A stretch of 64,000 bases of DNA, from sequence record NC_041919.1; one strand, written 5' to 3'. Origin of the DNA: Escherichia phage HP3. The notes under the pieces were generated by a model. The model made no database searches and was not told the DNA's origin. It worked only from the letters and a program-made list of their open reading frames with translations. The position numbers were made by a program, and so were the translations under genes. The number at the start of each line of letters is the position of its first letter. Positions within the stretch are counted from its first letter, which is position 1. Positions 1-64,000 of this stretch are shown one piece after another.

Positions 1-1486
<1,486 letters not shown>

Positions 1487-1527
1487 GATTTCTCCTAATC
1501 TGGGCTTTAATTAGTTTATAATATTTA

Positions 1528-3229
<1,702 letters not shown>

Positions 3230-3241
3230 TTAAAATCCTTT

Positions 3242-3257
3242 GGGGCCCTGCGGCCCC
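3242..3257 (-). terminator. GC hairpin between wac and gene 13
   Basis: ggggccctgcggcccc inverted repeat; weak T-run on minus strand. Confidence 0.3.
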
Positions 3258-3260
3258 ATG

Positions 3261-4718
3261 TTATGCTGGTGATAAAAAGGTAGAAAGTAGTACCCATTCG
3301 CCGTCTTTACGAACGTAAGCTTGGCCATCTTTTGGAGCTTCAGGAATATAACCTGCTTCTTGTAGAGCTTGAACGCTGCTCTGTAAAGAGGATATATTGT
3401 CTTTAGCTGTATTTACTTCATGCGTGACTACCGCAATGTTAGTTTCATTCGTTTTTATAGAATTAGTTAATCCTCGTTCTTCAACAGTTGATCCGTCAGG
3501 ATTATTTCCATTTATAAGTGAAGTAAGTTCAATAACTTGACCTTTAATTCCTGTTCTATTATTTCCTATTTCAACTTGTATATTTTGAACATTATTGTTT
3601 AAAACTGAAACTTCTCCTTCAAGCACTGAAACTTTATTTAATAGAGATCCAGAAGGAGACGGTTGTCCTCCGCTGGAGTCAGTTCCAACAATTTGATTTA
3701 ACCACGAAACATTCGCTCTTAAACCAGACGAAGTGTTTTCACCAACAATTCCGTTTAAAGACTCAATAGAAGTTGTGTGATTTTTAATTTTTCCTTTAAT
3801 ACTAGAAGGAATATCATCTGAACCTATAGAAGTTTCAATAGCCGTTAAGCGCTGTTTAACACCTTCACTCTGATTTAATTCATTATTAATAGCTTCAATG
3901 CTACTTTTGTTATTATTAATTTCTGTTATTATAGAAACATTTTCTGGGTATCCAATAGAAGATTTAATTTCTGCTATATCAGAAATTATTAAAGTTTGTT
4001 TATCATCTATGGTGTTTAATCTATTATAAATATTTGGCCCAAAATCTACTGGTTTATTACCAAGTTCATCACGTAATTTACCAACTTCAACAGTTAATGA
4101 TCCTACGTCAGATTCAGTAAATTTATTTTCTAATTCACTTAAACGAATGCCTTGTGAAGATAATAATGTACTATTTGTTATTATTCTGTGTTTCATTCCT
4201 GTGCTAGCATTACCAACAACAGGAAGACCGTTAATGTCTTGGCCAGAATATTGTCCTAATTCCTGTTTAATCCACAATAAATCATTTCTAATTGTTCTAT
4301 AAACAGAGTTTTCTTCATCATTAAATGGACCTATATCAGCAATAATTTTGTCAACTGTATTATTAGTTCCAGTTAATATATCAGTGTGTTCACTGGTAAG
4401 TGTCTTTAAATTCGATATGTCATTTTTATTAACACTGATCTGCGATAGTGCTTCTATATCTCCTGATACATCTAAAACTCCTTGAATTGTTTTAATATCT
4501 TTCTGTGATGTTTCAATGGCAGTTTTAAGAATTCCCACATTTTCATCAAGAACTTCGACGTTTTTAAACACGGAAACAATTGGTCTATTCATTGATCCAT
4601 CATTTCCATACTTAGTACTAGCTCCTAATATTTCTTCACCATTTTTAATCCATGAAATACGTTCCTGACCTTCGTCAGGAACGCTATCAACAAAAGGTAA
4701 CTCTTTTAATTCAATCAT
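3261..4718 (-). CDS. wac: Fibritin (whisker antigen control) with C-terminal foldon
   Basis: 485 aa; heptad-rich coiled coil; C-terminus [27 protein letters not shown] matches the T4 fibritin foldon. Confidence 0.9.
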
Positions 4719-4727
4719 TTGTAATCC

Positions 4728-6278
4728 TTAGTAATGAACTTTAATAATATAGTTTAATGATATATTCCATGGTCTAGTTTCATAACCAATTAATCCTTCA
4801 CGATTAAGTGTACCATGAGCATCTCTCGGTCCACCTAATTCAAATCCATCATTAGTGAAGTATGAAGCATTATCCCAGTCGGAATATTTTCTAGTTCCAA
4901 GATATCCTTGATAAACTGACGCGCCAAATGGGCCTTCACTTCTGTTATATTCACCCCAACCACCAGCATGTTTATGGTATGACATTTGTTGTGCCTGAAC
5001 ACCACCAACATGCATTCCGTCACATCCTACGCCCAGTCTATCCTTTCCATAGCCATCTTGTCCACGTTGATTTAAAATATGACCGCCTGTGCCGGCTCCT
5101 CTGACGAAAAGACCCCGCATATCAGGAACGCCAGGATTATTCCAATCGCCACCAAATCTTGTTCCAACTACGTTTCTATAATCAGGAAATTGGTCACCTG
5201 ACACGGTTCCACCATGACACATAATCCAACCTGGAGGTGCTGAATCACCCGCAAACATCATAATAGTTCCAACCGGAACTCGTTCGGACGCATATCTTTC
5301 AGTGGCAACAGGTTGATCGCCATTTTTCCACATTCCACCGCGTGACCAAATTCCATTTGCTGTAAGATGGTCTAAATTTAAAGAACCATTAATAGTTTGT
5401 CCACCACGAGTATTAATTACATCTGCGTTCCATGCTAATGCTCCAGAGCTATCACCTTCAGGGGCAATACCGGCTTGCGTCGTTAATTTAACTACTCCAC
5501 GCATAGAACCGGTAGCTCCTCGACCATTTAGTGTTTCACCTGTTACTGCAACACCACCCAAATTATTATTAATTTCAGTCTGCGTTCCTAGGCGTATAAC
5601 ACCCTTATATTCATGTGTTGCAACAGAATTCATAAAGGTATACGGGGAAATTGCATATCCTTCGCGGAGAGTTCCTTGACGAATTTGTGCAACAGTAGAT
5701 AATTGAACTACTCCTCTCACCGATTCTGTTGCAGTGTCTTCTGAAGGAGCTATTTGCGAAATTAATTTTATTGCAAGTTTTTGGGTTTTTAGCGGAGTCA
5801 TCGCAGTAGTATCATCAACTCCAGCCAAAGCTGCAGGTGTAGATGATATTTTAATAACCCCGTTTGATGACTCAGACGAATATCTATTTTTGAACACATC
5901 GTCAGTGTGGTATTTCAGTTTTTGTGGTGTTATTGATGAATTATTATCTGAGCCTTTTAATGTTTCTTCATTTGTTGAATAACGCGTTAAACCATATTTA
6001 GTTTCAGTAGCATTTGGATACAATAATCTTGTTGCTAATGTAGCTGGTGTAACGATTTTAGAATTATTAGTTCCATCTAAAACCTCTTGCTCTGACGCAA
6101 TCATTGCTATTCCTTTAACTTCCATAGTTGCATCAGGAATACCATTTACGCCGATATTACTTATTTTTGATAATGCAGACTGTACTGTCGTAACAGTGCC
6201 AGGAAAATTCGATCCAGTAGGATCGAATTTAACATATTTTGATTCATTTGATACGTGCTGATATGTATTGTTACTCAT
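4728..6278 (-). CDS. 12: Short tail fibre gp12
   Basis: 516 aa (T4 gp12 about 527 aa); position between gp11 and wac. Confidence 0.8.
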
Positions 6279-6952
6279 GCTACTCTCTCAAAATAATAAA
6301 ATACTGTAGGTTGTGTGTGACTATCTAGCGTAACAGTTTGCGCACCTAATAATTGCCAAGTTCCATACCCAGGTTTAGAAGGAGAAATTATTTCCTGTTT
6401 GAAAGTAATTCCTTTATCAGAGTATTGTTCTAAGATATGTTCTTGGTTATCTAAATACTTAACTTGTATTTTATTTCCTATGGTAGGATGGTCTTCAAAT
6501 GAATCAATTGCAATAAATTTTACAACCATTTCCTGTAGAGCTATTCTAACGGCACTAGTAAATTCAATTGAAGTCATTCCATTAGTAGCTTTAACTGGAA
6601 TACCAAACATGTTAACAATAACTGGGTCACCTGATTTGACTGAAGTATCAGTAACAGTTCCTTCAAATGACCAATAGTCGGTTTGTTGCACGCCAGTAGG
6701 AGATACGCCGCTTATATTAACTAATACAGCTCCAACCGGTTGCTCTGCCATATTTCTAACATCATTGATAGCAGATTCTACATTCGGGTCATAAAAACCT
6801 TTTGCTATTTGTGAAATTGTTACAGCGCCTACTGGCTGATTATTCATAACCGAAATATCATTTTTCTTAGTTCTAAAACCAAGAAAATCTGCTAAGCGGG
6901 AAATAACTCCCGCTTTATTATTAAGTAAACTCATTATGCAATCCTTATCCAA
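6275..6952 (-). CDS. 11: Baseplate wedge protein gp11
   Basis: 225 aa; synteny. Confidence 0.75.
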
Positions 6953-8739
6953 CGGTATACAGTAATAGACGGTTGAATATTACTAATATTAGTAGGAGGA
7001 GTATGTGAAGAGTTTGTTGTTGCGTAGTCTTCACGATATTTTGTATATATAGGACCAGTTTCGTCTGGGTCATATTGACAACCTCCAATAATAACTGATC
7101 CGTTTTCATCTTCAATTAAAACTTTTTCATCAGTTTTAGTCGCAGGAAGATTTGCGTTCTCAAGTGTCACCGATGTTGTTCCAACTGTTCCACCGGCAGT
7201 ATGTGAAGGATTTCCGCTAGAATCTAAATCATTATTGTTTAAAGCAAAGTTTGGATCCGTAACATCATCATTCCATCCTACTAAAACTTGTCCTTTACCA
7301 AATAATTTCCATGAACCAAATCCCATATAAGTCACCGGATTATTTGGATTTATAGCATTTTCATAAATTGAACCTACAGGATAAATGCTATCGAAAATAG
7401 ATGATATTGAATTATACGTTCTAGTATAAGAATCAACTTTTTCAACATTTGGCCAACCGATTTTATCAAAATCTGTTAAGGCTACATCACCAGTAACTTC
7501 GGTAGATGATCCTTTACTAACATAACGGTCATCCGTTAATTCAATGATGTCATCTTTTTCTAAAAGAGTTCCTAAATCATTATTGAACCACGTTATAACG
7601 ATTATATCACCTGATTCAAATTTTCTATCAAATAAAAGACTAACAGGTTTTCCATCTTCATATTCTATAGAATAATCTGTGTTAGATTCTTTCCATTCAC
7701 CACCAAGAGATATACATCCTGCTTGCGTATCTGAGTTAGCACCTTCACACAAAAACAGAGGATATCCTGCTGTTCCAGCTTGTTGTTGTAAAATTCCATT
7801 AAAACGAACTTCAAGAGAATTAGGATTAATAGGTTCTCCAGGAATTAATCCAAATGCAGAGAATGGAATTGATTTCATTGTTGATAAATCAGTAACGTAA
7901 ATACTTCCTTCTAAAGAAGTTTTTGACGTTAATTTTGAATCTAATACTTTTATTTGGCGTCTTGTATATGAACTTCTCCATTGTGATATACCATCCATAA
8001 ATGTTTCAATTTGAACAGTGTCACCAATATTACAAGGCTGTCTTAACCTAATATTAAATCCATCAAGAGGAATCAATTCTCCTTCATTTTCCCCAGGAGA
8101 GCCAAAGTCACTGTTTTCACTAAATACATCGCCGTAATATAATTCATTACCACGGTGTTTTACTCGGATGTTATTAACATTATAGCTAGTTCCGCGGAAA
8201 ACATCTAAAAAGTCTGTTTGTCCTTGAACTTCGACTAAAAATTCTTTACGTGCTACATTACTAATATCTGAACTAATAATTTTGTCAATTTGTTTGTTTT
8301 TGACATATTCCCAACGTCCTGGAGCACAATAAACGAGCTCTAAATCACTAAATTGAATATTAATTTCAACTGACGATGACGACCCTTTAATTGTATCCCC
8401 AGAAGCAGCTACTAAAGTAACTGGATTAATGTTCCATGTTGCAAATACATCCCTAGCTCTAATTACTTTATTATAATCATTAACAGTTCCTTTAGGAAGT
8501 TGTAAAGTTACTCTTCCAGAAGAGGTATTAATAGCGTATGATTTTCCCCACTTAGCTTTTAATGTTTGACCGGATGAAGCATTATAAGTTTTCCAGGCAC
8601 CGGCTGAATATGGAACATCTCCATCGCCAAGTTCATAATAAAGTTCATCAAAGTTTTCATTTATTTTTATACCACCTTTACGCAGGTAGTCACCGGTACC
8701 ATCATCAACAACATTACCGATATTAATATTTTGTTTCAT
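6934..8739 (-). CDS. 10: Baseplate wedge protein gp10
   Basis: 601 aa (T4 gp10 about 602 aa); synteny. Confidence 0.8.
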
Positions 8740-9605
8740 TATTGAGCCACCCCGATTTTCTGCGTAGCGATAACTTTAACTGCTGCTCTCATACCGACAG
8801 TTGAAGAACTTATAGTTGCCGTTACATAATTTTCTTTAATACTAAATGCAATATTAGCGATTTCGTCTTCTTCTGTTTCATTTCCAACCCGCATGACAGC
8901 ATATTCAGAAGAAATGACCGCTGAATTAACAGTATCTACAAGAATATTTATTTCTGCCGTTTTAATTTTTCTTCCATCTACTGATTGGCATGTAACTAAC
9001 AATTTAGCCATGTTATATTCAGTACGATGAAACAATGGAATGTCAACTGACCCAGATGTAGAAATATTCCATGTACCTTCGGCCGGTGATTCCTTTTGAC
9101 CAAACATACTTTCAATAGAATAATTCCAAACCGACGTAGAATTATCAGATGAAATACAACGTAAAGTAACTTTACTATATGGACTAGTTACTACTAAATT
9201 ACCTGAAACGCCTTTAATTGAATCAATAGCCTGAATCGTTAAAGGATTAGTAACTGATATTGATCCATTAGAGTTAATGAATTCAACACAATCGCCAAGT
9301 TCTCCTCTTTCAATAATAACTTTAACACCTACAGTAGAGGTATCAATATCATGTCTAGTGCCAACTTTCACTGGAGTTGCGTACTCCGCGATAGAGTGCT
9401 TTTGATAATATCCAGTAGCATGGATAATTTGACCATCTGCTCCAGTGCCATTTGCTACTGCCATTTTACGCTGATCGCCAAACGCATTATAAATTGCGTT
9501 AAAATCACTATTAATTTTATTACCACCGTCGAATAAGATATCACCAGTAGAAGCGTTACCAATTTCGCCGGTATCAATCAATTTCTTTGGTTCTTGAATG
9601 AACAT
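8739..9605 (-). CDS. 9: Baseplate wedge / long tail fibre attachment protein gp9
   Basis: 288 aa, same as T4 gp9. Confidence 0.8.
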   Translation of the reverse strand: MFIQEPKKLIDTGEIGNASTGDILFDGGNKINSDFNAIYNAFGDQRKMAVANGTGADGQIIHATGYYQKHSIAEYATPVKVGTRHDIDTSTVGVKVIIERGELGDCVEFINSNGSISVTNPLTIQAIDSIKGVSGNLVVTSPYSKVTLRCISSDNSTSVWNYSIESMFGQKESPAEGTWNISTSGSVDIPLFHRTEYNMAKLLVTCQSVDGRKIKTAEINILVDTVNSAVISSEYAVMRVGNETEEDEIANIAFSIKENYVTATISSSTVGMRAAVKVIATQKIGVAQ

Positions 9606-9629
9606 AGCGGTTTCCTTATGAGTTTATAG

Positions 9630-9637
9630 TATTTATA
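9630..9637 (-). promoter_or_regulatory. Late promoter TATAAATA upstream of gene 9
   Basis: Plus-strand tatttata at 9630-9637 is TATAAATA on the minus strand, about 25 nt upstream of the gp9 start. Confidence 0.5.
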
Positions 9638-9639
9638 AA

Positions 9640-9666
9640 GAAAAAGGGAGCCCATGGGCTCCCTTA
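9640..9666 (-). terminator. Hairpin terminator downstream of gene 8
   Basis: aagggagcccatgggctccctt perfect inverted repeat followed by a T-run on the minus strand. Confidence 0.5.
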
Positions 9667-9668
9667 AT

Positions 9669-10673
9669 TTAAAATGTAAACAGAATATTGATTTCTTCTG
9701 TCTGATCCATTGCCATGATAATAGGTGGCCTATTTTCCATATAAATCATTTCGCCCGAATGCCTCATTAAATCTTCTGGATCATAATAATCCTTTTCAGC
9801 TTTAACATTTGGGTCATTTGGATGAGCTTTAGCTTCAAGAGGATTTGTGATTATTGATATTTGTCTAAATCCTTTATTTCCTGGCAATGCAGCATCAGGA
9901 AAGTAAACTGAATCTAAATATGCTTTAAAACGGATAGTATTTGCCTTAACCCGGTAAATTAATCCAAAATCATCTTGTTGCCAAGTGAGATTATCTTCAT
10001 ACCCCCATCTAGTTGGGTCTTCTTTTAATTCCTCAGGCCAAGGAACTACGATATATTCATTTGTGCATCTATTTATAGATACATCGGGCGGAATCTCAAA
10101 AAGATATTCCCAAACATATCCGTCTCCAGGTTCGATTGTTCCTTCCGCATCTCCTCGACCTTCAGGAGGAGTCATTGACCTAACAGAAGGAGTCCATTTT
10201 CCGCCTAATTTGAGGCATTCATCCTTATTAGTTAAAGATGCTATTGAACACATTCCGGTATCAGGAACATCTAAACAACGATATACTAACCAGCCTGCGC
10301 CTGATTCAGTAGCGTTGTAAGGAGCTGAGTTACACACTACAATATCGTTAATTCTAAATGTGTATGGATCCGGATATCTAGTATCTCCCCAATCTCTGCG
10401 AGGAATAACAGCATCAAGCATTGATGGAAGAACTTTTACTGTTCCCATCATATGCGTCCACATGTCAGTTACGCCTAATACAGAATCGGTTGGATAAGGT
10501 GGGGCAAAGCCCACCTCATTTTCATTTGATGACCACGGTTCTGATCTTCCAAATGTGATAAAGATAGTGTTTTTATCCGGACCACTTCCAATTGAATTAT
10601 AAAAATTCAGCATTTTTTCTGTTCTAAATTTTGAAGTAACTATCGCACGATAGATAACACTTGAATCATTCAT
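9669..10673 (-). CDS. 8: Baseplate wedge protein gp8
   Basis: 334 aa, same as T4 gp8. Confidence 0.8.
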   Translation of the reverse strand: MNDSSVIYRAIVTSKFRTEKMLNFYNSIGSGPDKNTIFITFGRSEPWSSNENEVGFAPPYPTDSVLGVTDMWTHMMGTVKVLPSMLDAVIPRRDWGDTRYPDPYTFRINDIVVCNSAPYNATESGAGWLVYRCLDVPDTGMCSIASLTNKDECLKLGGKWTPSVRSMTPPEGRGDAEGTIEPGDGYVWEYLFEIPPDVSINRCTNEYIVVPWPEELKEDPTRWGYEDNLTWQQDDFGLIYRVKANTIRFKAYLDSVYFPDAALPGNKGFRQISIITNPLEAKAHPNDPNVKAEKDYYDPEDLMRHSGEMIYMENRPPIIMAMDQTEEINILFTF

Positions 10674-13600
10674 CTATTTTAACCTGTGTTGGATTTTCAG
10701 GGTCTCTTGGATTTCCTATATTATCTTTTAGACGTTTATTAACTAAATCCCTAAATTGCGCAAATGTTGTTCCAGAAGCATCAAATAGGGGACTCATTAA
10801 TTTACGTCGTTCAGACGGCAATTGACCTTGAAATATTGAATTATTATTTTCAGCATTATAGTCATCAGGAAGAGGATATTCTACACCAGCCATTGGGCCA
10901 GGCTCATAAATTGCTTCGCCTGTTACTGAATCATACTCAATTTCACCGGTTGGAGTTAATTTAGCTACTCTATCAGCATATTCAGTAGGCAATCCAGAAT
11001 CCCATTTATAGTTTTTGTATTTATTAATTATAGTCTCTGTATGTTTAAGAGTTAAACCAACATTAATAAACATCGTTAAAAGGGTAATTGCTATAAATCC
11101 AAATCCTACTGGATGAACAAAACGAATAACGTCAGATTTCCAGCGGGAAGAAGGTAAATTGGATTTAATTTTCATTACATAGTATGATCTACTTCTATTA
11201 ATATAGTCTATATTGTTTTGAAGCAAATCCTTTCCTTTAACTCCACGAATAATTTCGCCTTCAAAACTAGGGAGTCTTTCTGCTTTAACTTCTTGACCAG
11301 CAATTAATCTTCCCAAAAGATTATGAATAGTTACGGTCCATTGCAATTTACCATTAGAATAACTTCTTTCTATATAAGTAACATTACATCTTCCTGTGGC
11401 TGTATAAATCGTTTGTCCTACTAAATCTTCAGTCAAAGAATCAGATTGAACGATTATGTCATATTCAGTACCAGCCCCAGATTCAATTTCAATTTCAACT
11501 TCTTCATTATAAAGAACTTTAAAAAGAAATTTGTATGATGCTTCAATTCCTTTAGTAGAATAAAAATCATAACTACGTGATTCAAAAAATCTTGCAACAG
11601 CATCACGTTTGTCAGCATTTAAATAAATGTTTCTTTTATATATCTCTGACCACAAATATTCCCACGCATGCTCTTCTCGTGGATACTGATTACGAATTAA
11701 ATTTCGTAAATTATTATACTGAGTTCCGTATCCGTCAGAAAGATATTGAATATATGCTTCACAAAATGCCTCAAAATTCGAATCCTGCAACAAATAAGAA
11801 TCAGGCATCATTGTGCCAATTAATGGTCTTAAATCAGGGTCAGCTAATCCATGCTCTTCTTCTGGCGACCAAGGAGTCTCATGCTCTTGGTTTTGTAAAA
11901 ATGCTTTTAAAAATACTCCAGTCGGCTTCCAAATAATTTCTACTGTATCTCTCACACGATAGTTAAAATCATAATAAGAAATTATTTCACCAGAAGATTT
12001 ATAAAAAAGCATCCCAGACGCATATTTTTTAAATCCCGTGAATTTAACATTTGGCATTACTATCGTACAATCACCATCATCCCAGTATTCATGAACTAAT
12101 CTATCTGGTGATGTTTCCGGAATATTTTCTATAACTTTAGTGTATTTTAAATCAGCATAAACTACTACAGCTCTATTAGAGTTGTTTATCCAGCACCGTG
12201 TATTAGACTTTTTAGACCAGTTAAAGAATGGTTCTGCATAGTATTTCATTGGCTGAGGCGTAAAAGTTTCCCAATCAGACTTTTCATCTGCTATAAATGC
12301 CATCATATGATAATGCTTATCAGCTAACCATTCACGAGGAAATTCATATTTAACGGCACCGATTAACTGATATTTTGCTACAGTTTCAGGGTCATTAACA
12401 ACGTTATCATTTAAAAATTTAAAATTACTCGAAGATAGAGAAACTAATTTACCATCAGTTGACATATTCGCATACCCAGGTTGAATACGTCTTCTTTCTT
12501 CTTCAGTGTTGCCAAAAACTCTTTTCCACGTTTTTGTGTCATGATTTAAAACATATATTCCTTTATCAGCAGAATCAATTATTTTTGACGTTCTAGGATT
12601 AGCATTTAATGTTTCAACTTCACCGATAATAAGAGCAAAAACTTTATCACCAATAGAATCCATTTTATAGCATACTGCTTTAGGATTTCCAGTTATAGTC
12701 ATTGTATCAGGTTCAAATAGCCTTTCTGAATATGTTGGAGATAATGGATCAGAATCTATAGGTGCATTGCTCGTTTTTATATATCTAACTTTATCTCTGG
12801 CAACAACATAGATATAATCATCCGTACAAGTAATGGCTTCAGCTATACGATATACATTCGCTGGTAAAGTCGCATAAGTACCAAAGATTTCTACATCAAA
12901 TCCTAAATGTAACTGGTCGCCAAGTTTAGCAAATGTTATATCCTGCGAACTGAATCTGACATCATCTGCTGACCATCTAACGTCAGTCGATTTACGGCCA
13001 TAGAAAATCTTGTCGTATCCTAGAACGTATGTTGTGTTCGCAGATTGGTAATATACTGTCTTAGATAAAGGATATCCTACACGGTCATTGAAGAGCTTTA
13101 CGGCTTTCCAGGTTTGTCCTTTATCATTGGATACTTTAACTACAGGTTGATAGCGCTCAAAAAGATATAGAATTCCTTCTGATTCCATCAAATAAACTCG
13201 GTTAATATCCTTACATACTTGCTGAATAGAACCTTGTATTTCATGATACTCATTTTCACCAATAATAAAATTACTTATTGATGAAACATCAACATACGAT
13301 GGGCTGAATTGAAATGATTCATTCATCAATGCAGCCATTATAGTGTCATTATTAAAATTGACATAATTAGAATTGTTAAGAGTAAACTTTTCCTGAATGA
13401 ATTTATTGGCTAATTGCATTTCAATCATGTTTTGAAATGTGTAAGCATTCGTAGCAAAAGTTTCAAACTCTTCCGTATAAACCCAATCAGATTGCTCAAA
13501 ATCTTGTGCAGCTGTAGCTACTCTAATGATGTATGATGTTAGTGGATCAGCATCATCAAAAAAGAAACTATTGTTTGCTGTATATCCTAAATTAATCCAA

Positions 13601-13764
13601 CGATATTGATCACTCGGGAGATTTTCCCCCGAGTCTGTTTTTGTCTCAGCGATTTCTACAAAATAGTAGAAATTAGCACCAACGTCATCCCAGCGTACTT
13701 GCATCTGATTTGCGGATAACTTGGAAATTCTGAGACTAGTGACTGAAGGTGCTTTTACTGTCAT
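10666..13764 (-). CDS. 7: Baseplate wedge protein gp7
   Basis: 1032 aa, same as T4 gp7; synteny. Confidence 0.85.
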   Translation of the reverse strand: MTVKAPSVTSLRISKLSANQMQVRWDDVGANFYYFVEIAETKTDSGENLPSDQYRWINLGYTANNSFFFDDADPLTSYIIRVATAAQDFEQSDWVYTEEFETFATNAYTFQNMIEMQLANKFIQEKFTLNNSNYVNFNNDTIMAALMNESFQFSPSYVDVSSISNFIIGENEYHEIQGSIQQVCKDINRVYLMESEGILYLFERYQPVVKVSNDKGQTWKAVKLFNDRVGYPLSKTVYYQSANTTYVLGYDKIFYGRKSTDVRWSADDVRFSSQDITFAKLGDQLHLGFDVEIFGTYATLPANVYRIAEAITCTDDYIYVVARDKVRYIKTSNAPIDSDPLSPTYSERLFEPDTMTITGNPKAVCYKMDSIGDKVFALIIGEVETLNANPRTSKIIDSADKGIYVLNHDTKTWKRVFGNTEEERRRIQPGYANMSTDGKLVSLSSSNFKFLNDNVVNDPETVAKYQLIGAVKYEFPREWLADKHYHMMAFIADEKSDWETFTPQPMKYYAEPFFNWSKKSNTRCWINNSNRAVVVYADLKYTKVIENIPETSPDRLVHEYWDDGDCTIVMPNVKFTGFKKYASGMLFYKSSGEIISYYDFNYRVRDTVEIIWKPTGVFLKAFLQNQEHETPWSPEEEHGLADPDLRPLIGTMMPDSYLLQDSNFEAFCEAYIQYLSDGYGTQYNNLRNLIRNQYPREEHAWEYLWSEIYKRNIYLNADKRDAVARFFESRSYDFYSTKGIEASYKFLFKVLYNEEVEIEIESGAGTEYDIIVQSDSLTEDLVGQTIYTATGRCNVTYIERSYSNGKLQWTVTIHNLLGRLIAGQEVKAERLPSFEGEIIRGVKGKDLLQNNIDYINRSRSYYVMKIKSNLPSSRWKSDVIRFVHPVGFGFIAITLLTMFINVGLTLKHTETIINKYKNYKWDSGLPTEYADRVAKLTPTGEIEYDSVTGEAIYEPGPMAGVEYPLPDDYNAENNNSIFQGQLPSERRKLMSPLFDASGTTFAQFRDLVNKRLKDNIGNPRDPENPTQVKIDE

Positions 13765-15743
13765 TGTGATATAGGCTCCAAATCGATAGTTAAGTATTGC
13801 GGACGTAAATCATTTTCAAATACAATCAGTGAACCATCACGGGTAAAGATAACATCATCGGTTGGGTCAGAATATAATTCAATAGTCTGAACCTCAAATT
13901 TTTCAGATGTTAAATTAATTTTAGCGATATTCCAATAAATCATGTCAGCCGGATAATTTATTTCACCGATAACATAGTATTTGTCGCGTCCATCAGAATT
14001 TGCTAATTTATTAAAATCATTGCCTGTATATGGCTGAATGTTTTCATTTTCTGTAACATCGCCAGAAGCAAATGGACCAATAATAACTTTACCAATTCCT
14101 TTAGAATCTCGGTCTGTTGATACTATACGAACATCATATAATACATCTTCTTCTAAACCAGTATCAGGATTTACAACCTTTCGTCCAGAATTAAATGAAA
14201 ACGTATTAGATTCCATAGAACGATCTTTTATTTGATTATTGTATTTAATACCTGCTTCAGGTGTTTTATAGAAGTTTTGTACTTCACGAACCATTTGAAT
14301 AGTCGCTGATGAACCAATGACAGAATGATCTGCATCATCTACATAAGTTAACATCTTAGATTTAGCGAAAGACGAGTTAAAAATTTCTACATCTTCGGTA
14401 TAATAACGATCAATTTTATCAATTATTTGACCTTCGAGCCACTGTTCGGATTCTTGCAGCTTATTTAAAGCATATGTGACTTTTAAATTAGTCTTAATAA
14501 AAAGATAATTAGGAGAAATAATTGATGGCGTAATAGGAGCTAAATTATAGTCTTTGAGATAATTTTTAATATCTTCGCGCTGTACAGTAGTTAAATACAG
14601 ACCTGATTTAGGTTTAGCAGCAATAAATGCATAACCAGGTTTAGTAGAATCAGTGAAAGTCTGAACTGCTTGAATAATAGAACCAAATCTCTCTGAAACG
14701 AATGTATCATAGTCAGTCGCAGTTACGCAGCGTTGCTGGGTTTCGCGTTTAATAGTACCCAATTCGCGGATACGCTCAATATCTTCTGGATCACCGCCGC
14801 CATCTGCCCCAACAAAATCTGGGTCATCGTTTGGATTTTCATTAATATTGATGACAGTTATATTTGTTAATGTATCTGCGTATGAAAATCCGACTGCTCC
14901 GTTCGCGTCAGCACCATTAGTACTGATGTACTCAATAACAATCGTAGAGTTCTGAGTAGGTTTAAGACCTCCGATATAATTGGCAGTTAAAGCTCCTTCA
15001 GAAGCATTAACAGAAATTTCACCTTCACCAAAATAGAATTCAGTGTTTCCATCAATAGTTTCACGCATATAGTAAATCGTTGATGTTGAACCAGCATGAA
15101 CCATTGACTTTCTCGTCCAGTTAATCCATTCCGCTCCATCAACATATAATTTAACCTGGTTTCTATCAATATTTTTATCATAAATGATAATAGGTGTTAA
15201 TTTATCATAAATGATTTCAGTTCTTACTATACGTCCCTGGGCCAATTTTAAACGCGGAAAATATTGGTTATTTTTATCACGAATAGCAATAACGTCTTCG
15301 GTAGAAACGAAGTTATATGGATTAACAGAAGTATCTTTTGCATATGCTAAAAAGCGAGTTCCGCGAGGAATAGTAATGTAATTCCTATTCAATGCGTCGG
15401 TGCATGTTAACATAATTTCGGTCTGCGCAGCGGATTTTGAAGTAGGTAAATATCCGTTATCTTGTGCAGCTTGAACAACTGAACTTCGTAAGTTAGCAGT
15501 ACGCATAAAGCTTTCATACACAGCAGCATTACCAAACTGCTGAATGTACAATGTATTATAAGCCAAAAGGTCACACAGAACGTTTAATCTTGAGCCTTCA
15601 AAATCATAATCCAAAAATTCATTTTGGCCATTAAGCCATTCAATGAGGTTTTGTTTTATTTCAGCAAACGTACCCCCGACGAATATCTCGGGAATAGCAT
15701 TTGCTGTTCTTGTTAATTGATAATTTACAGGGGTATTTGCCAT
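13761..15743 (-). CDS. 6: Baseplate wedge protein gp6
   Basis: 660 aa, same as T4 gp6. Confidence 0.85.
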   Translation of the reverse strand: MANTPVNYQLTRTANAIPEIFVGGTFAEIKQNLIEWLNGQNEFLDYDFEGSRLNVLCDLLAYNTLYIQQFGNAAVYESFMRTANLRSSVVQAAQDNGYLPTSKSAAQTEIMLTCTDALNRNYITIPRGTRFLAYAKDTSVNPYNFVSTEDVIAIRDKNNQYFPRLKLAQGRIVRTEIIYDKLTPIIIYDKNIDRNQVKLYVDGAEWINWTRKSMVHAGSTSTIYYMRETIDGNTEFYFGEGEISVNASEGALTANYIGGLKPTQNSTIVIEYISTNGADANGAVGFSYADTLTNITVININENPNDDPDFVGADGGGDPEDIERIRELGTIKRETQQRCVTATDYDTFVSERFGSIIQAVQTFTDSTKPGYAFIAAKPKSGLYLTTVQREDIKNYLKDYNLAPITPSIISPNYLFIKTNLKVTYALNKLQESEQWLEGQIIDKIDRYYTEDVEIFNSSFAKSKMLTYVDDADHSVIGSSATIQMVREVQNFYKTPEAGIKYNNQIKDRSMESNTFSFNSGRKVVNPDTGLEEDVLYDVRIVSTDRDSKGIGKVIIGPFASGDVTENENIQPYTGNDFNKLANSDGRDKYYVIGEINYPADMIYWNIAKINLTSEKFEVQTIELYSDPTDDVIFTRDGSLIVFENDLRPQYLTIDLEPISQ

Positions 15744-15751
15744 TTTAAATC

Positions 15752-16045
15752 CTATTTAATGAATACTTTAGATGATGCCTGAGCCACAGTATCACCGCAT
15801 GATATTGGATCAGCCATTTGAACCGCTTTCTTTCCAGTGACATATACCTTAGAAGTTCTAGGTTGTGTCACTCCGCCATGTGTTTCATATGGCTTTTTAA
15901 TTTCTGTATGTTCTGTAATTGGATCACCTGCTACGAGAACAGCAATTCCTCCAGTGAATACTTTACTTTGTGTAGCATTCACAACTGTTGGAGGCCATGC
16001 TTCATGGCCGGCAGTAACACACTTATCATAACTTAATCCTGACAT
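15752..16045 (-). CDS. 5.4: PAAR-like spike tip protein gp5.4
   Basis: 97 aa, same length and position as T4 gp5.4, between gp5 and gp6. Confidence 0.75.
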
Positions 16046-16603
16046 CTATGACCTCTCATACACATAGCTTCTTAATTTATTAGCCCAACGACTCCAATTT
16101 CCAACTATAGTTTTAGTATAATTTTTAACGAGAGTTTTTCTTACTGGAGCAGGAGGATCTGTCGGTTCAGTAGTATCAGAAGATGACCTAGAATTACTGC
16201 CAGAACCTCCAGATTCACTTTGTTCTTGGTAGTCATATATTAATGTTACTTCGTAAGTGAATGTCTTCTGGAGGTTTTGAGGAGCTTTCCATAAATACAA
16301 CTGAGTATCAGAATCAGTAGGAAGTTCTTCCCATGAAGCAGCAGTTTTAAATTCATCGCCTAAACGATATTTCAACGCGTCATTTCCAAATCCAAACACA
16401 GATTCATATGTTCCGTATAAGCGATTTTCTTCTACTAAAACCCCAGGAGTTTCTTCGTAACTAGTTATATTTATAGATACTAACGTTTCACCTGTTTCTA
16501 ATTGAGCGGTAAAGGTGACGTCGATAGAAGAACCTTCCATGGATTCTCCTAAATCAGCGCTCATTGGAAGTATATTAGCCAATGTCAATCCTCGATCCAT
16601 CAA
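16046..16603 (-). CDS. 5.1: gp5.1-like protein
   Basis: 185 aa ORF between gp5 and gp5.4; synteny only. Confidence 0.55.
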
Positions 16604-18302
16604 TTGTGTATTGACCAGATGAAATAGAACTCATAGATGCCATTTTTTCTGTCCAATCACCACCAACGTCCCAATCAACTGTCCCAGCAACTTTCCAAGA
16701 AAGATTTCCATTTACTGTGTTAGTTTGATTTCCTTCAACTAAAGTGGTAGCATCTCCTTTAACTGTAATGTCAGCATTACCTTCAACTACAATAGTAACA
16801 TTACCTTTAACTAGGATAGTTCCATTGCCTTCAACAGTTTTCGTTTCGTCGCCACGTACAAATATTGTATTGCTTCCATCTATCTGGTGAAGACGATTAT
16901 CCATGTTGTAATAAATTTCTGATCCACCGACGTTAGTCTTTTTATCACCGGCTACCAAAAAATTACCATCAGCGTTGGTTATATCATACAAATTATCAAC
17001 AGTTTTTCTTGTTCTTCTTCCTGACGGTGATACTTCTTCATAAGTTCCAGTTGGATGAACTAATCTGTATCGTTCTTGCCCAGGGGTATCATCAAATTCC
17101 TGAATATGTCCACTTTCAGTTTCCATTGTATGCACATAAGGATATTCACCTTTATATGAAGAAACTGGTTCTTTGAATAAAATTCTCGAGTCATTTGGAA
17201 TAGGAGGGTCAGCAGGGTCAGAAGATTTAGCTACAGTAGCAGCCATTGCTGATAGAGACCTAGCTGGGGTTTTCACTTCAACGCCATATGATTCTAAATT
17301 TCCCGTAAGAATAATCATGGTAACACGGGATGCACGGCCTTTTGTTTGTTGATACCATAATGAATCACGACCGGCTTTATACGCTTTTTCCCAATCTCCT
17401 GCTAACATAGCAGTTAACATTGTGTTAAATTTAGCTACACCACCAACACCCATCTGAAATGCCATATTTTCTAACGCCATTTGACGAGAACGGTTGACAG
17501 CTTGCCAGACTGGTCCTACTTTAGAATGTGATTTAATGTCCCGTTGCATATCAGCCAAATCACGTTCAAATAAAGTCGTCGCCTCTTCCATCGTAATAGA
17601 ACCTGGGTTTCCAGTAATTTCACGACCAACTTGTTTTGATAAAACTTTATTAATTTGAGCCATATCACGAACTGGCTGCTTCATGATAAGATGACCAATA
17701 CCAATTGTCGGATATCCTTCGGTATCCCAATAAACTTTTAATCTTAATCCTTCATCACGGCGAAGCATTTCAGCCATTGACATATTTGGATTATCATCGG
17801 TTGGAATCTCTGATAGTGGTCTATCATCGGGATTTATTGCAGTGTCTAAGTTACTATCTTGGATAATGTTAGAAGACGAATCATATCCTACTTCTCCGCC
17901 TTGGTTTAATACATTAGTATCATTTCCTAAACGTCTAGGATATTGCCCAGTTGGGTCAGAAAATCCTTCAAGTCTATTCGGTTTTTCGCGAACTATTCCA
18001 CCATACGTGCCAAGGACAATTCCGTTAGTTTTCCATTTGTCTAAAAAATGACCATAAACTCTAGTTCCTTCTACCGGTCCAGTAACAGAACCTCCAATTC
18101 CAGACATTGCTGCAGAAGTTATAGGTTGAATAACTGACATCCATGGTAATTTTTCAGTTGGAATACCCATTACATCGCCTTGTGCTCTTTGAGGTGGATG
18201 CAGACCAACCACACGAACACGAACACGACCTAATTTTAATGGGTCCATTCTATCTTCAACAACACCAACAAACCAATTAAGGTTATTACTTATCATTTCC
18301 AT
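16575..18302 (-). CDS. 5: Baseplate hub / tail lysozyme gp5
   Basis: 575 aa; internal lysozyme motif EMLRRDEGLRLKVYWDTEGYPTIGIGHLI; C-terminal beta-helix repeats VEGNGTILVKGNVTIVVEGNADITVKGD. Confidence 0.9.
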   Translation of the reverse strand: MEMISNNLNWFVGVVEDRMDPLKLGRVRVRVVGLHPPQRAQGDVMGIPTEKLPWMSVIQPITSAAMSGIGGSVTGPVEGTRVYGHFLDKWKTNGIVLGTYGGIVREKPNRLEGFSDPTGQYPRRLGNDTNVLNQGGEVGYDSSSNIIQDSNLDTAINPDDRPLSEIPTDDNPNMSMAEMLRRDEGLRLKVYWDTEGYPTIGIGHLIMKQPVRDMAQINKVLSKQVGREITGNPGSITMEEATTLFERDLADMQRDIKSHSKVGPVWQAVNRSRQMALENMAFQMGVGGVAKFNTMLTAMLAGDWEKAYKAGRDSLWYQQTKGRASRVTMIILTGNLESYGVEVKTPARSLSAMAATVAKSSDPADPPIPNDSRILFKEPVSSYKGEYPYVHTMETESGHIQEFDDTPGQERYRLVHPTGTYEEVSPSGRRTRKTVDNLYDITNADGNFLVAGDKKTNVGGSEIYYNMDNRLHQIDGSNTIFVRGDETKTVEGNGTILVKGNVTIVVEGNADITVKGDATTLVEGNQTNTVNGNLSWKVAGTVDWDVGGDWTEKMASMSSISSGQYTIDGSRIDIG

Positions 18303-18876
18303 AAGATTTCTCCATTATACGTATAAGGTCGTTCATAAATGAATTAATGTCTGATTTTGCTATTATTTTTATTTGACGAAGTTTTTCATTTTCAAGAACA
18401 GCATCTTCATACGTATTAACAGCAGCAAGTGCTCCTTCATATTGAGGATATTTTCTAGCTTTATCACCTTTATCATACCAAACATATGGATTATCATCGT
18501 ATGATATTAAATTATAAAATTTTTCACCGTTCTCATTCACATGATATACTATTTGGTCTCCACCTACATTTTTGTATTTTTGTATAGATGCTTGATAAGC
18601 TGCTTCTTGTGAAGTAATCCATCCATAATACGGGTCATAATTATCATTACACATCAATAAAACCCAATACAACTGTGGATTTCCATATATAGTATTTGCT
18701 AATTCTTCCGGGCGTGGTGAACCTTTGATATAATAAGTACGTAAGCGGTATCCCGCAAGAGCGCGTTTAAAATAGTCTTTATAGTTTCTAAAAATATCTG
18801 TCATAGGAATAGTCGGCGCGTTTTTATTCACCGTTTTGGCCGCATATTCAATCGGATCAAAAAATGTAAAGAGCAT
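18286..18876 (-). CDS. 53: Baseplate wedge protein gp53
   Basis: 196 aa, same as T4 gp53; overlaps gp5 start. Confidence 0.8.
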   Translation of the reverse strand: MLFTFFDPIEYAAKTVNKNAPTIPMTDIFRNYKDYFKRALAGYRLRTYYIKGSPRPEELANTIYGNPQLYWVLLMCNDNYDPYYGWITSQEAAYQASIQKYKNVGGDQIVYHVNENGEKFYNLISYDDNPYVWYDKGDKARKYPQYEGALAAVNTYEDAVLENEKLRQIKIIAKSDINSFMNDLIRIMEKSYGNDK

Positions 18877-18889
18877 GGGCCCTCCTGTT

Positions 18890-18897
18890 TATAAATA
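18890..18897 (+). promoter_or_regulatory. Late promoter TATAAATA for gene 4
   Basis: tataaata 27 nt upstream of the gp4 ATG. Confidence 0.5.
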
Positions 18898-18904
18898 TAT
18901 TATC

Positions 18905-18912
18905 TATTTATA
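18905..18912 (-). promoter_or_regulatory. Late promoter TATAAATA for gene 53 (divergent)
   Basis: Plus-strand tatttata is TATAAATA on the minus strand, about 29 nt upstream of the gp53 start. Confidence 0.5.
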
Positions 18913-18923
18913 AGGAGAATCCA

Positions 18924-19376
18924 ATGGCATATTCTGGAAAATGGGTTCCTAAAAATATATCAAAGTATAGAGGTGACCCTAAAAAAATTACGTATAGATC
19001 AAATTGGGAAAAATTCTTTTTTGAATGGTTAGATAAAAATCCAGAAATTATTGCATGGGGTAGTGAAACAGCAGTAATTCCTTATTTTTGTAATGCAGAA
19101 GGGAAAAAACGTAGATACTTCATGGATATTTGGATGAAAGATTCTTCTGGACAAGAATTTTTTATTGAAATAAAACCTAAAAAAGAAACACAACCACCAG
19201 TTAAACCGGCACATCTAACAACTGCAGCGAAGAAAAGATTTATGAATGAAATTTATACATATTCCGTTAATACTGACAAATGGAAAGCAGCGCAATCTTT
19301 AGCTGAAAAGCGTGGAATAAAATTTAGAATTCTGACAGAAGATGGATTACGAGCTCTTGGCTTTAAGGGGGCATAA
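18924..19376 (+). CDS. 4: Head completion protein gp4
   Basis: 150 aa, same as T4 gp4; SD ggag upstream. Confidence 0.8.
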
Positions 19377-20200
19377 TGGCTATTTTTCAAATAATTAATG
19401 AAAGCACTCCCCAAGTTCCAAAGGTTAAGCAATCATTAAACGAAAAGAAATGGATTCAGATAGGTCTTGAATATAAAAAGGCCAAAGCAAAAGGAATGAC
19501 AGGAAAGCAATTTGCTGAAGAAAGAGGAATCAAATACTCTACGTTTACTTCAGCAATGTCAAAATATGCTTCAGGAATTAAAACGGCTGAAAAGATTCAA
19601 AAGCTTGAATCAAAACCAATGAATAAACTCAATAAGCAAGAAAGACAACTGCTTATGATAAATTCATTCAGACAAACATTGCGTGATAAAATTCGTAATG
19701 AAGGTGCAGCAATTAATAATAAAACCAGAAAGTGGTTTGCTGAAACTATTAAGCAAGTAAAAGGACATAAAGTTGTTCGCCCGCAGCCGGGACGAATATA
19801 TGCTTTTGCTTATGATGCTAAACACAAGGAAACTCTTCCTTACTGGGATAAATTTCCTTTAATAATTTACCTTGGTTTAGGTAAACATAATTTAATGTAC
19901 GGATTAAACTTGCACTATATTCCACCTAAAGCTCGTCAGCAATTTCTAGAAGAGCTTTTAAAGCAATATGCAAATACACCTACTATTACTAATAAAACGA
20001 AATTAAAAATTGATTGGAGTCAAGTGAAAGGATTTAGGGGTGCAGACCAAATGATTAAGGCATATATACCTGGTAATATTATGGGTAGCCTTGTTGAAAT
20101 CGCCCCGAAAGACTGGGCGAACGTTGTGTTAATGCCACTTCAGCAGTTCGTTTCAAAAGGAAAACGTTTCTCTGCAAACAAAGTCTGGTCAAATATCTAA
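19376..20200 (+). CDS. 2: DNA end protector protein gp2
   Basis: 274 aa, same as T4 gp2. Confidence 0.8.
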
Positions 20201-20306
20201 TTCTATTATCTTCCATTCTTTTCTATTGTTTGTTCTAATTGGAATTGAATGGAAGGGACTTAGACCCATTATACCACCAACATTTATAAAGCATTATGAG
20301 GAATAT

Positions 20307-20837
20307 ATGTCGCAAGCACTGCAACAAATTTTTAACCAAGCAAATACAACTAACTTTGTAGTATCAATACCACATAGTAATACTACATCTGCTTTTACTT
20401 TAAATGCTCAGTCAGTTCCTATTCCAGGAATTAGGATACCTGTTACTGATACCGTGACTGGGCCGTTTGGACTAGGCAGAGCACAACGTCCAGGAGTTAC
20501 ATTTGAATACGATCCACTCATCGTGAGATTTATAGTTGACGAAGAGCTTAAGTCGTGGATAGGAATGTATGAATGGATGCTAGGAACTAGTAACTATCTT
20601 ACAGGCGAAAATACTGCCCAAAAAACAGGTCCTGAATACATTACGCTTTACATTTTAGATAATAGTAAAACTGAAATCGTGATGTCAATAAATTTTTATA
20701 AGCCTTGGGTTTCTGACCTGTCTGAAGTAGAATTTAGCTACACGGAAGATTCAGACCCAGCTTTAGTATGCACAGCAACGATTCCTTATACGTATTTTCA
20801 AGTAGAAAAAGATGGCAAAATTATAGCAGAAGTTTAA
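20307..20837 (+). CDS. 3: Tail completion / tube terminator gp3
   Basis: 176 aa from internal ATG (MSQALQQ...), same as T4 gp3; the longer 203 aa ORF start at 20226 is less likely. Confidence 0.7.
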   Translation: MSQALQQIFNQANTTNFVVSIPHSNTTSAFTLNAQSVPIPGIRIPVTDTVTGPFGLGRAQRPGVTFEYDPLIVRFIVDEELKSWIGMYEWMLGTSNYLTGENTAQKTGPEYITLYILDNSKTEIVMSINFYKPWVSDLSEVEFSYTEDSDPALVCTATIPYTYFQVEKDGKIIAEV

Positions 20838-20886
20838 TGCTTCAGTTTCATGTGTTATAATCTTAACTAAATTTGAGGAGAAACAC

Positions 20887-21611
20887 ATGAAACTAATCTT
20901 TTTAAGTGGTGTAAAGCGTAGTGGAAAAGATACTACTGCAGATTTTATCATGAATAATTATTCTGCAGTTAAATATCAACTTGCTGGTCCTATTAAAGAT
21001 GCATTGGCTTATGCATGGGGTGTATTTGCAGCAAACACTGACTATCCTTGCTTAACTCGTAGAGAGTTTGAAGGAATTGACTATGATCGTGAGACTAATT
21101 TGAATTTGACTAAATTAGAAGTAATTATGATTATGGAACAAGCATTTTGCTATCTTAATGGTAAAAGCCCAATTAAAGGTGTGTTTGTTTTTGATGACGA
21201 AGGAAAAGAATCAGTTAATTTCGTAGCATTTAACAAAATTACTGACGTTATAAATAATATTGAAGATCAATGGTCAGTCCGTCGTCTGATGCAAGCCCTA
21301 GGTACGGATTTGATTGTTAATAACTTCGACCGCATGTACTGGGTAAAATTATTTTCTTTAGATTATCTTGATAAATTTAACTCAGGTTATGATTATTATA
21401 TCGTTCCTGATACCCGTCAAGATCATGAAATGGATGCGGCTAGGGCGATGGGTGCTACAGTAATTCATGTAGTTCGTCCTGGCCAAAAATCCAATGATAC
21501 ACATATTACAGAAGCTGGATTGCCAATTCGTGATGGCGATTTAGTAATTACAAACGATGGTTCTCTTGAAGAACTTTTTTCTAAAATTAAAAATACACTA
21601 AAGGTACTATA

Positions 21612-21612
<1 letters not shown>
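20887..21612 (+). CDS. 1: Deoxynucleoside monophosphate kinase gp1
   Basis: 241 aa; P-loop-like GVKRSGKDT; matches T4 gp1 length and position. Confidence 0.85.
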
Positions 21613-22297
<685 letters not shown>

Positions 22298-22310
22298 TTT
22301 CACAAAGTTG

Positions 22311-22339
22311 TTTACATACTGATGAGGTAGTGATACTAT
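22311..22339 (+). promoter_or_regulatory. Early promoter embedded in a stem-loop (PeSL-type)
   Basis: -35 tttaca, 17 nt spacer, -10 tactat; inverted repeat gatgaggta / tacctcatc (22321-22348) brackets the -10. Confidence 0.6.
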
Positions 22340-22370
22340 TACCTCATCAAAATTAATTAGGAAAATAAAA

Positions 22371-22628
22371 ATGAAAACTTTCAAAGAGTTTGCTACAAAA
22401 ACTACTATCACTGAATCTTCCCACGGTATGGAAGTAAAGCTTGGAATGGCTTTAGCTGAAGCTGAGCGTCTTTTCTCTCGTATTAAAGAACTTGCTGCTG
22501 CGGTCGATCCTTCATCTTTTAAAGGAGACCAAACTAAAGTTAAAGCACTTTTAGCATTATGCTCCGATGCAGGAGAAATTGCTAAAAATGGTTCTAAGAT
22601 GAAGAAACGATTAGAAGATTTAAAATAA
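22371..22628 (+). CDS. Internal protein (ipI-locus variant) with capsid-targeting sequence
   Basis: N-terminus MKTFKEFATKTTITE resembles T4 CTS MKTYQEFIAE with an L/I-x-E prohead-protease site; position after 57B as for T4 ipI. Confidence 0.55.
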   Translation: MKTFKEFATKTTITESSHGMEVKLGMALAEAERLFSRIKELAAAVDPSSFKGDQTKVKALLALCSDAGEIAKNGSKMKKRLEDLK

Positions 22629-22641
22629 TTTCACAAAGTTG

Positions 22642-22670
22642 TTTACATAGGGTTTTAGTTGTGATACTAT
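22642..22670 (+). promoter_or_regulatory. Early promoter embedded in a stem-loop (PeSL-type)
   Basis: -35 tttaca, 17 nt spacer, -10 tactat; flanking inverted repeat atagggt / accctat. Confidence 0.6.
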
Positions 22671-22704
22671 TACCCTATCAAAACAAAACCAAATGGAAAT
22701 CAAA

Positions 22705-22938
22705 ATGAAAACTTACCAAGAATTTATTGCTGAAACTGCTGATGTAAAAGTTGAGTTTATTTACATTGGCAAGAAAGATAAAATGGGTGAAATGCCTCAT
22801 GGAGTTCTTCGTGATGCATTAGATAATTTCGGTCAACTCGCCGCAGAAGATTACGGTGATAAAATTGTTGTTACTGGTCCTGCTGCAGTTATTGAAAAAT
22901 GGGCAGCAGAAAATAAATCAATTTTTCGTAAAAAATAA
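22705..22938 (+). CDS. Internal protein with canonical capsid-targeting sequence
   Basis: Starts MKTYQEFIAE (identical to the T4 CTS consensus); alternative ATG at 22693 adds MEIK. Confidence 0.55.
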   Translation: MKTYQEFIAETADVKVEFIYIGKKDKMGEMPHGVLRDALDNFGQLAAEDYGDKIVVTGPAAVIEKWAAENKSIFRKK

Positions 22939-22939
22939 G

Positions 22940-22968
22940 TTTACTTTTAGATAGGGTAGTGATACTAT
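22940..22968 (+). promoter_or_regulatory. Early promoter embedded in a stem-loop (PeSL-type)
   Basis: -35 tttact, 17 nt spacer, -10 tactat; inverted repeat agatagggta / taccctatct. Confidence 0.6.
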
Positions 22969-22996
22969 TACCCTATCTACTACTGAGGAGAATAAA

Positions 22997-23182
22997 ATGA
23001 AACGTTGTGAATTAATTCGAAATGTTGCTATTGCAATTTCTGCTTCCGCTTTTAGTTTTTCAATGTTTGTTGGATTTATATGTGGATTATTGACTACAGC
23101 AGAAAATGTGTTTTCACTTGTAGTAGCATTTTTAATTGGTTTAATTGCTATTGTTATGGATAAAATTTCTAAAGGTGAATAA
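22997..23182 (+). CDS. Small hydrophobic membrane protein
   Basis: 61 aa, mostly hydrophobic (VAIAISASAFSFSMFVGFICGLL...); SD gaggag upstream. Confidence 0.4.
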   Translation: MKRCELIRNVAIAISASAFSFSMFVGFICGLLTTAENVFSLVVAFLIGLIAIVMDKISKGE

Positions 23183-23580
23183 TGAACGTTGAATATTATG
23201 TATATGCGGATTACGAAAATAATCCGTCTAAAGATGAAGATAATCGTTTAGGTGTAGATGCTTTCGATTCCCCTGCGGCGGCATGGCAATGGGTTGAAAG
23301 AACCGATATTCCTTACCGTTATATTGAAGTGGTTGACCACGCAGGAAACAAGTATCCTAAGGAAGCATATGTTGCTTCCGGGAAGGTAAATTTCCTTTTG
23401 TTTGCAGGTGATAATTATTATCCCCGTGGTGGGTATACCGATTTAATTGCTAAAGCATTCTCTGAAGATGAACTCCGTGACATTATCAAAGAAAATGAAA
23501 ACAAACCGATGGATTCTAATCGCTTTGATTGGTGGCAAATCGTAAATGCTAATACTCACACTATTGTTGATGAAGGCTGA
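23182..23580 (+). CDS. Hypothetical protein
   Basis: 132 aa ORF, overlapping start/stop (taATGa) with the upstream gene. Confidence 0.45.
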   Translation: MNVEYYVYADYENNPSKDEDNRLGVDAFDSPAAAWQWVERTDIPYRYIEVVDHAGNKYPKEAYVASGKVNFLLFAGDNYYPRGGYTDLIAKAFSEDELRDIIKENENKPMDSNRFDWWQIVNANTHTIVDEG

Positions 23581-23582
23581 TA

Positions 23583-23870
23583 ATGATTCTTTATGCGAAA
23601 GTATCATCCATTGAAAATGGATATAAATATGATCAAGACGCGGCTAAAGCTTTGATTGATGATTATGGCATTTTAACATGTTTTGAAGTTGAAAAGGTTT
23701 ACATTGACCGTTCATCTTCTCAAGTTAAATTAGTGAAGGAAGAACGTAAATTTAATACAGTAAATTTTGATTTCTTTATTGAAACAGAAAAAGGTCCTCT
23801 TGAATATGATATTTTCAAGAATCCTTTGGGTCTTGAATGCATCGTAAATATGTATTATTATAAATGGTAA
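23583..23870 (+). CDS. Hypothetical protein
   Basis: 95 aa ORF, overlapping stop-start with the upstream gene. Confidence 0.45.
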   Translation: MILYAKVSSIENGYKYDQDAAKALIDDYGILTCFEVEKVYIDRSSSQVKLVKEERKFNTVNFDFFIETEKGPLEYDIFKNPLGLECIVNMYYYKW

Positions 23871-23967
23871 ATATGCTTTAAGAATTATTTGTTATTATTA
23901 ACTCATATCGCACTGATTAATACCCTCTATCATCAAGGGTTCTTGCTTAAGAGCCTTTGTTAATAAT

Positions 23968-24040
23968 TGGGAATTAGCCAAGTTGGTAAGGCACTGGATT
24001 TTGATTCCAGGATGCAAAGGTTCGAGTCCTTTATTCCCAG
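23968..24040 (+). tRNA. tRNA-Gln (anticodon UUG)
   Basis: Manual fold: acceptor tgggaat/attccca, anticodon stem ctgga/tccag, loop ttttgat, T-loop ttcgagt. Confidence 0.8.
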
Positions 24041-24041
24041 C

Positions 24042-24128
24042 GCGAGAATGGCCAAATTGGTAAAGGCACAGCACTTAAAATGCTGCGGAATGATTTCCTT
24101 GTGGGTTCGAGTCCCACTTCTCGCACCA
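24042..24128 (+). tRNA. tRNA-Leu (anticodon UAA), long variable arm, CCA encoded
   Basis: Acceptor gcgagaa/ttctcgc, anticodon loop cttaaaa, T-arm gtgggttcgagtcccac. Confidence 0.8.
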
Positions 24129-24133
24129 AATTT

Positions 24134-24207
<74 letters not shown>

Positions 24208-24217
24208 ATTTAATTTA

Positions 24218-24291
24218 CTCCGTGTAGCTCAGTTTGGTAGAGCGTCTGCTTTGGGAGCAGAATGTCGTAGGTTCAAATCCTGCCACGGAGA
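24218..24291 (+). tRNA. tRNA-Pro (anticodon UGG)
   Basis: Acceptor ctccgtg/cacggag, anticodon stem tctgc/gcaga, loop tttggga. Confidence 0.8.
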
Positions 24292-24293
24292 CT

Positions 24294-24383
24294 GGAGGCG
24301 TGGCAGAGTGGTTTAATGCACCGGTCTTGAAAACCGGCAGTCGCTCCGGCGACTCATAGGTTCAAATCCTATCGCCTCCGCCA
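24294..24383 (+). tRNA. tRNA-Ser (anticodon UGA), long variable arm, CCA encoded
   Basis: Acceptor ggaggcg/cgcctcc, anticodon stem ccggt/accgg, loop cttgaaa. Confidence 0.8.
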
Positions 24384-24388
24384 GTTTT

Positions 24389-24464
24389 GCTGATTTAGCT
24401 CAGTAGGTAGAGCAACTCACTTGTAATGAGAAGGTCGGCGGTTCGATTCCGTCAATCAGCACCA
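24389..24464 (+). tRNA. tRNA-Thr (anticodon UGU), CCA encoded
   Basis: Acceptor gctgatt/aatcagc, anticodon stem actca/tgaga, loop cttgtaa. Confidence 0.8.
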
Positions 24465-24465
24465 A

Positions 24466-24540
24466 GGCCCTGTAGCTGGAAGGTTCAAGCAAGCGACTCA
24501 TAATCGCCAGATGGTGGTTCAATTCCACCCAGGGCCACCA
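24466..24540 (+). tRNA. tRNA-Ile/Met (anticodon CAU; T4 reads this as Ile after modification), CCA encoded
   Basis: Acceptor ggccctg/cagggcc, anticodon loop ctcataa, T-arm ggtggttcaattccacc. Confidence 0.75.
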
Positions 24541-24549
24541 AATTAATTT

Positions 24550-24636
24550 GGGGAGTTATCCCGTAGAGGTAGCGGTGTGGACTGTAAATTCATTGTCATT
24601 GCGACTCGGGTGGTTCGACTCCACCACTCCCCACCA
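24550..24636 (+). tRNA. tRNA-Tyr (anticodon GUA), long variable arm, CCA encoded
   Basis: Acceptor ggggagt/actcccc, anticodon loop ctgtaaa, T-arm ggtggttcgactccacc; not one of the eight T4 tRNAs. Confidence 0.6.
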
Positions 24637-24640
24637 ATTT

Positions 24641-24715
24641 GGATGTGTAGCTCAATGGCAGAGCGATCGCCTGTTAAGCGATTGGTTATAGGTTCGAATC
24701 CTATCACGTCCGCCA
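24641..24715 (+). tRNA. tRNA-Asn (anticodon GUU), CCA encoded
   Basis: Acceptor ggatgtg/cacgtcc, anticodon stem atcgc/gcgat, loop ctgttaa. Confidence 0.7.
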
Positions 24716-24829
24716 AATTTGTGACAACTGTCACATTAATATCTACTTGACGCGATTATAGGGGTTGAACTGATCACTCTTCTCTTAATTTCGTGTGAAG
24801 ACATCTTGATTGTTGGAGTAGGTATTAAT

Positions 24830-24905
24830 GTGGCCGTAGTTCAGTTGGTAGAACTCGAGATTGTGATTCTCGTAGTCATGGGTTCGACTCCCATCGGTCA
24901 CCCCA
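24830..24905 (+). tRNA. tRNA-His (anticodon GUG) with extra 5-prime G, CCA encoded
   Basis: Acceptor gtggccg/cggtcac, anticodon stem cgaga/tctcg, loop ttgtgat. Confidence 0.7.
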
Positions 24906-24909
24906 ATTA

Positions 24910-24985
24910 CGGGGCATAGCTCAGAAGGAAGAGCAAGGACCTTCTAAGTCCTAGGTCGTAGGTTCGATCCCTACTGCCTCGACCA
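24910..24985 (+). tRNA. tRNA-Arg (anticodon UCU), CCA encoded
   Basis: Acceptor cggggca/tgcctcg, anticodon stem aggac/gtcct, loop cttctaa. Confidence 0.75.
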
Positions 24986-25003
24986 ATTATAAGTGAGGAA
25001 AAT

Positions 25004-25354
25004 ATGAAAGGTAATGTTTATTTAGTAGTTCATGATTTAACATTCTATTTTAATCATAATGATACTGTTATTTCTGAACGTGTAATTAATTTGCTTTATC
25101 AGCATGCAGATTATGTTTATGTCGAAAACGAATATGGTCATTGGCAATTTCTCAAAAATCGTTCATTTGGTTTAGATGGTTACAAATATTTTGATCGTAA
25201 AGACCTTTTAGATACAATTCCGTTATCTACACAATATCAAAATCATAAGTCTTTACATAAATGCCGGCTAATTCGAAATGCTGAATCCGCGTATGAAGCA
25301 ATTGATTTGTGGCGTAAACGCCGTGAATATATTGATTCTTTAAAAGAATATTAA
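25004..25354 (+). CDS. Hypothetical protein
   Basis: 116 aa ORF immediately after the tRNA cluster; SD gaggaaaat upstream. Confidence 0.5.
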   Translation: MKGNVYLVVHDLTFYFNHNDTVISERVINLLYQHADYVYVENEYGHWQFLKNRSFGLDGYKYFDRKDLLDTIPLSTQYQNHKSLHKCRLIRNAESAYEAIDLWRKRREYIDSLKEY

Positions 25355-25658
25355 GAAACCGGGTCGCTACCGGTAAGTCGTCGGACTGATGTTCCCTGGA
25401 GTATAGTTTCCTCCCACAGTTTTACTGTGTTCTGGCTCTTTACTATCACAGCAGAAACGGCGCACCGAATTATCGATTCGAGGAAATATCTTTGCCGTAA
25501 GCCGAGTAGCGTTTTTGACGGAACGTTCGGATATGGTCGAGATATGGCCTTTTAAAAATATTGAGTAGCGTCAACTACTTAATAACCGGGTTCGAATCCC
25601 GGCGTTTCGTACAAACACTTGCCTTAGCAGGTGGAACCCCGACAAGGTTGCCGCAAGG
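25355..25658 (+). ncRNA. Candidate structured stable RNA(s) with tRNA-like T-arm
   Basis: About 300 nt non-coding, GC-rich relative to surroundings; ccgggttcgaatcccgg is a canonical T-arm; repeated gagtagcgt; T4 encodes small stable RNAs next to its tRNAs. Confidence 0.35.
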
Positions 25659-25689
25659 CTTAGCCCCGACCGAAAGGTTGGGGCTTTTT
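25659..25689 (+). terminator. Intrinsic terminator hairpin, repeat copy 1
   Basis: cttagccccgaccgaaaggttggggcttttt: 10 bp stem, GAAA loop, T-run; identical copy at 26216-26246. Confidence 0.65.
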
Positions 25690-25691
25690 GG

Positions 25692-25699
25692 TATAAATA
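25692..25699 (+). promoter_or_regulatory. Late promoter TATAAATA upstream of the internal-protein-like gene
   Basis: tataaata about 38 nt upstream of the ATG at 25738. Confidence 0.45.
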
Positions 25700-25737
25700 T
25701 TAGTATATTAAATCTACAAATTAAAATAGGAAATAAG

Positions 25738-26211
25738 ATGAAATCATATACTCAATTTTTAAATGAAGCGGTGTTAAATGAAGCATCTAGCACCGAAATT
25801 CAAGCTGTTGCAAAAGCTGCCATTGCCGCGGGTAAATATTCCTATAAAGATGCTTCTGATGAATCGCGATTCCAGTTTGCACGCGACATGAAAGCGGAAG
25901 GATTTACGGGAAATGCAGTTAGTATGGCCTGGAAAAGTTTAGTTGCTACTGGCGCTGCTTTTGCAAAGGCTTCGGGTAAACCTGCTCCTAAAGCAGATCC
26001 TAAAGCGGCACAAGAAAAAAATATCGTTAAAGGAATTATCGCTAAATATGAAGCTATCCTTAAAGAGCTTTTAGTAATCAAAACCGAAGGCCAAAAGTTA
26101 GCCCGTGCTTATAGTTTCAAAGATAATCCACATGTTCACTCTCTTGAGTATGTTGAAGACATCCAAAAAATTATTAAAGACCGCATTTGGTCTGCTAAAC
26201 AAATCAAATGA
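25738..26211 (+). CDS. Internal-protein-like protein with CTS-like N-terminus
   Basis: 157 aa from ATG with SD aggaaataag; N-terminus MKSYTQFLNEA resembles the T4 CTS; the ORF-track start at 25561 lies in the structured RNA region. Confidence 0.5.
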   Translation: MKSYTQFLNEAVLNEASSTEIQAVAKAAIAAGKYSYKDASDESRFQFARDMKAEGFTGNAVSMAWKSLVATGAAFAKASGKPAPKADPKAAQEKNIVKGIIAKYEAILKELLVIKTEGQKLARAYSFKDNPHVHSLEYVEDIQKIIKDRIWSAKQIK

Positions 26212-26215
26212 CATT

Positions 26216-26246
26216 CTTAGCCCCGACCGAAAGGTTGGGGCTTTTT
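26216..26246 (+). terminator. Intrinsic terminator hairpin, repeat copy 2
   Basis: Identical 31 nt to 25659-25689, followed by a T-run. Confidence 0.65.
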
Positions 26247-26336
26247 AGTTTGAATCACTCGGATAACGCTGTTACGGATAGTAACAAAGTAATAAATAAT
26301 TAATAACCAACCGATAAATTATTTCAAGGATTTTAA

Positions 26337-26900
26337 ATGAAAACCTATGCCGAATTTTTAACCGAAGCAGCAAAATTACCATCTGAAGCAGATCTTACTA
26401 AAGTATTCTTCCAATTGGACCCAAAAGACCGCGGCGATTTTCTTAAGTGGAAAGCTAAAGCTATTGAAATGTACAACATCGATAATAGTTCTTTTACAAT
26501 GAGTCAAGAAAATAAATTCAATAAAGCATTTTTCAAAATTTCTAAGAAATTGGCATCTGGCGCTCAGGTTCCTAAATCTGTGTTAGCTACTCCTGAACGC
26601 GCACCTGTTAAAATTTCTAAGAATATGTTCGACACTAAAAAATACGTTAATGCTTTGAATAAAGCTCTTGATGCATTGGATGATGCAAAGAAGGCAGCCC
26701 GCGATCTTCAAGACGTGTACACCGATTTTGACCGCAAAACTAAAGGTTCTATTTCAAATAGCGAACGCAATAGTGTAAGTGTTTATTCTGATAGCCTTGA
26801 TGTTCTTGGCGATGCGTATACTGAAATTAAAAATCGTATTAACACTGCATCTAAGCTAAAAGCTGCTGCAGAAGCTATAATAAGTAAACTAGGTAAATAA
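26337..26900 (+). CDS. Internal-protein-like protein with CTS-like N-terminus
   Basis: 187 aa; N-terminus MKTYAEFLTEA; SD aaggatt upstream. Confidence 0.5.
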   Translation: MKTYAEFLTEAAKLPSEADLTKVFFQLDPKDRGDFLKWKAKAIEMYNIDNSSFTMSQENKFNKAFFKISKKLASGAQVPKSVLATPERAPVKISKNMFDTKKYVNALNKALDALDDAKKAARDLQDVYTDFDRKTKGSISNSERNSVSVYSDSLDVLGDAYTEIKNRINTASKLKAAAEAIISKLGK

Positions 26901-26906
26901 TTTTAA

Positions 26907-26933
26907 ATCCCTATCTAAATGATAGGGCTTTTT
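26907..26933 (+). terminator. Intrinsic terminator
   Basis: ccctatc / gataggg stem followed by cttttt. Confidence 0.55.
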
Positions 26934-27057
26934 GGTATCTAGGCCTTTCTGGACCTCTCTAGGCATCATTTAGTTTATACCCTTTATAATATATTATCCT
27001 ATCCTTTAATTGCCCATCCCTGCCCTAGAATTCCCTAAAAATTTTTTCACAAAACTG

Positions 27058-27086
27058 TTTACATCTCTGTTCTTCCATGGTACTAT
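27058..27086 (+). promoter_or_regulatory. Early sigma70-type promoter
   Basis: ttcacaaaactgtttaca upstream element, -35 tttaca, 17 nt spacer, -10 tactat, conserved leader acaactatcaact. Confidence 0.55.
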
Positions 27087-27129
27087 ACAACTATCAACTA
27101 CTGATACAGAAAACAACTTGGAGAATGAA

Positions 27130-27393
27130 ATGGATAATTACGGCGAACTGTTCAACTTCTTTATGAAATGCGTTTCAGAAGATTTCGGTCGTACAGTGAA
27201 TGATATTAAAGTTATCGGTCCTGATCATCCGATGTTTGAAACTTACGCAGTAATGGGTAATGAAGACGGTCAGTGGTATACTGTAAAAGTTGTGATTAAT
27301 ATGTTCACAGCAGAAGGTTATGTTAAACTGTCTTCTAAAGTTTACCATGATAACGACGAAATCGCAGAAGAATATTTCAATAATATGAAATAA
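27130..27393 (+). CDS. Hypothetical protein
   Basis: 87 aa from in-frame ATG after SD ggaga; the longer ORF start at 27010 overlaps the promoter. Confidence 0.5.
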   Translation: MDNYGELFNFFMKCVSEDFGRTVNDIKVIGPDHPMFETYAVMGNEDGQWYTVKVVINMFTAEGYVKLSSKVYHDNDEIAEEYFNNMK

Positions 27394-27494
27394 GTTTACG
27401 CAGGCTCATGATTGAGATATTATGAGCCTATAATTTGACGATAGAGTATTATACTCCTACGGATTTTAAATCTCAATTAACCTAAGGAAATACT

Positions 27495-28088
27495 ATGAAC
27501 ACACTGAAGAAAATTGTTGAGTTTATTCGCACTAAACTTGGTTCTGCTATGGCTAAAAATCTATCTGTCGAAGAACAGTATACTGCTGCAGCAGCAAAAC
27601 TACTTGATAAAATTAAAGATCTAAAAACTGCTTCTGTTAAATCTATTAACGAAGAAAAACGTATTCGTGAACTTGTTATCGAAAAGAATCGACAGGCCGA
27701 ATCAAAAGAGCGTGAAATTCGTAAACTTCTTTCCGAAGGCCAAGATGTAACAATGCATGCTAAACTCGGTTTACTATATCGTCGAACAGCTGAGCAGTTG
27801 ACTACTAAGGCTGACGGTTATGCTGAAATGCGAATTGAAATCGCCAAGAAAGTAGTTGAGTTAGATGATGCTCGTCAAGAACTTGCGGTTAAATTGGAAT
27901 ATATCCGTGAAACTCGTGCAGCGAATGCCCTTGGAATTAGTACTGCTGATGATGTAGTTGAAATTGCAGCACTGACTAAGGTTGATATTGAAGATACTCT
28001 TGCTCGAGTTGAAACCTTTAATGGTAATATTTCTGGGGTTGAAACTACCTCTGCCGATGTTCAGGAATATATTAATTCTCTGAAATAA
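27495..28088 (+). CDS. Coiled-coil protein (PspA/IM30-like composition, tentative)
   Basis: 197 aa, N-terminal amphipathic helix, long E/K/R-rich helical segments. Confidence 0.45.
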
Positions 28089-28093
28089 TGATA

Positions 28094-28116
28094 AGGGGCT
28101 TCGGGCCCCTATTACT
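28094..28116 (+). terminator. GC hairpin after the coiled-coil gene
   Basis: aggggcttcgggcccct hairpin; poor T-run. Confidence 0.35.
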
Positions 28117-28130
28117 TGGAGTAAATAGGA

Positions 28131-28739
28131 ATGAAAATGCAAAGTGATTTCAATTCAATGTTTGAAGAGTTTCAAAGACAGGTTGATGTTCCAGACCAAT
28201 TACTAAATGCTCTTAAACGCATGGCAGAAGGACGTAATTACTATTGGGGGTCTTCATATGAAACTGATGAAAGCCTTTCCGGAAGATTTTCTAGAGGTAA
28301 AAAGTCTTTAATACGTCCTGGAATACTCATTAACAGTATTGAATCAATTCATTCATTGACGTGTGATTTTGATGTTGAATTTACTGATTTCATTTCTCCT
28401 GAATGGACGGTTTGTTATTTAAACGACGATTTTGATTATCTCGGTGTTTATAGTTTAAGTGACGCATGGTTTAAACGTAATTTACAAAAGTCAAATTTAT
28501 TTTATATTGATACTACTGTAAAATTTCAGGGCAAGAAATATTTCTTTACTCTTATAGTTGATTCTGAAACGAAGCATGAAAATAAACGTATTCTTAGTAA
28601 AAAGAATATCTTAACTATTGTTGATGATCTTTTTGATAAATTTGTAGAAAATCCCAATTTTGAAAGTGATTTATTACTAGAAAAATTTGTTAAGGAATGT
28701 AGAGAATATGTCAAAGCCATCACTATACCTTCCAAGTAA
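28131..28739 (+). CDS. Hypothetical protein, first member of the junction-motif series
   Basis: 202 aa; C-terminal region contains EKFVKECREY; overlaps the next gene start. Confidence 0.5.
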   Translation: MKMQSDFNSMFEEFQRQVDVPDQLLNALKRMAEGRNYYWGSSYETDESLSGRFSRGKKSLIRPGILINSIESIHSLTCDFDVEFTDFISPEWTVCYLNDDFDYLGVYSLSDAWFKRNLQKSNLFYIDTTVKFQGKKYFFTLIVDSETKHENKRILSKKNILTIVDDLFDKFVENPNFESDLLLEKFVKECREYVKAITIPSK

Positions 28740-29100
28740 ACCGTTGAAGTATGAATTAAAGCGTCAGATAATTTCTACTGATGTGTTAATAGGTCCTGTT
28801 ATACTCATATCATTTGTAATTCTATTGATTATTGGAGGTGTTTTAGATGTTATGACTGATATTGATTCTGGCGAAATACTTGTGTTAATGCTAATTCTTC
28901 CATTAATAGTTCCACTTTTATTAGTACCCGTAAATTGGGTAGGATACTGGTATCAAGGAAGGCATTATCGTAAACGCGTACGTGATTGGAAAGCACAGTG
29001 TAAAAAGATTAAAAAGGAACATCAGCTTAAACTTGCTGCGTATGAATTTGATGAAATTATGAAATTTGTTAAGGAATCACGATGCAAAAGCCAAAACTAA
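28708..29100 (+). CDS. Membrane protein with C-terminal FVKESRCK motif
   Basis: 130 aa; two hydrophobic segments; start from ATG with SD aggaa. Confidence 0.5.
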   Translation: MSKPSLYLPSKPLKYELKRQIISTDVLIGPVILISFVILLIIGGVLDVMTDIDSGEILVLMLILPLIVPLLLVPVNWVGYWYQGRHYRKRVRDWKAQCKKIKKEHQLKLAAYEFDEIMKFVKESRCKSQN

Positions 29101-29444
29101 ATAAAGTCAAATATTCGTTTTCTGAGTCATTTTTAATTTTTGCTGTGGCGTTGGCTGCAGCTCTTGCAGGTAGTCTTTTTGGATTGTTAATTGACTGTCT
29201 TATTTTAAACATCGACGGCACAGTAAATATAACAGAAGTTTGGAGTGAGCTTTGTTATACTAAAATTATTTCATTGTTTTCATTCTTTGGTATCATTTTA
29301 TATTTTCATTATGATAATTTTAAAATAAATTGGCAAAGAAAAAAAGATTACAAAATACAATTAAAAGAATATAATAGCTACATGTCTTATATTGAAAATG
29401 AGTCAATGAAAGAGTTTGTGAGTGATTGTAGGAAAATTAAATGA
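29082..29444 (+). CDS. Membrane protein with C-terminal FVSDCRKIK motif
   Basis: 120 aa; two hydrophobic helices; start embedded in the upstream gene end. Confidence 0.5.
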   Translation: MQKPKLNKVKYSFSESFLIFAVALAAALAGSLFGLLIDCLILNIDGTVNITEVWSELCYTKIISLFSFFGIILYFHYDNFKINWQRKKDYKIQLKEYNSYMSYIENESMKEFVSDCRKIK

Positions 29445-29929
29445 TTTTAAAAACTCGCTGGTATGATTTAGATGATGGGGATGATGGCATTTCAGTTGAT
29501 AGAGTTGACTGGAATGGTTGTTCCGAAGATATGAAAAATTTGTTGATTAGGGAGTTTAGAATGGGATATCAAGCAGCTAAGCCATTTACTGTAACAGATG
29601 ATAAGTTCGTATGTATTCAAAACGGTCGCGCTAAGTTAACGAATGCTGATTGGTTCACAGATAAGAAGGTTCTTCTGTGGTATATCATTAGTCTTCCTAT
29701 ATCATCGTTCGTATTTTACTTTTTTATAAAAAATCCAATGGACAGAATAGGAGATTGGGTTCTTTTAACTATACTTGTTAATATTTTTACAGCAGCAGTA
29801 TTATCAGGAATATGGCGTATGTTCATTGAAATGCCATGGCGTTTACGCAGACAACAAAAGATTTTTGATGAAAAGAAATATGCTCAAAATTTAAATAACT
29901 TTATCACTGAATGCAGGAAATTAAAATGA
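29441..29929 (+). CDS. Membrane protein with C-terminal FITECRKLK motif
   Basis: 162 aa; two hydrophobic helices in the C-terminal half. Confidence 0.5.
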   Translation: MILKTRWYDLDDGDDGISVDRVDWNGCSEDMKNLLIREFRMGYQAAKPFTVTDDKFVCIQNGRAKLTNADWFTDKKVLLWYIISLPISSFVFYFFIKNPMDRIGDWVLLTILVNIFTAAVLSGIWRMFIEMPWRLRRQQKIFDEKKYAQNLNNFITECRKLK

Positions 29930-30366
29930 AAACATTATCAGCTGGTATTATCTTCATGACAGAAGATAAAGATTTATTTATGGGTCGGGTTACTGGTTCT
30001 CGTAAGCCTGGAATGATGGCACATCGCTGGGATATTCCAAAGGGACGTGTAGAAAGTTCTGATTTGAATGCACTGGAAGCTGCAAAAAGAGAATGCTTAG
30101 AAGAGACCGGTTTTAGCAATTATAATCCAGACCTTCTAGAAGACCTAGGTGTATTTAAATATTCTAGTAATAAAGACTTACAGTTATTTTATTATACGAT
30201 TCCAGTAGAGCATGAGATGTTTAGAAATTGCCATTGCGAGTCTTATTTTGAAAATAAAGATGGCGTTATGATTCCAGAGATGGATGCTTTTGCTCTTATT
30301 CCTCGTACTCAGTGGCAATATGTGATGGGTCCTTCACTTTACCGAATAATGAACAGCCTCTTTTAA
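29926..30366 (+). CDS. nudE: Nudix hydrolase NudE
   Basis: Nudix box GRVESSDLNALEAAKRECLEETGF; start at 29926 preferred because of SD aggaaa; the ATG at 29911 would give 151 aa. Confidence 0.75.
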   Translation: MKTLSAGIIFMTEDKDLFMGRVTGSRKPGMMAHRWDIPKGRVESSDLNALEAAKRECLEETGFSNYNPDLLEDLGVFKYSSNKDLQLFYYTIPVEHEMFRNCHCESYFENKDGVMIPEMDAFALIPRTQWQYVMGPSLYRIMNSLF

Positions 30367-30897
<531 letters not shown>

Positions 30898-30902
30898 AGT
30901 TG

Positions 30903-30931
30903 TTTACTTTCTCCTAGAATTGTGATAGTAT
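30903..30931 (+). promoter_or_regulatory. Early promoter with stem-loop over the -10
   Basis: -35 tttact, 17 nt spacer, -10 tagtat; inverted repeat tgtga / tcaca. Confidence 0.5.
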
Positions 30932-30956
30932 ATTCACAGTTACTTGGAGGGATAAA

Positions 30957-31373
30957 ATGACTCGTATTAATTTGACTTTAGTATCTGAACTTGCTGATCA
31001 ACATTTAATCGCAGAATACCGTGAATTGCCGCGTGTTTTTGGTATAGTTCGTAAGCATGTGGCAAACGGTAAGCGCGTTAAAGATTTTAAAATATCTTCT
31101 AAATTTATTTTAGGTTCTGGTCATGTTACTTTCTTTTACGATAAGTTAGAATTTTTGCGAAAGCGTCAATCGGACATTATAACGGAATGCTTAAAACGCG
31201 GGTTCAGTATAAAAGATACTGAAGTTCCTGACATCAGCGATATTCCAGTAGAATGGAAAAATGATTATAATCCATGCAAATCAGCTATTAAGTTGAGTCA
31301 ACAACGACTCGATGAAAAAATTTTAATGAAGCCACACTGGTATAAGTATTACGGCAAAAATATTTACATTTAA
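30957..31373 (+). CDS. denV: Endonuclease V (pyrimidine dimer DNA glycosylase)
   Basis: 138 aa; [17 protein letters not shown]...[11 protein letters not shown] matches recalled T4 DenV. Confidence 0.95.
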
Positions 31374-31518
31374 ATAACATGGGAATAACCTGGACCTCAT
31401 GATTCTGTGAGGGATTCCCGCCAACCTGTAATAAGGTCGAGCCCAAGTGCGGTAATGGGTAAATACAGAAATGGACAATTCATGCGCCATGGAATGGCCC
31501 AAACCTAGAGAGAACAAA

Positions 31519-32058
31519 ATGAGAACATTTTTAACTGGTCCTTATCTATCCCTGATGAATGCTTTTACACACCATTCTGATGCTAGAGTAGAAGAAATTT
31601 GTAAAAACGAATATATCCCGCCATTTGAAGACTTACTTAAACAGTATTGTACACTTCGACTAGATGGTGGGCGTCAATCTGGTAAATCAACTGCAGTAAC
31701 TAATTTTGCCGCTAATTGGTTGTATGACGGTGGAACAGTTATTGTTCTTTCTAATACTTCAGCTTACGCTAAAATTTCCGCAGATAATATTAAAAAGGAA
31801 TTTTCGCGTTATTCTAATGATGATATACGTTTTCGTTTATTTACTGATTCTGTGCGCAGTTTTATTGGTAATAAAGGAAGCAAGTTCAGAGGTTTATCGC
31901 TTTCGCGAATTTTGTATATAATTGATGAGCCTGTCAAATCTCCTGATATGGATAAGATTTATAGTGTCCATATTGACACTGTACACTGCTGCTGTAATAT
32001 TAAATGTTGCATTGGTGGTATTACTCGTCCACAGTTTTTCGTAATCGGAATGCAATGA
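31519..32058 (+). CDS. P-loop NTPase-like hypothetical protein
   Basis: 179 aa from ATG after SD agaga; Walker A-like GGRQSGKST; Cys-rich C-terminus. Confidence 0.5.
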   Translation: MRTFLTGPYLSLMNAFTHHSDARVEEICKNEYIPPFEDLLKQYCTLRLDGGRQSGKSTAVTNFAANWLYDGGTVIVLSNTSAYAKISADNIKKEFSRYSNDDIRFRLFTDSVRSFIGNKGSKFRGLSLSRILYIIDEPVKSPDMDKIYSVHIDTVHCCCNIKCCIGGITRPQFFVIGMQ

Positions 32059-32384
32059 TGACAGACACTCAGCTTTTCGAATATCTTTATTTTTCGCCAA
32101 AAACTATTAAAAATAAATTGGTGAATCATTTTGAAATTTTGGCAAATAACAACGTCTTGAGCGAATTTTATCCTAAGCAATACAAATTACAAAAAGGTGT
32201 ATTCAAAGGATGCAGAGTTTTGTGTACTGCTCCTAATGCAAGATTAATGAATAAAATTCCATATTTTACCATGGAATTTATTGATGGACCTTTTAAAGGA
32301 CTAATCACCCAAAGTTTAATGGCATATGATTCTGAGCCATTTTTAATTAAAGAACAGTCTTGGATAAATTTATTTTCTAATTGA
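32055..32384 (+). CDS. Hypothetical protein
   Basis: 109 aa; ATGA overlap with the upstream gene. Confidence 0.45.
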   Translation: MMTDTQLFEYLYFSPKTIKNKLVNHFEILANNNVLSEFYPKQYKLQKGVFKGCRVLCTAPNARLMNKIPYFTMEFIDGPFKGLITQSLMAYDSEPFLIKEQSWINLFSN

Positions 32385-32390
32385 GGTTAT

Positions 32391-32753
32391 ATGAAAGCAT
32401 ATCAAATTCTTGAAGGCACGCATAAAGGTACTATTTATTTTGAAGATGGTATTCAAGCACGAATTATTGTTTCTAAAACCTTTAAAGAGGACTCTTTTGT
32501 AGACCCAGAAATTTTCTACGGTTTGCATGCCCGTGAAATTGAAATTGAGCCACAGCCTACAGTTAAAATTGAAGGTGGTCAACACCTGAACGTTAACGTT
32601 CTGCGTCGTGAAACTCTGGAAGATGCAGTTAAGCATCCGGAAAAATATCCGCAGCTGACCATCCGTGTATCCGGTTATGCAGTTCGCTTTAACTCTCTGA
32701 CTCCGGAACAGCAGCGCGACGTTATCGCTCGTACCTTTACTGAGAGCTTGTAA
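32391..32753 (+). CDS. GrcA/YfiD-like autonomous glycyl radical cofactor
   Basis: 120 aa; glycyl radical motif [25 protein letters not shown]; C-terminal about 60 aa match recalled E. coli GrcA; host-like codon usage. Confidence 0.85.
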
Positions 32754-32974
32754 TGGCAAAGATAATTATTGAAGGTTCTAAAGATGTGTTAAATGCTTTC
32801 GCAGAATGGTTTAGTAATTCAGGCGAACAGCAATTTAATGAAGCGTGGAATATGGGTGATATTAGTGGAATTTATCCTACGACAGAAATTTCTGTTCAGG
32901 GATATGGCATTCATGAACCTATTCGTTTAGTTGAATACGATTTATGTACTGGTGAGGAAGTCAAATATGATTGA
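32753..32974 (+). CDS. Hypothetical protein
   Basis: 73 aa; stop-start overlap with the GrcA-like gene. Confidence 0.4.
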   Translation: MAKIIIEGSKDVLNAFAEWFSNSGEQQFNEAWNMGDISGIYPTTEISVQGYGIHEPIRLVEYDLCTGEEVKYD

Positions 32975-33233
32975 AGATATTAAAGGTTATAAGCCACATA
33001 CCGACGAAAAAATCGGTAAAGTAAATGCTATTAAAGACGCTGAAGTTCGTTTAGGACTTATCTTTGATGCTTTATATGATGAATTCTGGGAAGCACTAGA
33101 TAATTGCGAAGACTTTGAACTCGCGAAGAATTATGCTGAAAGCCTCGATCAGTTAGCTATTGCTAAAACGAAACTCAAAGAAGCCAGTATGTGGGCTTGT
33201 CGTGCTGTGTTCCAACCAGAGGAAAAATACTAA
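32967..33233 (+). CDS. Hypothetical helical protein (vs.4 position)
   Basis: 88 aa from ATG after SD gaggaag; positional only. Confidence 0.4.
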
Positions 33234-33511
33234 TGGCTCAATTAAGCGCAGGGTTTGGTTATGAGTATTATACTGCCCCTCGTCGTGTGTCTGCTGCTCC
33301 TAAGAAAATTCAAAGTCTTGATGACTTCCAGGAAGTAGTCCGTAACGCTTTCCAGGACTATGCACGGTATCTTAAAGAAGATTCACAGGACTGTCTCGAA
33401 GAAGATGAAATTGCTTACTATACGCAGCGTCTTGAACAGCTCAAAAATCTACATGAGGTTCGTGCCGAAGTTTCAAAGTCTATGAATAAATTGATTAGAT
33501 TTAAAGAATAA
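33233..33511 (+). CDS. Hypothetical protein
   Basis: 92 aa; ATG overlapping the upstream stop. Confidence 0.45.
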
Positions 33512-33514
33512 CTG

Positions 33515-33543
33515 TTTACTTTTCCTCTTGACTGTGGTATAAT
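33515..33543 (+). promoter_or_regulatory. Early promoter upstream of regB
   Basis: -35 tttact, 17 nt spacer, extended -10 tggtataat. Confidence 0.6.
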
Positions 33544-33570
33544 TTTTCTATCAGTTAAGAGGAGAATAAC

Positions 33571-34032
33571 ATGACTATCAACACAGAAGTTTTTATCCGT
33601 CGAAATAAGCTTCGTCGTCACTTTGAGTCGGAGTTTCGTCAAATTAACAATGAGATTCGTGAGGCATCAAAAGCAGCAGGGGTCTCATCGTTTCATCTAA
33701 AATATTCTCAGCATCTTCTTGATCGTGCAATTCAACGGGAGATTGATGAGACATATGTTTTTGAATTATTCCACAAAATAAAAGACCATGTTTTAGAAGT
33801 TAATGAATTCCTGAGTATGCCTCCGCGTCCTGACATTGATGAGGATTTTATTGATGGGGTTGAATACCGTCCTGGACGTTTAGAAATCACAGATGGAAAT
33901 CTTTGGCTTGGATTTACAGTTTGTAAACCTAATGCGAAGTTCAAAGACCCGTCGCTTCAATGCAGGATGGCAATTATCAATAGTCGTCGTTTACCAGGAA
34001 AGGCTTCTAAAGCAGTAATTAAAACTCAATGA
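33571..34032 (+). CDS. regB: Sequence-specific endoribonuclease RegB
   Basis: 153 aa; MTINTEVFIRRNKLRRHFESEF... matches recalled T4 RegB. Confidence 0.85.
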   Translation: MTINTEVFIRRNKLRRHFESEFRQINNEIREASKAAGVSSFHLKYSQHLLDRAIQREIDETYVFELFHKIKDHVLEVNEFLSMPPRPDIDEDFIDGVEYRPGRLEITDGNLWLGFTVCKPNAKFKDPSLQCRMAIINSRRLPGKASKAVIKTQ

Positions 34033-34039
34033 GGTAAGC

Positions 34040-34585
34040 ATGAGAAAAGCACTACTCGCTGGTCTATTGGCCATTTCAATGATGGCACATAGCTCCGAGC
34101 ATACTTTCAGTAATGTCCAACTCGATAACATGCGTTACGCGTATCAATTCGGGGAACAATTTTCTAAGGATGGAAAATATAAAACACACAAAAATATCCA
34201 CAAGAGCGGATTAGGTCATATAATGGCTGCTATTTTATGGCAAGAAAGCTCTGGCGGAGTTAATTTAAAATCTAAACCAAAGCATCATGCCTATGGAATG
34301 TTCCAAAATTATTTGCCTACTATGCGAGCGAGAGTCAAGGAACTTGGTTATAATATGACCGATGCTGAAATAAAAAGAATGTTGAATAAACGGTCCAATT
34401 CAGCTTCCTGGGCGTACATTGAACTTTCTTATTGGTTAAATATACATAAGGGCGATATAAGAAAAGCAATATCCTCTTATAATTCGGGATGGAATGTTAA
34501 AGCTGGTTCTAAATATGCTTCTGAAGTCCTAGAAAAGGCTAATTACCTTAAAAATAATAAACTTTTGGAAATAGTAAATGACTAA
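34040..34585 (+). CDS. Secreted lytic-transglycosylase-like protein (vs.1 position)
   Basis: 181 aa; signal peptide MRKALLAGLLAISMMAHS; LWQESSGG resembles an SLT catalytic motif. Confidence 0.5.
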   Translation: MRKALLAGLLAISMMAHSSEHTFSNVQLDNMRYAYQFGEQFSKDGKYKTHKNIHKSGLGHIMAAILWQESSGGVNLKSKPKHHAYGMFQNYLPTMRARVKELGYNMTDAEIKRMLNKRSNSASWAYIELSYWLNIHKGDIRKAISSYNSGWNVKAGSKYASEVLEKANYLKNNKLLEIVND

Positions 34586-34919
34586 AATTTTGGTTTTATG
34601 TATAGGATTAATTTCATTTTCTGCGTTAGCAGATACATCATATACTGAAATTAGAGAGTATGTAAACCGTACTGCCGCGGATTATTGTGGGAAAAATAAA
34701 GCATGCCAAGCTGAATTTGCGCAGAAATTAATATATGCATATAAAGACGGAGAAAGAGATAAATCAAGCAGATACAAAAACGATACATTATTAAAACGAT
34801 ATGCTAAAAAGTGGAATACCTTAGAATGTTCAGTTGCGGAGGAGAAAGATAAAGCCGCTTGTCATTCAATGGTTGACCGTTTGGTAGATTCTTATAATCG
34901 AGGATTGAGTACTAGATGA
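34578..34919 (+). CDS. Secreted/periplasmic small protein (vs position)
   Basis: 113 aa; signal peptide MTKILVLCIGLISFSALA; four Cys. Confidence 0.45.
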   Translation: MTKILVLCIGLISFSALADTSYTEIREYVNRTAADYCGKNKACQAEFAQKLIYAYKDGERDKSSRYKNDTLLKRYAKKWNTLECSVAEEKDKAACHSMVDRLVDSYNRGLSTR

Positions 34920-35383
34920 TTGTAAAATATATCAAGGGCGATATTGTCGCCCTTTTCGCTGAAGGTAAAAATATTGCGCATGGATGCAATTGTTTTCATA
35001 CTATGGGTTCAGGCGTAGCGGGTCAATTAACCAAAGCTTTCCCTAAAATTTTGGAAGCTGATAAATTACAGACTGAATGGGGTGATGTAACTAAACTCGG
35101 TTCTTACTCAGTCTATGAAAAATACTTTAGGACTCATAAAGCGTATTGCTTCAACCTTTATACTCAATTTCAACCAGGGCCAAATTTTGAGTATTCCGCT
35201 TTAATGAATTGTATGTTAGAATTAAATGAGTTTGGTGAAAATAAACTGATTAAACCTACAATCTATATGCCTAGGATTGGTGCAGGCATAGGTAAAGGGA
35301 ACTGGGATATTATTGAGGGGATTTTAGATACATATTCCTCTAAATTAGAAATTGTGATTGTTGATTGGGAACCGTTATTATGA
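34916..35383 (+). CDS. Macro-domain protein (ADP-ribose binding/processing)
   Basis: 155 aa; GDIVALFAEGKNIAHGCNCFHTMGSGVAGQL and C-terminal IGAGIGKGNW resemble macro-domain GDIT...NAAN...GGGV and glycine-rich loop motifs. Confidence 0.6.
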   Translation: MIVKYIKGDIVALFAEGKNIAHGCNCFHTMGSGVAGQLTKAFPKILEADKLQTEWGDVTKLGSYSVYEKYFRTHKAYCFNLYTQFQPGPNFEYSALMNCMLELNEFGENKLIKPTIYMPRIGAGIGKGNWDIIEGILDTYSSKLEIVIVDWEPLL

Positions 35384-35592
35384 ATATACATTATCCACAT
35401 CCATATGACCCAAAGAATAAGGCAGTAATTATTCGTCAATGGGAACGCATTTGCCGTACTAAATGTCCAATTAATAGTCCGCATGATGTAGATAAAGACT
35501 ACATTGGAACATTCGTTGAATATACCTTTATTGATAAGAAAGGTCGTAAACAGCATGTAGAAGAATACTGCTTAAAGGTTACATGGTTATGA
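35380..35592 (+). CDS. Hypothetical protein
   Basis: 70 aa; start overlaps the macro gene end. Confidence 0.4.
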   Translation: MNIHYPHPYDPKNKAVIIRQWERICRTKCPINSPHDVDKDYIGTFVEYTFIDKKGRKQHVEEYCLKVTWL

Positions 35593-35795
35593 GCCAAACT
35601 AGTATTCTTAAAAATGCCCATTGTGAAAAGTGTAAATGGCCAGTTGTTTTTGCTTTATGCAACGATGAAATGGCTTGTGATTTCGATTATTGGTGCTATT
35701 GTTCTAATAAAGGATGCATCAATCATAAAGGTGAAGGATTTTATTCGGGATTTTATCCTTATCCAGATTTCGTTAAAGAAGGTAAACCGAAATGA
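35583..35795 (+). CDS. Cys/His-rich small protein (zinc-binding candidate)
   Basis: 70 aa with HCEKCKW...CNDEMACDFDYWCYCSNKGCINH. Confidence 0.4.
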   Translation: MVMSQTSILKNAHCEKCKWPVVFALCNDEMACDFDYWCYCSNKGCINHKGEGFYSGFYPYPDFVKEGKPK

Positions 35796-35964
35796 ATAGT
35801 TTTGAGTTACAGTATGAAGTGTTACGTGAGCTTGATAATTTAATTGAACTCGCTGTCAATAAAGGTTTTGCCATTGGAATCGGTCAAAAAGATACTGGTC
35901 ATTTAACTATGGAAATATTTAAGCAAAAGCGAATTATTTTAAAACTCCTGGAAATTAATATATG
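35792..35964 (+). CDS. Hypothetical small protein
   Basis: 57 aa ORF (MNSFELQYEVLRELDNL...) with stop-start overlaps on both sides. Confidence 0.3.
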
Positions 35965-36147
35965 AGTCTGAGTAAAGAACAAAAAGATAAATTGTTTGAG
36001 CTTATCCATGAACTTCTAGATGAGCATACAGAAGCAAACACCTTTTATGATGAATACGGCCCGCTATCTCCCGAACAGCAAGAAGAATTTGCTGATCGGT
36101 TTGATAAGAAAGAAAACGAATTAATAGCTTATGTGAATATGCTTTAA
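35962..36147 (+). CDS. Hypothetical acidic small protein
   Basis: 61 aa. Confidence 0.4.
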   Translation: MSLSKEQKDKLFELIHELLDEHTEANTFYDEYGPLSPEQQEEFADRFDKKENELIAYVNML

Positions 36148-36156
36148 GAAGGTGAT

Positions 36157-36738
36157 ATGGCGAGTTTAATTTTTACTTACGCAGCAATGAATGCTGGAAA
36201 ATCTGCTTCTCTTTTGACTGCTGCACATAATTATAAAGAACGCGGAATGGGTGTATTAGTTCTTAAGCCTGCTATTGATACTCGCGATTCTGTCTGTGAA
36301 GTCGTTTCTCGCATTGGAATTAAGCAGGAAGCGAATATTATTACGGATGATATGGATATTTTTGAGTTCTATAAATGGGCTGAAGCACAAAAAGATATTC
36401 ATTGTGTATTTGTAGATGAAGCTCAGTTTTTAAAAACTGAACAGGTGCATCAATTAAGTCGAATTGTTGATACATATAATGTTCCTGTTATGGCTTATGG
36501 GCTAAGGACTGATTTCGCTGGAAAATTATTTGAAGGTTCTAAAGAACTTTTGGCGATTGCAGATAAACTTATTGAACTAAAGGCAGTTTGTCATTGTGGT
36601 AAAAAAGCTATTATGACAGCTCGATTAATGGAAGATGGAACACCAGTTAAAGAAGGTAATCAAATCTGTATTGGTGATGAAATTTATGTTTCTTTGTGTA
36701 GAAAACATTGGAATGAATTAACTAAAAAGCTCGGTTAG
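36157..36738 (+). CDS. tk: Thymidine kinase
   Basis: 193 aa; P-loop AAMNAGKSASL; C-terminal CHCGKKA...C zinc ribbon typical of TK1 family. Confidence 0.9.
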   Translation: MASLIFTYAAMNAGKSASLLTAAHNYKERGMGVLVLKPAIDTRDSVCEVVSRIGIKQEANIITDDMDIFEFYKWAEAQKDIHCVFVDEAQFLKTEQVHQLSRIVDTYNVPVMAYGLRTDFAGKLFEGSKELLAIADKLIELKAVCHCGKKAIMTARLMEDGTPVKEGNQICIGDEIYVSLCRKHWNELTKKLG

Positions 36739-36780
36739 TGCAAAAGTTATAAATAGGTTTATCTAACTAAAGGGGTATAT

Positions 36781-36993
36781 ATGCTACAATTAACTGAAAA
36801 GCAACTTCGCAATCTTACTGTTCTTCAATTAGATGAAATTCGTAGGGAAGTTGGAAATATCATTTCAGCTTTGCGTCGAGAAGTATCACTCAACCAATCT
36901 CCGGCAGACTATACTAGATTGCGAAATTTTGAAAAATACCTTGATAAAGTTAAGGCCGTGCATCGGCATAAAGTAAATACAGGACAAAAATGA
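36781..36993 (+). CDS. Hypothetical protein
   Basis: 70 aa between tk and rI. Confidence 0.45.
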
Positions 36994-37005
36994 TAGGAGG
37001 CCTTT

Positions 37006-37299
37006 ATGGCCTTAAAAGCAACGGCACTATTTGCCATGCTAGGATTAGCGTTTGCTTTATCTCCACCAATTGAAGCGAATGTCGATCCTCATTTTGATAA
37101 ATTTATGGAATCTGGTATTAGGCACGTTTATATGCTTTTTGAAAATAAAAGCGTAGAATCGTCTGAACAATTCTATAGTTTTATGAGAACGACCTATAAA
37201 AATGACCCGTGCTCTTCTGATTTTGAATGTATAGAGCGAGGCGCGGAGATGGCACAATCATACGCTAGAATTATGAACATTAAATTGGAGACTGAATGA
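37006..37299 (+). CDS. rI: Lysis inhibition regulator rI
   Basis: 97 aa; MALKATALFAMLGLAFALSPPIEA signal-anchor; matches recalled T4 RI. Confidence 0.85.
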   Translation: MALKATALFAMLGLAFALSPPIEANVDPHFDKFMESGIRHVYMLFENKSVESSEQFYSFMRTTYKNDPCSSDFECIERGAEMAQSYARIMNIKLETE

Positions 37300-37682
37300 A
37301 ATTCAGCGACTTTTCACAAAGTGGAAAACCTTCAAAGGCAGATGAATACTTAGGTTTATTAATGGCTGCACAAGCTTATTTTCATTCTGCGCATTTTGAA
37401 ACTAAAAGTTATGCTAGACACAAAGCATACGATTTTATTTTCTCTGAGTTGCCAGATTTGATTGATAAATTTGGTGAGCAATATTTGGGGTATTCTGGTA
37501 GAAAATACACGCCTTCTATTCCAGATGCCAGTAAACTTCCTACCGACACAATTAAAATGATTGATCGCATACTAGACCAATCTAACAGCATTTATAAAGA
37601 AATGCCTCCAGCCATTCAAAGCACGATAGATGATATTACTGGGATGTTTTACCAGAGTAAATATCTTCTTTCCCTCGAATAA
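37296..37682 (+). CDS. Hypothetical protein
   Basis: 128 aa; ATGA overlap with rI. Confidence 0.5.
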
Positions 37683-37686
37683 CATT

Positions 37687-37710
37687 AGTCTCCTTCGGGA
37701 GACTTTTTTC
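37687..37710 (+). terminator. Intrinsic terminator
   Basis: agtctccttcgggagact hairpin followed by tttttt. Confidence 0.6.
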
Positions 37711-37720
37711 ATTTTACCGG

Positions 37721-37749
37721 TTTACTTTCCATTTGAGCTGTGATACTAT
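37721..37749 (+). promoter_or_regulatory. Early promoter
   Basis: -35 tttact, 17 nt spacer, -10 tactat, conserved leader acaactatc. Confidence 0.55.
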
Positions 37750-37777
37750 ACAACTATCGGATAAAGAGGAGAACATC

Positions 37778-37966
37778 ATGAAAATTGAAGCACTTAATCA
37801 AGAAGGAAATATCTACGTCATCATTAATGGTGATTTTTTCGTCGACATGGATGAAGTTACTAGTGAAGAACTTGTAGAACTTCTTAAGAAACGTTATGAT
37901 ATGTGTGATGAAGCTGCAACTCATATGGCGTGTGCAATATTCTCTCTTTCATATGTGGTGGAATAA
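37778..37966 (+). CDS. Hypothetical small acidic protein
   Basis: 62 aa from ATG after SD aagaggag. Confidence 0.4.
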
Positions 37967-38169
37967 TGACTAGAATTGAACAAGCAGATAAAATTAAAGA
38001 ATTGGTAGCTTTAATTCGCAAAGCAGATGAGGAACTTAGTGACTTTGCTTGGTTTTCGGCAGGCATTGCAAATAAAGGTATTGAAAAATTTGAAGCTAAA
38101 GTTGATAATGCTTTAGAAGCGTTAGATATGTTTCTTGATGAAATTATCGATCATAATACGAGAGTTTAA
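37966..38169 (+). CDS. Hypothetical small helical protein
   Basis: 67 aa; ATGA overlap. Confidence 0.4.
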   Translation: MTRIEQADKIKELVALIRKADEELSDFAWFSAGIANKGIEKFEAKVDNALEALDMFLDEIIDHNTRV

Positions 38170-38171
38170 TT

Positions 38172-38366
38172 ATGCTAACACGTGAACAGTTTGAAAAAAT
38201 CATTAAATTAGCACGTGATATTGAAATAGATTCATACCAATTAGCAGTTGAGCATTGTGAAGGATATTCATACGACGGTATAGAAGCAGCTAAAAAGGAT
38301 TTGGATAAATCCAAAGCTAAGTTAGTTCAATATCTTGAAATGATTAGGTGGAATAATGAAAACTGA
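38172..38366 (+). CDS. Hypothetical small helical protein
   Basis: 64 aa. Confidence 0.4.
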   Translation: MLTREQFEKIIKLARDIEIDSYQLAVEHCEGYSYDGIEAAKKDLDKSKAKLVQYLEMIRWNNEN

Positions 38367-38529
38367 AAAGCAGATGTTTTTAATGAAGCTAATTGAAGAA
38401 TATGCTAATGCAGTTTCTGACTATGAGTATTCTGCTCGGGAAAGAGGTACAGCTTTCGCAAAGGAAGAAATGAAAATCATGGTTGATGCTCACACAAAGC
38501 TTCAGAATTTTATTGAAAACGTCATTTAA
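38353..38529 (+). CDS. Hypothetical small protein
   Basis: 58 aa (MKTEKQMFLMKLIEEYANAV...). Confidence 0.35.
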   Translation: MMKTEKQMFLMKLIEEYANAVSDYEYSARERGTAFAKEEMKIMVDAHTKLQNFIENVI

Positions 38530-38532
38530 TGG

Positions 38533-38561
38533 TTTACAAGTTGACAAGATTATGATATAGT
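38533..38561 (+). promoter_or_regulatory. Early promoter inside a 13 bp-stem hairpin (PeSL-type)
   Basis: -35 tttaca, 17 nt spacer, -10 tatagt; perfect inverted repeat gttgacaagatta / taatcttgtcaac across 38541-38574. Confidence 0.6.
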
Positions 38562-38589
38562 AATCTTGTCAACTGCCAAGGAGAAGAGA

Positions 38590-38694
38590 ATGAAAGTTTT
38601 GTTTGTTGTGTATGTGATGATTCAATATAATTATCCAATGTTTACTTATAATCTGGTGAACAACATTATTGATATTATTCAAAGGAGTATGTAA
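38590..38694 (+). CDS. Possible 34 aa hydrophobic leader peptide
   Basis: MKVLFVVYVMIQYNYPMF... preceded by SD aaggagaag. Confidence 0.25.
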   Translation: MKVLFVVYVMIQYNYPMFTYNLVNNIIDIIQRSM

Positions 38695-38696
38695 TT

Positions 38697-39254
38697 GTGG
38701 GTGAGTCGAAGAGAATCAATATGAAACGATTAGTATTAGAAGTTAGTCCGCTTTTTGGTGAATTAGCTATAGAAAAAGTAAATAATATGTATCGTTTGAC
38801 ACAAGAAGACGATATGCTATATTTTACGCCTAGTGAAATCATTCATTTAACCCAAATTGAATATCCTTATACTGATAAAATAGTAAGCATCAATGATGAG
38901 CACAAAATTCATTTTTATTCTTCATGCCCAGGATTTAATATTAAAAGTGAGTCAATGTGTTTATCAGTTATCCATTGGGATAGCTTTATAGCTAAGATTA
39001 AATATTTTTATTATTCTAATGAAAGAAAACATAGTTTAAAATGGCTCAAAAATTGCAATGCTATTATTACTAACGCTTGCAATCAGAATGATGAAACTGT
39101 TTTAAACGTATCAAAATGCTATGAAGATGGTGATGTCTTAACTATTCGTCAAATTGATGATTTTCGATCGTATATTGTCACATTTACCAAAGACGAAGCT
39201 ATTGCGCTAAAGACTTATCTCGATTCTGTCATTCCAACTATGATTTCAAAGTGA
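38697..39254 (+). CDS. Hypothetical protein, paralog 1 of a pair
   Basis: 185 aa, GTG start after SD aaggag (alternative ATG at 38721); C-terminus KDEAIALKTYLDSVIPTMISK resembles the next ORF. Confidence 0.45.
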   Translation: MGESKRINMKRLVLEVSPLFGELAIEKVNNMYRLTQEDDMLYFTPSEIIHLTQIEYPYTDKIVSINDEHKIHFYSSCPGFNIKSESMCLSVIHWDSFIAKIKYFYYSNERKHSLKWLKNCNAIITNACNQNDETVLNVSKCYEDGDVLTIRQIDDFRSYIVTFTKDEAIALKTYLDSVIPTMISK

Positions 39255-39260
39255 GGAAAT

Positions 39261-39782
39261 ATGTTTATTTCAAGTGGAAGTGGTTTAATTCGTGTTGAAT
39301 TTAAAAATGACATCTTCCTTATTCAAGGAGATGATATTATTAAAATGAGTTATGATGAAATTAAGAAAATTTGTAATGCTCTTGAAAGTCATGGAAAAGT
39401 GAACGCTGTTATTGATATTGGTGATTTATGGGTGACACTTTATGAAGTATCCGAAGGATTTAATATTGAAGATGAAAACAACATCTTAGCTATTGATAAA
39501 AGAAGCGATTTGTTTGATGTGTTAAAAGTTTATGAACAGTCAAACGGTGGAAGAAAAGCTGTATTGATTTATCAAAAACCACATTCATGTGGAACTGCTT
39601 CAATCATTTCAGATATTGAAGATGAAACTGATACTTATATGTGTGTTTTAAAAGCTGGTGGTGACCGTCATCCGGATTTTATTTCTATTCGTCAAAACAA
39701 TGAAGAAATTTCATTATCAAAATCAGAAGCTGAAGCTATGATTAAGTATTTAACAACTGTTACACCTTCAATGAAAGGATAA
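39261..39782 (+). CDS. Hypothetical protein, paralog 2 of a pair
   Basis: 173 aa; C-terminus SKSEAEAMIKYLTTVTPSMKG; shared IRQ segment with the upstream ORF. Confidence 0.45.
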   Translation: MFISSGSGLIRVEFKNDIFLIQGDDIIKMSYDEIKKICNALESHGKVNAVIDIGDLWVTLYEVSEGFNIEDENNILAIDKRSDLFDVLKVYEQSNGGRKAVLIYQKPHSCGTASIISDIEDETDTYMCVLKAGGDRHPDFISIRQNNEEISLSKSEAEAMIKYLTTVTPSMKG

Positions 39783-39784
39783 TT

Positions 39785-40246
39785 ATGATTATTAATGAAA
39801 ACTCTTGGCACTATAAATTATTCAAATTGTTTAACGATGAATGGCAACGACCTAAGACGCTGTGCGCATACTTTTGGTCTATTGTTATCCCTACATTTTT
39901 CGTTTCTTTTTTCGGATGTACTATACTCGTAGGTCTAACTATCATCTGCGCAGAAATCATACAGAAATGGCTTATTTTTGGTAGTTTATGGACTCTTATT
40001 CCATCAGCATTTATACTTGCCATTTTGCTTGTTTTACTTATTGTCGGTTCATTTGTTATTCCTGCACAACTGCGTGAAAAATATAAAGATTATAAATGGA
40101 AAAAGGATTATGCTTTACACGTAGAAAATATTGATAGGGCGTATAAAGGTTTACCTCCTATTCAACCCAAGAAATCGATTATCGTTGAATTTTTAAAAGC
40201 TCGTAAAGCTAAAGTATGTCCTGTTATTGAATATAAGGCTGAATGA
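39785..40246 (+). CDS. Membrane protein
   Basis: 153 aa; two long hydrophobic segments then a basic tail. Confidence 0.45.
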   Translation: MIINENSWHYKLFKLFNDEWQRPKTLCAYFWSIVIPTFFVSFFGCTILVGLTIICAEIIQKWLIFGSLWTLIPSAFILAILLVLLIVGSFVIPAQLREKYKDYKWKKDYALHVENIDRAYKGLPPIQPKKSIIVEFLKARKAKVCPVIEYKAE

Positions 40247-41256
40247 TGAAAACAGTAATGAAAAGCTATTTTGGTAGTCATCTTTATGGAACTTCTACCC
40301 CAGAATCTGATGTAGATTTTAAAGAAATCTTTGTTCCTCCTGCTCGTGATATTCTTATCGGAAATGTTAAAGAGCACATGAGTAAAAACACTAACAACAC
40401 ATCATCTAAAAACACTAAAGATGATATTGACCATGAACTATACAGTCTTAAATATTTCTTTAAATTAGCAGCAGATGGTGAAACTGTAGCGTTAGATATG
40501 CTTCACACTCCACCTGAACTAGTGGTTAAATCTGATTTGCCTGATGTGTGGAAGTTTATTCAAGACAACCGTTCTCGTTTTTATACGACTAACATGAAAT
40601 CCTATTTAGGATATGTCCGTAAGCAAGCTTCTAAATACGGCGTTAAGGGTTCTCGTTTGGCTGCATTACGTGATGTATTGAAAGTAGTTAATCAAATCCC
40701 TGAGCAATGGGTTGATTACCAAGAAGATGGTTCTATTAAGCAGCGTCGTACTAAAGTTGAAGATATTAAGCATCGTCTTCCAGAAAACGAATTCTGTGAA
40801 TGGGTGTTCCATAATCATGAGAAAACAGGCCCACAGACGTTCTACACAGTGTTGGGTCGTAAATATCAGACAACGCTTTCTCTTATTGAGCTTAAGCAGT
40901 CACTGAACAAATTAGATGCTGAATACGGTGAACGTGCTCGTAAGGCCGAAGCCAATGAAGGTATTGACTGGAAAGCTATGAGTCATGCTTGCCGTGGTGG
41001 ACTCCAACTATTGGAAATTTACAAAACTGGTGACTTGGTTTATCCACTCCAAGATGCTCCATTTATTCTCGACGTGAAGTTGGGTAAACATCCATTTAAA
41101 ACGGTTCAAGAGTTTTTGGAAGATGTGGTCGATCAAGTAGAAGCAGCATCTACTGAAGCTTCTAAGAACGGTATGCAGCAAAAAGTAGACATGGGTTTTT
41201 GGGATGACTTCCTTGAGAGGGTTTATCTTGAAAACCACCGAAGTTATTATAAATGA
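40243..41256 (+). CDS. Pol-beta-superfamily nucleotidyltransferase-like protein
   Basis: 337 aa; N-terminal YFGSHLYGTSTPESDVDF fits the GS-x(9-13)-D-x-D nucleotidyltransferase signature. Confidence 0.5.
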   Translation: MMKTVMKSYFGSHLYGTSTPESDVDFKEIFVPPARDILIGNVKEHMSKNTNNTSSKNTKDDIDHELYSLKYFFKLAADGETVALDMLHTPPELVVKSDLPDVWKFIQDNRSRFYTTNMKSYLGYVRKQASKYGVKGSRLAALRDVLKVVNQIPEQWVDYQEDGSIKQRRTKVEDIKHRLPENEFCEWVFHNHEKTGPQTFYTVLGRKYQTTLSLIELKQSLNKLDAEYGERARKAEANEGIDWKAMSHACRGGLQLLEIYKTGDLVYPLQDAPFILDVKLGKHPFKTVQEFLEDVVDQVEAASTEASKNGMQQKVDMGFWDDFLERVYLENHRSYYK

Positions 41257-41258
41257 TA

Positions 41259-41285
41259 GGGAGCCTTCGGGCTCCCTTTTTTTAT
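41259..41285 (+). terminator. Intrinsic terminator
   Basis: gggagccttcgggctccc hairpin followed by a 9 nt T-run. Confidence 0.65.
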
Positions 41286-41308
41286 TTCAAAAATTTTTCA
41301 CAAAATTG

Positions 41309-41337
41309 TTTACAAGCATAAAGCTTTATGGTACTAT
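41309..41337 (+). promoter_or_regulatory. Early promoter
   Basis: ttcacaaaattgtttaca, -35 tttaca, 17 nt spacer, -10 tactat, leader acaactatcaact. Confidence 0.55.
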
Positions 41338-41370
41338 ACAACTATCAACTGATACGGATTTGGAGAATAA

Positions 41371-42340
41371 AATGAAAACTGTAACTATCAATAAGGGTAT
41401 CTACTTCGGTAAAGAAATCTCTGGAACTTTTGAGCTCTTAGGTGAATGGTTCCCAGATAATGCTCCGGTAGATGCACAAGGAGATGGTAAAGTTTTTGTT
41501 GAAATTGACGGTAAGCGTCGCGGTGTTTGGGTTTACAAATCAGACATTTCATATGATGGTGTAAAAGTTGAAGAAGTTAAAGAATCGTATGAAGATATGA
41601 AAACCCGCATTAATAAAAGATTTAATGTTATGGGAATGATGACGAATGGTATTATTAACGGAAACATTCGTTCATTAATTATCTCTGGTGCGGCGGGTAT
41701 TGGTAAAACGTATTCTTTAGATAAAGCTTTAAATAAAGCAAATGATATTGGATACATTGAATATAAAAGCATTAATGGTAAAATCTCTGGTATTGGTCTT
41801 TATGAGCAGCTTTGGAATAATCGTGAAGAGAATTCTGTACTTTTGATTGATGATGTGGATGTTTTCTCTGATATGGACATTCTTAATCTTCTGAAAGCTG
41901 CTCTGGACACCGGAGAGACCCGCAAAGTCTGCTGGAGCACTGCATCTTCTTACTTAGAAGAAAAAGGCATTGAGCGTGAGTTTGAATTTAAAGGAACGAT
42001 TGTTTTTATCACAAACGTTGACATTGACCGCGAATTAGACCGTGGTACTAAACTTGCTCCACATTTACAAGCATTAGTTTCCCGCTCGGTTTATTTAGAT
42101 TTGGGTGTTCACACTAATGAAGAAATTATGGTCAGGGTTGAAGATGTTATTCTTTCAACTGACATGATGCAAAAACGCGGTCTTTCTGATGAAGAAACTT
42201 ATAAAGCATTATCATGGATGAAAGTCAATGTTAATCGTTTACGCAATGTTTCACTGCGTACTGCACTTTATCTTGCTGACTTTATTATGACCGACAAAAA
42301 CGGTTGGGAAGAAATCGCTGAGGTTACTCTTCTGAAATAA
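41371..42340 (+). CDS. AAA+/P-loop ATPase
   Basis: 323 aa from ATG after SD ggagaa; Walker A GAAGIGKT, Walker B LLIDDVD, sensor-like FITN. Confidence 0.55.
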
Positions 42341-42441
42341 TTCATAAGAGGCCTTCTATGACAAAAAGGCAGTTCAGAAATAGATTATATGGACTGCCAT
42401 CAAAAAGATGATTAGAATTAAACTGGTAAATGGAGGTAGTG

Positions 42442-42744
42442 ATGTTATACTCAAAGGCTCGTGAAATTTACGAAACTAAAATTAAAGACGCGGTTCATCA
42501 GTTCGCAACGACAATGCGTTGGACAAATGACTGGGAATACTCCAAGAATCATAAGAAGCCCTTGGTGACAAGAAAGGCTCATATGTTAGTGTTAATAGAC
42601 CGTGAGCAGATTAAAGCCCGAGAAGCCCTCCAGAATCATAAAAAGGCTGCCTTTGAATGGTTTATGGATAACACTGCTCCTGAGACTAAGAAAGCGGTAA
42701 GCGCATGGTTCAGTGGAAAAAATTGTGAAAGAAGTTTCTTTTAG
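42442..42744 (+). CDS. Hypothetical protein
   Basis: 100 aa from ATG after SD ggagg; alternative upstream ATG at 42430. Confidence 0.4.
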   Translation: MLYSKAREIYETKIKDAVHQFATTMRWTNDWEYSKNHKKPLVTRKAHMLVLIDREQIKAREALQNHKKAAFEWFMDNTAPETKKAVSAWFSGKNCERSFF

Positions 42745-42747
42745 TGG

Positions 42748-42776
42748 TTTACAAGACTGTTCCTCTGTGGTACTAT
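42748..42776 (+). promoter_or_regulatory. Early promoter
   Basis: -35 tttaca, 17 nt spacer, -10 tactat, leader acaactatcaact. Confidence 0.55.
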
Positions 42777-42804
42777 ACAACTATCAACTACGGAGGAACA
42801 CAAA

Positions 42805-43332
42805 ATGAACGCTAAAGATATTTTCAACCTGGTAAATTACAACGATGGTAAATTTAAATCTGAAGCACAAAGCAAGTTCTTTAATGACATCTCAATCGGA
42901 GGTGAAATCACGGTTGACGGAGGACAAATTTACAAATCTCGTTGGAATTGGATCGTTATTATCGATGAGATTGGTATTGTAGAAATTTACAAGAATACGA
43001 ATAAAAATCGTACATTACACTGGTCTCGTGATACTAACGAACAGTACAAAAAGGATAAAGCATCTAAATTATCTCGTGTAACTCAAGAAGATATTGAGTT
43101 CATCAAGAAAGATATTTTGATGTATGATAACTTAATTGCTGAAGAGCAAGCTGTTATTGATAAATTTGATGAGATTAAAGCTTCTCGTGAAATTCCTGAT
43201 TTTATGAAAGAATCAGTAAATGAACGATACACTCTCATTTCAGAGCGTATTGAAACTTACAAAAAGCAAAGAGCTGAACGCCAAAATACTCTTCGGAAGT
43301 TTGAAGAACGGTTAAAGACGGTACTCGCATAA
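42805..43332 (+). CDS. Hypothetical protein with C-terminal coiled coil
   Basis: 175 aa. Confidence 0.45.
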   Translation: MNAKDIFNLVNYNDGKFKSEAQSKFFNDISIGGEITVDGGQIYKSRWNWIVIIDEIGIVEIYKNTNKNRTLHWSRDTNEQYKKDKASKLSRVTQEDIEFIKKDILMYDNLIAEEQAVIDKFDEIKASREIPDFMKESVNERYTLISERIETYKKQRAERQNTLRKFEERLKTVLA

Positions 43333-43387
43333 CCGCTTTATACCAAGGATGGTATAATGGTTCTAAGCCCTTTTAATTGAGATTATT

Positions 43388-43795
43388 ATGAAACAGTTGA
43401 TAATTAAAAGATTGAATTTATTGATATGTTGTTTATGTGTAGTAGTTGCATATGGTTATTACGCAATTAATGATTATATGCATTATAAAGATTATGATGT
43501 TACTGTAGTTAATACCTTTACAGGAACTCAAGGAAAGGGGTCTAGTTTATCGTTTATTGCTGTATATGAACTCAAAGACGGTTATAGATTTAGCGAATAT
43601 ATTTCACCAGAGATGTATTCATCAATAGAAAAAGGCGATAATATTACTGTAAGTTTACGTCCTTTCGACGTAAAACAGACATTGTTTGATAATATTGTTT
43701 GGTTCTTTGGAATGGTATTAGTTCAATCTGTGTGTGGTGCTTATATAGTCTGTTCCATCTTATTCTGTATATTTAGTAAAATTGAAATTGAGTGA
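43388..43795 (+). CDS. Membrane protein
   Basis: 135 aa; N-terminal and C-terminal hydrophobic helices. Confidence 0.45.
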   Translation: MKQLIIKRLNLLICCLCVVVAYGYYAINDYMHYKDYDVTVVNTFTGTQGKGSSLSFIAVYELKDGYRFSEYISPEMYSSIEKGDNITVSLRPFDVKQTLFDNIVWFFGMVLVQSVCGAYIVCSILFCIFSKIEIE

Positions 43796-43802
43796 GGAAA
43801 AT

Positions 43803-44690
43803 ATGTCAGTAGTAATTAATAATGTCAATGCAGTAATTAAATCTTTAGTTAATAAAAAATTGAATGAATGGACTGTACTTCGTCGTGGAGAGCCAGATAA
43901 ATTTTTTCATAGATTTAACCCAACTTTGGATTTGAATGTTATTGACAGAGATGTTCATGCTGAAATTTTAGATAAATTTAAAGTTGATATTGGGTTTGGA
44001 TTAGATAAACATTTACAACGAACAAACGGGTCTGGAATGGGTTTATCTAATCGCATCATGAAAGCCCTTAATAAAATTGGAGCGTTGTCTCGTATTAATG
44101 CGAGTGAAATCCTTCGCAATTATAATAAAGGATATGACCTTTATGGTCGATTAATGCCGAAATTATCATTTGACCAAATGATCGCAGATTTGTGGGAAAA
44201 TCAACGACGATTATTAGCATTAGGCGCTCGATTAGCTAAAGGTCTAGATAAACAAATGATTTTTAAGACCAATAATACAGAAGACCTTAAATGCTTTAAA
44301 TTTAGTATTCGTGGCGATGATTATTATATCAGAGCTCACTCTACAGATTATGTTAATATGGGGCATCATCTCTGTTTAGCTTTTGAAGTTTTAAAAGAAG
44401 CCGGAACATTAGAATATTCATCTGGTGCAAAATGCCCTATTGGTTCAAGTTGTATTTTAATTTATCGCCCGGATGAATCCAGTTCAACTAAATTGCCTAC
44501 AAAACCTGTACCAGTTCGTAGTAATGAAAAACATTCTGAGCAAATTGATTATTTTAATAAGCAAATTGAAGAGCTGAATATTTCTATTCAACAATATGAT
44601 GATGAAATTTTCAGACTATCTGGACTGAGTAGTAAAGCTAAATCTGAGCGTGAAAAGTTAATTAAAATTATCGATTTACTTAAATCTTAA
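43803..44690 (+). CDS. Paralog family member A (coiled-coil C-terminus)
   Basis: 295 aa from ATG after SD gaggaaaat; central RRLLALGARLAKG motif and C-terminal heptad-rich tail, shared with the next three ORFs. Confidence 0.5.
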   Translation: MSVVINNVNAVIKSLVNKKLNEWTVLRRGEPDKFFHRFNPTLDLNVIDRDVHAEILDKFKVDIGFGLDKHLQRTNGSGMGLSNRIMKALNKIGALSRINASEILRNYNKGYDLYGRLMPKLSFDQMIADLWENQRRLLALGARLAKGLDKQMIFKTNNTEDLKCFKFSIRGDDYYIRAHSTDYVNMGHHLCLAFEVLKEAGTLEYSSGAKCPIGSSCILIYRPDESSSTKLPTKPVPVRSNEKHSEQIDYFNKQIEELNISIQQYDDEIFRLSGLSSKAKSEREKLIKIIDLLKS

Positions 44691-44698
44691 GGAACACC

Positions 44699-45721
44699 AT
44701 GAAAACTCGTTCTCAAATTGAAGATATGGTTCGTAATGCCAGCTATACTCGTGATGCTATGACATTTTTGTGCGAAAATAATTTAGACCTTGGTAAAGTT
44801 AATTGTTCCATTCACGCCTTTAAACATCTGAACAGCAGTGAATGGGTGCGTAATTTTAATGAAGCTGGGTATATTACTCAAATGACTGCTCGTGAACAGC
44901 TCACCGATTTCTGTAAAACTATTGATTATAAAAATCCTCTATTTGTTCAAGGTGTTGGTCAGAGTAAGGTCGATTTATCATCTGGATTTTTCAATCCAAA
45001 TCATTATCGTATTGAATGGAGATTTATTGCTCTATTCCGTAAACAATTAAAGCAAATTTTGTCTACTGCTAGTCGATTAAAAGGTTCTGATATTAACTTA
45101 AAGAATCTGAAATTTGATGGTTATACTCTTCAGATGGAAGTAAGACCATTAAAAGAAAATAACAGAACTGCACGAATTAGCTTTAAACCTAATACAAAAA
45201 ATTCTCTTTCAATTTGTGAATGCCTTAAATCACAGTTGACAGAAGCATTTAAGTATATGGATGTAGTTGCCGCGGTTCAGTCTAAGATTTTACCTCATTT
45301 TGAGCGAAATTGGGAACATACAACAACGTATGAACTTGATATGATCGTTTCATTTAAATACGATTTTTTGAGAAAGGACGAAGTCCCGCAAGAGAAAAAG
45401 CAGGAAGTGCAAGATATCTTAAATTTATCCAATTACTCATCAAACGATCCTAAATTTTGGATGTATAGTTCAGGTAATAAAGATACATGGAAATTCAATA
45501 AAGTGAATTTTCTTCCTGTTGAAAATCCGAGTCTTAAACCTGTTGAAAAATGGCACGCGGATGCGATTGAGAAGTCTATCAAGGCAGTAGATGATGAACT
45601 CGTTAAAGCAACTAATGAAGTGTTAGAAGCTGAAAAGATGCTAGAAAAAGCTCAAGAAAAAGTCAAAAATCTTACGAAGCAACGTTCTAAACTGAACAAC
45701 GCACTAAATGCACTAAACTAG
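44699..45721 (+). CDS. Paralog family member B
   Basis: 340 aa; FRKQLKQILSTASRLKG and KYMDVVAAV motifs; C-terminal coiled coil. Confidence 0.5.
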   Translation: MKTRSQIEDMVRNASYTRDAMTFLCENNLDLGKVNCSIHAFKHLNSSEWVRNFNEAGYITQMTAREQLTDFCKTIDYKNPLFVQGVGQSKVDLSSGFFNPNHYRIEWRFIALFRKQLKQILSTASRLKGSDINLKNLKFDGYTLQMEVRPLKENNRTARISFKPNTKNSLSICECLKSQLTEAFKYMDVVAAVQSKILPHFERNWEHTTTYELDMIVSFKYDFLRKDEVPQEKKQEVQDILNLSNYSSNDPKFWMYSSGNKDTWKFNKVNFLPVENPSLKPVEKWHADAIEKSIKAVDDELVKATNEVLEAEKMLEKAQEKVKNLTKQRSKLNNALNALN

Positions 45722-45750
45722 TTTACTTTGCCACAAGGATGTGGTATAAT
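45722..45750 (+). promoter_or_regulatory. Early promoter
   Basis: -35 tttact, 17 nt spacer, extended -10 tggtataat. Confidence 0.55.
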
Positions 45751-45778
45751 GTTCTTACTTTCTACTGAGGAGATTAAT

Positions 45779-46780
45779 ATGACTCGTAACGAATATATCA
45801 AATCATTCAATAGCGTTATTGATGATAAAGTTAAACCTGTGTTTAGTCAGAATAGTGTTATTTCCATTATCAATCAATGGCTCAATAATATTGATGCAAG
45901 TATTGTTTCTTCAAGCAAATTTATTCATGAAGTTCATAAAATTTCTAGTCGCGAATATAAAGATGATATTAAGGAAACTTTTAAAGGTTCTCGTCTTCTT
46001 TCATATTTAGTTAATCAAGATATTCTTGGTAAATTTGGGAAAGAAATTAAACGAACTAAAGATGTAGTAGGATACAGTTGGTTCGGTGATGTTAATTCTT
46101 ATCATCTTAATAATAAAGAAGACCCTGAGAATATTTTTACTCGTCGTTGGATTAGTAATTTTAGACTTTTCAAGAAGCAAATTCTAAAATCAGCTTCTAA
46201 ATTATGCTATGGTGATTATCGTCAAATCCATCCTTGGGCTTCTGATATGATTATCATAAAAGAATATGAGCTTGATAAAAATAAAGCAGCTATTTTTGTG
46301 AATTATGAATTTTTTACACCAGAAGCTAATCAAAAGAACATTAATAAATTTTTCTCAATTGCTAGCGATATAACTCGTCAGTTAGAGACCGCATTACTTT
46401 GTATGGAAACAGTAGAAAATATTCATACTTATCCTTTTAAGAATATATGCGGTTGGGAAGGATATAAAATTGTAGTTAGTCTCCGTGAAGTAAAGTGTGC
46501 GTACTCACCGACTGATAAAGAAATTTACCAACAAAAATGTGATGAAATTGTGAATACTCCTAAAGAAGAAACTACCCTTGAGGAACTAATGGAATGTCTT
46601 GACGATTCGCCTGAACCAGTAGAAATTCGTCCAGAAGTTATTGCACTAGAAAAAGCTTATAAAGAAGTTCTAGAAATTTCTAATAAAGCGCAGAAAGAAT
46701 ATGAGCAGGCTAAAAAGATTTGGGAAGAATCCGTTAATCGTCTTGATCGTCTTGAACAAGCTTTACAGTTAATTAAGTAA
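45779..46780 (+). CDS. Paralog family member C
   Basis: 333 aa from ATG after SD gaggag; FKKQILKSASKL motif; C-terminal coiled coil. Confidence 0.5.
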   Translation: MTRNEYIKSFNSVIDDKVKPVFSQNSVISIINQWLNNIDASIVSSSKFIHEVHKISSREYKDDIKETFKGSRLLSYLVNQDILGKFGKEIKRTKDVVGYSWFGDVNSYHLNNKEDPENIFTRRWISNFRLFKKQILKSASKLCYGDYRQIHPWASDMIIIKEYELDKNKAAIFVNYEFFTPEANQKNINKFFSIASDITRQLETALLCMETVENIHTYPFKNICGWEGYKIVVSLREVKCAYSPTDKEIYQQKCDEIVNTPKEETTLEELMECLDDSPEPVEIRPEVIALEKAYKEVLEISNKAQKEYEQAKKIWEESVNRLDRLEQALQLIK

Positions 46781-46832
46781 TTTAAAGCCAAGGATGGCTC
46801 GGAGTATAAACCATTAACCAAGTGAGAAGAAT

Positions 46833-47762
46833 ATGAAAACTCGTAAACATTATATTGATTATTTTGACAGTCTTATTACTAAACACCGTAATTATCAGAT
46901 CGGGCACAGAGCAGTAATCAATAATATTCTTCGTGATTTCCTTCAATATGTTGGTCAGGAAAATCATATCTGTAAAGATACTCAAAACGCTTATTCTCAT
47001 TCGTTAGGCAATTTGCTTGAATGGTTTAAACGTTCTCGTATGTTATCTTCTACTGTAGCTCATGAGAACATTAAAAACTTTATGAAGCCGAGCTTCATTA
47101 AATCTGAGACATCTATAACCGATTTGGTTGAATTTACTATTGTTAATGATGTTAAAAAGACTCATTTGGCTGATTGGTTTTCTACCATTCCTGAAACTAA
47201 ATTTGCTGATAAATTTGCTTGTCAATTCAATGACCAAGTGAATATGCTTTTTAAGCATGCTCGCAAACTATTTACCGCGGGCGATGACCGTACAAATACA
47301 GTTCATGTTAAGGACTGGGTTATTGCTGATGAAGTAACACACAAGCCAGGTGGTTCATCAGTATTAATTAATATCCAGGTTCCTTATTATTACTCACGTA
47401 ATCTTGGCACCATGACAGCTAAAGAAATTAATAAGCACAACAAAACTATTCGTTCGTTGTCTTATAAACTCCGCATGATGTTAAAAATTATGGACGTAGT
47501 GGAAATGTATGACGAAACCGAAGATAATGGTTCAATGTTATACAGTTCACGCATTCTAATTAAACTGAAGAACCCTAATACATATAAGACAGTTGTAAAA
47601 GAGCCTAAAGTAGAAAAGGTTGATAATCTGAGTGAAGAACGTGAATATCTCAATGCCCGTTTGATTGAAGTTGAAGCCCAAATTGCAGAACACACCAAAT
47701 TGTTAAAAGCTCTTAATGCAAAAGCAAATGGTTTACGTAATGCTATTGAGGTATTGAAATGA
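46833..47762 (+). CDS. Paralog family member D
   Basis: 309 aa; LFKHARKLF and KIMDVVEMY motifs; C-terminal coiled coil. Confidence 0.5.
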   Translation: MKTRKHYIDYFDSLITKHRNYQIGHRAVINNILRDFLQYVGQENHICKDTQNAYSHSLGNLLEWFKRSRMLSSTVAHENIKNFMKPSFIKSETSITDLVEFTIVNDVKKTHLADWFSTIPETKFADKFACQFNDQVNMLFKHARKLFTAGDDRTNTVHVKDWVIADEVTHKPGGSSVLINIQVPYYYSRNLGTMTAKEINKHNKTIRSLSYKLRMMLKIMDVVEMYDETEDNGSMLYSSRILIKLKNPNTYKTVVKEPKVEKVDNLSEEREYLNARLIEVEAQIAEHTKLLKALNAKANGLRNAIEVLK

Positions 47763-48148
47763 AAAAGCGTTTATTAGAAGACATTGCAGCTTCAAGTAAT
47801 TCCAGTTTAATTAAAATTATTATGGCTGGTGAGGAAGATGATATGGAAATGCGTGGAAAGATTCACGGCTGCGACGATTTAGATTTTAAACCTCCAGCAT
47901 GGGATGCTATTATGGCTATGGTTGAACGACGTGAAAGAGCTTCTAAAAACGTTCCTAATTGCCCTGAATGCGGTACTGAACAAGTTCAGTTGATTAACTG
48001 GCGTAAACCAGAGCTTGAATATAAATGCCGTCAATGTAAACATAAATTCAGTAAGCATGCTCCGGAAATGGTTAAATTGCCTGACTCTACTGAGTTCTTT
48101 AAAGAACTTGTGAGTGTTCAACCAATGCCTAATAATATTTTGGATTAA
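47759..48148 (+). CDS. Zinc-ribbon protein
   Basis: 129 aa; CPECG...17 aa...CRQC four-Cys ribbon. Confidence 0.45.
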
Positions 48149-48150
48149 AA

Positions 48151-48393
48151 ATGACCAAGCGTAAAGAATATATGGAGGCTGCTGAAAAGGCAGTCCGTGA
48201 ATTAGCAATAGCTTATTATAATGAACACGGTAAATTTCCTGATAGATACAGCGTGCTTAAATCTGCTTTAACTCGTTCATATAAAAATATGCTATCAGAA
48301 GTAAGTGATATTATATACAAACATAAAGAACAAACGGGCCAAAGTCTTGATTACGACGAGACTTTTAAACAAGTACTAGGAATTAAGGAATAA
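48151..48393 (+). CDS. Hypothetical protein
   Basis: 80 aa. Confidence 0.4.
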
Positions 48394-48394
48394 T

Positions 48395-48658
48395 ATGTTT
48401 AAAGTATATGGTTATGATAGCAACATTCATAAATGCGTGTATTGCGATAATGCAAAACGTCTTTTGACTGTGAAGAAACAGCCGTTTGAATTTATCAACA
48501 TTATGCCGGAAAAAGGTGTTTTTGATGATGAGAAAATCGCTGAGCTTCTGACTAAACTAGGTCGTGATACTCAAATCGGCTTGACAATGCCTCAGGTATT
48601 TGCTCCTGATGGAAGTCATATTGGTGGATTTGACCAACTGCGAGAATATTTTAAATGA
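48395..48658 (+). CDS. nrdC: Thioredoxin/glutaredoxin NrdC
   Basis: 87 aa; CVYC active site; MFKVYGYDSNIHKCVYCDNAKRLL matches recalled T4 thioredoxin. Confidence 0.9.
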   Translation: MFKVYGYDSNIHKCVYCDNAKRLLTVKKQPFEFINIMPEKGVFDDEKIAELLTKLGRDTQIGLTMPQVFAPDGSHIGGFDQLREYFK

Positions 48659-48870
48659 TGCTCGAAGGAACTGACTATATTCATGATTACCGCGGAAGCG
48701 CGGTATATGTAGGTGATGAAGTTGCAGTTTATTATGGGTATGGAACTTTGATGACAGCCAAGGTTATTCAAATTAAAAATAATCGTGCTAAACTCGAAGT
48801 TTATTATTCTAATGGCGAAAAGTCTATTTCTAAGTGGAAATACGGCGATTGCATGGTCAAACTGGGGTAA
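48655..48870 (+). CDS. Hypothetical protein
   Basis: 71 aa; ATGA overlap with nrdC. Confidence 0.4.
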   Translation: MMLEGTDYIHDYRGSAVYVGDEVAVYYGYGTLMTAKVIQIKNNRAKLEVYYSNGEKSISKWKYGDCMVKLG

Positions 48871-48872
48871 AT

Positions 48873-49043
48873 ATGATTTACGATATTAATGTATCACGAG
48901 CTCCGTCAATGGTTACTATTCCAGCCGAAGAACTAGATCGTCTTCAGAAAATTGAAGAACTTCTTTGGGAAATTGAATGTGACCTGCCATCAGGACTAGA
49001 ATCTTGGATTGATTATGAAGAACTTAATAAGCTTCGGGGTTAA
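48873..49043 (+). CDS. Hypothetical small acidic protein
   Basis: 56 aa from ATG (MIYDINVSRAPSMVT...). Confidence 0.35.
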   Translation: MIYDINVSRAPSMVTIPAEELDRLQKIEELLWEIECDLPSGLESWIDYEELNKLRG

Positions 49044-49165
49044 ACCTTGGTGGGCGGCTAGATGGGAAACTGTAGAGCCAGAGCCGGAAGAACCGGTTTA
49101 CACTGATGAAGAAACAATATATAATGAACCAACGATAAATGACTTAATTGATATGGAGATGGGAC

Positions 49166-49651
49166 ATGATTACAGTAGATAAGTGGTTTAGAATTAATCG
49201 TGCTGATACAGGGCTGTGTAATTACTGGCCGGAACTTAGTGCAGGTACTGTCTTTAAAGTTCGTGAACTTGCAAAAGAATGTGAAGATGATATAGAGCCT
49301 GATACTGGAATTATTGAAATTGAACTTTCCGACGGAAAGATTATTAACATCTACGATAAGCCAATTACGTATTGGTGCTTGTGGAATACTGAATCCATTG
49401 AAAATGGCGAAATTGAAGAAGTTGTAGAGCGAACTAATCAAGTTGTTCAGAAGCCTAAAGCCGATTTTCAAGGTGAACGTATTTCATACGCATTAGCTAA
49501 ATTAGCTGCACAAGAAAATAACGATGGCTATGAAGGAAATTTGATGCAAGCTGCGGCAGAATATATTGAATGGCTTGAAACCCAAATTTCTTTTTCTGAC
49601 CAAAAGATTCGGCAATATAAGCGATTGAATCAAATGTTTTACAATACTTGA
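49166..49651 (+). CDS. Pin-like protein (host Lon protease inhibitor position)
   Basis: 161 aa from ATG after SD ggagatggga; length and position match T4 pin; sequence not verified. Confidence 0.4.
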   Translation: MITVDKWFRINRADTGLCNYWPELSAGTVFKVRELAKECEDDIEPDTGIIEIELSDGKIINIYDKPITYWCLWNTESIENGEIEEVVERTNQVVQKPKADFQGERISYALAKLAAQENNDGYEGNLMQAAAEYIEWLETQISFSDQKIRQYKRLNQMFYNT

Positions 49652-49692
49652 AAATAATAAATACCCTTATCTATTTAAGGTAAGGGTTTATT

Positions 49693-50166
49693 ATGTTATT
49701 GACTGGCAAATTATACAAAGAAGAAAAACAGAAATTTTATAATGCACAAAACGGTAAATGCTTAATTTGCCAACGAGAACTAAATCCTGATGTTCAAGCT
49801 AATCACCTTGACCATGATCATGAATTAAATGGACCAAAAGCAGGAAAGGTACGTGGATTGCTTTGTAATCTCTGCAATGCCGCAGAAGGTCAAATGAAGC
49901 ATAAATTTAATCGTTCTGGCTTAAAGGGACAAGGTGTTGATTATCTTGAATGGTTAGAAAATTTACTTACTTATTTAAAATCCGATTACACCCAAAATAA
50001 TATTCACCCTAACTTTATTGGAGATAAATCAAAGGAATTTTCTCGTTTAGGAAAAGAGGAAATGATGGCTGAGATGCTTCAAAGAGGATTTGAATATAAT
50101 GAATCTGACACTAAAACACAGTTAATAGCTTCATTTAAGAAGCAGCTTAGAAAGAGTTTAAAATGA
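49693..50166 (+). CDS. 49: Endonuclease VII (Holliday junction resolvase)
   Basis: 157 aa; MLLTGKLYKEEKQKFYNAQNGKCLICQREL...HLDHDHE matches recalled T4 gp49. Confidence 0.9.
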   Translation: MLLTGKLYKEEKQKFYNAQNGKCLICQRELNPDVQANHLDHDHELNGPKAGKVRGLLCNLCNAAEGQMKHKFNRSGLKGQGVDYLEWLENLLTYLKSDYTQNNIHPNFIGDKSKEFSRLGKEEMMAEMLQRGFEYNESDTKTQLIASFKKQLRKSLK

Positions 50167-51980
50167 CAATTGAAAAAGAAATTGAAGGATTGATTCATAA
50201 AACTAATAAAGACCTTTTGAACGAGAATGCTAATAAAGATTCTCGTGTTTTTCCAACTCAACGGGACCTTATGGCTGGTATTGTGTCTAAACACATTGCC
50301 AAAAATATGGTCCCGTCTTTTATTATGAAAGCGCATGAAAGCGGAATTATTCATTTCCATGATATTGATTATTCCCCTGCTCTTCCATTTACTAATTGTT
50401 GTTTAGTAGATTTAAAAGGAATGCTTGAGAACGGATTTAAGCTTGGTAATGCGCAGATTGAAACTCCTAAATCAATCGGTGTTGCTACTGCAATTATGGC
50501 ACAAATTACTGCACAGGTTGCTTCCCATCAATATGGCGGAACGACTTTTGCGAATGTAGATAAAGTACTTTCTCCTTATGTTAAACGCACATATGCAAAA
50601 CATATTGAGGATGCAGAAAAATGGCAAATCGCTGATGCGTTGAATTATGCTCAATCTAAAACAGAAAAAGACGTATACGATGCATTCCAAGCTTATGAAT
50701 ATGAAGTAAATACTCTCTTTAGTTCAAACGGACAAACACCTTTTGTAACAATTACATTTGGTACGGGAACTGACTGGACTGAACGAATGATTCAGAAAGC
50801 AATTCTGAAAAATCGTATTAAAGGTCTTGGTCGTGATGGGATAACTCCTATTTTCCCTAAGCTTGTTATGTTTGTTGAAGAAGGTGTTAATCTTTATAAA
50901 GACGATCCGAACTATGATATTAAGCAGCTTGCTCTAGAGTGTGCAAGCAAAAGGATGTATCCTGATATTATTTCAGCTAAGAACAATAAAGCTATCACTG
51001 GTTCATCTGTTCCTGTTTCTCCAATGGGTTGCCGTAGTTTCTTGAGCGTATGGAAAGATTCGACTGGTAATGAAATTCTTGATGGACGTAATAATCTTGG
51101 TGTTGTAACACTGAATCTTCCTCGTATTGCGTTGGATTCTTATATTGGAACACAGTTCAATGAACAGAAATTTGTTAAATTATTCAATGAGCGAATGGAT
51201 TTATGTTTTGAAGCTTTGATGTGTAGAATTAGTTCCTTAAAAGGAGTTAAAGCGACTGTTGCTCCTATTCTTTACCAAGAAGGTGCATTCGGGGTTCGTC
51301 TTAAACCTGATGACGATATAATTGAGTTATTTAAAAATGGTAGAAGTTCAGTGTCTTTAGGATACATTGGTATTCACGAATTGAATATTCTTGTCGGTCG
51401 TGATATTGGACAGGAAATTTTAACTAAAATGAATGCTCGTCTTAAACAGTGGACTGAAAGAACTGGGTTTGCTTTTAGCTTGTATTCTACTCCTGCTGAA
51501 AACCTTTGCTATCGCTTCTGTAAACTTGATACAGAAAAATATGGAAGTGTAAAGGATGTTACTGATAAAGGCTGGTACACTAACAGTTTCCATGTTTCAG
51601 TAGAAGAAAATATTACTCCGTTTGAAAAGATTTCTCGCGAAGCCCCGTATCATTTCATTGCAACAGGTGGTCACATTTCTTATGTTGAACTTCCTGATAT
51701 GAAAAATAACTTAAAAGGTCTTGAGGCTGTATGGGATTATGCTGCACAACATTTAGATTATTTTGGTGTTAATATGCCAGTAGATAAATGTTTTACGTGT
51801 GGAAGTACCCATGAAATGACTCCTACTGAAAACGGGTTTGTTTGTTCTATTTGTGGAGAAACTGATCCTAAAAAGATGAACACAATAAGAAGAACATGCG
51901 GTTATTTGGGAAACCCGAACGAACGCGGATTTAATCTCGGTAAAAATAAAGAAATCATGCATAGGGTTAAACACCAATGA
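50163..51980 (+). CDS. nrdD: Anaerobic ribonucleotide reductase large subunit NrdD (intronless)
   Basis: 605 aa continuous ORF; C-terminal glycyl radical motif RRTCGYLGNP; Cys-rich zinc site CFTCGS...CSICG. Confidence 0.9.
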   Translation: MTIEKEIEGLIHKTNKDLLNENANKDSRVFPTQRDLMAGIVSKHIAKNMVPSFIMKAHESGIIHFHDIDYSPALPFTNCCLVDLKGMLENGFKLGNAQIETPKSIGVATAIMAQITAQVASHQYGGTTFANVDKVLSPYVKRTYAKHIEDAEKWQIADALNYAQSKTEKDVYDAFQAYEYEVNTLFSSNGQTPFVTITFGTGTDWTERMIQKAILKNRIKGLGRDGITPIFPKLVMFVEEGVNLYKDDPNYDIKQLALECASKRMYPDIISAKNNKAITGSSVPVSPMGCRSFLSVWKDSTGNEILDGRNNLGVVTLNLPRIALDSYIGTQFNEQKFVKLFNERMDLCFEALMCRISSLKGVKATVAPILYQEGAFGVRLKPDDDIIELFKNGRSSVSLGYIGIHELNILVGRDIGQEILTKMNARLKQWTERTGFAFSLYSTPAENLCYRFCKLDTEKYGSVKDVTDKGWYTNSFHVSVEENITPFEKISREAPYHFIATGGHISYVELPDMKNNLKGLEAVWDYAAQHLDYFGVNMPVDKCFTCGSTHEMTPTENGFVCSICGETDPKKMNTIRRTCGYLGNPNERGFNLGKNKEIMHRVKHQ

Positions 51981-52609
51981 ATTATGACAGAATCTATTCA
52001 AATCTAGTTAATTCTGCTGAACACCCATCTAAGCCCCGTCAAACTAAAGCCGGGTATGAACTTCATCATATAATTCCAAGAAGTATGGGTGGTTCAGATG
52101 ATTTAGACAACTTAGTATTTTTAACTTATAAGGCCCACTATACTGCTCACCATTTATTGGCTAAAATATATGGTGGAAAGATGTATGATGCATATTGGAT
52201 AATGAGTAATAGTAAGCATAGAAAAGTTACTTCTTCACAATACGCGTATGCAAAAGCTAAGAAATTTGAAAATCAGCGTGGCGCAAAAAGAAGCGATAAA
52301 ACTAAGAAGCTAATGAGCATAGCTAGGTCTAAAGTAACTCTTCCTGATGATTTTGGAAAAAGGATATCTGATGGGCTAACAGGAAGAACTTTGTCTACTA
52401 GTCATAAAGAGCATATCAAAAATAGTTCTAGAAATCGCTTTAACACCAAAACGGTTATTGGCTATTCACCAGACGGAAATACAATAGAACTAACTGGAGC
52501 AACTGAAATAAGAAATGCAGGATTTTTTCATTCTGCTGTTTATAAATGTTGCAAAGGAATTCAATCTATTCATAAGGGATATACTTGGAAATATAAAGAT
52601 GAATTATGA
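51977..52609 (+). CDS. Free-standing HNH homing-endonuclease-like protein
   Basis: 210 aa; HNH motif ELHHIIPRSMGGSDDLDNLVFLTYKAHYTAHH; first 20 nt nearly identical to the nrdG start. Confidence 0.75.
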   Translation: MNYDRIYSNLVNSAEHPSKPRQTKAGYELHHIIPRSMGGSDDLDNLVFLTYKAHYTAHHLLAKIYGGKMYDAYWIMSNSKHRKVTSSQYAYAKAKKFENQRGAKRSDKTKKLMSIARSKVTLPDDFGKRISDGLTGRTLSTSHKEHIKNSSRNRFNTKTVIGYSPDGNTIELTGATEIRNAGFFHSAVYKCCKGIQSIHKGYTWKYKDEL

Positions 52610-53069
52610 TAGAATTTATCCATGCGATTTCGTTAACGGCCCTGGATGTAGGGTCGTTCTCTTCGTCACTGGATGTTTGCATAAATGCGAAGGTTGTTAT
52701 AATCGTAGTACTTGGAATGCTCGTAACGGACAGTTATTCACTATGAATACCGTTAAAGAACTTGCGTCCCATTTAAGCAAATCGTATATCCAAGGCCTTA
52801 CCTTAACCGGTGGTGACCCACTTTATCCACAGAACCGAGAAGAGATTTCAAATTTAGTTTCTTGGGTTAAAGCAAGATTTCCTGAGAAAGACATTTGGTT
52901 GTGGACAGGATATAAGTTTGAAGATATTAAACAACTAGAAATGCTTAAATATGTTGATGTTATTATTGATGGGAAGTATGAGAAAAATCTTCCGACCAAA
53001 AAGCTGTGGCGAGGATCAGATAATCAGCGACTTTGGTCAAATACCGATGGGGTGTGGACACATGATTAA
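52599..53069 (+). CDS. nrdG: Anaerobic RNR activating enzyme NrdG (radical SAM)
   Basis: 156 aa from the internal ATG (MNYDRIYPCDF...); CLHKCEGCYN cluster; same length as T4 NrdG. Confidence 0.85.
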   Translation: MNYDRIYPCDFVNGPGCRVVLFVTGCLHKCEGCYNRSTWNARNGQLFTMNTVKELASHLSKSYIQGLTLTGGDPLYPQNREEISNLVSWVKARFPEKDIWLWTGYKFEDIKQLEMLKYVDVIIDGKYEKNLPTKKLWRGSDNQRLWSNTDGVWTHD

Positions 53070-53184
53070 ATTGAATTACATTATGGATACTATAAATGAT
53101 ATGATTTTTCATTTTGGTCCAGAATTTTATTCGCAGTATAGTTTAGTGCTTATCAATGCTTGGTTAATCAATTAAGGGTAAAAT

Positions 53185-53400
53185 ATGTATAAATTTCGTA
53201 AAGGTTTAGCTGATTTTCTTACAACTGTAACGTTCTTTCTGTTTATGGCAGTTGGAGCTATTTTCCTTATTCCTTTTATTGCTATATTTTTCGTGATTAG
53301 TTTGATTTCTCCAGAAAAGAGTTTATCTTCTAGCGAGTTCAATGAGCGTCTGGATAAAATTACTAACAAGCTGAATTCTGTTCTTGATAAAAAGGCTTAA
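53185..53400 (+). CDS. Small membrane protein
   Basis: 71 aa; hydrophobic core TVTFFLFMAVGAIFLIPFIAIFFVISLI. Confidence 0.4.
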   Translation: MYKFRKGLADFLTTVTFFLFMAVGAIFLIPFIAIFFVISLISPEKSLSSSEFNERLDKITNKLNSVLDKKA

Positions 53401-53402
53401 TT

Positions 53403-53714
53403 ATGATTAGTTTTGAGCGGTATGTGGTAGAGAGTTGGAAGGGTTTTGATATGTTCGGTAATGACTATTATTTTTACGAATGTAGTCTAAATCCTAGTTT
53501 TTGGGCTGGACGTGAACGAGATCTCGAAGAAATTAATGCTCGTGCCGAATTGTTAGGTGAACTGCCTACGGTTTATTTTACCTTTGATGCATCTGGATTT
53601 GTTATCCAGGTTTATTTTCCTGAAGAAAACTCTGGTGAGGATTCTGTTAACCCGCCATACTGGGCTTATCAAGGAATTATTTCTCGTGGAACAAAACTCG
53701 AACTTAAAGAATAA
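53403..53714 (+). CDS. Hypothetical protein
   Basis: 103 aa. Confidence 0.4.
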   Translation: MISFERYVVESWKGFDMFGNDYYFYECSLNPSFWAGRERDLEEINARAELLGELPTVYFTFDASGFVIQVYFPEENSGEDSVNPPYWAYQGIISRGTKLELKE

Positions 53715-54009
53715 GATTGAAATCTATGGCATCCCCGAAGAAGTAGGTCGTTGTCCTGGATGTCAATCAGTTACAAAACTTCTAAAGGAGCTCAATGCTC
53801 CTTTTACTTTCTATAAAGTTCTTACAAATAATGGTAAGATTGAGTATGATCGTCCACTGATTGTATCTCTTGCTAAACGTGCTGGATTCACATCTCTTAA
53901 CATTCGTTATCCAGTCATTTTCATTAATGATTCTAGACAAAAGAACATTAAACACTTCAAAGAAACTCTCATTTCACTTGGATATGATAGAGATATCATA
54001 GAAGATTAA
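53686..54009 (+). CDS. Thioredoxin-fold redoxin (NrdH/glutaredoxin-like) with probable GTG start
   Basis: CPGC motif in KIEIYGIPEEVGRCPGCQ; no in-frame ATG near the N-terminus; GTG at 53686 with SD aagga 10 nt upstream. Confidence 0.4.
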   Translation: MEQNSNLKNKIEIYGIPEEVGRCPGCQSVTKLLKELNAPFTFYKVLTNNGKIEYDRPLIVSLAKRAGFTSLNIRYPVIFINDSRQKNIKHFKETLISLGYDRDIIED

Positions 54010-54012
54010 GAC

Positions 54013-54035
54013 GGGCCCTCTGGGCCTTTCTTTCT
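54013..54035 (+). terminator. Intrinsic terminator
   Basis: gggccctctgggcc hairpin followed by tttctttct. Confidence 0.55.
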
Positions 54036-54108
54036 CACATTCTGTATATTACCATTCTAAGTTATCGTTCCCTTCTTATCATTCCCTAAAATATTTTTCA
54101 CAAAGTTG

Positions 54109-54137
54109 TTTACAACAAGTTCAAACCGTGGTATTAT
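54109..54137 (+). promoter_or_regulatory. Early promoter
   Basis: ttcacaaagttgtttaca, -35 tttaca, 17 nt spacer, -10 tattat. Confidence 0.5.
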
Positions 54138-54167
54138 TAACATATGAATTGCCTTTGAGGAATTGAT

Positions 54168-54345
54168 ATGGTTGATAAAGAGATTAAAAGAGATCAGTAT
54201 TATCGTGTTAATGGACATATCGTTATTGTTACAGCAGTAGATGATTTTGAGGTTCACTATACTTTACTTAAATGGAATAAACGCTTGATTTGCGATCGTG
54301 CTGCATTTAGTTCAGTTGCTAAGGAAATTAAACTCCATGGGTAAA
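54168..54345 (+). CDS. Hypothetical small protein
   Basis: 58 aa (MVDKEIKRDQYYRVNGHIV...) after SD gaggaa. Confidence 0.3.
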
Positions 54346-54630
54346 ACGTATCGTCGTAAAGACTTGAAAGTTCGTGATTATGACTATTTCGGAAAGCGTA
54401 AAGCTCCTGATGGTGTAAGTCATAAAGATATGGTTGAAAACATTTTTCGCTCAGATAAATGGCGTAGAATGAAAGGTATTGATTCAGAAGTTAAAGATGA
54501 GTTAAATCGTCAATTACGCGGTGAAGTAAGAAAGTTGAAAAAATCAGTTTACATTGACGATGATTTTGATTATAATACTTCTCAACGAGTTGCTAAACGT
54601 AAATCAAACGAGTGTTATCGTTATAGCTGA
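54337..54630 (+). CDS. Hypothetical basic protein
   Basis: 97 aa from ATG (MGKTYRRKDLKVRDYDYFGKRK...), Lys/Arg-rich. Confidence 0.4.
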   Translation: MGKTYRRKDLKVRDYDYFGKRKAPDGVSHKDMVENIFRSDKWRRMKGIDSEVKDELNRQLRGEVRKLKKSVYIDDDFDYNTSQRVAKRKSNECYRYS

Positions 54631-54637
54631 GGAAAAT

Positions 54638-54769
54638 ATGAATATCAAACGAATGCTTTTTAAGCAGGGGTTATATACTTTAAATGTTACTCCAAAAGGC
54701 GATACAACTAAGTGGTCAGTAAATGACTGGATTAAATTTATTGATGAAAATGGCAATTGGGAAATTTAA
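54638..54769 (+). CDS. Hypothetical small protein
   Basis: 43 aa from ATG after SD gaggaaaat; the longer track ORF start is in the overlap. Confidence 0.3.
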   Translation: MNIKRMLFKQGLYTLNVTPKGDTTKWSVNDWIKFIDENGNWEI

Positions 54770-54970
54770 ATGAATCCTGAATCTAAATTATCGCAGCGAA
54801 TTGCTGAAGAACGCGCCAAATTTTTCCAGAACATGAAACACAATGGTATTGAGGATGAAGTTTTTCTAAATTGGTTCTGGAATAATAAGTACACAGCATG
54901 TGAAGGAGCTTTGTCATTGTCAGTCGCAATGATGTACGAAGGCTGGAAGGGTGCCAAAAAGTTTAGCTAA
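54770..54970 (+). CDS. Hypothetical small protein
   Basis: 66 aa. Confidence 0.4.
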   Translation: MNPESKLSQRIAEERAKFFQNMKHNGIEDEVFLNWFWNNKYTACEGALSLSVAMMYEGWKGAKKFS

Positions 54971-54988
54971 GGGCTTCGGCCCTTTTTT
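54969..54988 (+). terminator. Intrinsic terminator
   Basis: aagggcttcggccctt hairpin followed by tttttt. Confidence 0.65.
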
Positions 54989-55023
54989 GGATAATAAAAT
55001 TTTAACGTAATTGAGGATAATGT

Positions 55024-55350
55024 ATGACTATTCAAATTAAAAACGCCATCAATTCTTACGCATATGATAAAGTAGTTTCTTTGCTAGAAAAAGGCGATAT
55101 TGTAACTCCTCAAATTTTGGATAAATGGGAAAAAGAGCTTCATCAGACGATGAAACAGAATGATCAGAAGATTGGACGCAATACTGTCCGTGAATTGTTG
55201 GTTCAATATATCTTGTCAGAATTTGATGTTAAAGCTTTTGGTGTAGAATCTAAAGCTTATCAAAAGCATGAAATTTCCGATAAAACTATTCGTCGCATGA
55301 AAAATCAACGCAAGAAAAAATTTGCTGACCTGAAAATTACTAAGGCATAA
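55024..55350 (+). CDS. Hypothetical protein
   Basis: 108 aa after SD gaggataat. Confidence 0.45.
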   Translation: MTIQIKNAINSYAYDKVVSLLEKGDIVTPQILDKWEKELHQTMKQNDQKIGRNTVRELLVQYILSEFDVKAFGVESKAYQKHEISDKTIRRMKNQRKKKFADLKITKA

Positions 55351-55352
55351 TT

Positions 55353-55568
55353 ATGAATGAAGCTCTTATTAACGATTTACGTCTTGCTGGGTATGAAGTA
55401 AATACAAACGGCAGTGGTTTAACTCAAATTGAAGGAAATGGATTCATTCTTGAGTATGAATTTAGCCAATGGTGGTTATATGCCAATTACGGCGAATTGA
55501 TTGAATATGTTGACCAATTTGATTCACTAGATGCAGCTCTTGAAGCGGCTAAGTTGATGAATGTATGA
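55353..55568 (+). CDS. Hypothetical small acidic protein
   Basis: 71 aa. Confidence 0.4.
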   Translation: MNEALINDLRLAGYEVNTNGSGLTQIEGNGFILEYEFSQWWLYANYGELIEYVDQFDSLDAALEAAKLMNV

Positions 55569-55834
55569 AATTTATTAATATTTCTATTACTATTGAAAAT
55601 TATGGCATTTTCTATGTTGACCAATACATGAAAATTTCATTTTTCCCAAATAAGACTGGTGTTGGATATTGGGAAAGCCATGTTTCTGAATTAAATGAAA
55701 GTGAATATGTTAGTACACATGAAAAGTTTTTAGACTTTTTATATCATGCTGATCTAACTAGTCATTATATAGATATTCATGAATTTAAAAAGATGATGGA
55801 GAAAGTATTCCAAGCATACTGCTTACTTAGATAA
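55565..55834 (+). CDS. Hypothetical protein
   Basis: 89 aa; ATGA overlap. Confidence 0.4.
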   Translation: MKFINISITIENYGIFYVDQYMKISFFPNKTGVGYWESHVSELNESEYVSTHEKFLDFLYHADLTSHYIDIHEFKKMMEKVFQAYCLLR

Positions 55835-55845
55835 CTGATATCCTC

Positions 55846-55875
55846 TATGCTTTAAGATAGATCTTCAAATATTAT
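55846..55875 (+). promoter_or_regulatory. Candidate MotA-dependent middle promoter for gene 55
   Basis: MotA-box-like tatgcttta followed about 15 nt later by tattat; spacing slightly off consensus. Confidence 0.3.
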
Positions 55876-55912
55876 GATATAATAGATCTATGAATTGAGC
55901 TAAGAGGTGAAA

Positions 55913-56470
55913 ATGTCAGAAACTAAGCCTAAATATAATTACGTAAACAATAAAGAGCTTTTACAAGCTATTATTGATTGGAAAACAGAATTAGCAAATA
56001 ATAAAGACCCAAATAAAGTAGTTCGTCAGAATGATACTATCGGATTAGCCATTATGCTTATTGCAGAAGGCTTATCTAAACGTTTCAACTTTTCAGGATA
56101 CACCCAGTCTTGGAAACAAGAAATGATTGCAGATGGTATAGAAGCTTCTATTAAGGGGCTTCACAATTTTGATGAAACGAAATATAAAAACCCGCATGCA
56201 TATATAACTCAAGCTTGTTTTAATGCATTCGTCCAACGTATTAAAAAAGAACGTAAGGAAGTTGCAAAGAAATACAGTTACTTCGTTCACAATGTCTATG
56301 ACAGTCGTGACGACGATATGGTTGCGTTAGTAGATGAAACTTTTATTCAAGACATCTACGATAAAATGACGCATTACGAAGAATCAACCTATAGAACACC
56401 GGGGGCTGAAAAGAAAAGTGTTGTAGACGATTCTCCTAGTTTGGATTTTTTATATGAGGCTAACGATTAA
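55913..56470 (+). CDS. 55: Late transcription sigma factor gp55
   Basis: 185 aa from [24 protein letters not shown], matching recalled T4 gp55 start and length. Confidence 0.85.
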
Positions 56471-56672
56471 CCTCTCCGGATTCTTGGAAGAAATACCTGA
56501 AGTTGAAGCTATTCCCTATTTACTTAAAATGTATCTCAGGGAAGTTTTAGCTCTTGACATTGATATTGATCCAGAAAATCCGTATGATACCGCTTTTAAA
56601 TCTAATGGTGTAGAATTAAACTATCGGTATCATTTAACAGATGATGATTTTTATTTTATATTAGAGAAATAA
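56454..56672 (+). CDS. Hypothetical small protein
   Basis: 72 aa ORF overlapping the gp55 end; start uncertain. Confidence 0.35.
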
Positions 56673-56673
56673 T

Positions 56674-56991
56674 ATGACTGATAAACCCGAAATTAATGAT
56701 GAAGTGAAAAAGCTTATTTCTTCTATTGAAGAAAAGAACCGTCTTGAAGCAGAAAGAAAAGCAAATAAGTTATTGTCTAAAAATAAACGCGAACTGAATC
56801 GTCTTTATAAGCACGCTCAGATCGCAGCTGAAAATAATAATTTTGCTCAATACGAATATGCTATCAAGAAAAGTCGGGATATTCTAAAACAGCCATATAA
56901 CGATGAACTCATCAGTATTCTTTGGAAGACTACTAGATCGCAGATTGAGGATATGATTGATGCTTACACACGTAAAATTCAAGCGTCTTAA
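56674..56991 (+). CDS. Hypothetical protein
   Basis: 105 aa. Confidence 0.45.
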   Translation: MTDKPEINDEVKKLISSIEEKNRLEAERKANKLLSKNKRELNRLYKHAQIAAENNNFAQYEYAIKKSRDILKQPYNDELISILWKTTRSQIEDMIDAYTRKIQAS

Positions 56992-57163
56992 AATTAATGC
57001 AGGATTTACTGAATCTTTGAATGGTCATCTTTGTGTGAAAATTTCTGAAAAAGAATACCATGATAGTTCAATTAAAGAAGTTAATCCTCCTATTGTAAGA
57101 GCAGACCCTAATATGAAAGTGTGGGTTGATTCTTATCAAGTCAAAAAATGGTGGCAGTTATGA
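56957..57163 (+). CDS. Hypothetical small protein
   Basis: 68 aa; overlaps the upstream ORF end. Confidence 0.3.
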   Translation: MMLTHVKFKRLKINAGFTESLNGHLCVKISEKEYHDSSIKEVNPPIVRADPNMKVWVDSYQVKKWWQL

Positions 57164-57336
57164 AAGATGAACACCCAGACTTCTGAAATAGATTATAATA
57201 AAATTCGTTCCTCTAAAGTAGAAATGATGAGACGCTTTAAAGAGTCTTACGATAAAGCTAAAGCAGAAGGAACTATAACATATAGGCGCAGAAAATTTAG
57301 AAGCTCTAATGAGCCTTTGTATGGCGTATTATGTGG

Positions 57337-57356
57337 ATAGGAGCTTCGGCTCCTAT
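57337..57356 (+). terminator. Hairpin upstream of a-gt
   Basis: ataggagcttcggctcctat hairpin; weak T-run. Confidence 0.35.
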
Positions 57357-57406
57357 ATTGCTTTATAAATTTTTGGTAAAATAAACCAAAACAAAGAGGA
57401 TATTAA

Positions 57407-58609
57407 ATGAAAGTATGTATTTTTATGGCTCGAGGTCTTGAAGGTTGTGGTGTAACAAAATTCTCACTCGAGCAACGTGATTGGTTTATTAAGAATGGTC
57501 ATGAAGTAACTTTGGTTTATGCTAAAGATAAATCATTTACTCGTACAAGTTCTCATGACCACAAATCATTTTCAATTCCAGTTATTTTAGCTAAAGAATA
57601 CGATAAAGCACTTAAGCTGGTAAATGATTGTGATATTCTAATTATTAATTCTGTTCCTGCTACTTCCGTTCAAGAAGCCACGATTAATAACTATAAAAAA
57701 CTTTTAGATAATATTAAACCTTCTATTCGTGTTGTAGTTTATCAGCATGATCATTCTGTTCTTTCTTTGCGTCGAAATTTGGGATTAGAAGAAACTGTTC
57801 GTCGAGCTGATGTTATTTTTAGTCATTCTGATAATGGCGATTTTAATAAAGTTCTGATGAAAGAATGGTATCCAGAAACTGTTTCTCTGTTTGATGATAT
57901 TGAAGAAGCACCAACAGTATATAATTTTCAGCCTCCTATGGATATTGCGAAAGTTCGATCAACCTACTGGAAAGATGTTTCTGAAATTAACATGAATATC
58001 AATCGTTGGATTGGTCGTACGACTACATGGAAAGGTTTTTACCAGATGTTTGATTTTCACGAAAAATTCTTAAAACCTGCTGGTAAATCCACTGTAATGG
58101 AAGGTCTTGAACGTTCCCCTGCTTTTATTGCAATTAAGGAAAAAGGTATTCCGTATGAATATTACGGTAATCGTGAGATCGATAAAATGAATCTCACGCC
58201 GAATCAACCGGCACAAATCCTAGATTGTTATATTAATAGTGAAATGCTTGAACGAATGAGTAAATCTGGCTTTGGATATCAGTTGAGTAAACTTAACCAG
58301 AAATACTTACAACGCTCACTAGAATATACTCATCTTGAATTAGGTGCTTGCGGTACAATTCCTGTTTTCTGGAAATCTACTGGCGAAAATTTAAAATTCC
58401 GTGTTGATAATACTCCTTTGACCTCGCATGATAGCGGTATCATTTGGTTTGATGAAAATGACATGGAATCAACATTCGAGCGTATTAAAGAACTGTCATC
58501 TGACCGAGCTCTTTATGACCGTGAGCGAGAAAAAGCATATGAATTTTTGTATCAGCATCAAGATTCAAGCTTCTGCTTTAAAGAACAGTTTGACATTATT
58601 ACAAAATAA
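57407..58609 (+). CDS. a-gt: DNA alpha-glucosyltransferase
   Basis: 400 aa, same as T4 AGT; position between 55 and 47. Confidence 0.85.
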   Translation: MKVCIFMARGLEGCGVTKFSLEQRDWFIKNGHEVTLVYAKDKSFTRTSSHDHKSFSIPVILAKEYDKALKLVNDCDILIINSVPATSVQEATINNYKKLLDNIKPSIRVVVYQHDHSVLSLRRNLGLEETVRRADVIFSHSDNGDFNKVLMKEWYPETVSLFDDIEEAPTVYNFQPPMDIAKVRSTYWKDVSEINMNINRWIGRTTTWKGFYQMFDFHEKFLKPAGKSTVMEGLERSPAFIAIKEKGIPYEYYGNREIDKMNLTPNQPAQILDCYINSEMLERMSKSGFGYQLSKLNQKYLQRSLEYTHLELGACGTIPVFWKSTGENLKFRVDNTPLTSHDSGIIWFDENDMESTFERIKELSSDRALYDREREKAYEFLYQHQDSSFCFKEQFDIITK

Positions 58610-58626
58610 AGGGCTTCGGCCCTTTA
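58608..58626 (+). terminator. Hairpin after a-gt
   Basis: aaagggcttcggcccttt; short T-run. Confidence 0.45.
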
Positions 58627-58648
58627 GCTTTATACGGAGTTTGATATA

Positions 58649-58789
58649 ATGATATTTCTTGGATATGTGATACTTTTTCTCGCGTTTTATCTATTCACTA
58701 GAGCATGTTGGATTGGGTTCTTTAGCACTCCAGATGGATTTATTTCAATAATTTTATTTTGCATTTCAATGACGGTTCTTGATATATGA
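58649..58789 (+). CDS. Small hydrophobic peptide (47.1 position)
   Basis: 46 aa (MIFLGYVILFLAFYLF...), overlaps the gp47 start. Confidence 0.3.
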   Translation: MIFLGYVILFLAFYLFTRACWIGFFSTPDGFISIILFCISMTVLDI

Positions 58790-59805
58790 AAATTTTAAAT
58801 TTAGGTGATTGGCATTTAGGTGTTAAAGCTGATGATGAATGGATTCGCGGTATTCAAATTGATGGAATTAAGCAAGCGATAGAATATTCTAAGAAAAATG
58901 GAATTACTGTATGGATTCAATACGGTGATATTTTTGATGTACGAAAAGCGATCACGCATAAAACTATGGAGTTTGCCCGTGAAATAGTTCAAATGCTTGA
59001 TGACGCTGGAATCACATTACATACTATTGTAGGAAATCACGATCTCCACTACAAAAATGTAATGCATCCAAATGCCTCTACTGAGCTTTTGGCTAAATAT
59101 CCTAATGTTAAAGTATATGATAAGCCTACTACAGTAGATTTTGACGGATGTTTAATTGATTTAATTCCTTGGATGTGTGAAGAAAATACTGGTGAAATTC
59201 TTGAGCACATCAAAACTTCATCTGCTTCTTTTTGTGTTGGTCACTGGGAACTGAATGGATTTTATTTTTATAAAGGAATGAAATCTCATGGTCTTGAACC
59301 TGATTTCCTTAAGACTTATAAAGAAGTGTGGTCTGGTCACTTCCATACTATCTCTGAGGCTGCTAACGTCAGATATATTGGGACACCATGGACACTAACT
59401 GCAGGTGACGAGAATGACCCTCGCGGGTTCTGGATGTTTGATACAGAAACAGAACGAATGGAATTTATTCCAAACAATACTACCTGGCATCGTAGAATTC
59501 ATTATCCATTTAAAGGAAAAATTGACTATAAAGATTTTACAAATCTATCAGTACGTGTTATAGTAACTGAAGTAGACAAAAATCTAACGAAGTTCGAATC
59601 TGAACTAGAAAAAGTTGTGCATTCATTACGAGTTGTGTCAAAGATTGATAACTCTGTCGAGTCAGATGACAGTGAAGAAGTTGAAGTCCAATCGCTTCAG
59701 ACATTAATGGAAGAGTATATTAATGCAATTCCAGACATCACTGATTCTGACCGTGAAGCACTTATTCAATATGCAAATCAGCTATATGTAGAGGCAACAC
59801 AATGA
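58786..59805 (+). CDS. 47: Recombination endonuclease subunit gp47 (Mre11-like)
   Basis: 339 aa; phosphoesterase motifs GDWHLG, GDIFD, GNHD; same length as T4 gp47. Confidence 0.9.
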   Translation: MKILNLGDWHLGVKADDEWIRGIQIDGIKQAIEYSKKNGITVWIQYGDIFDVRKAITHKTMEFAREIVQMLDDAGITLHTIVGNHDLHYKNVMHPNASTELLAKYPNVKVYDKPTTVDFDGCLIDLIPWMCEENTGEILEHIKTSSASFCVGHWELNGFYFYKGMKSHGLEPDFLKTYKEVWSGHFHTISEAANVRYIGTPWTLTAGDENDPRGFWMFDTETERMEFIPNNTTWHRRIHYPFKGKIDYKDFTNLSVRVIVTEVDKNLTKFESELEKVVHSLRVVSKIDNSVESDDSEEVEVQSLQTLMEEYINAIPDITDSDREALIQYANQLYVEATQ

Positions 59806-60065
59806 CTTTTGATGAATTTAAAAATGTTATGATGAGTCAGCATTTTGAATGCGAAGTAAAAGATGATATTGGGCATAAAGAAATTATTGAATATTGGTTT
59901 GAACCGTTAGAGGTTGAAGATAATTGTATTAAAAAGGTTACAGTCTGCACTGACTGGGCTGTATCTTTTAACTTCAACATTTTAGATAATGACACACCTA
60001 AATCATTACGAGATATGGCCGTATCTTGTATTAAGGATGCATACTGTGAAGTTTTCGACATTTGA
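59802..60065 (+). CDS. Hypothetical protein between 47 and 46
   Basis: 87 aa; ATGA overlap with gp47. Confidence 0.45.
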   Translation: MTFDEFKNVMMSQHFECEVKDDIGHKEIIEYWFEPLEVEDNCIKKVTVCTDWAVSFNFNILDNDTPKSLRDMAVSCIKDAYCEVFDI

Positions 60066-60252
60066 CATTAATGATGAATTCATAGCAAACATTGATTATA
60101 CCGAAGAAGATTCTAGATATGTTGGAATAATTTATATTACATCGAAAACAGCACAAGGCGTTGTTTGCATGGCTGAATTTGATGAATACTTTTTAGATTA
60201 TGATGATATGATAGAATGGTCTAAAAGATACATTAAAAGGAATCTTTTGTGA
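60046..60252 (+). CDS. Hypothetical small protein with probable GTG start
   Basis: 68 aa from GTG after SD aagga; the in-frame ATG at 59989 would overlap the upstream gene by 77 nt. Confidence 0.3.
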   Translation: MKFSTFDINDEFIANIDYTEEDSRYVGIIYITSKTAQGVVCMAEFDEYFLDYDDMIEWSKRYIKRNLL

Positions 60253-61931
60253 AGAATTTTAAACTAAACCGAGTTAGGTATCAAAATATAATGTCAGTAG
60301 GTGGAAATCCTATTGACATTCAACTAGATAAGGTTCAAAAAACTCTTATTACTGGACGAAATGGCGGTGGTAAGTCTACTATGTTAGAAGCCATCACATT
60401 TGGGCTTTTTGGCAAGCCATTTCGTGATGTAAAGAAAGGTCAATTAATAAACAGCACAAATAAGAAAGAACTTTTAGTTGAACTGTGGATGGAATATGAT
60501 GAGAAAAAGTACTATATCAAAAGAGGACAAAAACCAAACGTTTTCGAAATCACCGTTAACGGTACACGTCTTAATGAATCTGCCAGCAGTAAAGATTTCC
60601 AAGCAGAATTTGAACAGCTTATCGGAATGTCATATGCCAGTTTCAAGCAGATTGTTGTCCTTGGTACAGCAGGGTATACCCCTTTCATGGGTTTGTCGAC
60701 CCCTGCGCGAAGAAAGCTTGTGGAAGACCTGCTTGAGGTAGGAACATTAGCTGAAATGGATAAGCTTAATAAAGCACTAATACGTGAATTAAATTCACAA
60801 AACCAAGTGCTTGATGTTAAAAAAGATAGTATTATCCAACAAATTAAAATATATAATGATAACGTTGAACGCCAGAAAAAATTAACGGGTGACAACCTTA
60901 CTCGTCTACAAAATATGTATGATGATTTGGCAAAAGAAGCTAGAACGCTAAAATCGGAAATAGAAGAAGCTAATGAAAGATTAGTTAATATTGTTTTAGA
61001 TGAAGACCCGACTGATGCATTTAATAAAATCGGTCAAGAAGCAGTTTTAATTAAATCAAAAATTGACTCGTATAATAAAGTCATTAATATGTATCACGAA
61101 GGTGGATTATGTCCAACCTGTTTGTCACAATTAAGTTCCGGTGATAAAGTTGTTTCTAAAATTAAAGATAAAGTTTCTGAATGTACGCATTCGTTTGAAC
61201 AGCTTTCAACGCACCGTGATAATTTAAAAGTTCTTGTTGATGAATACCGAGATAATATTAAAACCCAGCAGTCGTTGGCAAATGATATTCGCAATAAAAA
61301 GCAATCTCTAATCACGACAGTAGATAAAGCTAAAAAAGTTAAAGCAGCTATAGAAAAAGCATCATCCGAGTTTATTGACCATGCTGATGAAATAGCACTG
61401 CTTCAAGAAGAACTTGATAAAATTGTTAAGACAAAAACTAATTTAGTAATGGAAAAATACCACCGAGGAATTTTGACTGATATGCTCAAAGATTCTGGTA
61501 TTAAAGGTGCTATTATTAAAAAGTACATTCCATTATTTAATAAGCAGATTAACCATTATCTTAAAATAATGGAAGCGGATTATGTGTTTACATTAGATGA
61601 AGAATTTAATGAGACAATTAAATCCCGTGGTCGTGAAGATTTTAGTTATGCTTCATTTAGTGAAGGTGAAAAGGCACGAATTGATATTGCTCTTTTATTT
61701 ACTTGGCGTGATATTGCTTCTATCGTATCTGGTGTTAGTATTAGTACATTAATTCTTGATGAAGTGTTTGATGGGTCATTTGATGCCGAAGGTATTAAAG
61801 GTGTAGCTAATATTATAAATTCAATGAAAAACACTAATGTTTTTATAATTTCGCATAAAGACCATGACCCGCAAGAATATGGTCAGCATCTTCAAATGAA
61901 GAAAGTTGGTCGATTTACTGTAATGGTTTAA
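60249..61931 (+). CDS. 46: Recombination endonuclease subunit gp46 (Rad50/SbcC-like ATPase)
   Basis: 560 aa; Walker A GRNGGGKST; central coiled coil with CPTC zinc hook; C-terminal LILDEVFDGSFD; starts with GTG. Confidence 0.9.
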   Translation: MKNFKLNRVRYQNIMSVGGNPIDIQLDKVQKTLITGRNGGGKSTMLEAITFGLFGKPFRDVKKGQLINSTNKKELLVELWMEYDEKKYYIKRGQKPNVFEITVNGTRLNESASSKDFQAEFEQLIGMSYASFKQIVVLGTAGYTPFMGLSTPARRKLVEDLLEVGTLAEMDKLNKALIRELNSQNQVLDVKKDSIIQQIKIYNDNVERQKKLTGDNLTRLQNMYDDLAKEARTLKSEIEEANERLVNIVLDEDPTDAFNKIGQEAVLIKSKIDSYNKVINMYHEGGLCPTCLSQLSSGDKVVSKIKDKVSECTHSFEQLSTHRDNLKVLVDEYRDNIKTQQSLANDIRNKKQSLITTVDKAKKVKAAIEKASSEFIDHADEIALLQEELDKIVKTKTNLVMEKYHRGILTDMLKDSGIKGAIIKKYIPLFNKQINHYLKIMEADYVFTLDEEFNETIKSRGREDFSYASFSEGEKARIDIALLFTWRDIASIVSGVSISTLILDEVFDGSFDAEGIKGVANIINSMKNTNVFIISHKDHDPQEYGQHLQMKKVGRFTVMV

Positions 61932-61986
61932 TTTATAAGAGATTATGCTTTAATTTATTAGAGTATAATCTCTATGGAGGAAAAAC

Positions 61987-62175
61987 ATGGAATATTCAAC
62001 TGGACAGCATTTATTAACTTTTCCTGAAATAAAACGATATATTCTGAGAAATAATTTTTCTAATGAAGAGCATATAGTTACTGAATCTATGCTTAGGAAT
62101 GCATTTAAAGCAGAATATACAAAAATAATGTCCAATAGAAATGAAGCTTGGACTGTTACTGATTATTATGACTAA
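61987..62175 (+). CDS. Hypothetical small protein (45.2 position)
   Basis: 62 aa after SD ggagg. Confidence 0.45.
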   Translation: MEYSTGQHLLTFPEIKRYILRNNFSNEEHIVTESMLRNAFKAEYTKIMSNRNEAWTVTDYYD

Positions 62176-62184
62176 AGGTGTATT

Positions 62185-62574
62185 ATGACTAAAATTACTG
62201 TGAATTATACTGTTGATGTAAAAGATATTCAGCCAAAACACGTGCGTTCTGAATCAAATCCACAAAACCAAAATAAAATTCGTCGAGCATGGGTTTTGTC
62301 TCTTTCTGATAACGCAATGGAAGTTATTCAGAACAAAATTAAATCTGCACCTGCTCGTCATGCGTATTATGAAGCTATCGATCGTGAAGTAAGTAATAAA
62401 TGGATTGAACTAATGCGCAAACATACTACAGAATCCCTAAACGCCGGTGCTAAATTTATTATGACTTCATGTGGTGAACGCCTTGAAGATGATTATTGTG
62501 GTAATGCAGATGAACGTCTGATTGTTGCTGCACAAATTGTTGCCGAAACAATCGCAACTGATTTTAATCGTTAA
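62185..62574 (+). CDS. rpbA: RNA polymerase binding protein RpbA
   Basis: 129 aa, same length and position as T4 RpbA, immediately upstream of gene 45. Confidence 0.65.
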
Positions 62575-62629
62575 TTGCTTTATTAAATTAGTTATAAAAT
62601 TAAATCTCATTTGAATTGAAGGAAATTAC

Positions 62630-63316
62630 ATGAAACTGTCTAAAGATACACTGAATATTTTGAAAAATTTCGCTACTATTAACTCTGGCATTATGCTTAA
62701 ATCCGGTCAATTTATTATGACTCGCGCAGTTAATGGTACAACTTACGCGGAAGCAAATATTTCTGACGTTATTGATTTTGATGTAGCAATTTACGATTTG
62801 AACGGTTTTCTCGGTATTCTGTCGCTAGTTAATGATGATGCAGAAATTTCCCAGTCAGAAGATGGAAATATTAAAATTGCTGATGCTCGTTCAACAATTT
62901 TTTGGCCAGCAGCCGATCCGAGTACAGTAGTTGCTCCTAATAAACCAATTCCATTTCCGGTAGCATCTGTTGTTACTGAAATTAAAGCTGAAGACCTTCA
63001 ACAACTGTTGCGTGTATCTCGTGGTCTGCAAATTGATACAATTGCTATCACGGTAAAAGAAGGTAAAATCGTAATTAACGGTTTTAATAAAGTAGAAGAT
63101 TCTGCTCTGACCCGTGTTAAATATTCTTTGACTCTTGGTGATTATGATGGTGAAAATACATTTAATTTCATTATCAATATGGCAAATATGAAAATGCAAC
63201 CAGGAAATTATAAACTTCTGCTCTGGGCAAAAGGTAAACAAGGTGCTGCTAAATTTGAAGGTGAACACGCGAATTATGTGGTAGCTCTTGAAGCTGATTC
63301 TACCCACGATTTTTAA
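62630..63316 (+). CDS. 45: DNA polymerase sliding clamp gp45
   Basis: 228 aa, same as T4 gp45; MKLSKDTLNILKNFATINSGIMLKSGQ. Confidence 0.9.
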   Translation: MKLSKDTLNILKNFATINSGIMLKSGQFIMTRAVNGTTYAEANISDVIDFDVAIYDLNGFLGILSLVNDDAEISQSEDGNIKIADARSTIFWPAADPSTVVAPNKPIPFPVASVVTEIKAEDLQQLLRVSRGLQIDTIAITVKEGKIVINGFNKVEDSALTRVKYSLTLGDYDGENTFNFIINMANMKMQPGNYKLLLWAKGKQGAAKFEGEHANYVVALEADSTHDF

Positions 63317-63317
63317 T

Positions 63318-63337
63318 AAAGGGCTTCGGCCCTTTAT
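63318..63337 (+). terminator. Hairpin between 45 and 44
   Basis: aaagggcttcggcccttt; short T-run. Confidence 0.45.
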
Positions 63338-63367
63338 AATTTACACTAAAACTTGAATGAGGAAATT

Positions 63368-64000
63368 ATGATTACCGTAAATGAAAAAGAACACATTCTT
63401 GAACAGAAATATCGTCCATCTACTATCGATGAATGTATTCTTCCCGCCTTTGATAAAGAAACCTTTAAATCTATTACAAGTAAAGGTAAGATTCCACATA
63501 TTATTCTTCATTCTCCTTCTCCAGGAACAGGTAAAACAACTGTAGCAAAAGCATTGTGTCATGATGTAAATGCTGATATGATGTTTGTGAATGGATCAGA
63601 TTGTAAAATTGATTTCGTTCGCGGTCCTTTGACTAATTTTGCCAGCGCCGCTTCATTTGATGGTCGTCAAAAAGTAATCGTTATTGATGAATTTGACCGC
63701 TCAGGATTAGCAGAGTCTCAGCGACATCTTCGTTCCTTTATGGAAGCTTATAGTTCAAACTGTAGTATTATTATTACTGCTAACAATATTGATGGTATTA
63801 TTAAACCACTTCAGTCACGCTGCCGAGTTATTACGTTCGGTCAACCGACCGATGAAGATAAAATTGAAATGATGAAGCAGATGATTCGTCGATTGACTGA
63901 AATCTGTAAGCATGAAGGAATTGCTATAGCTGATATGAAAGTTGTAGCAGCTTTGGTTAAAAAGAATTTTCCTGATTTTCGTAAAACTATTGGCGAGCTC
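63368..64000 (+). CDS. 44: Clamp loader large subunit gp44, N-terminal part (continues beyond window end)
   Basis: Walker A SPSPGTGKTT, Walker B VIVIDEFD, sensor SRC; ORF still open at 64000. Confidence 0.9.
   Translation, partial: MITVNEKEHILEQKYRPSTIDECILPAFDKETFKSITSKGKIPHIILHSPSPGTGKTTVAKALCHDVNADMMFVNGSDCKIDFVRGPLTNFASAASFDGRQKVIVIDEFDRSGLAESQRHLRSFMEAYSSNCSIIITANNIDGIIKPLQSRCRVITFGQPTDEDKIEMMKQMIRRLTEICKHEGIAIADMKVVAALVKKNFPDFRKTIGEL

Follow-up and report, generated by a model that had tools for sequence, protein, structure and literature searches.

Overlaps of stop and start codons of the ATGA type, which translationally couple neighbouring cistrons, are common in phage T4 and in bacterial operons. 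T4 is also known, from the classical rII studies, for deletions between short direct repeats of 9-10 nt, in which the intervening segment is lost exactly and one hybrid copy is left behind. T4-type phages further carry PeSL (promoter-early stem-loop) cassettes, non-coding promoter-plus-terminator units that sit at gene boundaries (Arbiol et al. 2010, PMC2839356; Comeau et al. 2014, PMC4122927), and recombination between neighbouring PeSL copies generates gene-sized indels by which close relatives differ (PMC2839356, PMC4122927).

Here we analyse a 64,000-nt stretch of the Escherichia phage HP3 genome (NC_041919.1; hereafter the window), in which the four consecutive early genes e.5, e.4, e.3 and e.2 end in related junctions, J1 to J4. 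As with PeSLs, short repeats stand at gene boundaries in a plastic, ORFan-rich early region, and copies flank a gene-sized indel, that of e.2; unlike PeSLs, the repeat is coding, contains the Shine-Dalgarno sequence (SD) and ATG of the next gene, is conserved at the peptide level, and comes with no promoter excess, stable hairpin or intergenic space. As in coupled overlapping cistrons, the downstream SD is embedded in the upstream ORF at all four junctions, at a distance suited to initiation (AAGGA or AGGA, 6-11 nt before each ATG), and stop and start overlap by 32, 19, 4 and 4 nt at J1 to J4, the e.5 stop falling 32 nt beyond the e.4 ATG. That mechanism is ordinary; what is unusual is to find the ribosome-binding site housed in the same peptide-coding sequence at four successive junctions. 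As in families of small phage membrane proteins with tandem paralogues, e.4 (PHROG 2604) and e.3 (PHROG 2330) are adjacent, collinear two-transmembrane (two-TM) hairpins whose N-termini are related and which both have a basic patch next to the membrane and end in the same motif; unlike in such families, the motif also ends the soluble e.5 and the longer, two-domain e.2, without demonstrable full-length homology. Finally, in contrast to the rII deletions, the repeat around e.2 is at once the working end of one gene and the start of the next, the loss of e.2 leaves the neighbours intact and still overlapping, and that loss is common in nature (57 records).

The window belongs to a Tequatrovirus, is 100% identical in this region to phage HP3.1, and has the T4 gene order e.5-e.4-e.3-e.2-nudE-e, with zero intergenic space in the block from e.5 to nudE; in T4 itself e.2 is frameshifted. 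Profile matches place e.5 in phrog_2607 (E 5e-110), e.4 in phrog_2604 (E 4e-71) and e.3 in phrog_2330 (E 1e-58), and the PHROGs matched by these three proteins and by e.2 are function-unassigned families only. Local copies of Pfam and NCBIfam gave no match above noise for any of the four; precomputed Pfam accessions exist for all homologues of e.4 (PF26873) and e.2 (PF26896), and our local Pfam-A search returned neither. Full-text literature searches on the gene names together with T4 yielded no pertinent paper, and e.2, e.3 and nudE go unmentioned in a paper comparing PST with T4. The region has a single good hairpin, at 28094-28110 between e.6 and e.5.

Table. Genes and junctions of the e.5-nudE block (window coordinates)
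Feature	Coordinates	Strand	Description
e.5 orthologue	28131..28739	+	soluble, 202 aa, ends in LLLEKFVKECREYVKAITIPSK and stop; T4 annotation
J1 (e.5 end)	28683..28710	+	EKFVKECREY; motif codons 28686-28703; SD AAGGA 28692-28696; e.4 ATG 28708-28710
e.4 orthologue	28708..29100	+	130-aa two-TM hairpin, basic tail predicted to be cytoplasmic, ends in EIMKFVKESRCKSQN and stop; T4 annotation
J2 (e.4 end)	29062..29084	+	KFVKESRCKSQN and stop, K-F-V-K-E-S-R; motif codons 29065-29082; SD AAGGA 29071-29075; e.3 ATG 29082-29084; overlap 19 nt
e.3 orthologue	29082..29444	+	120-aa two-TM hairpin, ends in MKEFVSDCRKIK and stop; T4 annotation
J3 (e.3 end), left direct repeat of e.2	29415..29444	+	EFVSDCRKIK and stop; motif codons 29415-29432; SD AGGA 29430-29433; e.2 ATG 29441; ATGA overlap
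e.2 orthologue	29441..29929	+	intact, 162 aa: acidic N-terminal domain of ~75 aa, two-TM hairpin, tail NNFITECRKLK and stop
J4 (e.2 end), right direct repeat of e.2	29900..29929	+	NFITECRKLK and stop; motif codons 29900-29917; SD AGGA 29915-29918; nudE ATG 29926; ATGA overlap
nudE (Nudix hydrolase)	29926..30366	+	Pfam NUDIX E 3.4e-13; T4 annotation; ends the tightly packed e.5-nudE block

The sequence confirms all four junctions where a sequence-only reading of the window had placed them, and at each the same ~25-30 nt encode the C-terminus of the upstream protein and also carry the SD and ATG that start the following gene, as that reading had proposed. Its further claim that the four are alike as DNA holds within pairs and fails between them: aligned on the ATG, J3 and J4 are identical at 24 of 34 positions, which is in the top 0.125% of the 4005 pairs of SD-plus-ATG sites in the window, and J1 and J2 have the exact 16-mer AAATTTGTTAAGGAAT in common, but J2 matches J3 or J4 at 16 of 34 positions, the background level. 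The four junctions are therefore two DNA pairs that are joined solely by the peptide. An RNA element was considered and rejected, as the predicted folds of the four 71-nt junction regions (z -0.8 to +1.4) are no better than those of shuffled sequences, with no structure that would sequester the ribosome-binding sites, and as Rfam at E <= 1 gave one spurious miRNA match elsewhere. A promoter/terminator cassette was likewise rejected for want of enrichment at the junctions; promoter-like matches between 27300 and 30500 numbered 19 against 15.4 +/- 4.4 in shuffles, none of them at a junction.

The peptide F-[VI]-x-[ED]-[CS]-R ends e.5, e.4, e.3 and e.2, lying 3-11 residues ahead of the stop. The sequence-only reading had added a final K or C to this motif, and that position fails in e.5, where E follows the Arg. 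Six-frame translation of the 64-kb window contains F[VI]x[ED][CS]R five times, against 0.31 in mononucleotide shuffles, an expectation that overstates the significance since the pattern was defined after the data had been seen. Four of the five matches are the C-termini of e.5, e.4, e.3 and e.2, and the fifth, FINDSR at 53920, falls within nrdH, whose stop comes 23 residues further on. In the ~148 kb of T4 that were searched, the motif is again confined to these five genes, and neither there nor in the window is it found as the C-terminus of any other protein.

Each of e.4, e.3 and e.2 has two hydrophobic segments (Kyte-Doolittle, 19-residue window mean >= 1.6), in line with the two-helix membrane proteins of the earlier reading, and their acidic loops, basic N-termini and basic tails give the charge distribution of an N-in/C-in topology; e.5 is soluble, with a maximum hydropathy of 0.87. 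An AlphaFold2 model of e.3 is a helical hairpin, with one helix over residues 13-44 and a second, continuous helix over residues 50-119, the tail having a pLDDT of 80-89. In e.4, e.3 and e.2, the motif is predicted to end a long helical tail that runs on from the second TM helix and is predicted to be cytoplasmic, and in e.5, of which a single-sequence structure model (pLDDT 38) was unusable, the motif is predicted to lie within the last helix. Within families, variation lies in the TM segments and loops, and the tails do not vary (e.4: 27 cluster representatives).

The tail is retained over larger distances as well. The Mosigvirus orthologues carry FIMECR in e.5, FVKEIRC in e.4 and FIKECRK in e.3, the e.5 orthologue (46% identity) ending in EQFIMECREYVKANPIHAK and the e.3 orthologue in ENFIKECRK at the stop codon, and the Gaprivervirus and Dhakavirus homologues of e.2 (32% identity) end in NSFI[EK]ECRK. 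Because e.4 has S or I at the Cys position, no single chemical role for the Cys is supported. Across genera, the motif is written with synonymous codons, namely AGA, CGA, AGG and CGT for Arg, TTT and TTC for Phe, TGT and TGC for Cys, and GTT, GTG, ATT and ATC for V/I, and the SD shifts between the x-E and R-K codons while the peptide persists: it lies in x-E (AAG-GAA or GAG-GAA) where the protein stops after CRK, and in R-K (AGG-AAA) where two further codons follow to give CRK[IL]K. The peptide also outlasts changes in the downstream gene. It occurs in the pairings e.3 with e.2, e.3 with nudE, e.3 with an RB69ORF139c-like gene, e.2 with nudE and e.2 with a 78-aa ORF, so that the same junction does stand before different genes in other T-even genomes, a comparison that the sequence-only reading had suggested. 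The autonomous junction element of that reading does not survive this comparison, as what is conserved is the peptide of the upstream proteins, in synonymous codons, whichever gene follows. On these sequence comparisons, the recurrent junction is mainly a protein feature rather than a free-standing DNA element, and codon usage shows selection to act mainly on the protein.

Comparison of the family profiles by hhalign aligns e.4 with e.3 over 106 collinear columns (probability 79.6%, E 1.5e-5), and e.3 matches the e.4 family, phrog_2604, at E 1.1e-3, its residues 9-118 falling on profile positions 13-126 of 130. By this profile evidence, e.4 and e.3 are shown to be full-length paralogues, so at least that pair stems from tandem duplication. 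This homology surfaced only once Mosigvirus members were added, the family alignments being of low diversity (Neff ~1.6-1.9), and narrow per-family HMMs searched against the six-frame ORFs of T4 gave no cross-family match. In local hhalign comparisons of e.3 with e.2, and of e.5 with e.3 or e.2, only the last 10-14 C-terminal columns align (E 2e-5 to 9e-4), and a global alignment of the e.3 and e.2 C-termini has a probability of 18%. A likeness to T4 Imm was rejected, as HMMs of e.4, e.3 and e.2 gave no cross-match below E 0.03 in a T4 six-frame ORF set that spans 1-99 kb and contains imm. A combined profile of e.3, e.4 and the e.2 tail, searched against 1.84 billion representative proteins, gave nine matches, comprised of T-even e.2, e.3 and e.4 proteins or fragments and one spurious repeat protein. 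When IMG/VR was scanned with a degenerate short-form junction DNA pattern, for which we estimate ~23 random matches, real ORF ends were found in e.2 and e.3 only, and the other matches were due to chance or to a ribosome-binding region that recurs in front of a ParA-like gene. As judged by these searches, the tail motif is carried by a small family that is restricted to T-even phages.

In the GenBank phage collection, to which our population counts refer (an IMG/VR search by e.5 gave only 4 loci), e.2 is missing in 57 of ~504 Tequatrovirus records, including T2, RB32 and PST, and e.3 and nudE are contiguous; the presence of e.5 in 501 Tequatrovirus records and of e.2 in 446 agrees with this number. 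In T2, RB32 and a ZN18-like contig, the hybrid e.3-nudE junction reads GATTG[CT]AGGAAATTAAAATGAAAAC, its left part being that of J3 and its right part, AGGAAATTAAAATGAAAAC, that of J4 placed directly after e.3, with the crossover inside TG[CT]AGGAAA. The e.2-less alleles occur on several flanking haplotypes and form no clade, a scattered distribution that could reflect mosaic recombination instead of recurrent events. Since deletion most simply yields the hybrid tail, and other genera also have e.2 linked to nudE, we favour deletion over insertion as the origin of the polymorphism. The proposal that the repeated junctions offer microhomology for gene shuffling is thus borne out at one pair, with e.2 precisely absent between J3 and J4, but not at the other, as no record of an e.4 deletion through J1 and J2 was found in the 'phages' collection (~500 Tequatrovirus records matching the region) despite their 16-nt identity. 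UFV05 has a second natural deletion, through microhomology in the first transmembrane helix and not at a junction.

Taken as a whole, these observations are probably best explained by the 3' ends of four consecutive early genes encoding one conserved C-terminal peptide, F-[VI]-x-[ED]-[C/S/I]-R. Tandem duplication yielded the e.4/e.3 pair, and since the likeness of J1 and J2 spans the preceding 3' end, the duplicated unit would have taken that end and its ribosome-binding site along; e.2 and e.5 may be paralogues that diverged past detection, or may have gained the tail by recombination at a junction. Start signals lie in the motif codons because the e.5-nudE block has no intergenic space, and this layout most likely leads to coupled, roughly equimolar translation; as in many T4 genes, translational coupling is plausible given the overlaps and SD spacing. 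J3 and J4 form a ~30-nt imperfect direct repeat flanking e.2, such that a crossover in the TG[CT]AGGAAA core would excise e.2 exactly, or could re-insert it; excision leaves an e.3 that has the hybrid tail CRKLK and continues to overlap the start of nudE. In the proteins, F at i, V/I at i+1 and C/S/I at i+4 would fall on the same helix face, and the motif may form a putative helix-packing or docking surface that all four share.

That the ribosome-binding regions merely converged, with AT-rich, embedded T4 initiation sites translating alike by chance and the peptide being of no significance, would account for an SD within the motif codons at every junction and for the background identity of J2 to J3 and J4, and unrelated start regions in the window reach 25 of 34 positions, like J3 and J4. 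An SD, however, requires just AGGA or AAGGA, and the conserved F, V/I, C and R fall outside it; the Arg persists in four codon forms, among them CGT and CGA, both incompatible with an AGG-type SD; the SD migrates from x-E to R-K under an unchanged peptide; and ~148 kb of T4 show the motif at no other gene end. We regard such convergence as very unlikely. A less remote, though still unlikely, account makes a historical by-product of the e.5 motif and perhaps of that in e.2: neighbouring genes would have captured the tail of a paralogue through duplication or deletion boundaries just upstream of the motif, gene conversion would later have evened out the copies, and the tail need not function in its new protein. 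The likeness of J1 and J2 begins ~25 nt before the ATG and continues into the homologous N-termini (MSKPSL and MQKPKL), it is only in their last 10-14 residues that e.5 and e.2 resemble the other proteins, and the J1/J2 identity of 16/16 in Tequatrovirus drops to ~10/16 in Mosigvirus, which fits local conversion. Yet the e.5 tail has been kept between Tequatrovirus and Mosigvirus though the proteins are just 46% identical, and the e.2 tail at 32% overall identity; the tail is thus under long-term purifying selection in each protein, whatever its origin.

Selection could instead act on the junction as a recombination linker, a coding counterpart of the PeSLs through which membrane-protein cassettes are excised, perhaps as mini-circles, and exchanged among co-infecting T-even phages. 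Both ends of the e.2 presence/absence polymorphism lie in the repeat, the polymorphism is widespread on differing haplotypes, and the e.3 or e.2 junction precedes different genes in different genera; moreover, an exchange between J3 and J4 is suggested by both tails being long-form in Tequatrovirus and short-form in other genera, and repeat-mediated modular shuffling with mini-circles has precedent in T4-type phages (PMC2839356, PMC4122927). Against this, a recombinant is seen at one junction pair only, the motif is tied to four gene families, with the IMG/VR pattern in real ORFs at e.2 and e.3 alone, and the conservation of amino acids amid synonymous drift argues against selected DNA identity, while the UFV05 deletion through unrelated microhomology implies that any 9-10 nt repeat serves. 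We consider a selected linker improbable. The same low probability attaches to a joint reading, in which e.5, e.4, e.3 and e.2 would dock at the inner membrane through the shared C-terminal helix end, with each other or on a single target from host or phage, the part that evolves and faces the host being made up of their variable TM segments and periplasmic loops, and in which the junction would at once be a selected in-frame linker for excising and re-inserting membrane-protein cassettes between co-infecting T-even phages without disturbing the expression of the neighbours, a coding analogue of PeSL mini-circles.

With one conserved C-terminal peptide as the preferred explanation, the shared-tail junction is an instructive case that is mostly ordinary. 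For annotation, it means that the reference e.2, that of T4, is a frameshifted copy and that the absence of e.2 from T2, RB32, PST and others corresponds to one defined junction event. The locus provides a natural example in which the C-terminus of a protein together with the start of the next gene is the crossover point for clean gene removal, and it extends the PeSL picture in that any conserved coding junction can serve, with the flanking genes left intact and overlapping. For the T4 genes e.2 to e.5, the shared tail motif, predicted to be cytoplasmic, offers a concrete and testable handle.

The 28100-30400 interval, identical (100%) to Escherichia phage HP3.1 and matched at 90-99% identity by ~500 other Tequatrovirus records, carries e.5, e.4, e.3, e.2 and nudE with zero intergenic space, as assigned from the T4 annotation and the ORF list. 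This gap-free block starts after a GGGGC-UUCG-GCCCC tetraloop hairpin that lies between e.6 and e.5. Downstream, denV directly follows the lysozyme gene e, and ipIII and ipII, present there in T4, are missing. The record of HP3.1 (OK275722.1) describes that identical phage as a product of 'in vitro directed evolution'.

Coordinates of the genes and other features discussed (window positions)
Feature	Position	Length	Remark
Tetraloop hairpin	28094-28110		between e.6 and e.5
e.5	28131-28739	202 aa	
e.4	28708-29100	130 aa	
e.4 variable stretch	28790-28940		Tequatrovirus cluster representatives
e.3	29082-29444	120 aa	
e.3 variable stretch	29130-29310		Tequatrovirus cluster representatives
e.2	29441-29929	162 aa	intact
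e.2 variable stretch	29670-29825		Tequatrovirus cluster representatives
A-run ATAAAAAATCC	~29727-29737		counterpart of T4 e.2 break
nudE	29926-30366	146 aa	
e (lysozyme)	from 30403	164 aa	
denV	from 30957	138 aa	
FINDSR	53920		inside nrdH; T4 position 41894
Other similar gene starts	22967-23000, 37748-37781, 42775-42808, 45749-45782		+ strand

The four genes preceding nudE all end in F-[VI]-x-[ED]-[CS]-R (4/4), with the stop 3-11 residues further on, and the sequence-only reading had both recognized and placed these ends correctly. This pattern matches five times in a six-frame translation of the whole window, against 0.31 in mononucleotide shuffles; the fifth match, FINDSR, lies 23 residues from the end of nrdH and is taken as a chance match. 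Among T4 ORFs of at least 40 codons (~148 kb) the pattern occurs in e.5, e.4, e.3, e.2 and nrdH only. At the DNA level, the e.3/e.2 and e.2/nudE junctions (J3 and J4) agree at 24 of 34 ATG-aligned positions, within the top 0.125% of 4005 pairs of Shine-Dalgarno (SD) plus ATG sites, and the e.5/e.4 and e.4/e.3 junctions (J1 and J2) have an exact 16-mer in common, but J2 is no closer to J3 or J4 than background. As DNA, the four junctions thus fall into two pairs, and it is the peptide that unites them. The observation of the sequence-only reading is confirmed.

Comparison with orthologues from Mosigvirus, Gaprivervirus and Dhakavirus separates the peptide from its genomic setting. Mosigvirus e.5 (46% identical) ends in EQFIMECREYVKANPIHAK ahead of e.4, and e.4 in EFVKEIRCKSLNS ahead of e.3, while Mosigvirus e.3 ends in ENFIKECRK and leads, via an ATGA overlap, into an unrelated gene of 101 aa; e.2 of Gaprivervirus and Dhakavirus (32% identical) ends in NSFI[EK]ECRK ahead of a 78-aa gene that is not nudE. 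Within the motif, Arg is encoded by AGA, CGA, AGG or CGT, Phe by TTT or TTC, Cys by TGT or TGC, and V/I by four different codons, which shows that the peptide is what selection acts on. The motif is a property of the upstream protein irrespective of the downstream gene. The SD is separable from it: in the short form, ending CRK, the SD falls in the x-E codons (AAG-GAA or GAG-GAA), and in the Tequatrovirus long form, ending CRK[IL]K, S-D or T-E stands in place of x-E and R-K supplies the SD as AGG-AAA. The original framing as a junction element gives way to that of a conserved C-terminal peptide whose codons contain the next gene's start signals.

Hydropathy assigns two transmembrane (TM) segments each to e.4, e.3 and e.2, the loops being acidic and the flanks basic, bearing out the earlier proposal of two-helix membrane proteins, and predicts e.5 to be soluble. 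Pairwise BLASTP and low-diversity profiles gave hints of relatedness among the proteins, and e.3 matched the e.4 PHROG over its full length (E 1.1e-3); with Mosigvirus members added, hhalign aligned e.4 and e.3 over 106 collinear columns (probability 80%, E 1.5e-5). Given this full-length similarity and their common features (N-termini MSKPSL and MQKPKL, two TM segments, [VI]NW, [RK]D[WY]K[AI]Q and the motif), e.4 and e.3 are tandem paralogues. J1 and J2 resemble each other from ~25 nt 5' of the ATG to within the homologous N-termini, so the preceding 3' end and ribosome-binding site were probably duplicated along with the gene. In contrast, e.2 and e.5 match the others over their last 10-14 residues only (E 2e-5 to 9e-4), and e.5 may have been either the donor or the recipient of its tail.

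Microhomology for gene shuffling, as the sequence-only reading suggested, is borne out at J3/J4 only. In L013, a ZN18-like IMG/VR contig, e.2 is gone and e.3 ends in EFVIDCRKLK, overlapping the nudE start; the junction, GATTGC-AGGAAATTAAAATGAAAAC, derives from J3 on its left side and J4 on its right, with the crossover within TG[CT]AGGAAA. T2 and RB32 have the same structure, and RB32, which keeps the J3 TGT, confines the crossover to AGGAAA, the SD itself. An E-value-limited search returned 57 records with contiguous e.3-nudE, including T2, RB32, RB33, PP01, PST and Ozark, consistent with the presence of e.5 in 501 Tequatrovirus records versus e.2 in 446. Deletion is favored as the direction of this polymorphism because other genera have e.2 linked to nudE and a deletion explains the hybrid tail most simply, although re-insertion through the J3/J4 repeat is possible. 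Flanking sequence does not group the e.2-less alleles: the e.3 of T2 differs by 3 nt from the e.2-containing window versus 11-13 nt from other e.2-less alleles, and RB32 is 4 nt from an e.2-containing contig, so that the event either recurred or was spread by recombination. In reference T4 (NC_000866 67652-67960), e.2 is frameshifted at a run of A, annotated as 102 aa and ends in FFIKIQWTE; T4T splits it into e.2a and e.2b.

The corresponding J1/J2 deletion of e.4 was not found among the records matching the region in the phage collection (~500 Tequatrovirus), which limits the shuffling proposal. The only other natural rearrangement seen is P0143, an in-frame e.4::e.2 fusion protein in Escherichia phage vB_EcoM-UFV05 (L007 2414-2734), which joins e.4 residues 1-31 to e.2 residues ~88-162 and has lost the remainder of e.4, the whole of e.3 and the N-terminal domain of e.2. 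Its breakpoint is a microhomology where TM1 begins (CCTGTGACA-like), in a short shared P-V-T coding stretch and not at a junction; thus, any 9-10 nt repeat can serve, and the junction is special only in that recombination leaves both neighbors intact and overlapping.

SD-ATG spacings of 6-11 nt, together with gene overlaps of 32, 19, 4 and 4 nt at J1-J4, fit the translational coupling suggested earlier; this layout is common in T4, and no RNA structure occluding the ribosome-binding sites was found at the junctions. The nearest known parallel is the modular shuffling that promoter-early stem-loop (PeSL) cassettes mediate in T4-type phages (PMC2839356, PMC4122927), where repeats likewise lie at gene boundaries and whole-gene-sized stretches are inserted or deleted; however, the defining promoter and stem-loop are missing at J1-J4, where the repeat is coding. 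Otherwise, three ordinary things are combined: tandem paralogues that share a conserved tail, overlapping and presumably coupled cistrons, and deletion between short direct repeats. A different ~30-nt sequence, ATACAACTATC..ACTAC(T/G)GAGGAG.A.A.AATGA, precedes four other gene starts, whose pairs reach 25/34 identity, the most similar among the 4005. Because the upstream frames there span 10-35 codons only, they have the appearance of a repeated non-coding cassette of 5' leader and ribosome-binding site, possibly related to PeSL.

A search of 1.84 billion representative proteins with a profile built from e.3, e.4 and the e.2 tail recovered T-even members and fragments only, and the genuine ORF ends hit by a degenerate DNA pattern of the short-form junction were all those of e.2 or e.3 in T-even contigs. 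This pattern also matches a conserved ribosome-binding region (GAGGAATGTCGTAAATGA-like, reading MEECRK) directly 5' of a ParA-like gene (MTRQATTYVIGNFKGGVGKTKT...) in unrelated viral IMG/VR contigs, mostly ~50 kb (L022, L024-L028, L036, L038-L040, L042, L043, L048, L051, L058, L060, L063, L065, L067), regarded as coincidental because the upstream ORF has at most ~34 codons. Curated families, RNA families and the literature yielded no description of the motif; PF26873 and PF26896, both newer Pfam accessions, are precomputed for e.4 and e.2, respectively.

An AlphaFold2 model of e.3, built on a mixed alignment, is a hairpin whose second helix is continuous over residues 50-119 (tail pLDDT 80-89), which places the motif at the very end of a long helix; the charge distribution predicts a cytoplasmic location. 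One face of this helix takes F (i), V/I (i+1) and C/S/I (i+4), and the Cys is replaceable in e.4, which suggests a surface for packing or docking and not a role for Cys chemistry. Among Tequatrovirus cluster representatives of each family, it is the TM segments and periplasmic loops that vary, with 4-residue indels (RSNV in e.3, SFVI in e.4), and the tails that stay invariant; diversifying selection of the membrane-embedded or periplasmic face could produce this pattern.

Follow-up and report, generated by a model that had tools for sequence, protein, structure and literature searches.

Only two spare-part proteins have been validated biochemically, YfiD (GrcA) of Escherichia coli and Y06I of phage T4 (PMC8683613). 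Both receive a radical from the activase of pyruvate formate-lyase (PFL) and restore the activity of PFL cleaved by O2, according to the summary of Wagner et al. (2001) in PMC8683613. Residues 1–60 of YfiD are disordered and help to bind the cleaved PFL, residues 61–127 duplicate residues 693–759 of PFL and carry the radical installed by the activase (PMC8683613). Y06I is encoded by the T4 gene vs.6, on which an early comment was based on Pfam only (PMC1524935).

We have analyzed the corresponding gene of Escherichia phage HP3, in a window of 64,000 nt (the whole stretch of DNA under analysis, from sequence record NC_041919.1). All coordinates refer to this window. The gene and its biochemical role are already known, and no new kind of system is involved. 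The subject of this work is the origin of its DNA, which combines a phage part and a part identical to the host gene.

The vs.6 gene and its neighbours

The gene and its surroundings are described in Table 1. To judge from its sequence, the open reading frame is vs.6/Y06I of a Tequatrovirus, a T4-type phage. Over bases 28000–38000 of the window, identity is 100% with Escherichia phage HP3.2, practically 100% with HP3.1, and 98–99% with many Tequatroviruses. The name vs.6 is used in RB32 and T4. More than 900 phage records are annotated as vs.6 or GrcA, and most of them label the gene as "autonomous glycyl radical cofactor". A first-pass annotation of this DNA had mentioned a T4 homolog of YfiD. 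The HP3 gene is the ortholog of that gene itself: its product differs from T4 in one amino acid, and the order vs.8-vs.7-vs.6-vs.5 is common to both phages. Both the identity over the whole gene and the position between vs.7 and vs.5 place it in the orthologous group of T4 vs.6 in the Tevenvirinae.

Table 1. Features of vs.6 and of related or neighbouring genes in the HP3 window.
Feature	Coordinates	Strand	Remarks
Lysozyme e	30403-30897		Upstream of vs.6
denV	30957-31373		Upstream of vs.6
vs.7 homolog	Stop TGA ends at 32384		Upstream of vs.6; TGA overlapped by GAGG
Shine-Dalgarno GAGG	32383-32386	+	4 nt 5' of ATG; read from sequence
vs.6/Y06I gene	32391-32753	+	120 aa; from ORF list
N-terminal part (N-part), phage-type DNA	32391-32568	+	Codons 1-59 and first base of codon 60
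Putative host-derived conversion tract	32569-32743	+	175/175 identical to E. coli grcA
Predicted radical glycine Gly95	32673-32675	+	GGT codon; from alignments to 6OWR and PFL
Phage-type 3' tail	32744-32753	+	Last 3 codons and TAA; from pairwise alignment
vs.5 homolog	32753-32974		Final A of vs.6 TAA is the A of vs.5 ATG
regB	33571-34032		Downstream of vs.6
vs.1	34040-34585		Downstream of vs.6
nrdD	50163-51980		605 aa; NRDD and Gly_radical domains; 18 kb downstream of vs.6
HNH endonuclease ORF	51977-52609		Between nrdD and nrdG, overlaps both
nrdG activase	52515-53069		Radical SAM

Two other features of this region should be noted. An open frame of 129 amino acids with a TTG start covers all of vs.6 on the minus strand (32370–32759). 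It shows no evidence of being a gene, and we have regarded it as a mechanical open reading frame. A promoter-like site (TTTACT, 17 nt spacer, TATAAT, with an upstream TG) is found at 33515–33543, just before regB. It is the best-placed consensus match of the region. The scan for promoters and terminators gave 15 sites, versus 16.7 expected, with no enrichment over shuffled sequence.

The protein and its probable function

Residues 61–101 correspond to the Pfam Gly_radical domain (66.8 bits). The best NCBIfam model is that of GrcA (TIGR04365), which covers residues 20–120 with a score of 153.3 bits. The curated cutoff of this model is 170 bits, E. coli GrcA scores 233.9, and the phage protein falls short because its N-part is diverged and shorter. 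We have thus treated it as belonging to a phage subfamily of GrcA-like proteins, not as a strict member of the bacterial equivalog. Among solved structures the top match is YfiD (6OWR), with residues 22–120 aligned to 28–127 (E = 9e-42). PFL comes next, with residues 58–120 aligned to PFL 697–759 (E = 5e-26). As expected for a spare-part protein of about 14 kDa, Vs.6 is small and stands alone, its C-terminal glycyl-radical domain is homologous to PFL 693–759, and it contains the motif RVSGYAV (R92-V93-S94-G95-Y96-A97-V98). In the alignments Gly95 is equivalent to G102 of YfiD and G734 of PFL, whose radical role has been described (PMC8683613).

In the first-pass annotation about 60 C-terminal residues appeared to be those of E. 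coli GrcA, and this is exact: residues 61–120 are identical to GrcA 68–127 in 60 of 60 positions. The other part of the protein, about 55 N-terminal residues, had been described as phage-specific. This is correct for the DNA, which is of phage type, but the protein is not unrelated to GrcA. The N-part encodes a diverged homolog of the N-terminal half of GrcA, which in GrcA is disordered and binds cleaved PFL. It aligns by itself to the GrcA N-terminus with 14 of 39 identical residues (36%, E = 1e-5). Homology to grcA thus extends over the full length of the phage gene. Full-length homologs are also found in distant T4-like and T5-like phages. An unrelated phage N-terminus fused to a captured host fragment has been rejected, since the N-part is homologous to GrcA.

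By analogy with its T4 ortholog, with a single amino acid difference, and with YfiD, HP3 Vs.6 is inferred to be an autonomous glycyl radical cofactor. Its action during infection would be as follows. O2 would cleave the host PFL at its radical glycine, and the C-terminal domain of Vs.6 would dock into the cleaved protein. PflA, the activase of the host, would then put the radical on Gly95, and the conversion of pyruvate to acetyl-CoA and formate would resume. The phage might gain in two ways: fermentative energy supply (acetyl-CoA, ATP) would be upheld in a micro-oxic infection, and formate would be kept available for the phage anaerobic ribonucleotide reductase NrdD. Class III ribonucleotide reductases use formate as reductant.

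The genes nrdD and nrdG are found in the same window, so the phage has a second glycyl-radical protein (NrdD) and its own activase (NrdG). The HNH open reading frame which overlaps both genes looks like a homing-endonuclease insertion.

A host-identical tract inside vs.6

We have compared vs.6 with all 5426 complete E. coli genomes by BLASTN. In every one of these genomes, gene positions 179–363 match chromosomal grcA in 183 of 185 positions (E = 7e-86), and there is no match upstream of gene position 179. The two differences from E. coli, GAG/GAA and TTG/CTG, are both within the last 10 bases. This 3' tail is variable among phages, whereas the tract is not. The tract encodes residues 61–117 (YfiD 68–124), almost the whole structured glycyl-radical domain. 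Just upstream of it, identity to E. coli grcA falls to about 45–50%, as estimated by eye from the alignment.

Base composition changes at the same place. GC is 0.348 in the N-part and 0.491 in the tract, GC3 is 0.22 and 0.421, respectively, and the latter is the value of E. coli grcA. In the tract all leucine codons are CTG (5), all proline codons are CCG (3), and arginine is coded by CGT or CGC. The N-part uses CTT/TTG, CCA/CCT and CGT/CGA for these amino acids, and also ATT. Host-like codon usage against an AT-rich background, as claimed in the first reading of this DNA, is thus found, and the break sits exactly at the identity boundary. A GC content as high as that of the tract appears in 0.8% of the 175-nt windows in the 64 kb, and most of them are in the tRNA cluster.

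When the whole 64-kb window is compared with the 5426 genomes, the tract is the sole match with at least 95% identity. Bases 1–20000 and 45001–64000 have no megablast match to E. coli genomes. The other E. coli matches in the BLASTN comparison of vs.6 are only 60–80% identical, and pflB or tdcE have therefore been rejected as donors.

The tRNA cluster mentioned above (23968–24985) has 11 genes (Gln, Leu, Gly, Pro, Ser, Thr, Met, Tyr, Asn, His, Arg). T4 has 8 tRNA genes. The tRNA-Tyr region (24547–24639) has 88% identity with a plasmid record of E. coli O111:H8. Among the matches listed for the 64-kb window, it is the only E. coli match besides the grcA tract.

The mosaic is confirmed, far beyond chance. 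It has the features of a gene-conversion tract: sharp breakpoints, no synonymous divergence inside (dS = 0), divergence outside and donor-like composition. A chimeric consensus produced by host reads in the phage assembly would also give a sharp boundary, and nothing beyond this boundary points to such an artefact. More than 600 phage genomes sequenced independently, the T4 reference among them, show this mosaic with an identical junction. The tract also keeps the reading frame, and the codons on both sides of it in the same open reading frame are of phage type. We consider that an artefact is hardly credible.

Direction of the exchange

Synonymous distances (dS) have been calculated by the Nei–Gojobori method. 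For the tract, dS is 0 versus E. coli, 0.05 versus another Escherichia species, 0.38 versus Citrobacter and 1.13 versus Salmonella. These values increase with the distance between hosts, so the tract follows the host phylogeny. When host grcA genes from different species are compared, their N- and C-terminal parts have similar dS. The host gene is thus not a mosaic, which indicates a transfer from host to phage. The opposite direction, a host which gained the tract from a phage, has been rejected on these same grounds.

Exchange or constraint

The bacterial reference for the comparison with other phages was a set of 163 sampled grcA sequences. A GTDB scan for bacterial grcA covered 80 loci, without K. 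pneumoniae.

Identity to the host gene might be explained by constraint. In such a case there would be a single ancient capture or conversion in the T-even ancestor, and selection would have held the near-identity ever since, even at synonymous sites (mRNA structure, translation efficiency). The protein domain is indeed extremely conserved in all homologs, and the 5' junction is common to all Tequatrovirus and Mosigvirus copies. Several results speak against this possibility. Krischvirus JSE and the T5-like phage VEc33 are coliphages with closely related radical domains, and the best nucleotide match of these domains to the sampled bacterial genes is only 72.5% and 77%, respectively. Conservation of the protein is thus not enough to impose identity on the DNA. 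The 100% identity of HP3 to E. coli grcA over 175 nt is clearly above these values of 72–77%. Within genera the tract does not change more slowly than the N-part at synonymous sites, its rate is equal or faster: dS between the Mosigviruses LF82-1 and EP32a is 0.12 in the N-part and 0.24 in the tract. Finally, phages with different host alleles are found, both in Tequatrovirus (IME537) and in Klebsiella phages, as described below. An ancient capture maintained by selection is very improbable, and it may be considered as largely refuted already.

Other phage groups have no sign of a recent exchange. This is the case of Slopekvirus, Pseudotevenvirus, the Enterobacter phage id4496 group, Nanhuvirus, Krischvirus, T5-like and Aeromonas phages, whose best identity to the sampled bacterial grcA is 72–89%. 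In these seven groups there is little or no GC3 step. The upper value, 89%, corresponds to Pseudotevenvirus, with a GC3 of 0.33 -> 0.46.

Some of these phages are intermediate. The tract protein is identical to the Klebsiella type in Slopekvirus (L084, L263) and to the E. coli/Citrobacter type in Pseudotevenvirus (L085, L086, L190-L194). In both groups the best nucleotide identity to sampled grcA is 84–89% and GC3 is intermediate. Older conversions which are decaying, or donors outside our sample, are possible explanations.

Tracts of the E. coli type

The vs.6 genes of HP3 and T4 (NC_000866) are very similar in both parts: 174/178 (97.8%) in the N-part and 174/175 (99.4%) in the tract. Different genera are more informative. 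The HP3 N-part has 87–88% nucleotide identity with Mosigvirus and 72% with Jiaodavirus. In the comparison with Mosigviruses there are 22 differences in the 178 nt of the N-part (dS 0.55) and only 2–7 in the 175 nt of the tract (dS 0.05–0.18). In the case of LF82-1 the numbers are 22/178 and 2/175 (Fisher p = 2e-5). Since the tract is nearly identical in spite of a diverged N-part, it appears to have been homogenized after the two genera split.

A revealing case is Tequatrovirus IME537. Its tract is identical to grcA of E. coli O157:H7 TR01 in 172 of 175 positions, and in 169 of 175 to the HP3-type allele. All three variants which separate the TR01 allele from the HP3-type allele are present in IME537, and two of them are transversions. 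The O157-type transfer would correspond to tract positions 26–158, so that the identical flanks left inside the tract would measure only about 25 nt and 17 nt. Such flanks are short for classical homologous recombination, a difficulty for our interpretation.

On the other hand, none of the 7 differences in EP32a matches any E. coli allele better, and they have the appearance of a converted tract in decay. Taken over all variable sites, the overlap between phages and E. coli alleles is only marginal (p = 0.056), and part of the variants shared by phages and hosts could be due to recurrent mutation at synonymous sites. Allele-specific combinations, such as the three variants of IME537, are stronger evidence than site overlap.

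The E. coli-type tract in both Tequatrovirus and Mosigvirus could have spread from phage to phage after one host-to-phage event. More generally, we should consider a single transfer from host to phage in each host genus, followed by lateral spread among co-infecting T-even phages, with ordinary mutation as the source of the remaining variation. T-even phages recombine freely. A single common E. coli allele is close to the tracts of both Tequatrovirus and Mosigvirus, most differences from it are private singletons, and the differences in EP32a also fit this explanation. Nevertheless, the O157-type triplet of IME537 needs more than one donor. The same is true of Klebsiella, where at least two alleles are found in Jiaodaviruses with nearly identical N-parts. 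One transfer per host genus is therefore unlikely, and we favour repeated conversion by host genes.

Some phages isolated from other hosts also have E. coli-type tracts. Yersinia phage phiD1 and Serratia phage PhiZZ30, both of the Tequatrovirus type, have an E. coli-type tract (98–99%), not the allele of the host they were isolated from. Among the matches listed, Yersinia phage PYps11T, Citrobacter phage CrRp10 and Salmonella phage F13076 have N-parts with 96–98% identity. To judge from the distribution of identity, these three phages would also have an E. coli-type tract. The tract may preserve a trace of the host in which a phage lineage usually grows.

Tracts of the Klebsiella type

In Jiaodaviruses, which infect Klebsiella, vs.6 is built in the same way, but its tract is of the Klebsiella type. 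GC3 rises sharply (0.25 -> 0.61), and the protein has the signature LLDAVEH of Klebsiella instead of LEDAVKH of E. coli. GrcA from E. coli and Klebsiella differ in only two residues in the tract, which correspond to E77L and K81E in the phage protein. The 5' junction is identical in Tequatrovirus, Mosigvirus and Jiaodavirus (…VKI|EGGQHLN, gene nt 178/179). The 3' junction differs by genus: it is found at gene nt 353/354 in HP3 and at 339–345 in Jiaodavirus.

At least two Klebsiella alleles can be distinguished. Phage vB_KpnM_17-11 (Kp17-11) is identical to metagenome contig L102 in 164 of 164 positions, up to its own 3' junction. Over 171 nt, dS is 0.07 versus L102 and 0.65 versus E. coli. L102 is bacterial: it contains a full-length grcA gene (127 aa) followed by a DEAD-box helicase gene, and the protein encoded by this grcA gene is the same as GRCA_KLEP7 of K. 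pneumoniae. The assignment of the metagenome contigs to a Klebsiella donor species is inferred from the exact protein match and the flanking genes. The second allele (L099-L101) shares 5 of 6 variants with Jiaodavirus L204 from IMG/VR. Pairs of Jiaodaviruses have 1–4 differences in the 178 nt of the N-part but 7–12 in the 171 nt of the tract (p = 0.005 for one pair). Other alleles, taken from proteins with the Klebsiella-type motif, have been discarded as non-matching (166/183). The IMG/VR scan gave only about 7 T-even copies, from a dereplicated collection.

Independent events are thus indicated by the O157-type allele in IME537 and by the L102-type and L099-type Klebsiella alleles in Jiaodaviruses.

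Several unusual copies have been detected. The N-part of L204 is disrupted and leaves an open reading frame of 80 aa. In metagenomes, the T-even-type Vs.6 variants P0023, P0041 and P0045 have internal deletions in the glycyl-radical loop or beside it, and in P0041 the radical glycine itself is deleted. These deletions and the disruption of L204 could be assembly errors or decaying copies. Among bacteria, a genome labelled as Vagococcus sp. WN89Y has an Enterobacteriaceae-type ung-grcA locus, probably a contamination or mislabelling. In Klebsiella sp. WOUb02, grcA is found on a 275-kb replicon annotated as a plasmid.

Discussion

Recombination with the host gene had been suggested from the sharp change in composition. 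Our results support this suggestion and refine it: a pre-existing homolog appears to have been converted, more than once, by several host alleles from different genera. HP3 vs.6 very probably encodes the autonomous cofactor of T4-type phages, and its mosaic would result from repeated conversion of a phage homolog by host grcA. All the support for conversion events is comparative. From such comparisons, the diversity of the tract appears to mirror the pool of host grcA alleles, not the phage tree.

The history of the DNA can be read from the sequence comparisons. In an old AT-rich phage homolog of grcA, the 175 nt coding for the structured radical domain have been overwritten by host grcA. The upstream boundary of the tract is the point where similarity between phage and host ends. 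The downstream boundary lies close to the end of the gene, some 10 nt from the stop and within its final codons, and the flanks beyond have no homology. The process would have been repeated with several donors: at least two E. coli alleles in Tequatrovirus, an E. coli-type allele in Mosigvirus and several Klebsiella alleles in Jiaodavirus. With such repeated overwriting, the phage radical domain would track the grcA allele pool of its current host. The probable route is homologous or homeologous recombination, or break-induced copying, with host DNA as template and the T4 recombination machinery.

Once present, a host-identical tract may act as a landing pad which favours later conversions. 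T-even phages break down the DNA of their host and contain modified cytosine, two properties which are generally considered to limit such exchange. The tract might renew itself in spite of this, with virulent T-even phages which keep copying the grcA allele of their current host. The arguments for and against a self-renewing landing pad appear to us evenly balanced. If it is correct, T-even phages would recombine with the host chromosome at appreciable rates in nature, they would keep a spare part matched to the PFL and PflA of their host, and the tract would be a readable record of the recent host species of a phage. Allele matching may be adaptive, or it may be a neutral by-product.

In our full-text literature search we have found no description of the nucleotide mosaic of vs.6 or of its recurrent conversion by host alleles, an earlier mention being possible. 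It would be a clear natural example in which a strictly lytic phage with modified DNA overwrites one functional module of a gene, again and again, with the allele of its current host. The pattern extends over three or more phage genera and involves hosts of two genera. Its confirmation would allow recombination from hosts to T-even phages to be quantified in nature and provide a ready experimental system, as well as a small marker of host history for T4-like therapeutic phages. It also raises the question of whether a spare-part protein must match the host enzyme and activase exactly.

Comparison with known systems

The closest known system is T4 Vs.6/Y06I (NP_049730), an ortholog with 120 amino acids and the same neighbours, which also has a host-identical tract. 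Only allelic differences are found. HP3 has R73 and T4 has H73; the HP3 tract agrees with the common E. coli allele at 175 of 175 positions, and that of T4 departs from it by a single nonsynonymous change; 2 of the 10 bases in the 3' tail differ.

E. coli GrcA/YfiD (P68066; NMR structure 6OWR) shares with the phage protein its C-terminal 60 residues, including RVSGYAV. The two-part architecture is also common: N-terminal disorder is known for YfiD, and the phage half is homologous to it by sequence. The phage protein is 7 residues shorter than GrcA, and its N-terminal half, coded by AT-rich DNA, is 36% identical in 39 aligned residues. The locus is different: vs.6 is found in an early-gene block of a virulent phage, while E. 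coli grcA is located between ung and eamB.

A more distant parallel is psbA of cyanophages, an auxiliary metabolic gene of host origin which has been reported to exchange internal segments with host genes. Like genes of the psbA type, vs.6 is a host-type metabolic gene in a lytic phage, it would sustain host metabolism, and part of the gene appears to be exchanged with the host copy. Unlike them, exchange in vs.6 appears to be limited to a single functional module of 175 nt with fixed junctions, whose identity to the present host alleles is 100% or close to it, and it would take place in T-even phages which contain hydroxymethylcytosine and destroy the DNA of their host.

Follow-up and report, generated by a model that had tools for sequence, protein, structure and literature searches.

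The early gene tk.4 (adfM) of a T4-like Escherichia phage encodes a macro domain with a predicted Gln active site and a probable role in removing DarT2 marks from phage DNA

Introduction

DarTG systems stop phage replication via ADP-ribosylation of DNA. A macro-domain gene in the early region of a phage raises the question of which ADP-ribose marks its product acts upon: those that the host imposes on the phage, or those that the phage imposes with its own ADP-ribosyltransferases. Such a gene lies between vs and tk in Escherichia phage HP3 (NC_041919.1), of which we analyzed one stretch of 64,000 nucleotides, referred to here as the window. An earlier note, prepared from the letters of the window and a list of its open reading frames, had read the gene as a macro-domain protein and had offered both of these roles for it. 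The macro domain and the anti-DarTG2 role of the gene, which is known in T4 as tk.4 or adfM, are already on record. Here we describe its identity, active site, distribution and relationship to characterized macro domains.

Results

The ORF is tk.4 of T4

The ORF listing of the window contains a single reading frame of 155 aa with an ATG start at this locus (Table 1), as the earlier note had it, and the flanking genes vs (34578-34919) and tk (36157-36738) lie where they were said to lie. The translation includes all three of the motifs that had been singled out, GDIV (residues 8-11), HGCNCFHTMGSGVAGQL (residues 22-38) and IGAGIGKGNW (residues 121-130). Whether T4 carries the gene had been left open; it does, with 155 of 155 residues identical to T4 Tk.4 (AAD42667.1), i.e., no protein differences, and with the same location between vs and tk.3 (60922-61389 in the T4 genome, AF158101). 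The ORF is T4-type tk.4, alias adfM (anti-DarT factor, macrodomain), and its complete identity over 155 aa together with synteny makes it the ortholog of the T4 gene whose deletion sensitizes the phage to DarTG2.

The gene was first sequenced as 'ORF 60.5' (X04567.1), and in the RB18 record, where it is likewise flanked by vs and tk.3, it bears the label 'Tk.4; contains A1pp phosphatase motif'. When the ORF DNA was searched by megablast, 648 phage records matched, nearly all from Tequatrovirus and related T4-like phages; identity was ≥99% in 106. In GenBank, many of the matching records already call the product a 'macro domain protein', a 'Poa1p-like family protein' or a 'phosphatase'. Protein-level homologs were found by tblastn in 2845 of 50,697 phage records and occur in many phage groups; the host genera are numerous, among them Escherichia, Klebsiella, Salmonella, Vibrio, Acinetobacter, Pseudomonas and Campylobacter. 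Because of these matches and those to the Pfam Macro family (below), conservation of the ORF is far above chance.

Over positions 33000-39000, the window and the T4-like Escherichia phage HP3.2 are 100% identical. The genes follow one another here as regB, vs.1, vs, tk.4, tk.3, two small ORFs, one Tk.2-like ORF and tk. T4 differs in that it lacks the two small ORFs after tk.3, and the window has one fewer Tk.1/Tk.2 paralog downstream of tk.4. Overlapping stop and start codons join tk.4 to both of its neighbors (Table 1). The overlap with vs, which is identical in form in the T4 and RB18 records, suggests that vs and tk.4 may be translationally coupled within one pre-replicative operon. A scan of positions 32800-36800 for sigma-70 promoters and terminators returned background levels (13 promoter-like sites versus 14.3 expected) and is thus uninformative on regulation. 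An 8-bp hairpin at 34934-34954, which is given as a 'terminator' in some records, was rejected, its stability being ordinary in this context (z -1.0).

Table 1. Positions in the window of tk.4, its overlaps with neighboring genes and its predicted active-site elements.
Feature	Position	Strand	Basis or remark
tk.4 / adfM CDS	34916..35383	+	155 aa plus stop; one stand-alone macro domain
ATGA, overlap of vs stop (TGA) and tk.4 start (ATG)	34916..34919	+	Read from sequence
Codons G8-D9, KGD motif	34937..34942	+	Alignment with KGD of TARG1, Bt_1257 and SCO6735
First ligand-binding loop HGCNCFHTMGSGVAGQL, residues 22-38, with H22 and N25	34979..35029	+	Family alignment
Gln84 codon CAA, at the catalytic-Lys position	35165..35167	+	Codon read; HMM and hhalign alignments
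IGAGIGKGNW, residues 121-130, Gly-rich diphosphate-binding loop	35276..35305	+	HMM alignment and conservation
ATGA, overlap of tk.4 stop and tk.3 start	35380..35383	+	Read from sequence

Tk.4 belongs to the ALC1/TARG1-like class of macro domains

The macro-domain reading of the earlier note was borne out by both profile and structure comparisons. Pfam Macro (PF01661) matched residues 22-132 over profile positions 2-113 of 118, and its score of 27.7 bits exceeds the gathering threshold (22). An AlphaFold2 model built from the Tk.4 sequence by itself was unusable (pLDDT 38.6), and we took instead the model based on a 107-sequence alignment, which had a pLDDT of 96.0 and a pTM of 0.91. The predicted structure is a three-layer alpha/beta/alpha macro fold that superposes on solved macro domains, and the top structures in a Foldseek search with it were TARG1, Poa1p, Bt_1257 and DarG, each with probability 1.00. 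Thus, the absence of a macro fold, which the earlier note had named as the outcome that would overturn its reading, was not what the model and Foldseek gave.

A sequence search of the PDB with Tk.4 retrieved Bt_1257 (1.3e-9), yeast Poa1p, SCO6735, the DarG proteins of Thermus aquaticus (Taq) and Mycobacterium tuberculosis, and human TARG1. The profile of 107 homologs, when searched against the PDB, matched Bt_1257 at 1.8e-19, TARG1 at 3.9e-16, SCO6735 at 3.9e-15 and M. tuberculosis DarG at 4.6e-14. Tk.4 is a macro domain of the ALC1/TARG1-like class.

Published genetics connect tk.4 with DarTG2

T4 that lacks both adfA and adfN is still resistant to DarTG2 (PMC11257639), and therefore a further factor was to be expected. 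tk.4 fills this gap. In a preprint dated 20 November 2025, in which a T4 transposon library was analyzed by HIDEN-SEQ on E. coli expressing plasmid-borne DarTG2, tk.4 was the single significant hit and the only T4 gene required in the presence of this system; a clean tk.4 knockout rendered T4 sensitive to DarTG2, whereupon tk.4 received the new name adfM (10.1101/2025.11.20.689424). The authors of the preprint noted that the structure resembles M. tuberculosis DarG, and they described an enzymatic release of ADP-ribose from DNA with the words 'seems likely' (10.1101/2025.11.20.689424). These genetics support the first role proposed in the earlier note, reversal of host-imposed ADP-ribosylation, and they imply that the substrate is ADP-ribosyl-thymidine in DNA rather than a protein adduct. 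The literature that we searched contained no assay of T4 Tk.4 enzyme activity. Phage T5 is sensitive to DarTG2 (PMC11257639; 10.1101/2025.11.20.689424), and a profile search of its whole genome found no member of the Tk.4 family (best score 9.6 bits, versus 211.7 bits for the window control).

The predicted active site carries Gln where DarG and TARG1 have the catalytic Lys

Residue conservation was counted in the 107-sequence family alignment and in the best 80 of at least 525 bacterial loci (below). The ADP-ribose-binding residues of macro domains (D9, N25, G31-S-G33 and I121-G-A-G-I-G-K-G128 in Tk.4) are all present and conserved family-wide. G8 is found in 101 of the 107 family sequences, and position 9, where macro domains have an Asp or Asn in contact with the adenine of ADP-ribose, is Asp in 81 and Asn in 26. 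The first ligand-binding loop has G33 and A35 in every one of the 107 sequences, with H22 kept in 102 and N25 in 106; the diphosphate-binding loop has I121, G122 and G124 without exception, and W130 in 105. Q84 is invariant as well, in the motif N-L-Y-T-Q (107/107), and the best 80 of the bacterial loci share H22, N25 and Q84 without exception.

The HMMER alignment placed NlYTQ opposite YLITK of TARG1, so that Q84 falls on TARG1 Lys84, and hhalign placed Q84 opposite the catalytic Lys80 of Taq DarG (FNFPTK). Furthermore, GaGiagGdW was aligned by HMM with GCGLDRLQW of TARG1, which puts G126 of Tk.4 at the catalytic Asp125. With Gln at the Lys84 position and Gly at the Asp125 position, Tk.4 therefore lacks the catalytic residues of DarG and TARG1. 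The counterpart of Q84 is instead the essential Gln85 of SCO6735, a pairing given by HMMER and hhalign, MAFFT having put the Gln of Bt_1257 and SCO6735 three columns off. N25 is the counterpart of SCO6735 Asn27 and of the corresponding Asn of DarG and of PhiKZ gp104.

Streptomyces coelicolor SCO6735 and Bt_1257 make up a Gln-type subclass of the ALC1-like macrodomains that is defined by Gln85, and SCO6735 strips the thymidine-linked ADP-ribose placed by DarT off DNA more quickly than DarG or TARG1, has no activity on guanine adducts and saves E. coli from DarT (PMC9411070). Its Q85A mutant is inactive, and the proposed mechanism is water-mediated, with the Gln placing the distal ribose (PMC9411070). 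Mutation of the Asn also reduces activity, in DarG as well as in SCO6735 N27S, which is nearly dead (PMC9411070), and in gp104 N23A (PMC13309987).

Bacterial relatives are mostly stand-alone proteins

A scan of species-representative bacterial genomes recovered at least 525 loci. The best 80 of these encode mostly stand-alone proteins of about 150 aa, and no neighboring gene is conserved across lineages among them; shared neighbors are lineage-specific, with at most 8 loci per cluster. By inspection of examples, these lineage-specific neighbors look like housekeeping genes (SecA-like, aminoacyl-tRNA-synthetase-like). In the 5-kb flanks of the same 80 loci, tblastn with one Pseudomonas aeruginosa DarT2 query, a search of limited sensitivity, found no DarT2, and on this single-query result, together with the lack of a conserved neighbor, we rejected an origin of the T4 clade from an orphaned DarG antitoxin. 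Two apparent bacterial homologs, from metagenome-assembled genomes labeled 'Bacilli' and 'Culicoidibacterales' (P0072 and P0118), were also rejected: their contigs carry Rnl1, PNKP, a Dda-like helicase and dCMP deaminase and are actually those of T4-like phages, and they are therefore uninformative on bacterial context.

Discussion

Proposed role and mechanism

In our judgment, Tk.4 is probably a thymidine-ADP-ribose DNA glycohydrolase by which T4-type phages counter DarTG2; we infer this activity, its substrate and its Gln-based mechanism from the published genetics and from the predicted active site. Tk.4 would be an early product of infection, encoded in the regB-vs.1-vs-tk.4-tk.3 block. 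In a host that carries the DarTG2 toxin-antitoxin defense, DarT2 would be freed upon infection and would ADP-ribosylate thymidine at N3 wherever single-stranded phage DNA has a TNTC motif, with a block to replication as the result. Tk.4 is predicted to bind the ADP-ribose through the adenine contact of its KGD motif, the HGCNC...GSG loop and the IGAGIGKG diphosphate loop, and would then cut the N-glycosidic bond between ribose and thymine, releasing ADP-ribose and restoring the DNA. With neither the catalytic Lys nor the Asp, the chemistry is probably SCO6735-like rather than DarG/TARG1-like: Gln84, held by Asn25, would position the distal ribose and the transition state, and an ordered water may serve in the acid-base step. 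The ALC1 macro domain is a reader of poly(ADP-ribose) and no enzyme. A Gln at the position equivalent to Q84 is conserved in ALC1 homologs too (PMC9411070), and for this reason the Gln alone does not prove catalysis. The absence from Tk.4 of the long loop of SCO6735 (below) also speaks against the proposed activity.

A first alternative is that Tk.4 neutralizes DarTG2 without catalysis, by binding and inhibiting DarT2 or by shielding ADP-ribosylated DNA in the manner of an antitoxin mimic. We regard this as unlikely. The absence of the Lys of DarG and TARG1 would fit it, as would the finding that dead SCO6735 Q85A inhibits DarT in vitro, beyond what dead DarG or TARG1 achieves (PMC9411070), and there is precedent in AdfA and AdfB, counter-defenses identified by escape-mutant analysis, the latter of which was termed an antitoxin mimic. 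However, D9, H22, N25, Q84 and both Gly loops are near-absolutely conserved in 187 phage and bacterial sequences, which fits an enzyme and not a toxin-specific binder. The C-terminal domain with which DarG binds DarT is missing, and no DarT2 partner was detected at the 80 bacterial loci with the one query used.

A second alternative, to which we give very little credence, is that Tk.4 acts chiefly on RNA, taking ADP-ribose off uracil or other RNA adducts and thereby guarding phage transcripts. The chemistry is within reach of the class, as uracil-N3 ADP-ribosylation of single-stranded RNA is reversed by TARG1, DarG and SCO6735 (PMC13036486), and RNA-targeting ADP-ribosyltransferase defenses against T-even phages exist, e.g., CmdTAC. 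Nevertheless, the adenine modification made by CmdT is described as irreversible (PMC13036486), and the sole recorded phenotype of tk.4 is against DarTG2, a toxin that acts on thymidine in DNA.

The second role that the earlier note had proposed, regulation of the marks made by the phage's own ADP-ribosyltransferases, found no support. In its fuller form, Tk.4 would mainly erase or tune what Alt, ModA and ModB write on host proteins, or adducts linked to RNA, with protection from DarTG2 as a side effect, and we consider this highly improbable. Alt, ModA and ModB target arginine, and the activities described for the class are on Glu/Asp, thymine and uracil, cleavage of Arg-linked ADP-ribose being unreported for it in the literature searched. 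T4-type phages do encode three ADP-ribosyltransferases (PMC9503650), and SCO6735 and TARG1 also hydrolyze Glu/Asp-linked ADP-ribose on proteins (PMC9411070). However, depletion of tk.4 in the transposon screen was specific to the presence of DarTG2 (10.1101/2025.11.20.689424).

Finally, the 'A1pp phosphatase' and Poa1p-like labels in sequence records would make Tk.4 a metabolite clean-up enzyme, either an ADP-ribose-1''-phosphate phosphatase or an O-acetyl-ADP-ribose deacetylase, but there is scarcely any likelihood of this, as these annotations are transferred Poa1p-type names, Poa1p has Ser at the Q84 position and hence a different active site, the DarTG2-specific phenotype is left unexplained, and we know of no pathway in T4 that produces ADP-ribose-1''-phosphate.

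Origin and implications

If Tk.4 is the thymidine-ADP-ribose DNA glycohydrolase that we favor, a further proposal can be made, which we advance tentatively and hold to be possible though short of probable: T4 AdfM and its relatives may constitute a third subtype among the hydrolases of thymidine-ADP-ribose on DNA, one that combines the Gln site of SCO6735 with the short loop of DarG and TARG1; the bacterial members may be general repair enzymes that remove ADP-ribose from DNA or RNA; and T4-like phages may have captured such a repair gene from a host, and not an orphaned DarG antitoxin, with PhiKZ-like phages independently acquiring one of the DarG type.

T-even phages have layered countermeasures: DarTG1, which modifies guanine, is opposed by AdfA and AdfN, and DarTG2, which modifies thymidine, by Tk.4/AdfM. 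As the ORF is adfM, the phage should plate on E. coli that bears DarTG2, which is useful for host-range prediction. Because Tk.4 is Gln-type, the residues to target by mutation are Q84 and N25, and not a lysine.

Comparison with known macro domains

DarG of DarTG2, with solved structures for T. aquaticus and M. tuberculosis (PDB 5M31, 5M3E, 5M3I), differs from Tk.4 in several respects. The NCBIfam DarG equivalog NF048014 matched Tk.4 with 30.3 bits (E 2.5e-7) against a cut-off of 250, and the match covered positions 2-146 of 338, i.e., the macro half only; the PADLOC DarG model gave a weak but significant match (1.3e-9). At 155 aa, Tk.4 lacks the C-terminal DarT-binding domain, Lys80 of the DarG FPTK motif is replaced by Gln84, and the gene has no adjacent DarT, being flanked by vs and tk.3 in the early block of the phage. 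Judged on these features, Tk.4 is placed outside the DarG clade. Human TARG1/OARD1 (PDB 4J5S) has a Lys84/Asp125 dyad where Tk.4 has Gln84/Gly126, and yeast Poa1p (PDB 6LFQ-6LFU), in addition to its different active site, has small ADP-ribose derivatives as substrates.

In its active-site residues, Tk.4 resembles SCO6735 (PDB 5E3B) and Bacteroides Bt_1257 (PDB 2FG1/2AFC), inasmuch as Q84 and N25 of Tk.4 align with Q85 and N27 of SCO6735, the residues characteristic of that subclass. However, identity to these proteins is only about 20-29%, Val25 and Lys34 of SCO6735 are Gly23 and Ser32 in Tk.4, and Tk.4 lacks the 'mobile loop' of the subclass, which is basic and five residues longer than its equivalent in DarG and TARG1. 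This loop is credited with the high activity of SCO6735 on DNA (PMC9411070). The stretch from Q84 to the conserved Tyr (Y93) measures 9 residues in Tk.4, as it does in 74 of the 107 family members and in TARG1 and DarG, versus 14 in SCO6735, 15 in Bt_1257 and 12 in most of the bacterial Tk.4 relatives. With a loop of 9 residues rather than 14-15, Tk.4 is therefore a sister group of the SCO6735/Bt_1257 subclass and not a member of it as defined.

The remaining comparison is with gp104 of PhiKZ, the 'AdfM' of chimalliviruses, which takes DarT2 ADP-ribose off DNA in vitro (Cell Rep 2026, PMC13309987). Like Tk.4, it goes by the name AdfM and is a phage macrodomain conferring protection from DarTG2, but gp104 keeps the FPTK motif of DarG and matches DarG at 9.4e-25, in accordance with a Lys-type clade. 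Between gp104 and Tk.4, BLASTP aligned only 23 residues (E 0.005), and hhalign gave a probability of 96.5%. The T4 and PhiKZ AdfM proteins are, by these comparisons, assigned to different clades within one class, and anti-DarT2 macrodomains seem to have been acquired by phages at least twice. What this adds to the literature is that Tk.4 appears to be of the Gln type, in a clade apart from both DarG and PhiKZ AdfM, and that one name would cover two independent acquisitions.

Putative transcription signals around tk.4

Promoter and terminator scanning covered 32800-36800. A single strong sigma-70-like site there has an extended -10, and it lies immediately upstream of regB. It is plausible that this site serves as an early promoter for the regB-vs.1-vs-tk.4 block. 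The scan overall was at background level. A perfect, GC-rich 8-bp hairpin, AAGGGCGA-tatt(g)-TCGCCCTT, was recovered as a terminator-like site on the minus strand, and a 'terminator' feature is among the annotations under the tk.4 match in some GenBank records. When compared with shuffled sequence, the hairpin showed no better folding in its context (z -1.0).

Features in the vicinity of tk.4
Feature	Position in window	Details
Sigma-70-like site with extended -10	33515-33543	TTTACT-17-TATAAT, preceded by TG; just upstream of regB
vs.1 and vs	34040-34919	
Hairpin	34934-34954	within tk.4 codons 7-13
Two small ORFs (70 and 57 aa)	35583-35965	between tk.3 and the Tk.2-like ORF
Single divergent Tk.2-like ORF (61 aa)	35962-36147	before tk

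Vs.1 and Vs

Vs is a 'valyl-tRNA synthetase modifier', said to modify a cytoplasmic synthetase. The N-termini of both Vs.1 (MRKALLAGLLAISMMAHS...) and Vs (MTKILVLCIGLISFSALA...) look like signal peptides, which in Vs is odd because its stated target is cytoplasmic. A Vs.1 homologue from a related phage contig gave a Pfam SLT (lytic transglycosylase) match. According to the HIDEN-SEQ preprint (10.1101/2025.11.20.689424), vs was the T4 gene depleted most in minimal medium.

Tk.4 homologues in bacterial genomes

Bacterial loci L007-L084 encode stand-alone Gln-type macrodomains (Gln where DarG and TARG1 have the catalytic Lys) with 33-43% identity to Tk.4, e.g. in Pelagimonas, Ruegeria, Calothrix, Desulfobacter, Vibrio aestuarianus and Hymenobacter. 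The loop after the Gln is of intermediate length and often basic, and no conserved gene partner was found in the best 80 of at least 525 bacterial loci with Tk.4 homologues. These proteins constitute a large uncharacterised family. Two contigs, JBOFGC010000414.1 (L003/L005) and JBOFQK010000158.1 (L004/L008), had been assigned to MAGs labelled 'Bacilli bacterium' and 'Culicoidibacterales bacterium'. They contain genes of T4 type (Rnl1, PNKP, Dda-like helicase, dCMP deaminase, T4 spanin and DNA ligase) and are phage contigs that were mis-binned with bacterial genomes.

Comparison with T4 and RB18

The 70-aa product is rich in Cys (CEKC...CNDEMAC...CYCSNKGC) and looks like a small zinc-binding protein. 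Both it and the 57-aa ORF are absent from T4 but present in RB18, where they are named RB32ORF110c and RB32ORF109c. Where HP3 has one Tk.2-like ORF ahead of tk, T4 and RB18 each carry two genes, tk.2 and tk.1. By eye, T4 Tk.1 and Tk.2 look like mutual paralogues, which would make this a variable mini-family.

Follow-up and report, generated by a model that had tools for sequence, protein, structure and literature searches.

The region 38533-41285 of the window (the whole stretch of 64,000 nucleotides from Escherichia phage HP3 that was analysed) is probably best explained as an early block with a cassette of the PeSL (promoter-early stem-loop) type and a gene, nrdC.11, for an RlaP-family nucleotidyltransferase with a role in tRNA repair. 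Gene identities, family memberships, fold, catalytic motif and sequence signals provide the direct basis for this reading. Sequence comparison identifies the region as the mobD.2-mobD.1-(y05I paralogue)-(membrane protein)-nrdC.11 block of T4-like phages, known and annotated for a long time, which sits in the non-essential tk-nrdC 'hyperplastic' region of the T4-like (Tequatrovirus) genome. A sequence search assigned it to Tequatrovirus, with 100% identity to phage HP3.1 and matches in 653 phage records, and the gene names were supplied by the T4 and fFiEco06 annotations. The literature already covers the genes and the enzyme family, and also the proposed role in tRNA repair and the class of hairpin-wrapped promoter; an RlaP-family enzyme is ordinary for T4-like phages, and a T4 deletion extending from nrdC.11 to mobD.3 is viable (PMC9825161).

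The five tightly packed ORFs of the original prediction are all present within the coordinates that it gives, on the + strand and spaced by 2, 6, 2 and -4 nt. Searches with PADLOC and NCBIfam returned no match for any of six proteins, and the Rfam search gave two sub-threshold chance matches only, L20_leader (27.7 bits versus 58.7, over the terminator) and HOTAIR_2.

The promoter and terminator predicted at the two ends of the block were both recovered. The T4-type early promoter of mobD.2 (38533-38561, + strand) is composed of (G)TTTACA, a 17-nt spacer and TGnTATAGT; it scores 10/12, has an extended -10 TG, and its preceding G makes it a T4-type GTTTAC promoter, with a start site expected from the sequence near 38568. 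The block ends on a strong intrinsic terminator (41258-41285, + strand) with an 8-bp stem including six G-C pairs, a 4-nt loop and a T7 tail, whose stem-loop (41258-41277) has a folding z of -3.6. A crude scan detected a comparable terminator after nrdC.11 in nine of 83 related loci, i.e., it is not conserved in the wider family. The next early promoter, for nrdC.10, lies downstream of this terminator (41309-41337, + strand). The prediction of a closed promoter-to-terminator unit holds at its 3' end and fails at its 5' end, where a second T4-type early promoter, located before mobD.5 (37721-37749, + strand; (G)TTTACT, 17 nt, TGnTACTAT), reads in. This promoter was read straight from the sequence and is not listed under the thresholds of the promoter scan. 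It is preceded by an intrinsic terminator after rI.-1 (37687-37710, + strand; 7-bp stem, TTCG loop, then T6), which forms the actual 5' limit of the transcription unit, and the scan found no + strand terminator between it and position 38533, so that its transcripts would run through mobD.5, mobD.4, mobD.3 and mobD.2a into 38533-41285. Because the upstream early promoter reads through the 38533 promoter, the terminator-to-terminator unit is 37705-41285. The host sigma-70 RNA polymerase would transcribe the block immediately after infection from these two strong T4-type early promoters and would stop at the intrinsic terminator 41258-41285.

The mobD.2 promoter is embedded in a hairpin, as predicted: a perfect inverted repeat of 14 bp, with one additional G.T pair (38539-38574, + strand), carries the -10 element in its loop. 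This stem-loop has a folding energy of -20.2 kcal/mol (z -6.5); none of 200 shuffled control sequences folded equally well and none of 2000 reached a 14-bp repeat. Its 3' end lies 4 nt upstream of the Shine-Dalgarno sequence AAGGAG. PeSL elements were described in 2010 by Arbiol et al. in the T4-type phages RB49 and phi1 (PMC2839356), and the HP3 element fits their definition, an intergenic cassette in which a sigma-70 early promoter is combined with a stable stem-loop lying between or over the promoter boxes, before a Shine-Dalgarno sequence; on these sequence features, 38539-38574 is a PeSL-type element. Recombination among cassettes and the formation of mini-circles are further traits associated with this class. 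Only one of the 18 promoter-like sites in the window is wrapped by such a long stem, the stems at the other sites being of 6 bp at most, and PeSL cassettes are therefore not dense here. RNA initiated at 38533-38561 would be devoid of the 5' arm, and only read-through RNA would carry the whole hairpin, which would then attenuate or insulate read-through. Such attenuation or insulation, which we infer, is the most likely function of the hairpin, by analogy with another PeSL in another phage. The hairpin is not a canonical intrinsic terminator, because it has no U-tract.

The first ORF, mobD.2 (38590-38694, + strand; T4/fFiEco06 annotation and PHROGs), encodes a conserved microprotein of 34 aa (phrog_3515) with a core, VQYNxPxFTYNLVN, that is kept across genera. 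It had been labelled as a leader peptide. We rejected a leader-peptide or attenuation role, since different genera keep the amino acid sequence and since promoterless copies of the gene in some phages are located mid-operon, translationally coupled to an upstream ORF.

The next two ORFs encode paralogous proteins of about 180 aa, as anticipated. The gene mobD.1 (UniProt y05I; 38697-39254, + strand) encodes 185 aa from a GTG codon (177 aa if the ATG at 38721 is the start), and the second y05I-family gene (39261-39782, + strand; identified with Pfam and BLASTP), absent from T4 itself and found in 448 phage records, encodes 173 aa. The two proteins are 27% identical (BLASTP E 2e-8) and both match the Pfam families T4_y05I_N and T4_y05I_C, passing PF24449 and PF24448 (cut-offs 24.9 and 27) at 132.5 and 73.9 bits for MobD.1 and at 119.6 and 83.3 bits for its paralogue. 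The MobD.1 model contains three beta-beta-beta-beta-alpha repeats that pair as in the PC4-like/PUR/Whirly fold, with no detectable sequence similarity to Pur-alpha, Whirly or PC4 domains (4-13% identity) and with a third repeat modelled at low confidence (pLDDT about 60). The y05I proteins are thus predicted to be Pur-alpha/Whirly/PC4-like single-strand nucleic-acid binders, and it is from the fold class that we infer binding to single-stranded DNA or RNA. This prediction is a modest addition to a known locus; it offers a first clue to the function of proteins that Pfam labels only as 'putative transcription factor'.

The fourth ORF (39785-40246, + strand; hydropathy, PHROGs), also absent from T4 itself, encodes a membrane protein of 153 aa (phrog_944). 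The two helices proposed for it correspond to two long hydrophobic stretches (residues ~27-60 and 62-98). Its conserved motifs are SWHY...P..LC.YFW at the N-terminus and KARK.K.CP at the C-terminus, and residues W8, H9, C27 and C145 are invariant in the alignment. In one locus (L039), the membrane protein gave a weak match to Saf_2TM, at 19.9 bits, below the cut-off of 29.5.

The last gene, nrdC.11 (40243-41256, + strand), overlaps at its start with the membrane protein stop codon and encodes 337 aa (336 aa if the second ATG is used). The original prediction of a Pol-beta-type nucleotidyltransferase was confirmed by Pfam, PHROGs, AlphaFold and Foldseek. The protein matches the Pfam family RlaP (PF10127) at 44.3 bits (gathering score 23, E 2.4e-11), its residues 7-135 aligning to positions 23-142 of the 249 of the model, and phrog_388 'nucleotidyltransferase' at E 7e-137. 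It is 99% identical to the representative of the T2/T4-group cluster; all its close homologues carry PF10127, and its relatives form 3429 clusters at 50% identity, mostly full-length. Recognition of the T4 protein as a COG3541 nucleotidyltransferase dates back to 2006. The four residues of the motif G11-S12-x10-D23-x-D25 are invariant among 58 diverse homologues (33-54% identity), in which conservation reaches at least 90% at D61, D63 and D85, so that NrdC.11 possesses the GS turn, the DxD and a candidate third conserved carboxylate of the Pol-beta signature. In the AlphaFold model (pLDDT 94.3), GS is positioned at the turn between the first strand (3-10) and a helix (12-15), DxD opens the second strand (24-31), as required for this motif, and D61/D63 are at the start of the strand 62-68. 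An N-terminal nucleotidyltransferase domain is followed by a C-terminal helical domain, as in RlaP. The best matches among solved structures, HalB, 3c18 and KNTase, are all nucleotidyltransferases; no related chain turned up when the PDB was searched by sequence and by profile, the library evidently being without the published RlaP crystal structure. NrdC.11 is a distant member of the RlaP family. Three functional options had been put forward for this protein, and only that of a nucleotide-tailing enzyme fits the family evidence. An antitoxin-modifying enzyme of the MNT/HEPN type was discarded for its poor fit to size and gene context: NrdC.11 has 337 aa versus ~100-150 aa, and its neighbours are the membrane protein and an AAA protein, not a HEPN protein; MNT also ranks low among the structure matches (Foldseek E 0.28). 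Membership of the CD-NTases, i.e., the cGAS/DncV-like option, was likewise rejected: PADLOC gave no match, and the fold matches include no CD-NTase.

RNA repair was first discovered in T4, whose RNA ligase Rnl1 belongs to the 5'-phosphate/3'-OH class. RlaP enzymes from Pseudomonas put one or two NMPs on RNA 3'-OH ends, are inactive on DNA or protein, prefer Mn2+ and improve the aminoacylation of repaired tRNA missing one nucleotide (preprint). Their 3'-OH product is suited to 5'-phosphate ligases, which need 3'-OH and 5'-phosphate ends (preprint). Since 2016, RlaP has been predicted to replace, before ligation, the nucleotides removed by RloC-type anticodon nucleases, a prediction also made for phages facing RloC (PMC7824862). 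By homology, NrdC.11 would transfer one or two NMPs, without template, onto RNA 3'-OH ends and would replace the nucleotide(s) lost from host tRNA cleaved by RloC and other 'excising' anticodon nucleases, after which T4 polynucleotide kinase/phosphatase and RNA ligase 1 would be able to close the anticodon loop at its full length. Restoration of nucleotides before tRNA ligation is the best-supported mechanism for NrdC.11, by analogy with these enzymes. In a sequence similarity network built with an E-value cutoff of 1e-30, T4 NrdC.11 belongs to cluster 5 and the Pseudomonas enzymes to cluster 1a (preprint). No gene for an RNA ligase, kinase or cyclase was found near nrdC.11 in the neighbourhoods of T4 and fFiEco06; the ligase linkage that gave the family its name is absent here, because nrdC.11 adjoins no RNA ligase or kinase gene, either in the window or in T4. 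A relative of NrdC.11 encoded by a distant phage contig (L083) is followed, within 3.5 kb, by an ATP-dependent ligase and RtcB.

Other substrates have to be weighed against an RNA 3' end. NrdC.11 might nucleotidylylate a protein or a small molecule, for instance a host factor modified early in infection, either by AMPylation, as DrrA, GlnE and MNT do, or by adenylylation of a drug or metabolite, as with KNTase and LinB. Its structural neighbours do include KNTase/ANT(4'), LinB, DrrA, GlnE and MNT-type enzymes, only its catalytic core matches the RlaP model, and the C-terminal two-thirds of the protein, expected to decide the substrate, are specific to the subfamily; we nevertheless consider this target unlikely. 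The production of a free nucleotide signal or oligonucleotide, as by cGAS/DncV- or HalB-like enzymes, which would mimic, drown out or trigger a host defence signal, appears highly improbable; the cGAS/CD-NTase version of this idea found no support in the PADLOC search or in the fold matches. The original prediction had also treated the neighbours of NrdC.11 as accessory proteins, and the five genes could be imagined as a single machine in which the y05I proteins bind the RNA substrate and are anchored by the membrane protein, and NrdC.11 tails the RNA. The tight packing of the genes, with stops and starts overlapping or near-abutting, is consistent with this idea, as is the predicted y05I fold, of a type that binds single-stranded RNA or DNA. 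Furthermore, a y05I ORF (often the C-terminal repeat alone) is located close upstream of the membrane protein gene in 40 loci, abutting it directly in most of them, with the order reversed in L075, and the membrane protein gene is upstream of nrdC.11 in 50 of the 83 loci, in several genera. Against it, T4 has lost the paralogue and the membrane protein gene to the mobD endonuclease and keeps nrdC.11 and mobD.1, distant phages whose NrdC.11 is at most 54% identical mostly carry nrdC.11 alone, and in many loci other ORFs put 0.5-1.2 kb between the membrane protein gene and nrdC.11. Gene order is conserved throughout Tevenvirinae irrespective of function, and no two components were seen fused: the N-terminal extensions of the 240-aa membrane proteins of L032 and L039 match no y05I model, so that fusions give no backing to a functional connection of y05I with the membrane protein. 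We thus regard the single machine as quite unlikely.

The inverted repeat 38539-38574 could similarly act as DNA rather than as a stem-loop in read-through RNA, and switch the early promoter in the form of a cruciform or a palindromic operator. In four lineages the centre of the repeat falls exactly at the -10 element, where an operator would be expected, and the shut-off of T4 early promoters is still unexplained (PMC2988021). However, the arms, whose pairs were counted by script from the loop outward, fall into four families with compensated changes across loci, their sequences being wholly different among genera with pairing retained, and protein sites usually evolve otherwise; of the five cells without Watson-Crick pairing among the first 10 pairs, four read G.T on the + strand, which RNA tolerates as G.U. 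The hairpin is missing precisely from the loci whose promoter follows a U-tract terminator (L020-L023), and those with mobD.2 translationally coupled to an upstream ORF (L019, L024, L028-L031 and L038) lack the promoter; both losses lend indirect support to termination or attenuation of the PeSL type, and PeSL stem-loops acted as terminators in a reporter assay (PMC2839356). A role at the DNA level is therefore very unlikely, and we retain an RNA stem-loop of the PeSL type as the preferred reading.

As a discovery, the locus is of small weight; it is useful as a test bed for the rescue of nucleotide-depleted tRNAs by RlaP, NrdC.11 being encoded by a deletable early gene, which makes a clean genetic test possible in a T4-type phage. 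One may also speculate, with little expectation of being right, that the y05I proteins are viral Pur-alpha-type RNA binders passing trimmed tRNA halves to NrdC.11, which together with Pnk and Rnl1 would defeat RloC-type nucleases. If true, a viral counter to 'excising' anticodon nucleases of the RloC type would have been demonstrated for the first time, and no virus would have been described before with a three-repeat architecture of the Pur-alpha-like kind.

Compared with known systems, the HP3 locus is closest to that of T4. The T4 NrdC.11 protein (NP_049709) and its Tevenvirinae orthologues correspond to the same gene at the same position between mobD.1 and nrdC.10, with no material difference from the HP3 gene beyond the neighbouring replacement: T4 harbours the HNH homing endonuclease gene mobD in place of the HP3 y05I paralogue and membrane protein gene. 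The mobD.2 promoter of T4 differs by one base in the loop, and T4 shares the terminator stem-loop of nrdC.11, with a T6 tail versus T7 in HP3. The hairpin resembles the PeSL elements of RB49 and phi1 in its location after a stop codon and ahead of the next Shine-Dalgarno sequence, in its strong sigma-70-type early promoter, in the stable stem-loop overlapping the -10 box, in the G.T pairs of the stem and in its setting among small non-essential genes of a hyperplastic region, whereas its stem is A+T-rich, compared with the GGGG...CCCC type common in RB49. The Pol-beta nucleotidyltransferase core of NrdC.11 is shared with Hailong HalB and with KNTase, which also has a helical second domain. The RlaP proteins of P. 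fluorescens and P. aeruginosa share with NrdC.11 the GS/DxD core and further conserved aspartates; only the first ~135 residues, i.e., the nucleotidyltransferase core, align to the RlaP model, and the rest of the protein, including a beta-rich insert (residues ~155-209), is specific to the phage subfamily, unlike in the Pseudomonas enzymes.

Over its 2.75 kb the region has 100% identity to Escherichia phage HP3.1, and there are matches in 653 phage records, almost exclusively of Tequatrovirus. The five genes, all on the + strand and three of them named in the annotations of T4 and of a RefSeq relative with 99.4% identity, are mobD.2 (38590-38694), mobD.1 (38697-39254), an unnamed gene for a 173-aa paralogue of MobD.1 (39261-39782), an unnamed gene for a 153-aa membrane protein (39785-40246) and nrdC.11 (337 aa; 40243-41256), with the AAA gene nrdC.10 coming next. 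The five ORFs are indeed tightly packed (intervals of 2, 6, 2 and -4 nt). In T4, the HNH homing endonuclease gene mobD (12430-13209 of the T4 locus, minus strand) is found in place of the 173-aa and 153-aa genes (window 39261-40246). The arrangement of the window, with paralogue and membrane gene, is the commoner one (about 448 records) and, in T4, two resident genes appear to have given way to the mobD insertion. A T4 deletion from nrdC.11 to mobD.3 is viable (PMC9825161), so that the mobD.2-nrdC.11 block is dispensable in the laboratory. In close relatives of the fFiEco06 type, two extra small ORFs, one of them DUF4031, lie between the nrdC.11 terminator and nrdC.10 (L001, the fFiEco06-type locus, 6842-7251), a place occupied by a promoter alone in the window (41286-41371) and in T4; this difference, too, is a putative indel at a promoter cassette. 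In GenBank and RefSeq, NrdC.5 to NrdC.11 are widely mislabelled 'thioredoxin', MobD.1 and MobD.4 are recorded as 'molybdopterin-guanine dinucleotide biosynthesis protein MobD', and one NrdC.11 record reads 'putative HNH homing endonuclease'. These labels, spread through many records, appear to derive from the gene names rather than from similarity.

The original prediction was accurate in its observation, and right in attributing a nucleotidyltransferase fold to the 337-aa protein. [quoted passage not shown] An exhaustive search retrieved relatives in 3429 clusters at 50% identity, the best-scoring being mostly full-length. The GS-x-DxD signature is present as G11-S12-x10-D23-x-D25, and these four residues are invariant in 58 relatives (33-54% identity), in which D61, D63 and D85 each reach a conservation of 90% or more. 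In an AlphaFold model built on the alignment of these relatives (pLDDT 94.3, pTM 0.83), the GS lies where strand 3-10 turns into helix 12-15, the DxD heads strand 24-31 and D61/D63 head strand 62-68, a modelled placement that is the arrangement of the Pol-beta active-site sheet. The fold call stands because the model contains both the fold and the motif within the active-site sheet; the assignment is not new, having been made in 2006 as COG3541. An insert at residues ~155-209, beta-rich with five strands and modelled at high confidence, is located between the nucleotidyltransferase core and a helical domain, outside the part aligned to Pfam RlaP, and may be a substrate-binding element of the phage subfamily.

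RlaP proteins were named after their linkage with RNA ligase genes and predicted to restore nucleotides taken from RNA ends, e.g., by RloC, which cuts the anticodon loop and then excises the wobble base, a prediction also extended to phages (PMC7824862). RNA 3′-OH ends are extended by one or two NMPs by two Pseudomonas RlaP enzymes, which prefer Mn2+ and use neither DNA nor protein as substrate; they also raise the aminoacylation of religated tRNA from which one nucleotide had been lost, and the 3′-OH product suits ligases requiring 3′-OH and 5′-phosphate (December 2025 preprint). In the family network, the NrdC.11 protein of T4 falls in a cluster apart from that of the Pseudomonas enzymes, and its function was called unknown (December 2025 preprint). 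A distant 168-kb viral contig (L083, 5001-9510) encodes a 40% identical relative of NrdC.11 and, downstream in the same orientation, an ATP-dependent ligase and RtcB. This gene order is an RNA-repair linkage that is absent from T4-type genomes, no ligase neighbours of nrdC.11 being found in the T4 and RefSeq relative neighbourhoods. T4 Rnl1 is a ligase that needs a 3′-OH and a 5′-phosphate. We favour, with moderate confidence, an NrdC.11 that adds to RNA 3′ ends in the service of tRNA repair. The RlaP model aligns with the catalytic core of NrdC.11 only, and the C-terminal two-thirds, insert included, are specific to the phage subfamily, which would suit an enzyme acting on a protein or a small molecule rather than on RNA; we regard such a substrate as unlikely. 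The cGAS/CD-NTase-like signalling activity that had also been considered found no support in structure matches or PADLOC. In infected cells, an NrdC.11 with the favoured activity on RNA would mend trimmed tRNAs, and its Pur-alpha-like neighbours might take part.

These neighbours, MobD.1 and the 173-aa protein, are true paralogues, as proposed (27% identity, E 2e-8), and each matches the Pfam models T4_y05I_N and T4_y05I_C. At 90% identity the y05I family has only about 60 clusters, none outside T-even-type phages. MobD.1 is modelled as three beta-beta-beta-beta-alpha repeats (pLDDT about 90 in the N-terminal domain and about 60 in the C-terminal one), which is the probable reason for the Pfam label, 'putative transcription factor'. 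Other genera keep the third repeat only, as a ~75-aa ORF that immediately precedes the membrane gene at most loci. A chimeric y05I gene on six contigs (P0281), compared with window 38721-39779, encodes N-terminal two-thirds similar to MobD.1 and a C-terminal third of the same type as the 173-aa paralogue; it looks as if an unequal crossover had reduced the tandem paralogues to one gene. A role of MobD.2 as a leader peptide is not demonstrable: its sequence is conserved across genera, with a core VQYNxPxFTYNLVN, and its gene is mid-operon in some phages.

The 153-aa protein has the two long hydrophobic stretches expected of it, and phrog_944 is its only family assignment. Its residues W8, H9, C27 and C145 are invariant and its KARK.K.CP tail is conserved in the membrane-protein alignment; these four residues, which flank the hydrophobic core, could form a metal or redox site. 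In two loci (L032 and L039) the protein is longer, at ~240 aa, with an unrelated N-terminal extension of ~95 aa; one of these versions has a sub-threshold match to a SAVED-fused 2TM effector domain. Linkage of the membrane gene to y05I genes in 40 of 83 loci and to nrdC.11 in 50 of 83, over several Tevenvirinae genera, would be expected if the three proteins formed a true functional module. Yet the enzyme is retained in T4, from which two of the genes have been lost, nrdC.11 mostly stands by itself in more distant phages, and intervening ORFs are frequent; we consider a single machine improbable. No fusions among the three proteins were found, including in the 240-aa versions. Co-transcription within a syntenic, hyperplastic region accounts for the linkage more simply.

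The early promoter predicted at 38533-38561 is present ((G)TTTACA, 17 nt, TGnTATAGT), its -35, TGn and -10 elements being typical for T4 early promoters (PMC2988021), and the mobD.2 promoter of T4 is identical but for one loop base. The terminator is present as well, at 41258-41277 (8-bp stem with six G-C pairs, then T7); in T4 the same stem-loop follows nrdC.11, with a T6 tail. Both ends of the proposed unit exist, but its 5′ boundary at 38533 needs correction, as a second early promoter lies upstream. This promoter, serving mobD.5 to mobD.2a (37721-37749, + strand; GTTTACT, 17 nt, TGnTACTAT), is directly preceded by the terminator after rI.-1 (37687-37704, + strand). Since a sequence scan found no + strand terminator between it and 38533, the unit bounded by terminators is 37705-41285, with at least two early promoters. 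The cassette before mobD.5 (37687-37760) consists of terminator, promoter and Shine-Dalgarno, and the mobD.5 and nrdC.10 (41309-41350) promoters have identical -10 and flanks, TACTATACAACTATC. Such short identical cassettes could be recombination sites, as proposed for promoter-early stem-loops (PeSLs).

The hairpin said to embed the mobD.2 promoter exists at 38539-38574 as a perfect 14-bp inverted repeat plus one G.T pair, with the -10 in its loop (-20.2 kcal/mol, z -6.5). This repeat length was reached in none of 2000 shuffles, and among the 18 promoter-like sites in the window the other 17 have at most 6 bp around the -10. The arm is AGTTGACAAGATTA in Tequatrovirus, TTGGTAGGACTA in Mosigvirus-type loci, ATGATGAGATA in Gelderlandvirus and GAGAGGGCAT upstream of mobD.2 in locus L027 (stems in relatives include L004, about 3392-3423, and L005, about 3443-3473). 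All four types hold the -10 in the loop and a Shine-Dalgarno few nt downstream. Symmetry is kept in the four lineages even though their arm sequences are entirely different, each change on one arm being matched on the other. Every one of the first ten pairs outward from the loop shows at least two standard pair types, and four of the five non-Watson-Crick cells among them are G.T in the + strand sense. Because pair types vary with this G.T bias on the + strand, the comparison points to a hairpin that acts, as an RNA stem, in read-through transcripts. It is missing from L020-L023, in which the mobD.2 promoter already lies downstream of a U-tract terminator, and promoter and hairpin are both missing in L019, L024, L028-L031 and L038, where mobD.2 is translationally coupled to the upstream ORF.

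The locus, the enzyme family, the proposed role and the promoter cassette have all been described previously. The mobD.2 hairpin-promoter is of the PeSL class, a known kind of element described in 2010 in RB49 and phi1, in which an early promoter is combined with a stem-loop, mostly placed over the -10 box or else between the two promoter boxes, with G-T pairs noted in the stems and terminator activity seen in a reporter (PMC2839356). Like these elements, the hairpin of the window overlaps the -10 of an early promoter and has G.T in its stem.
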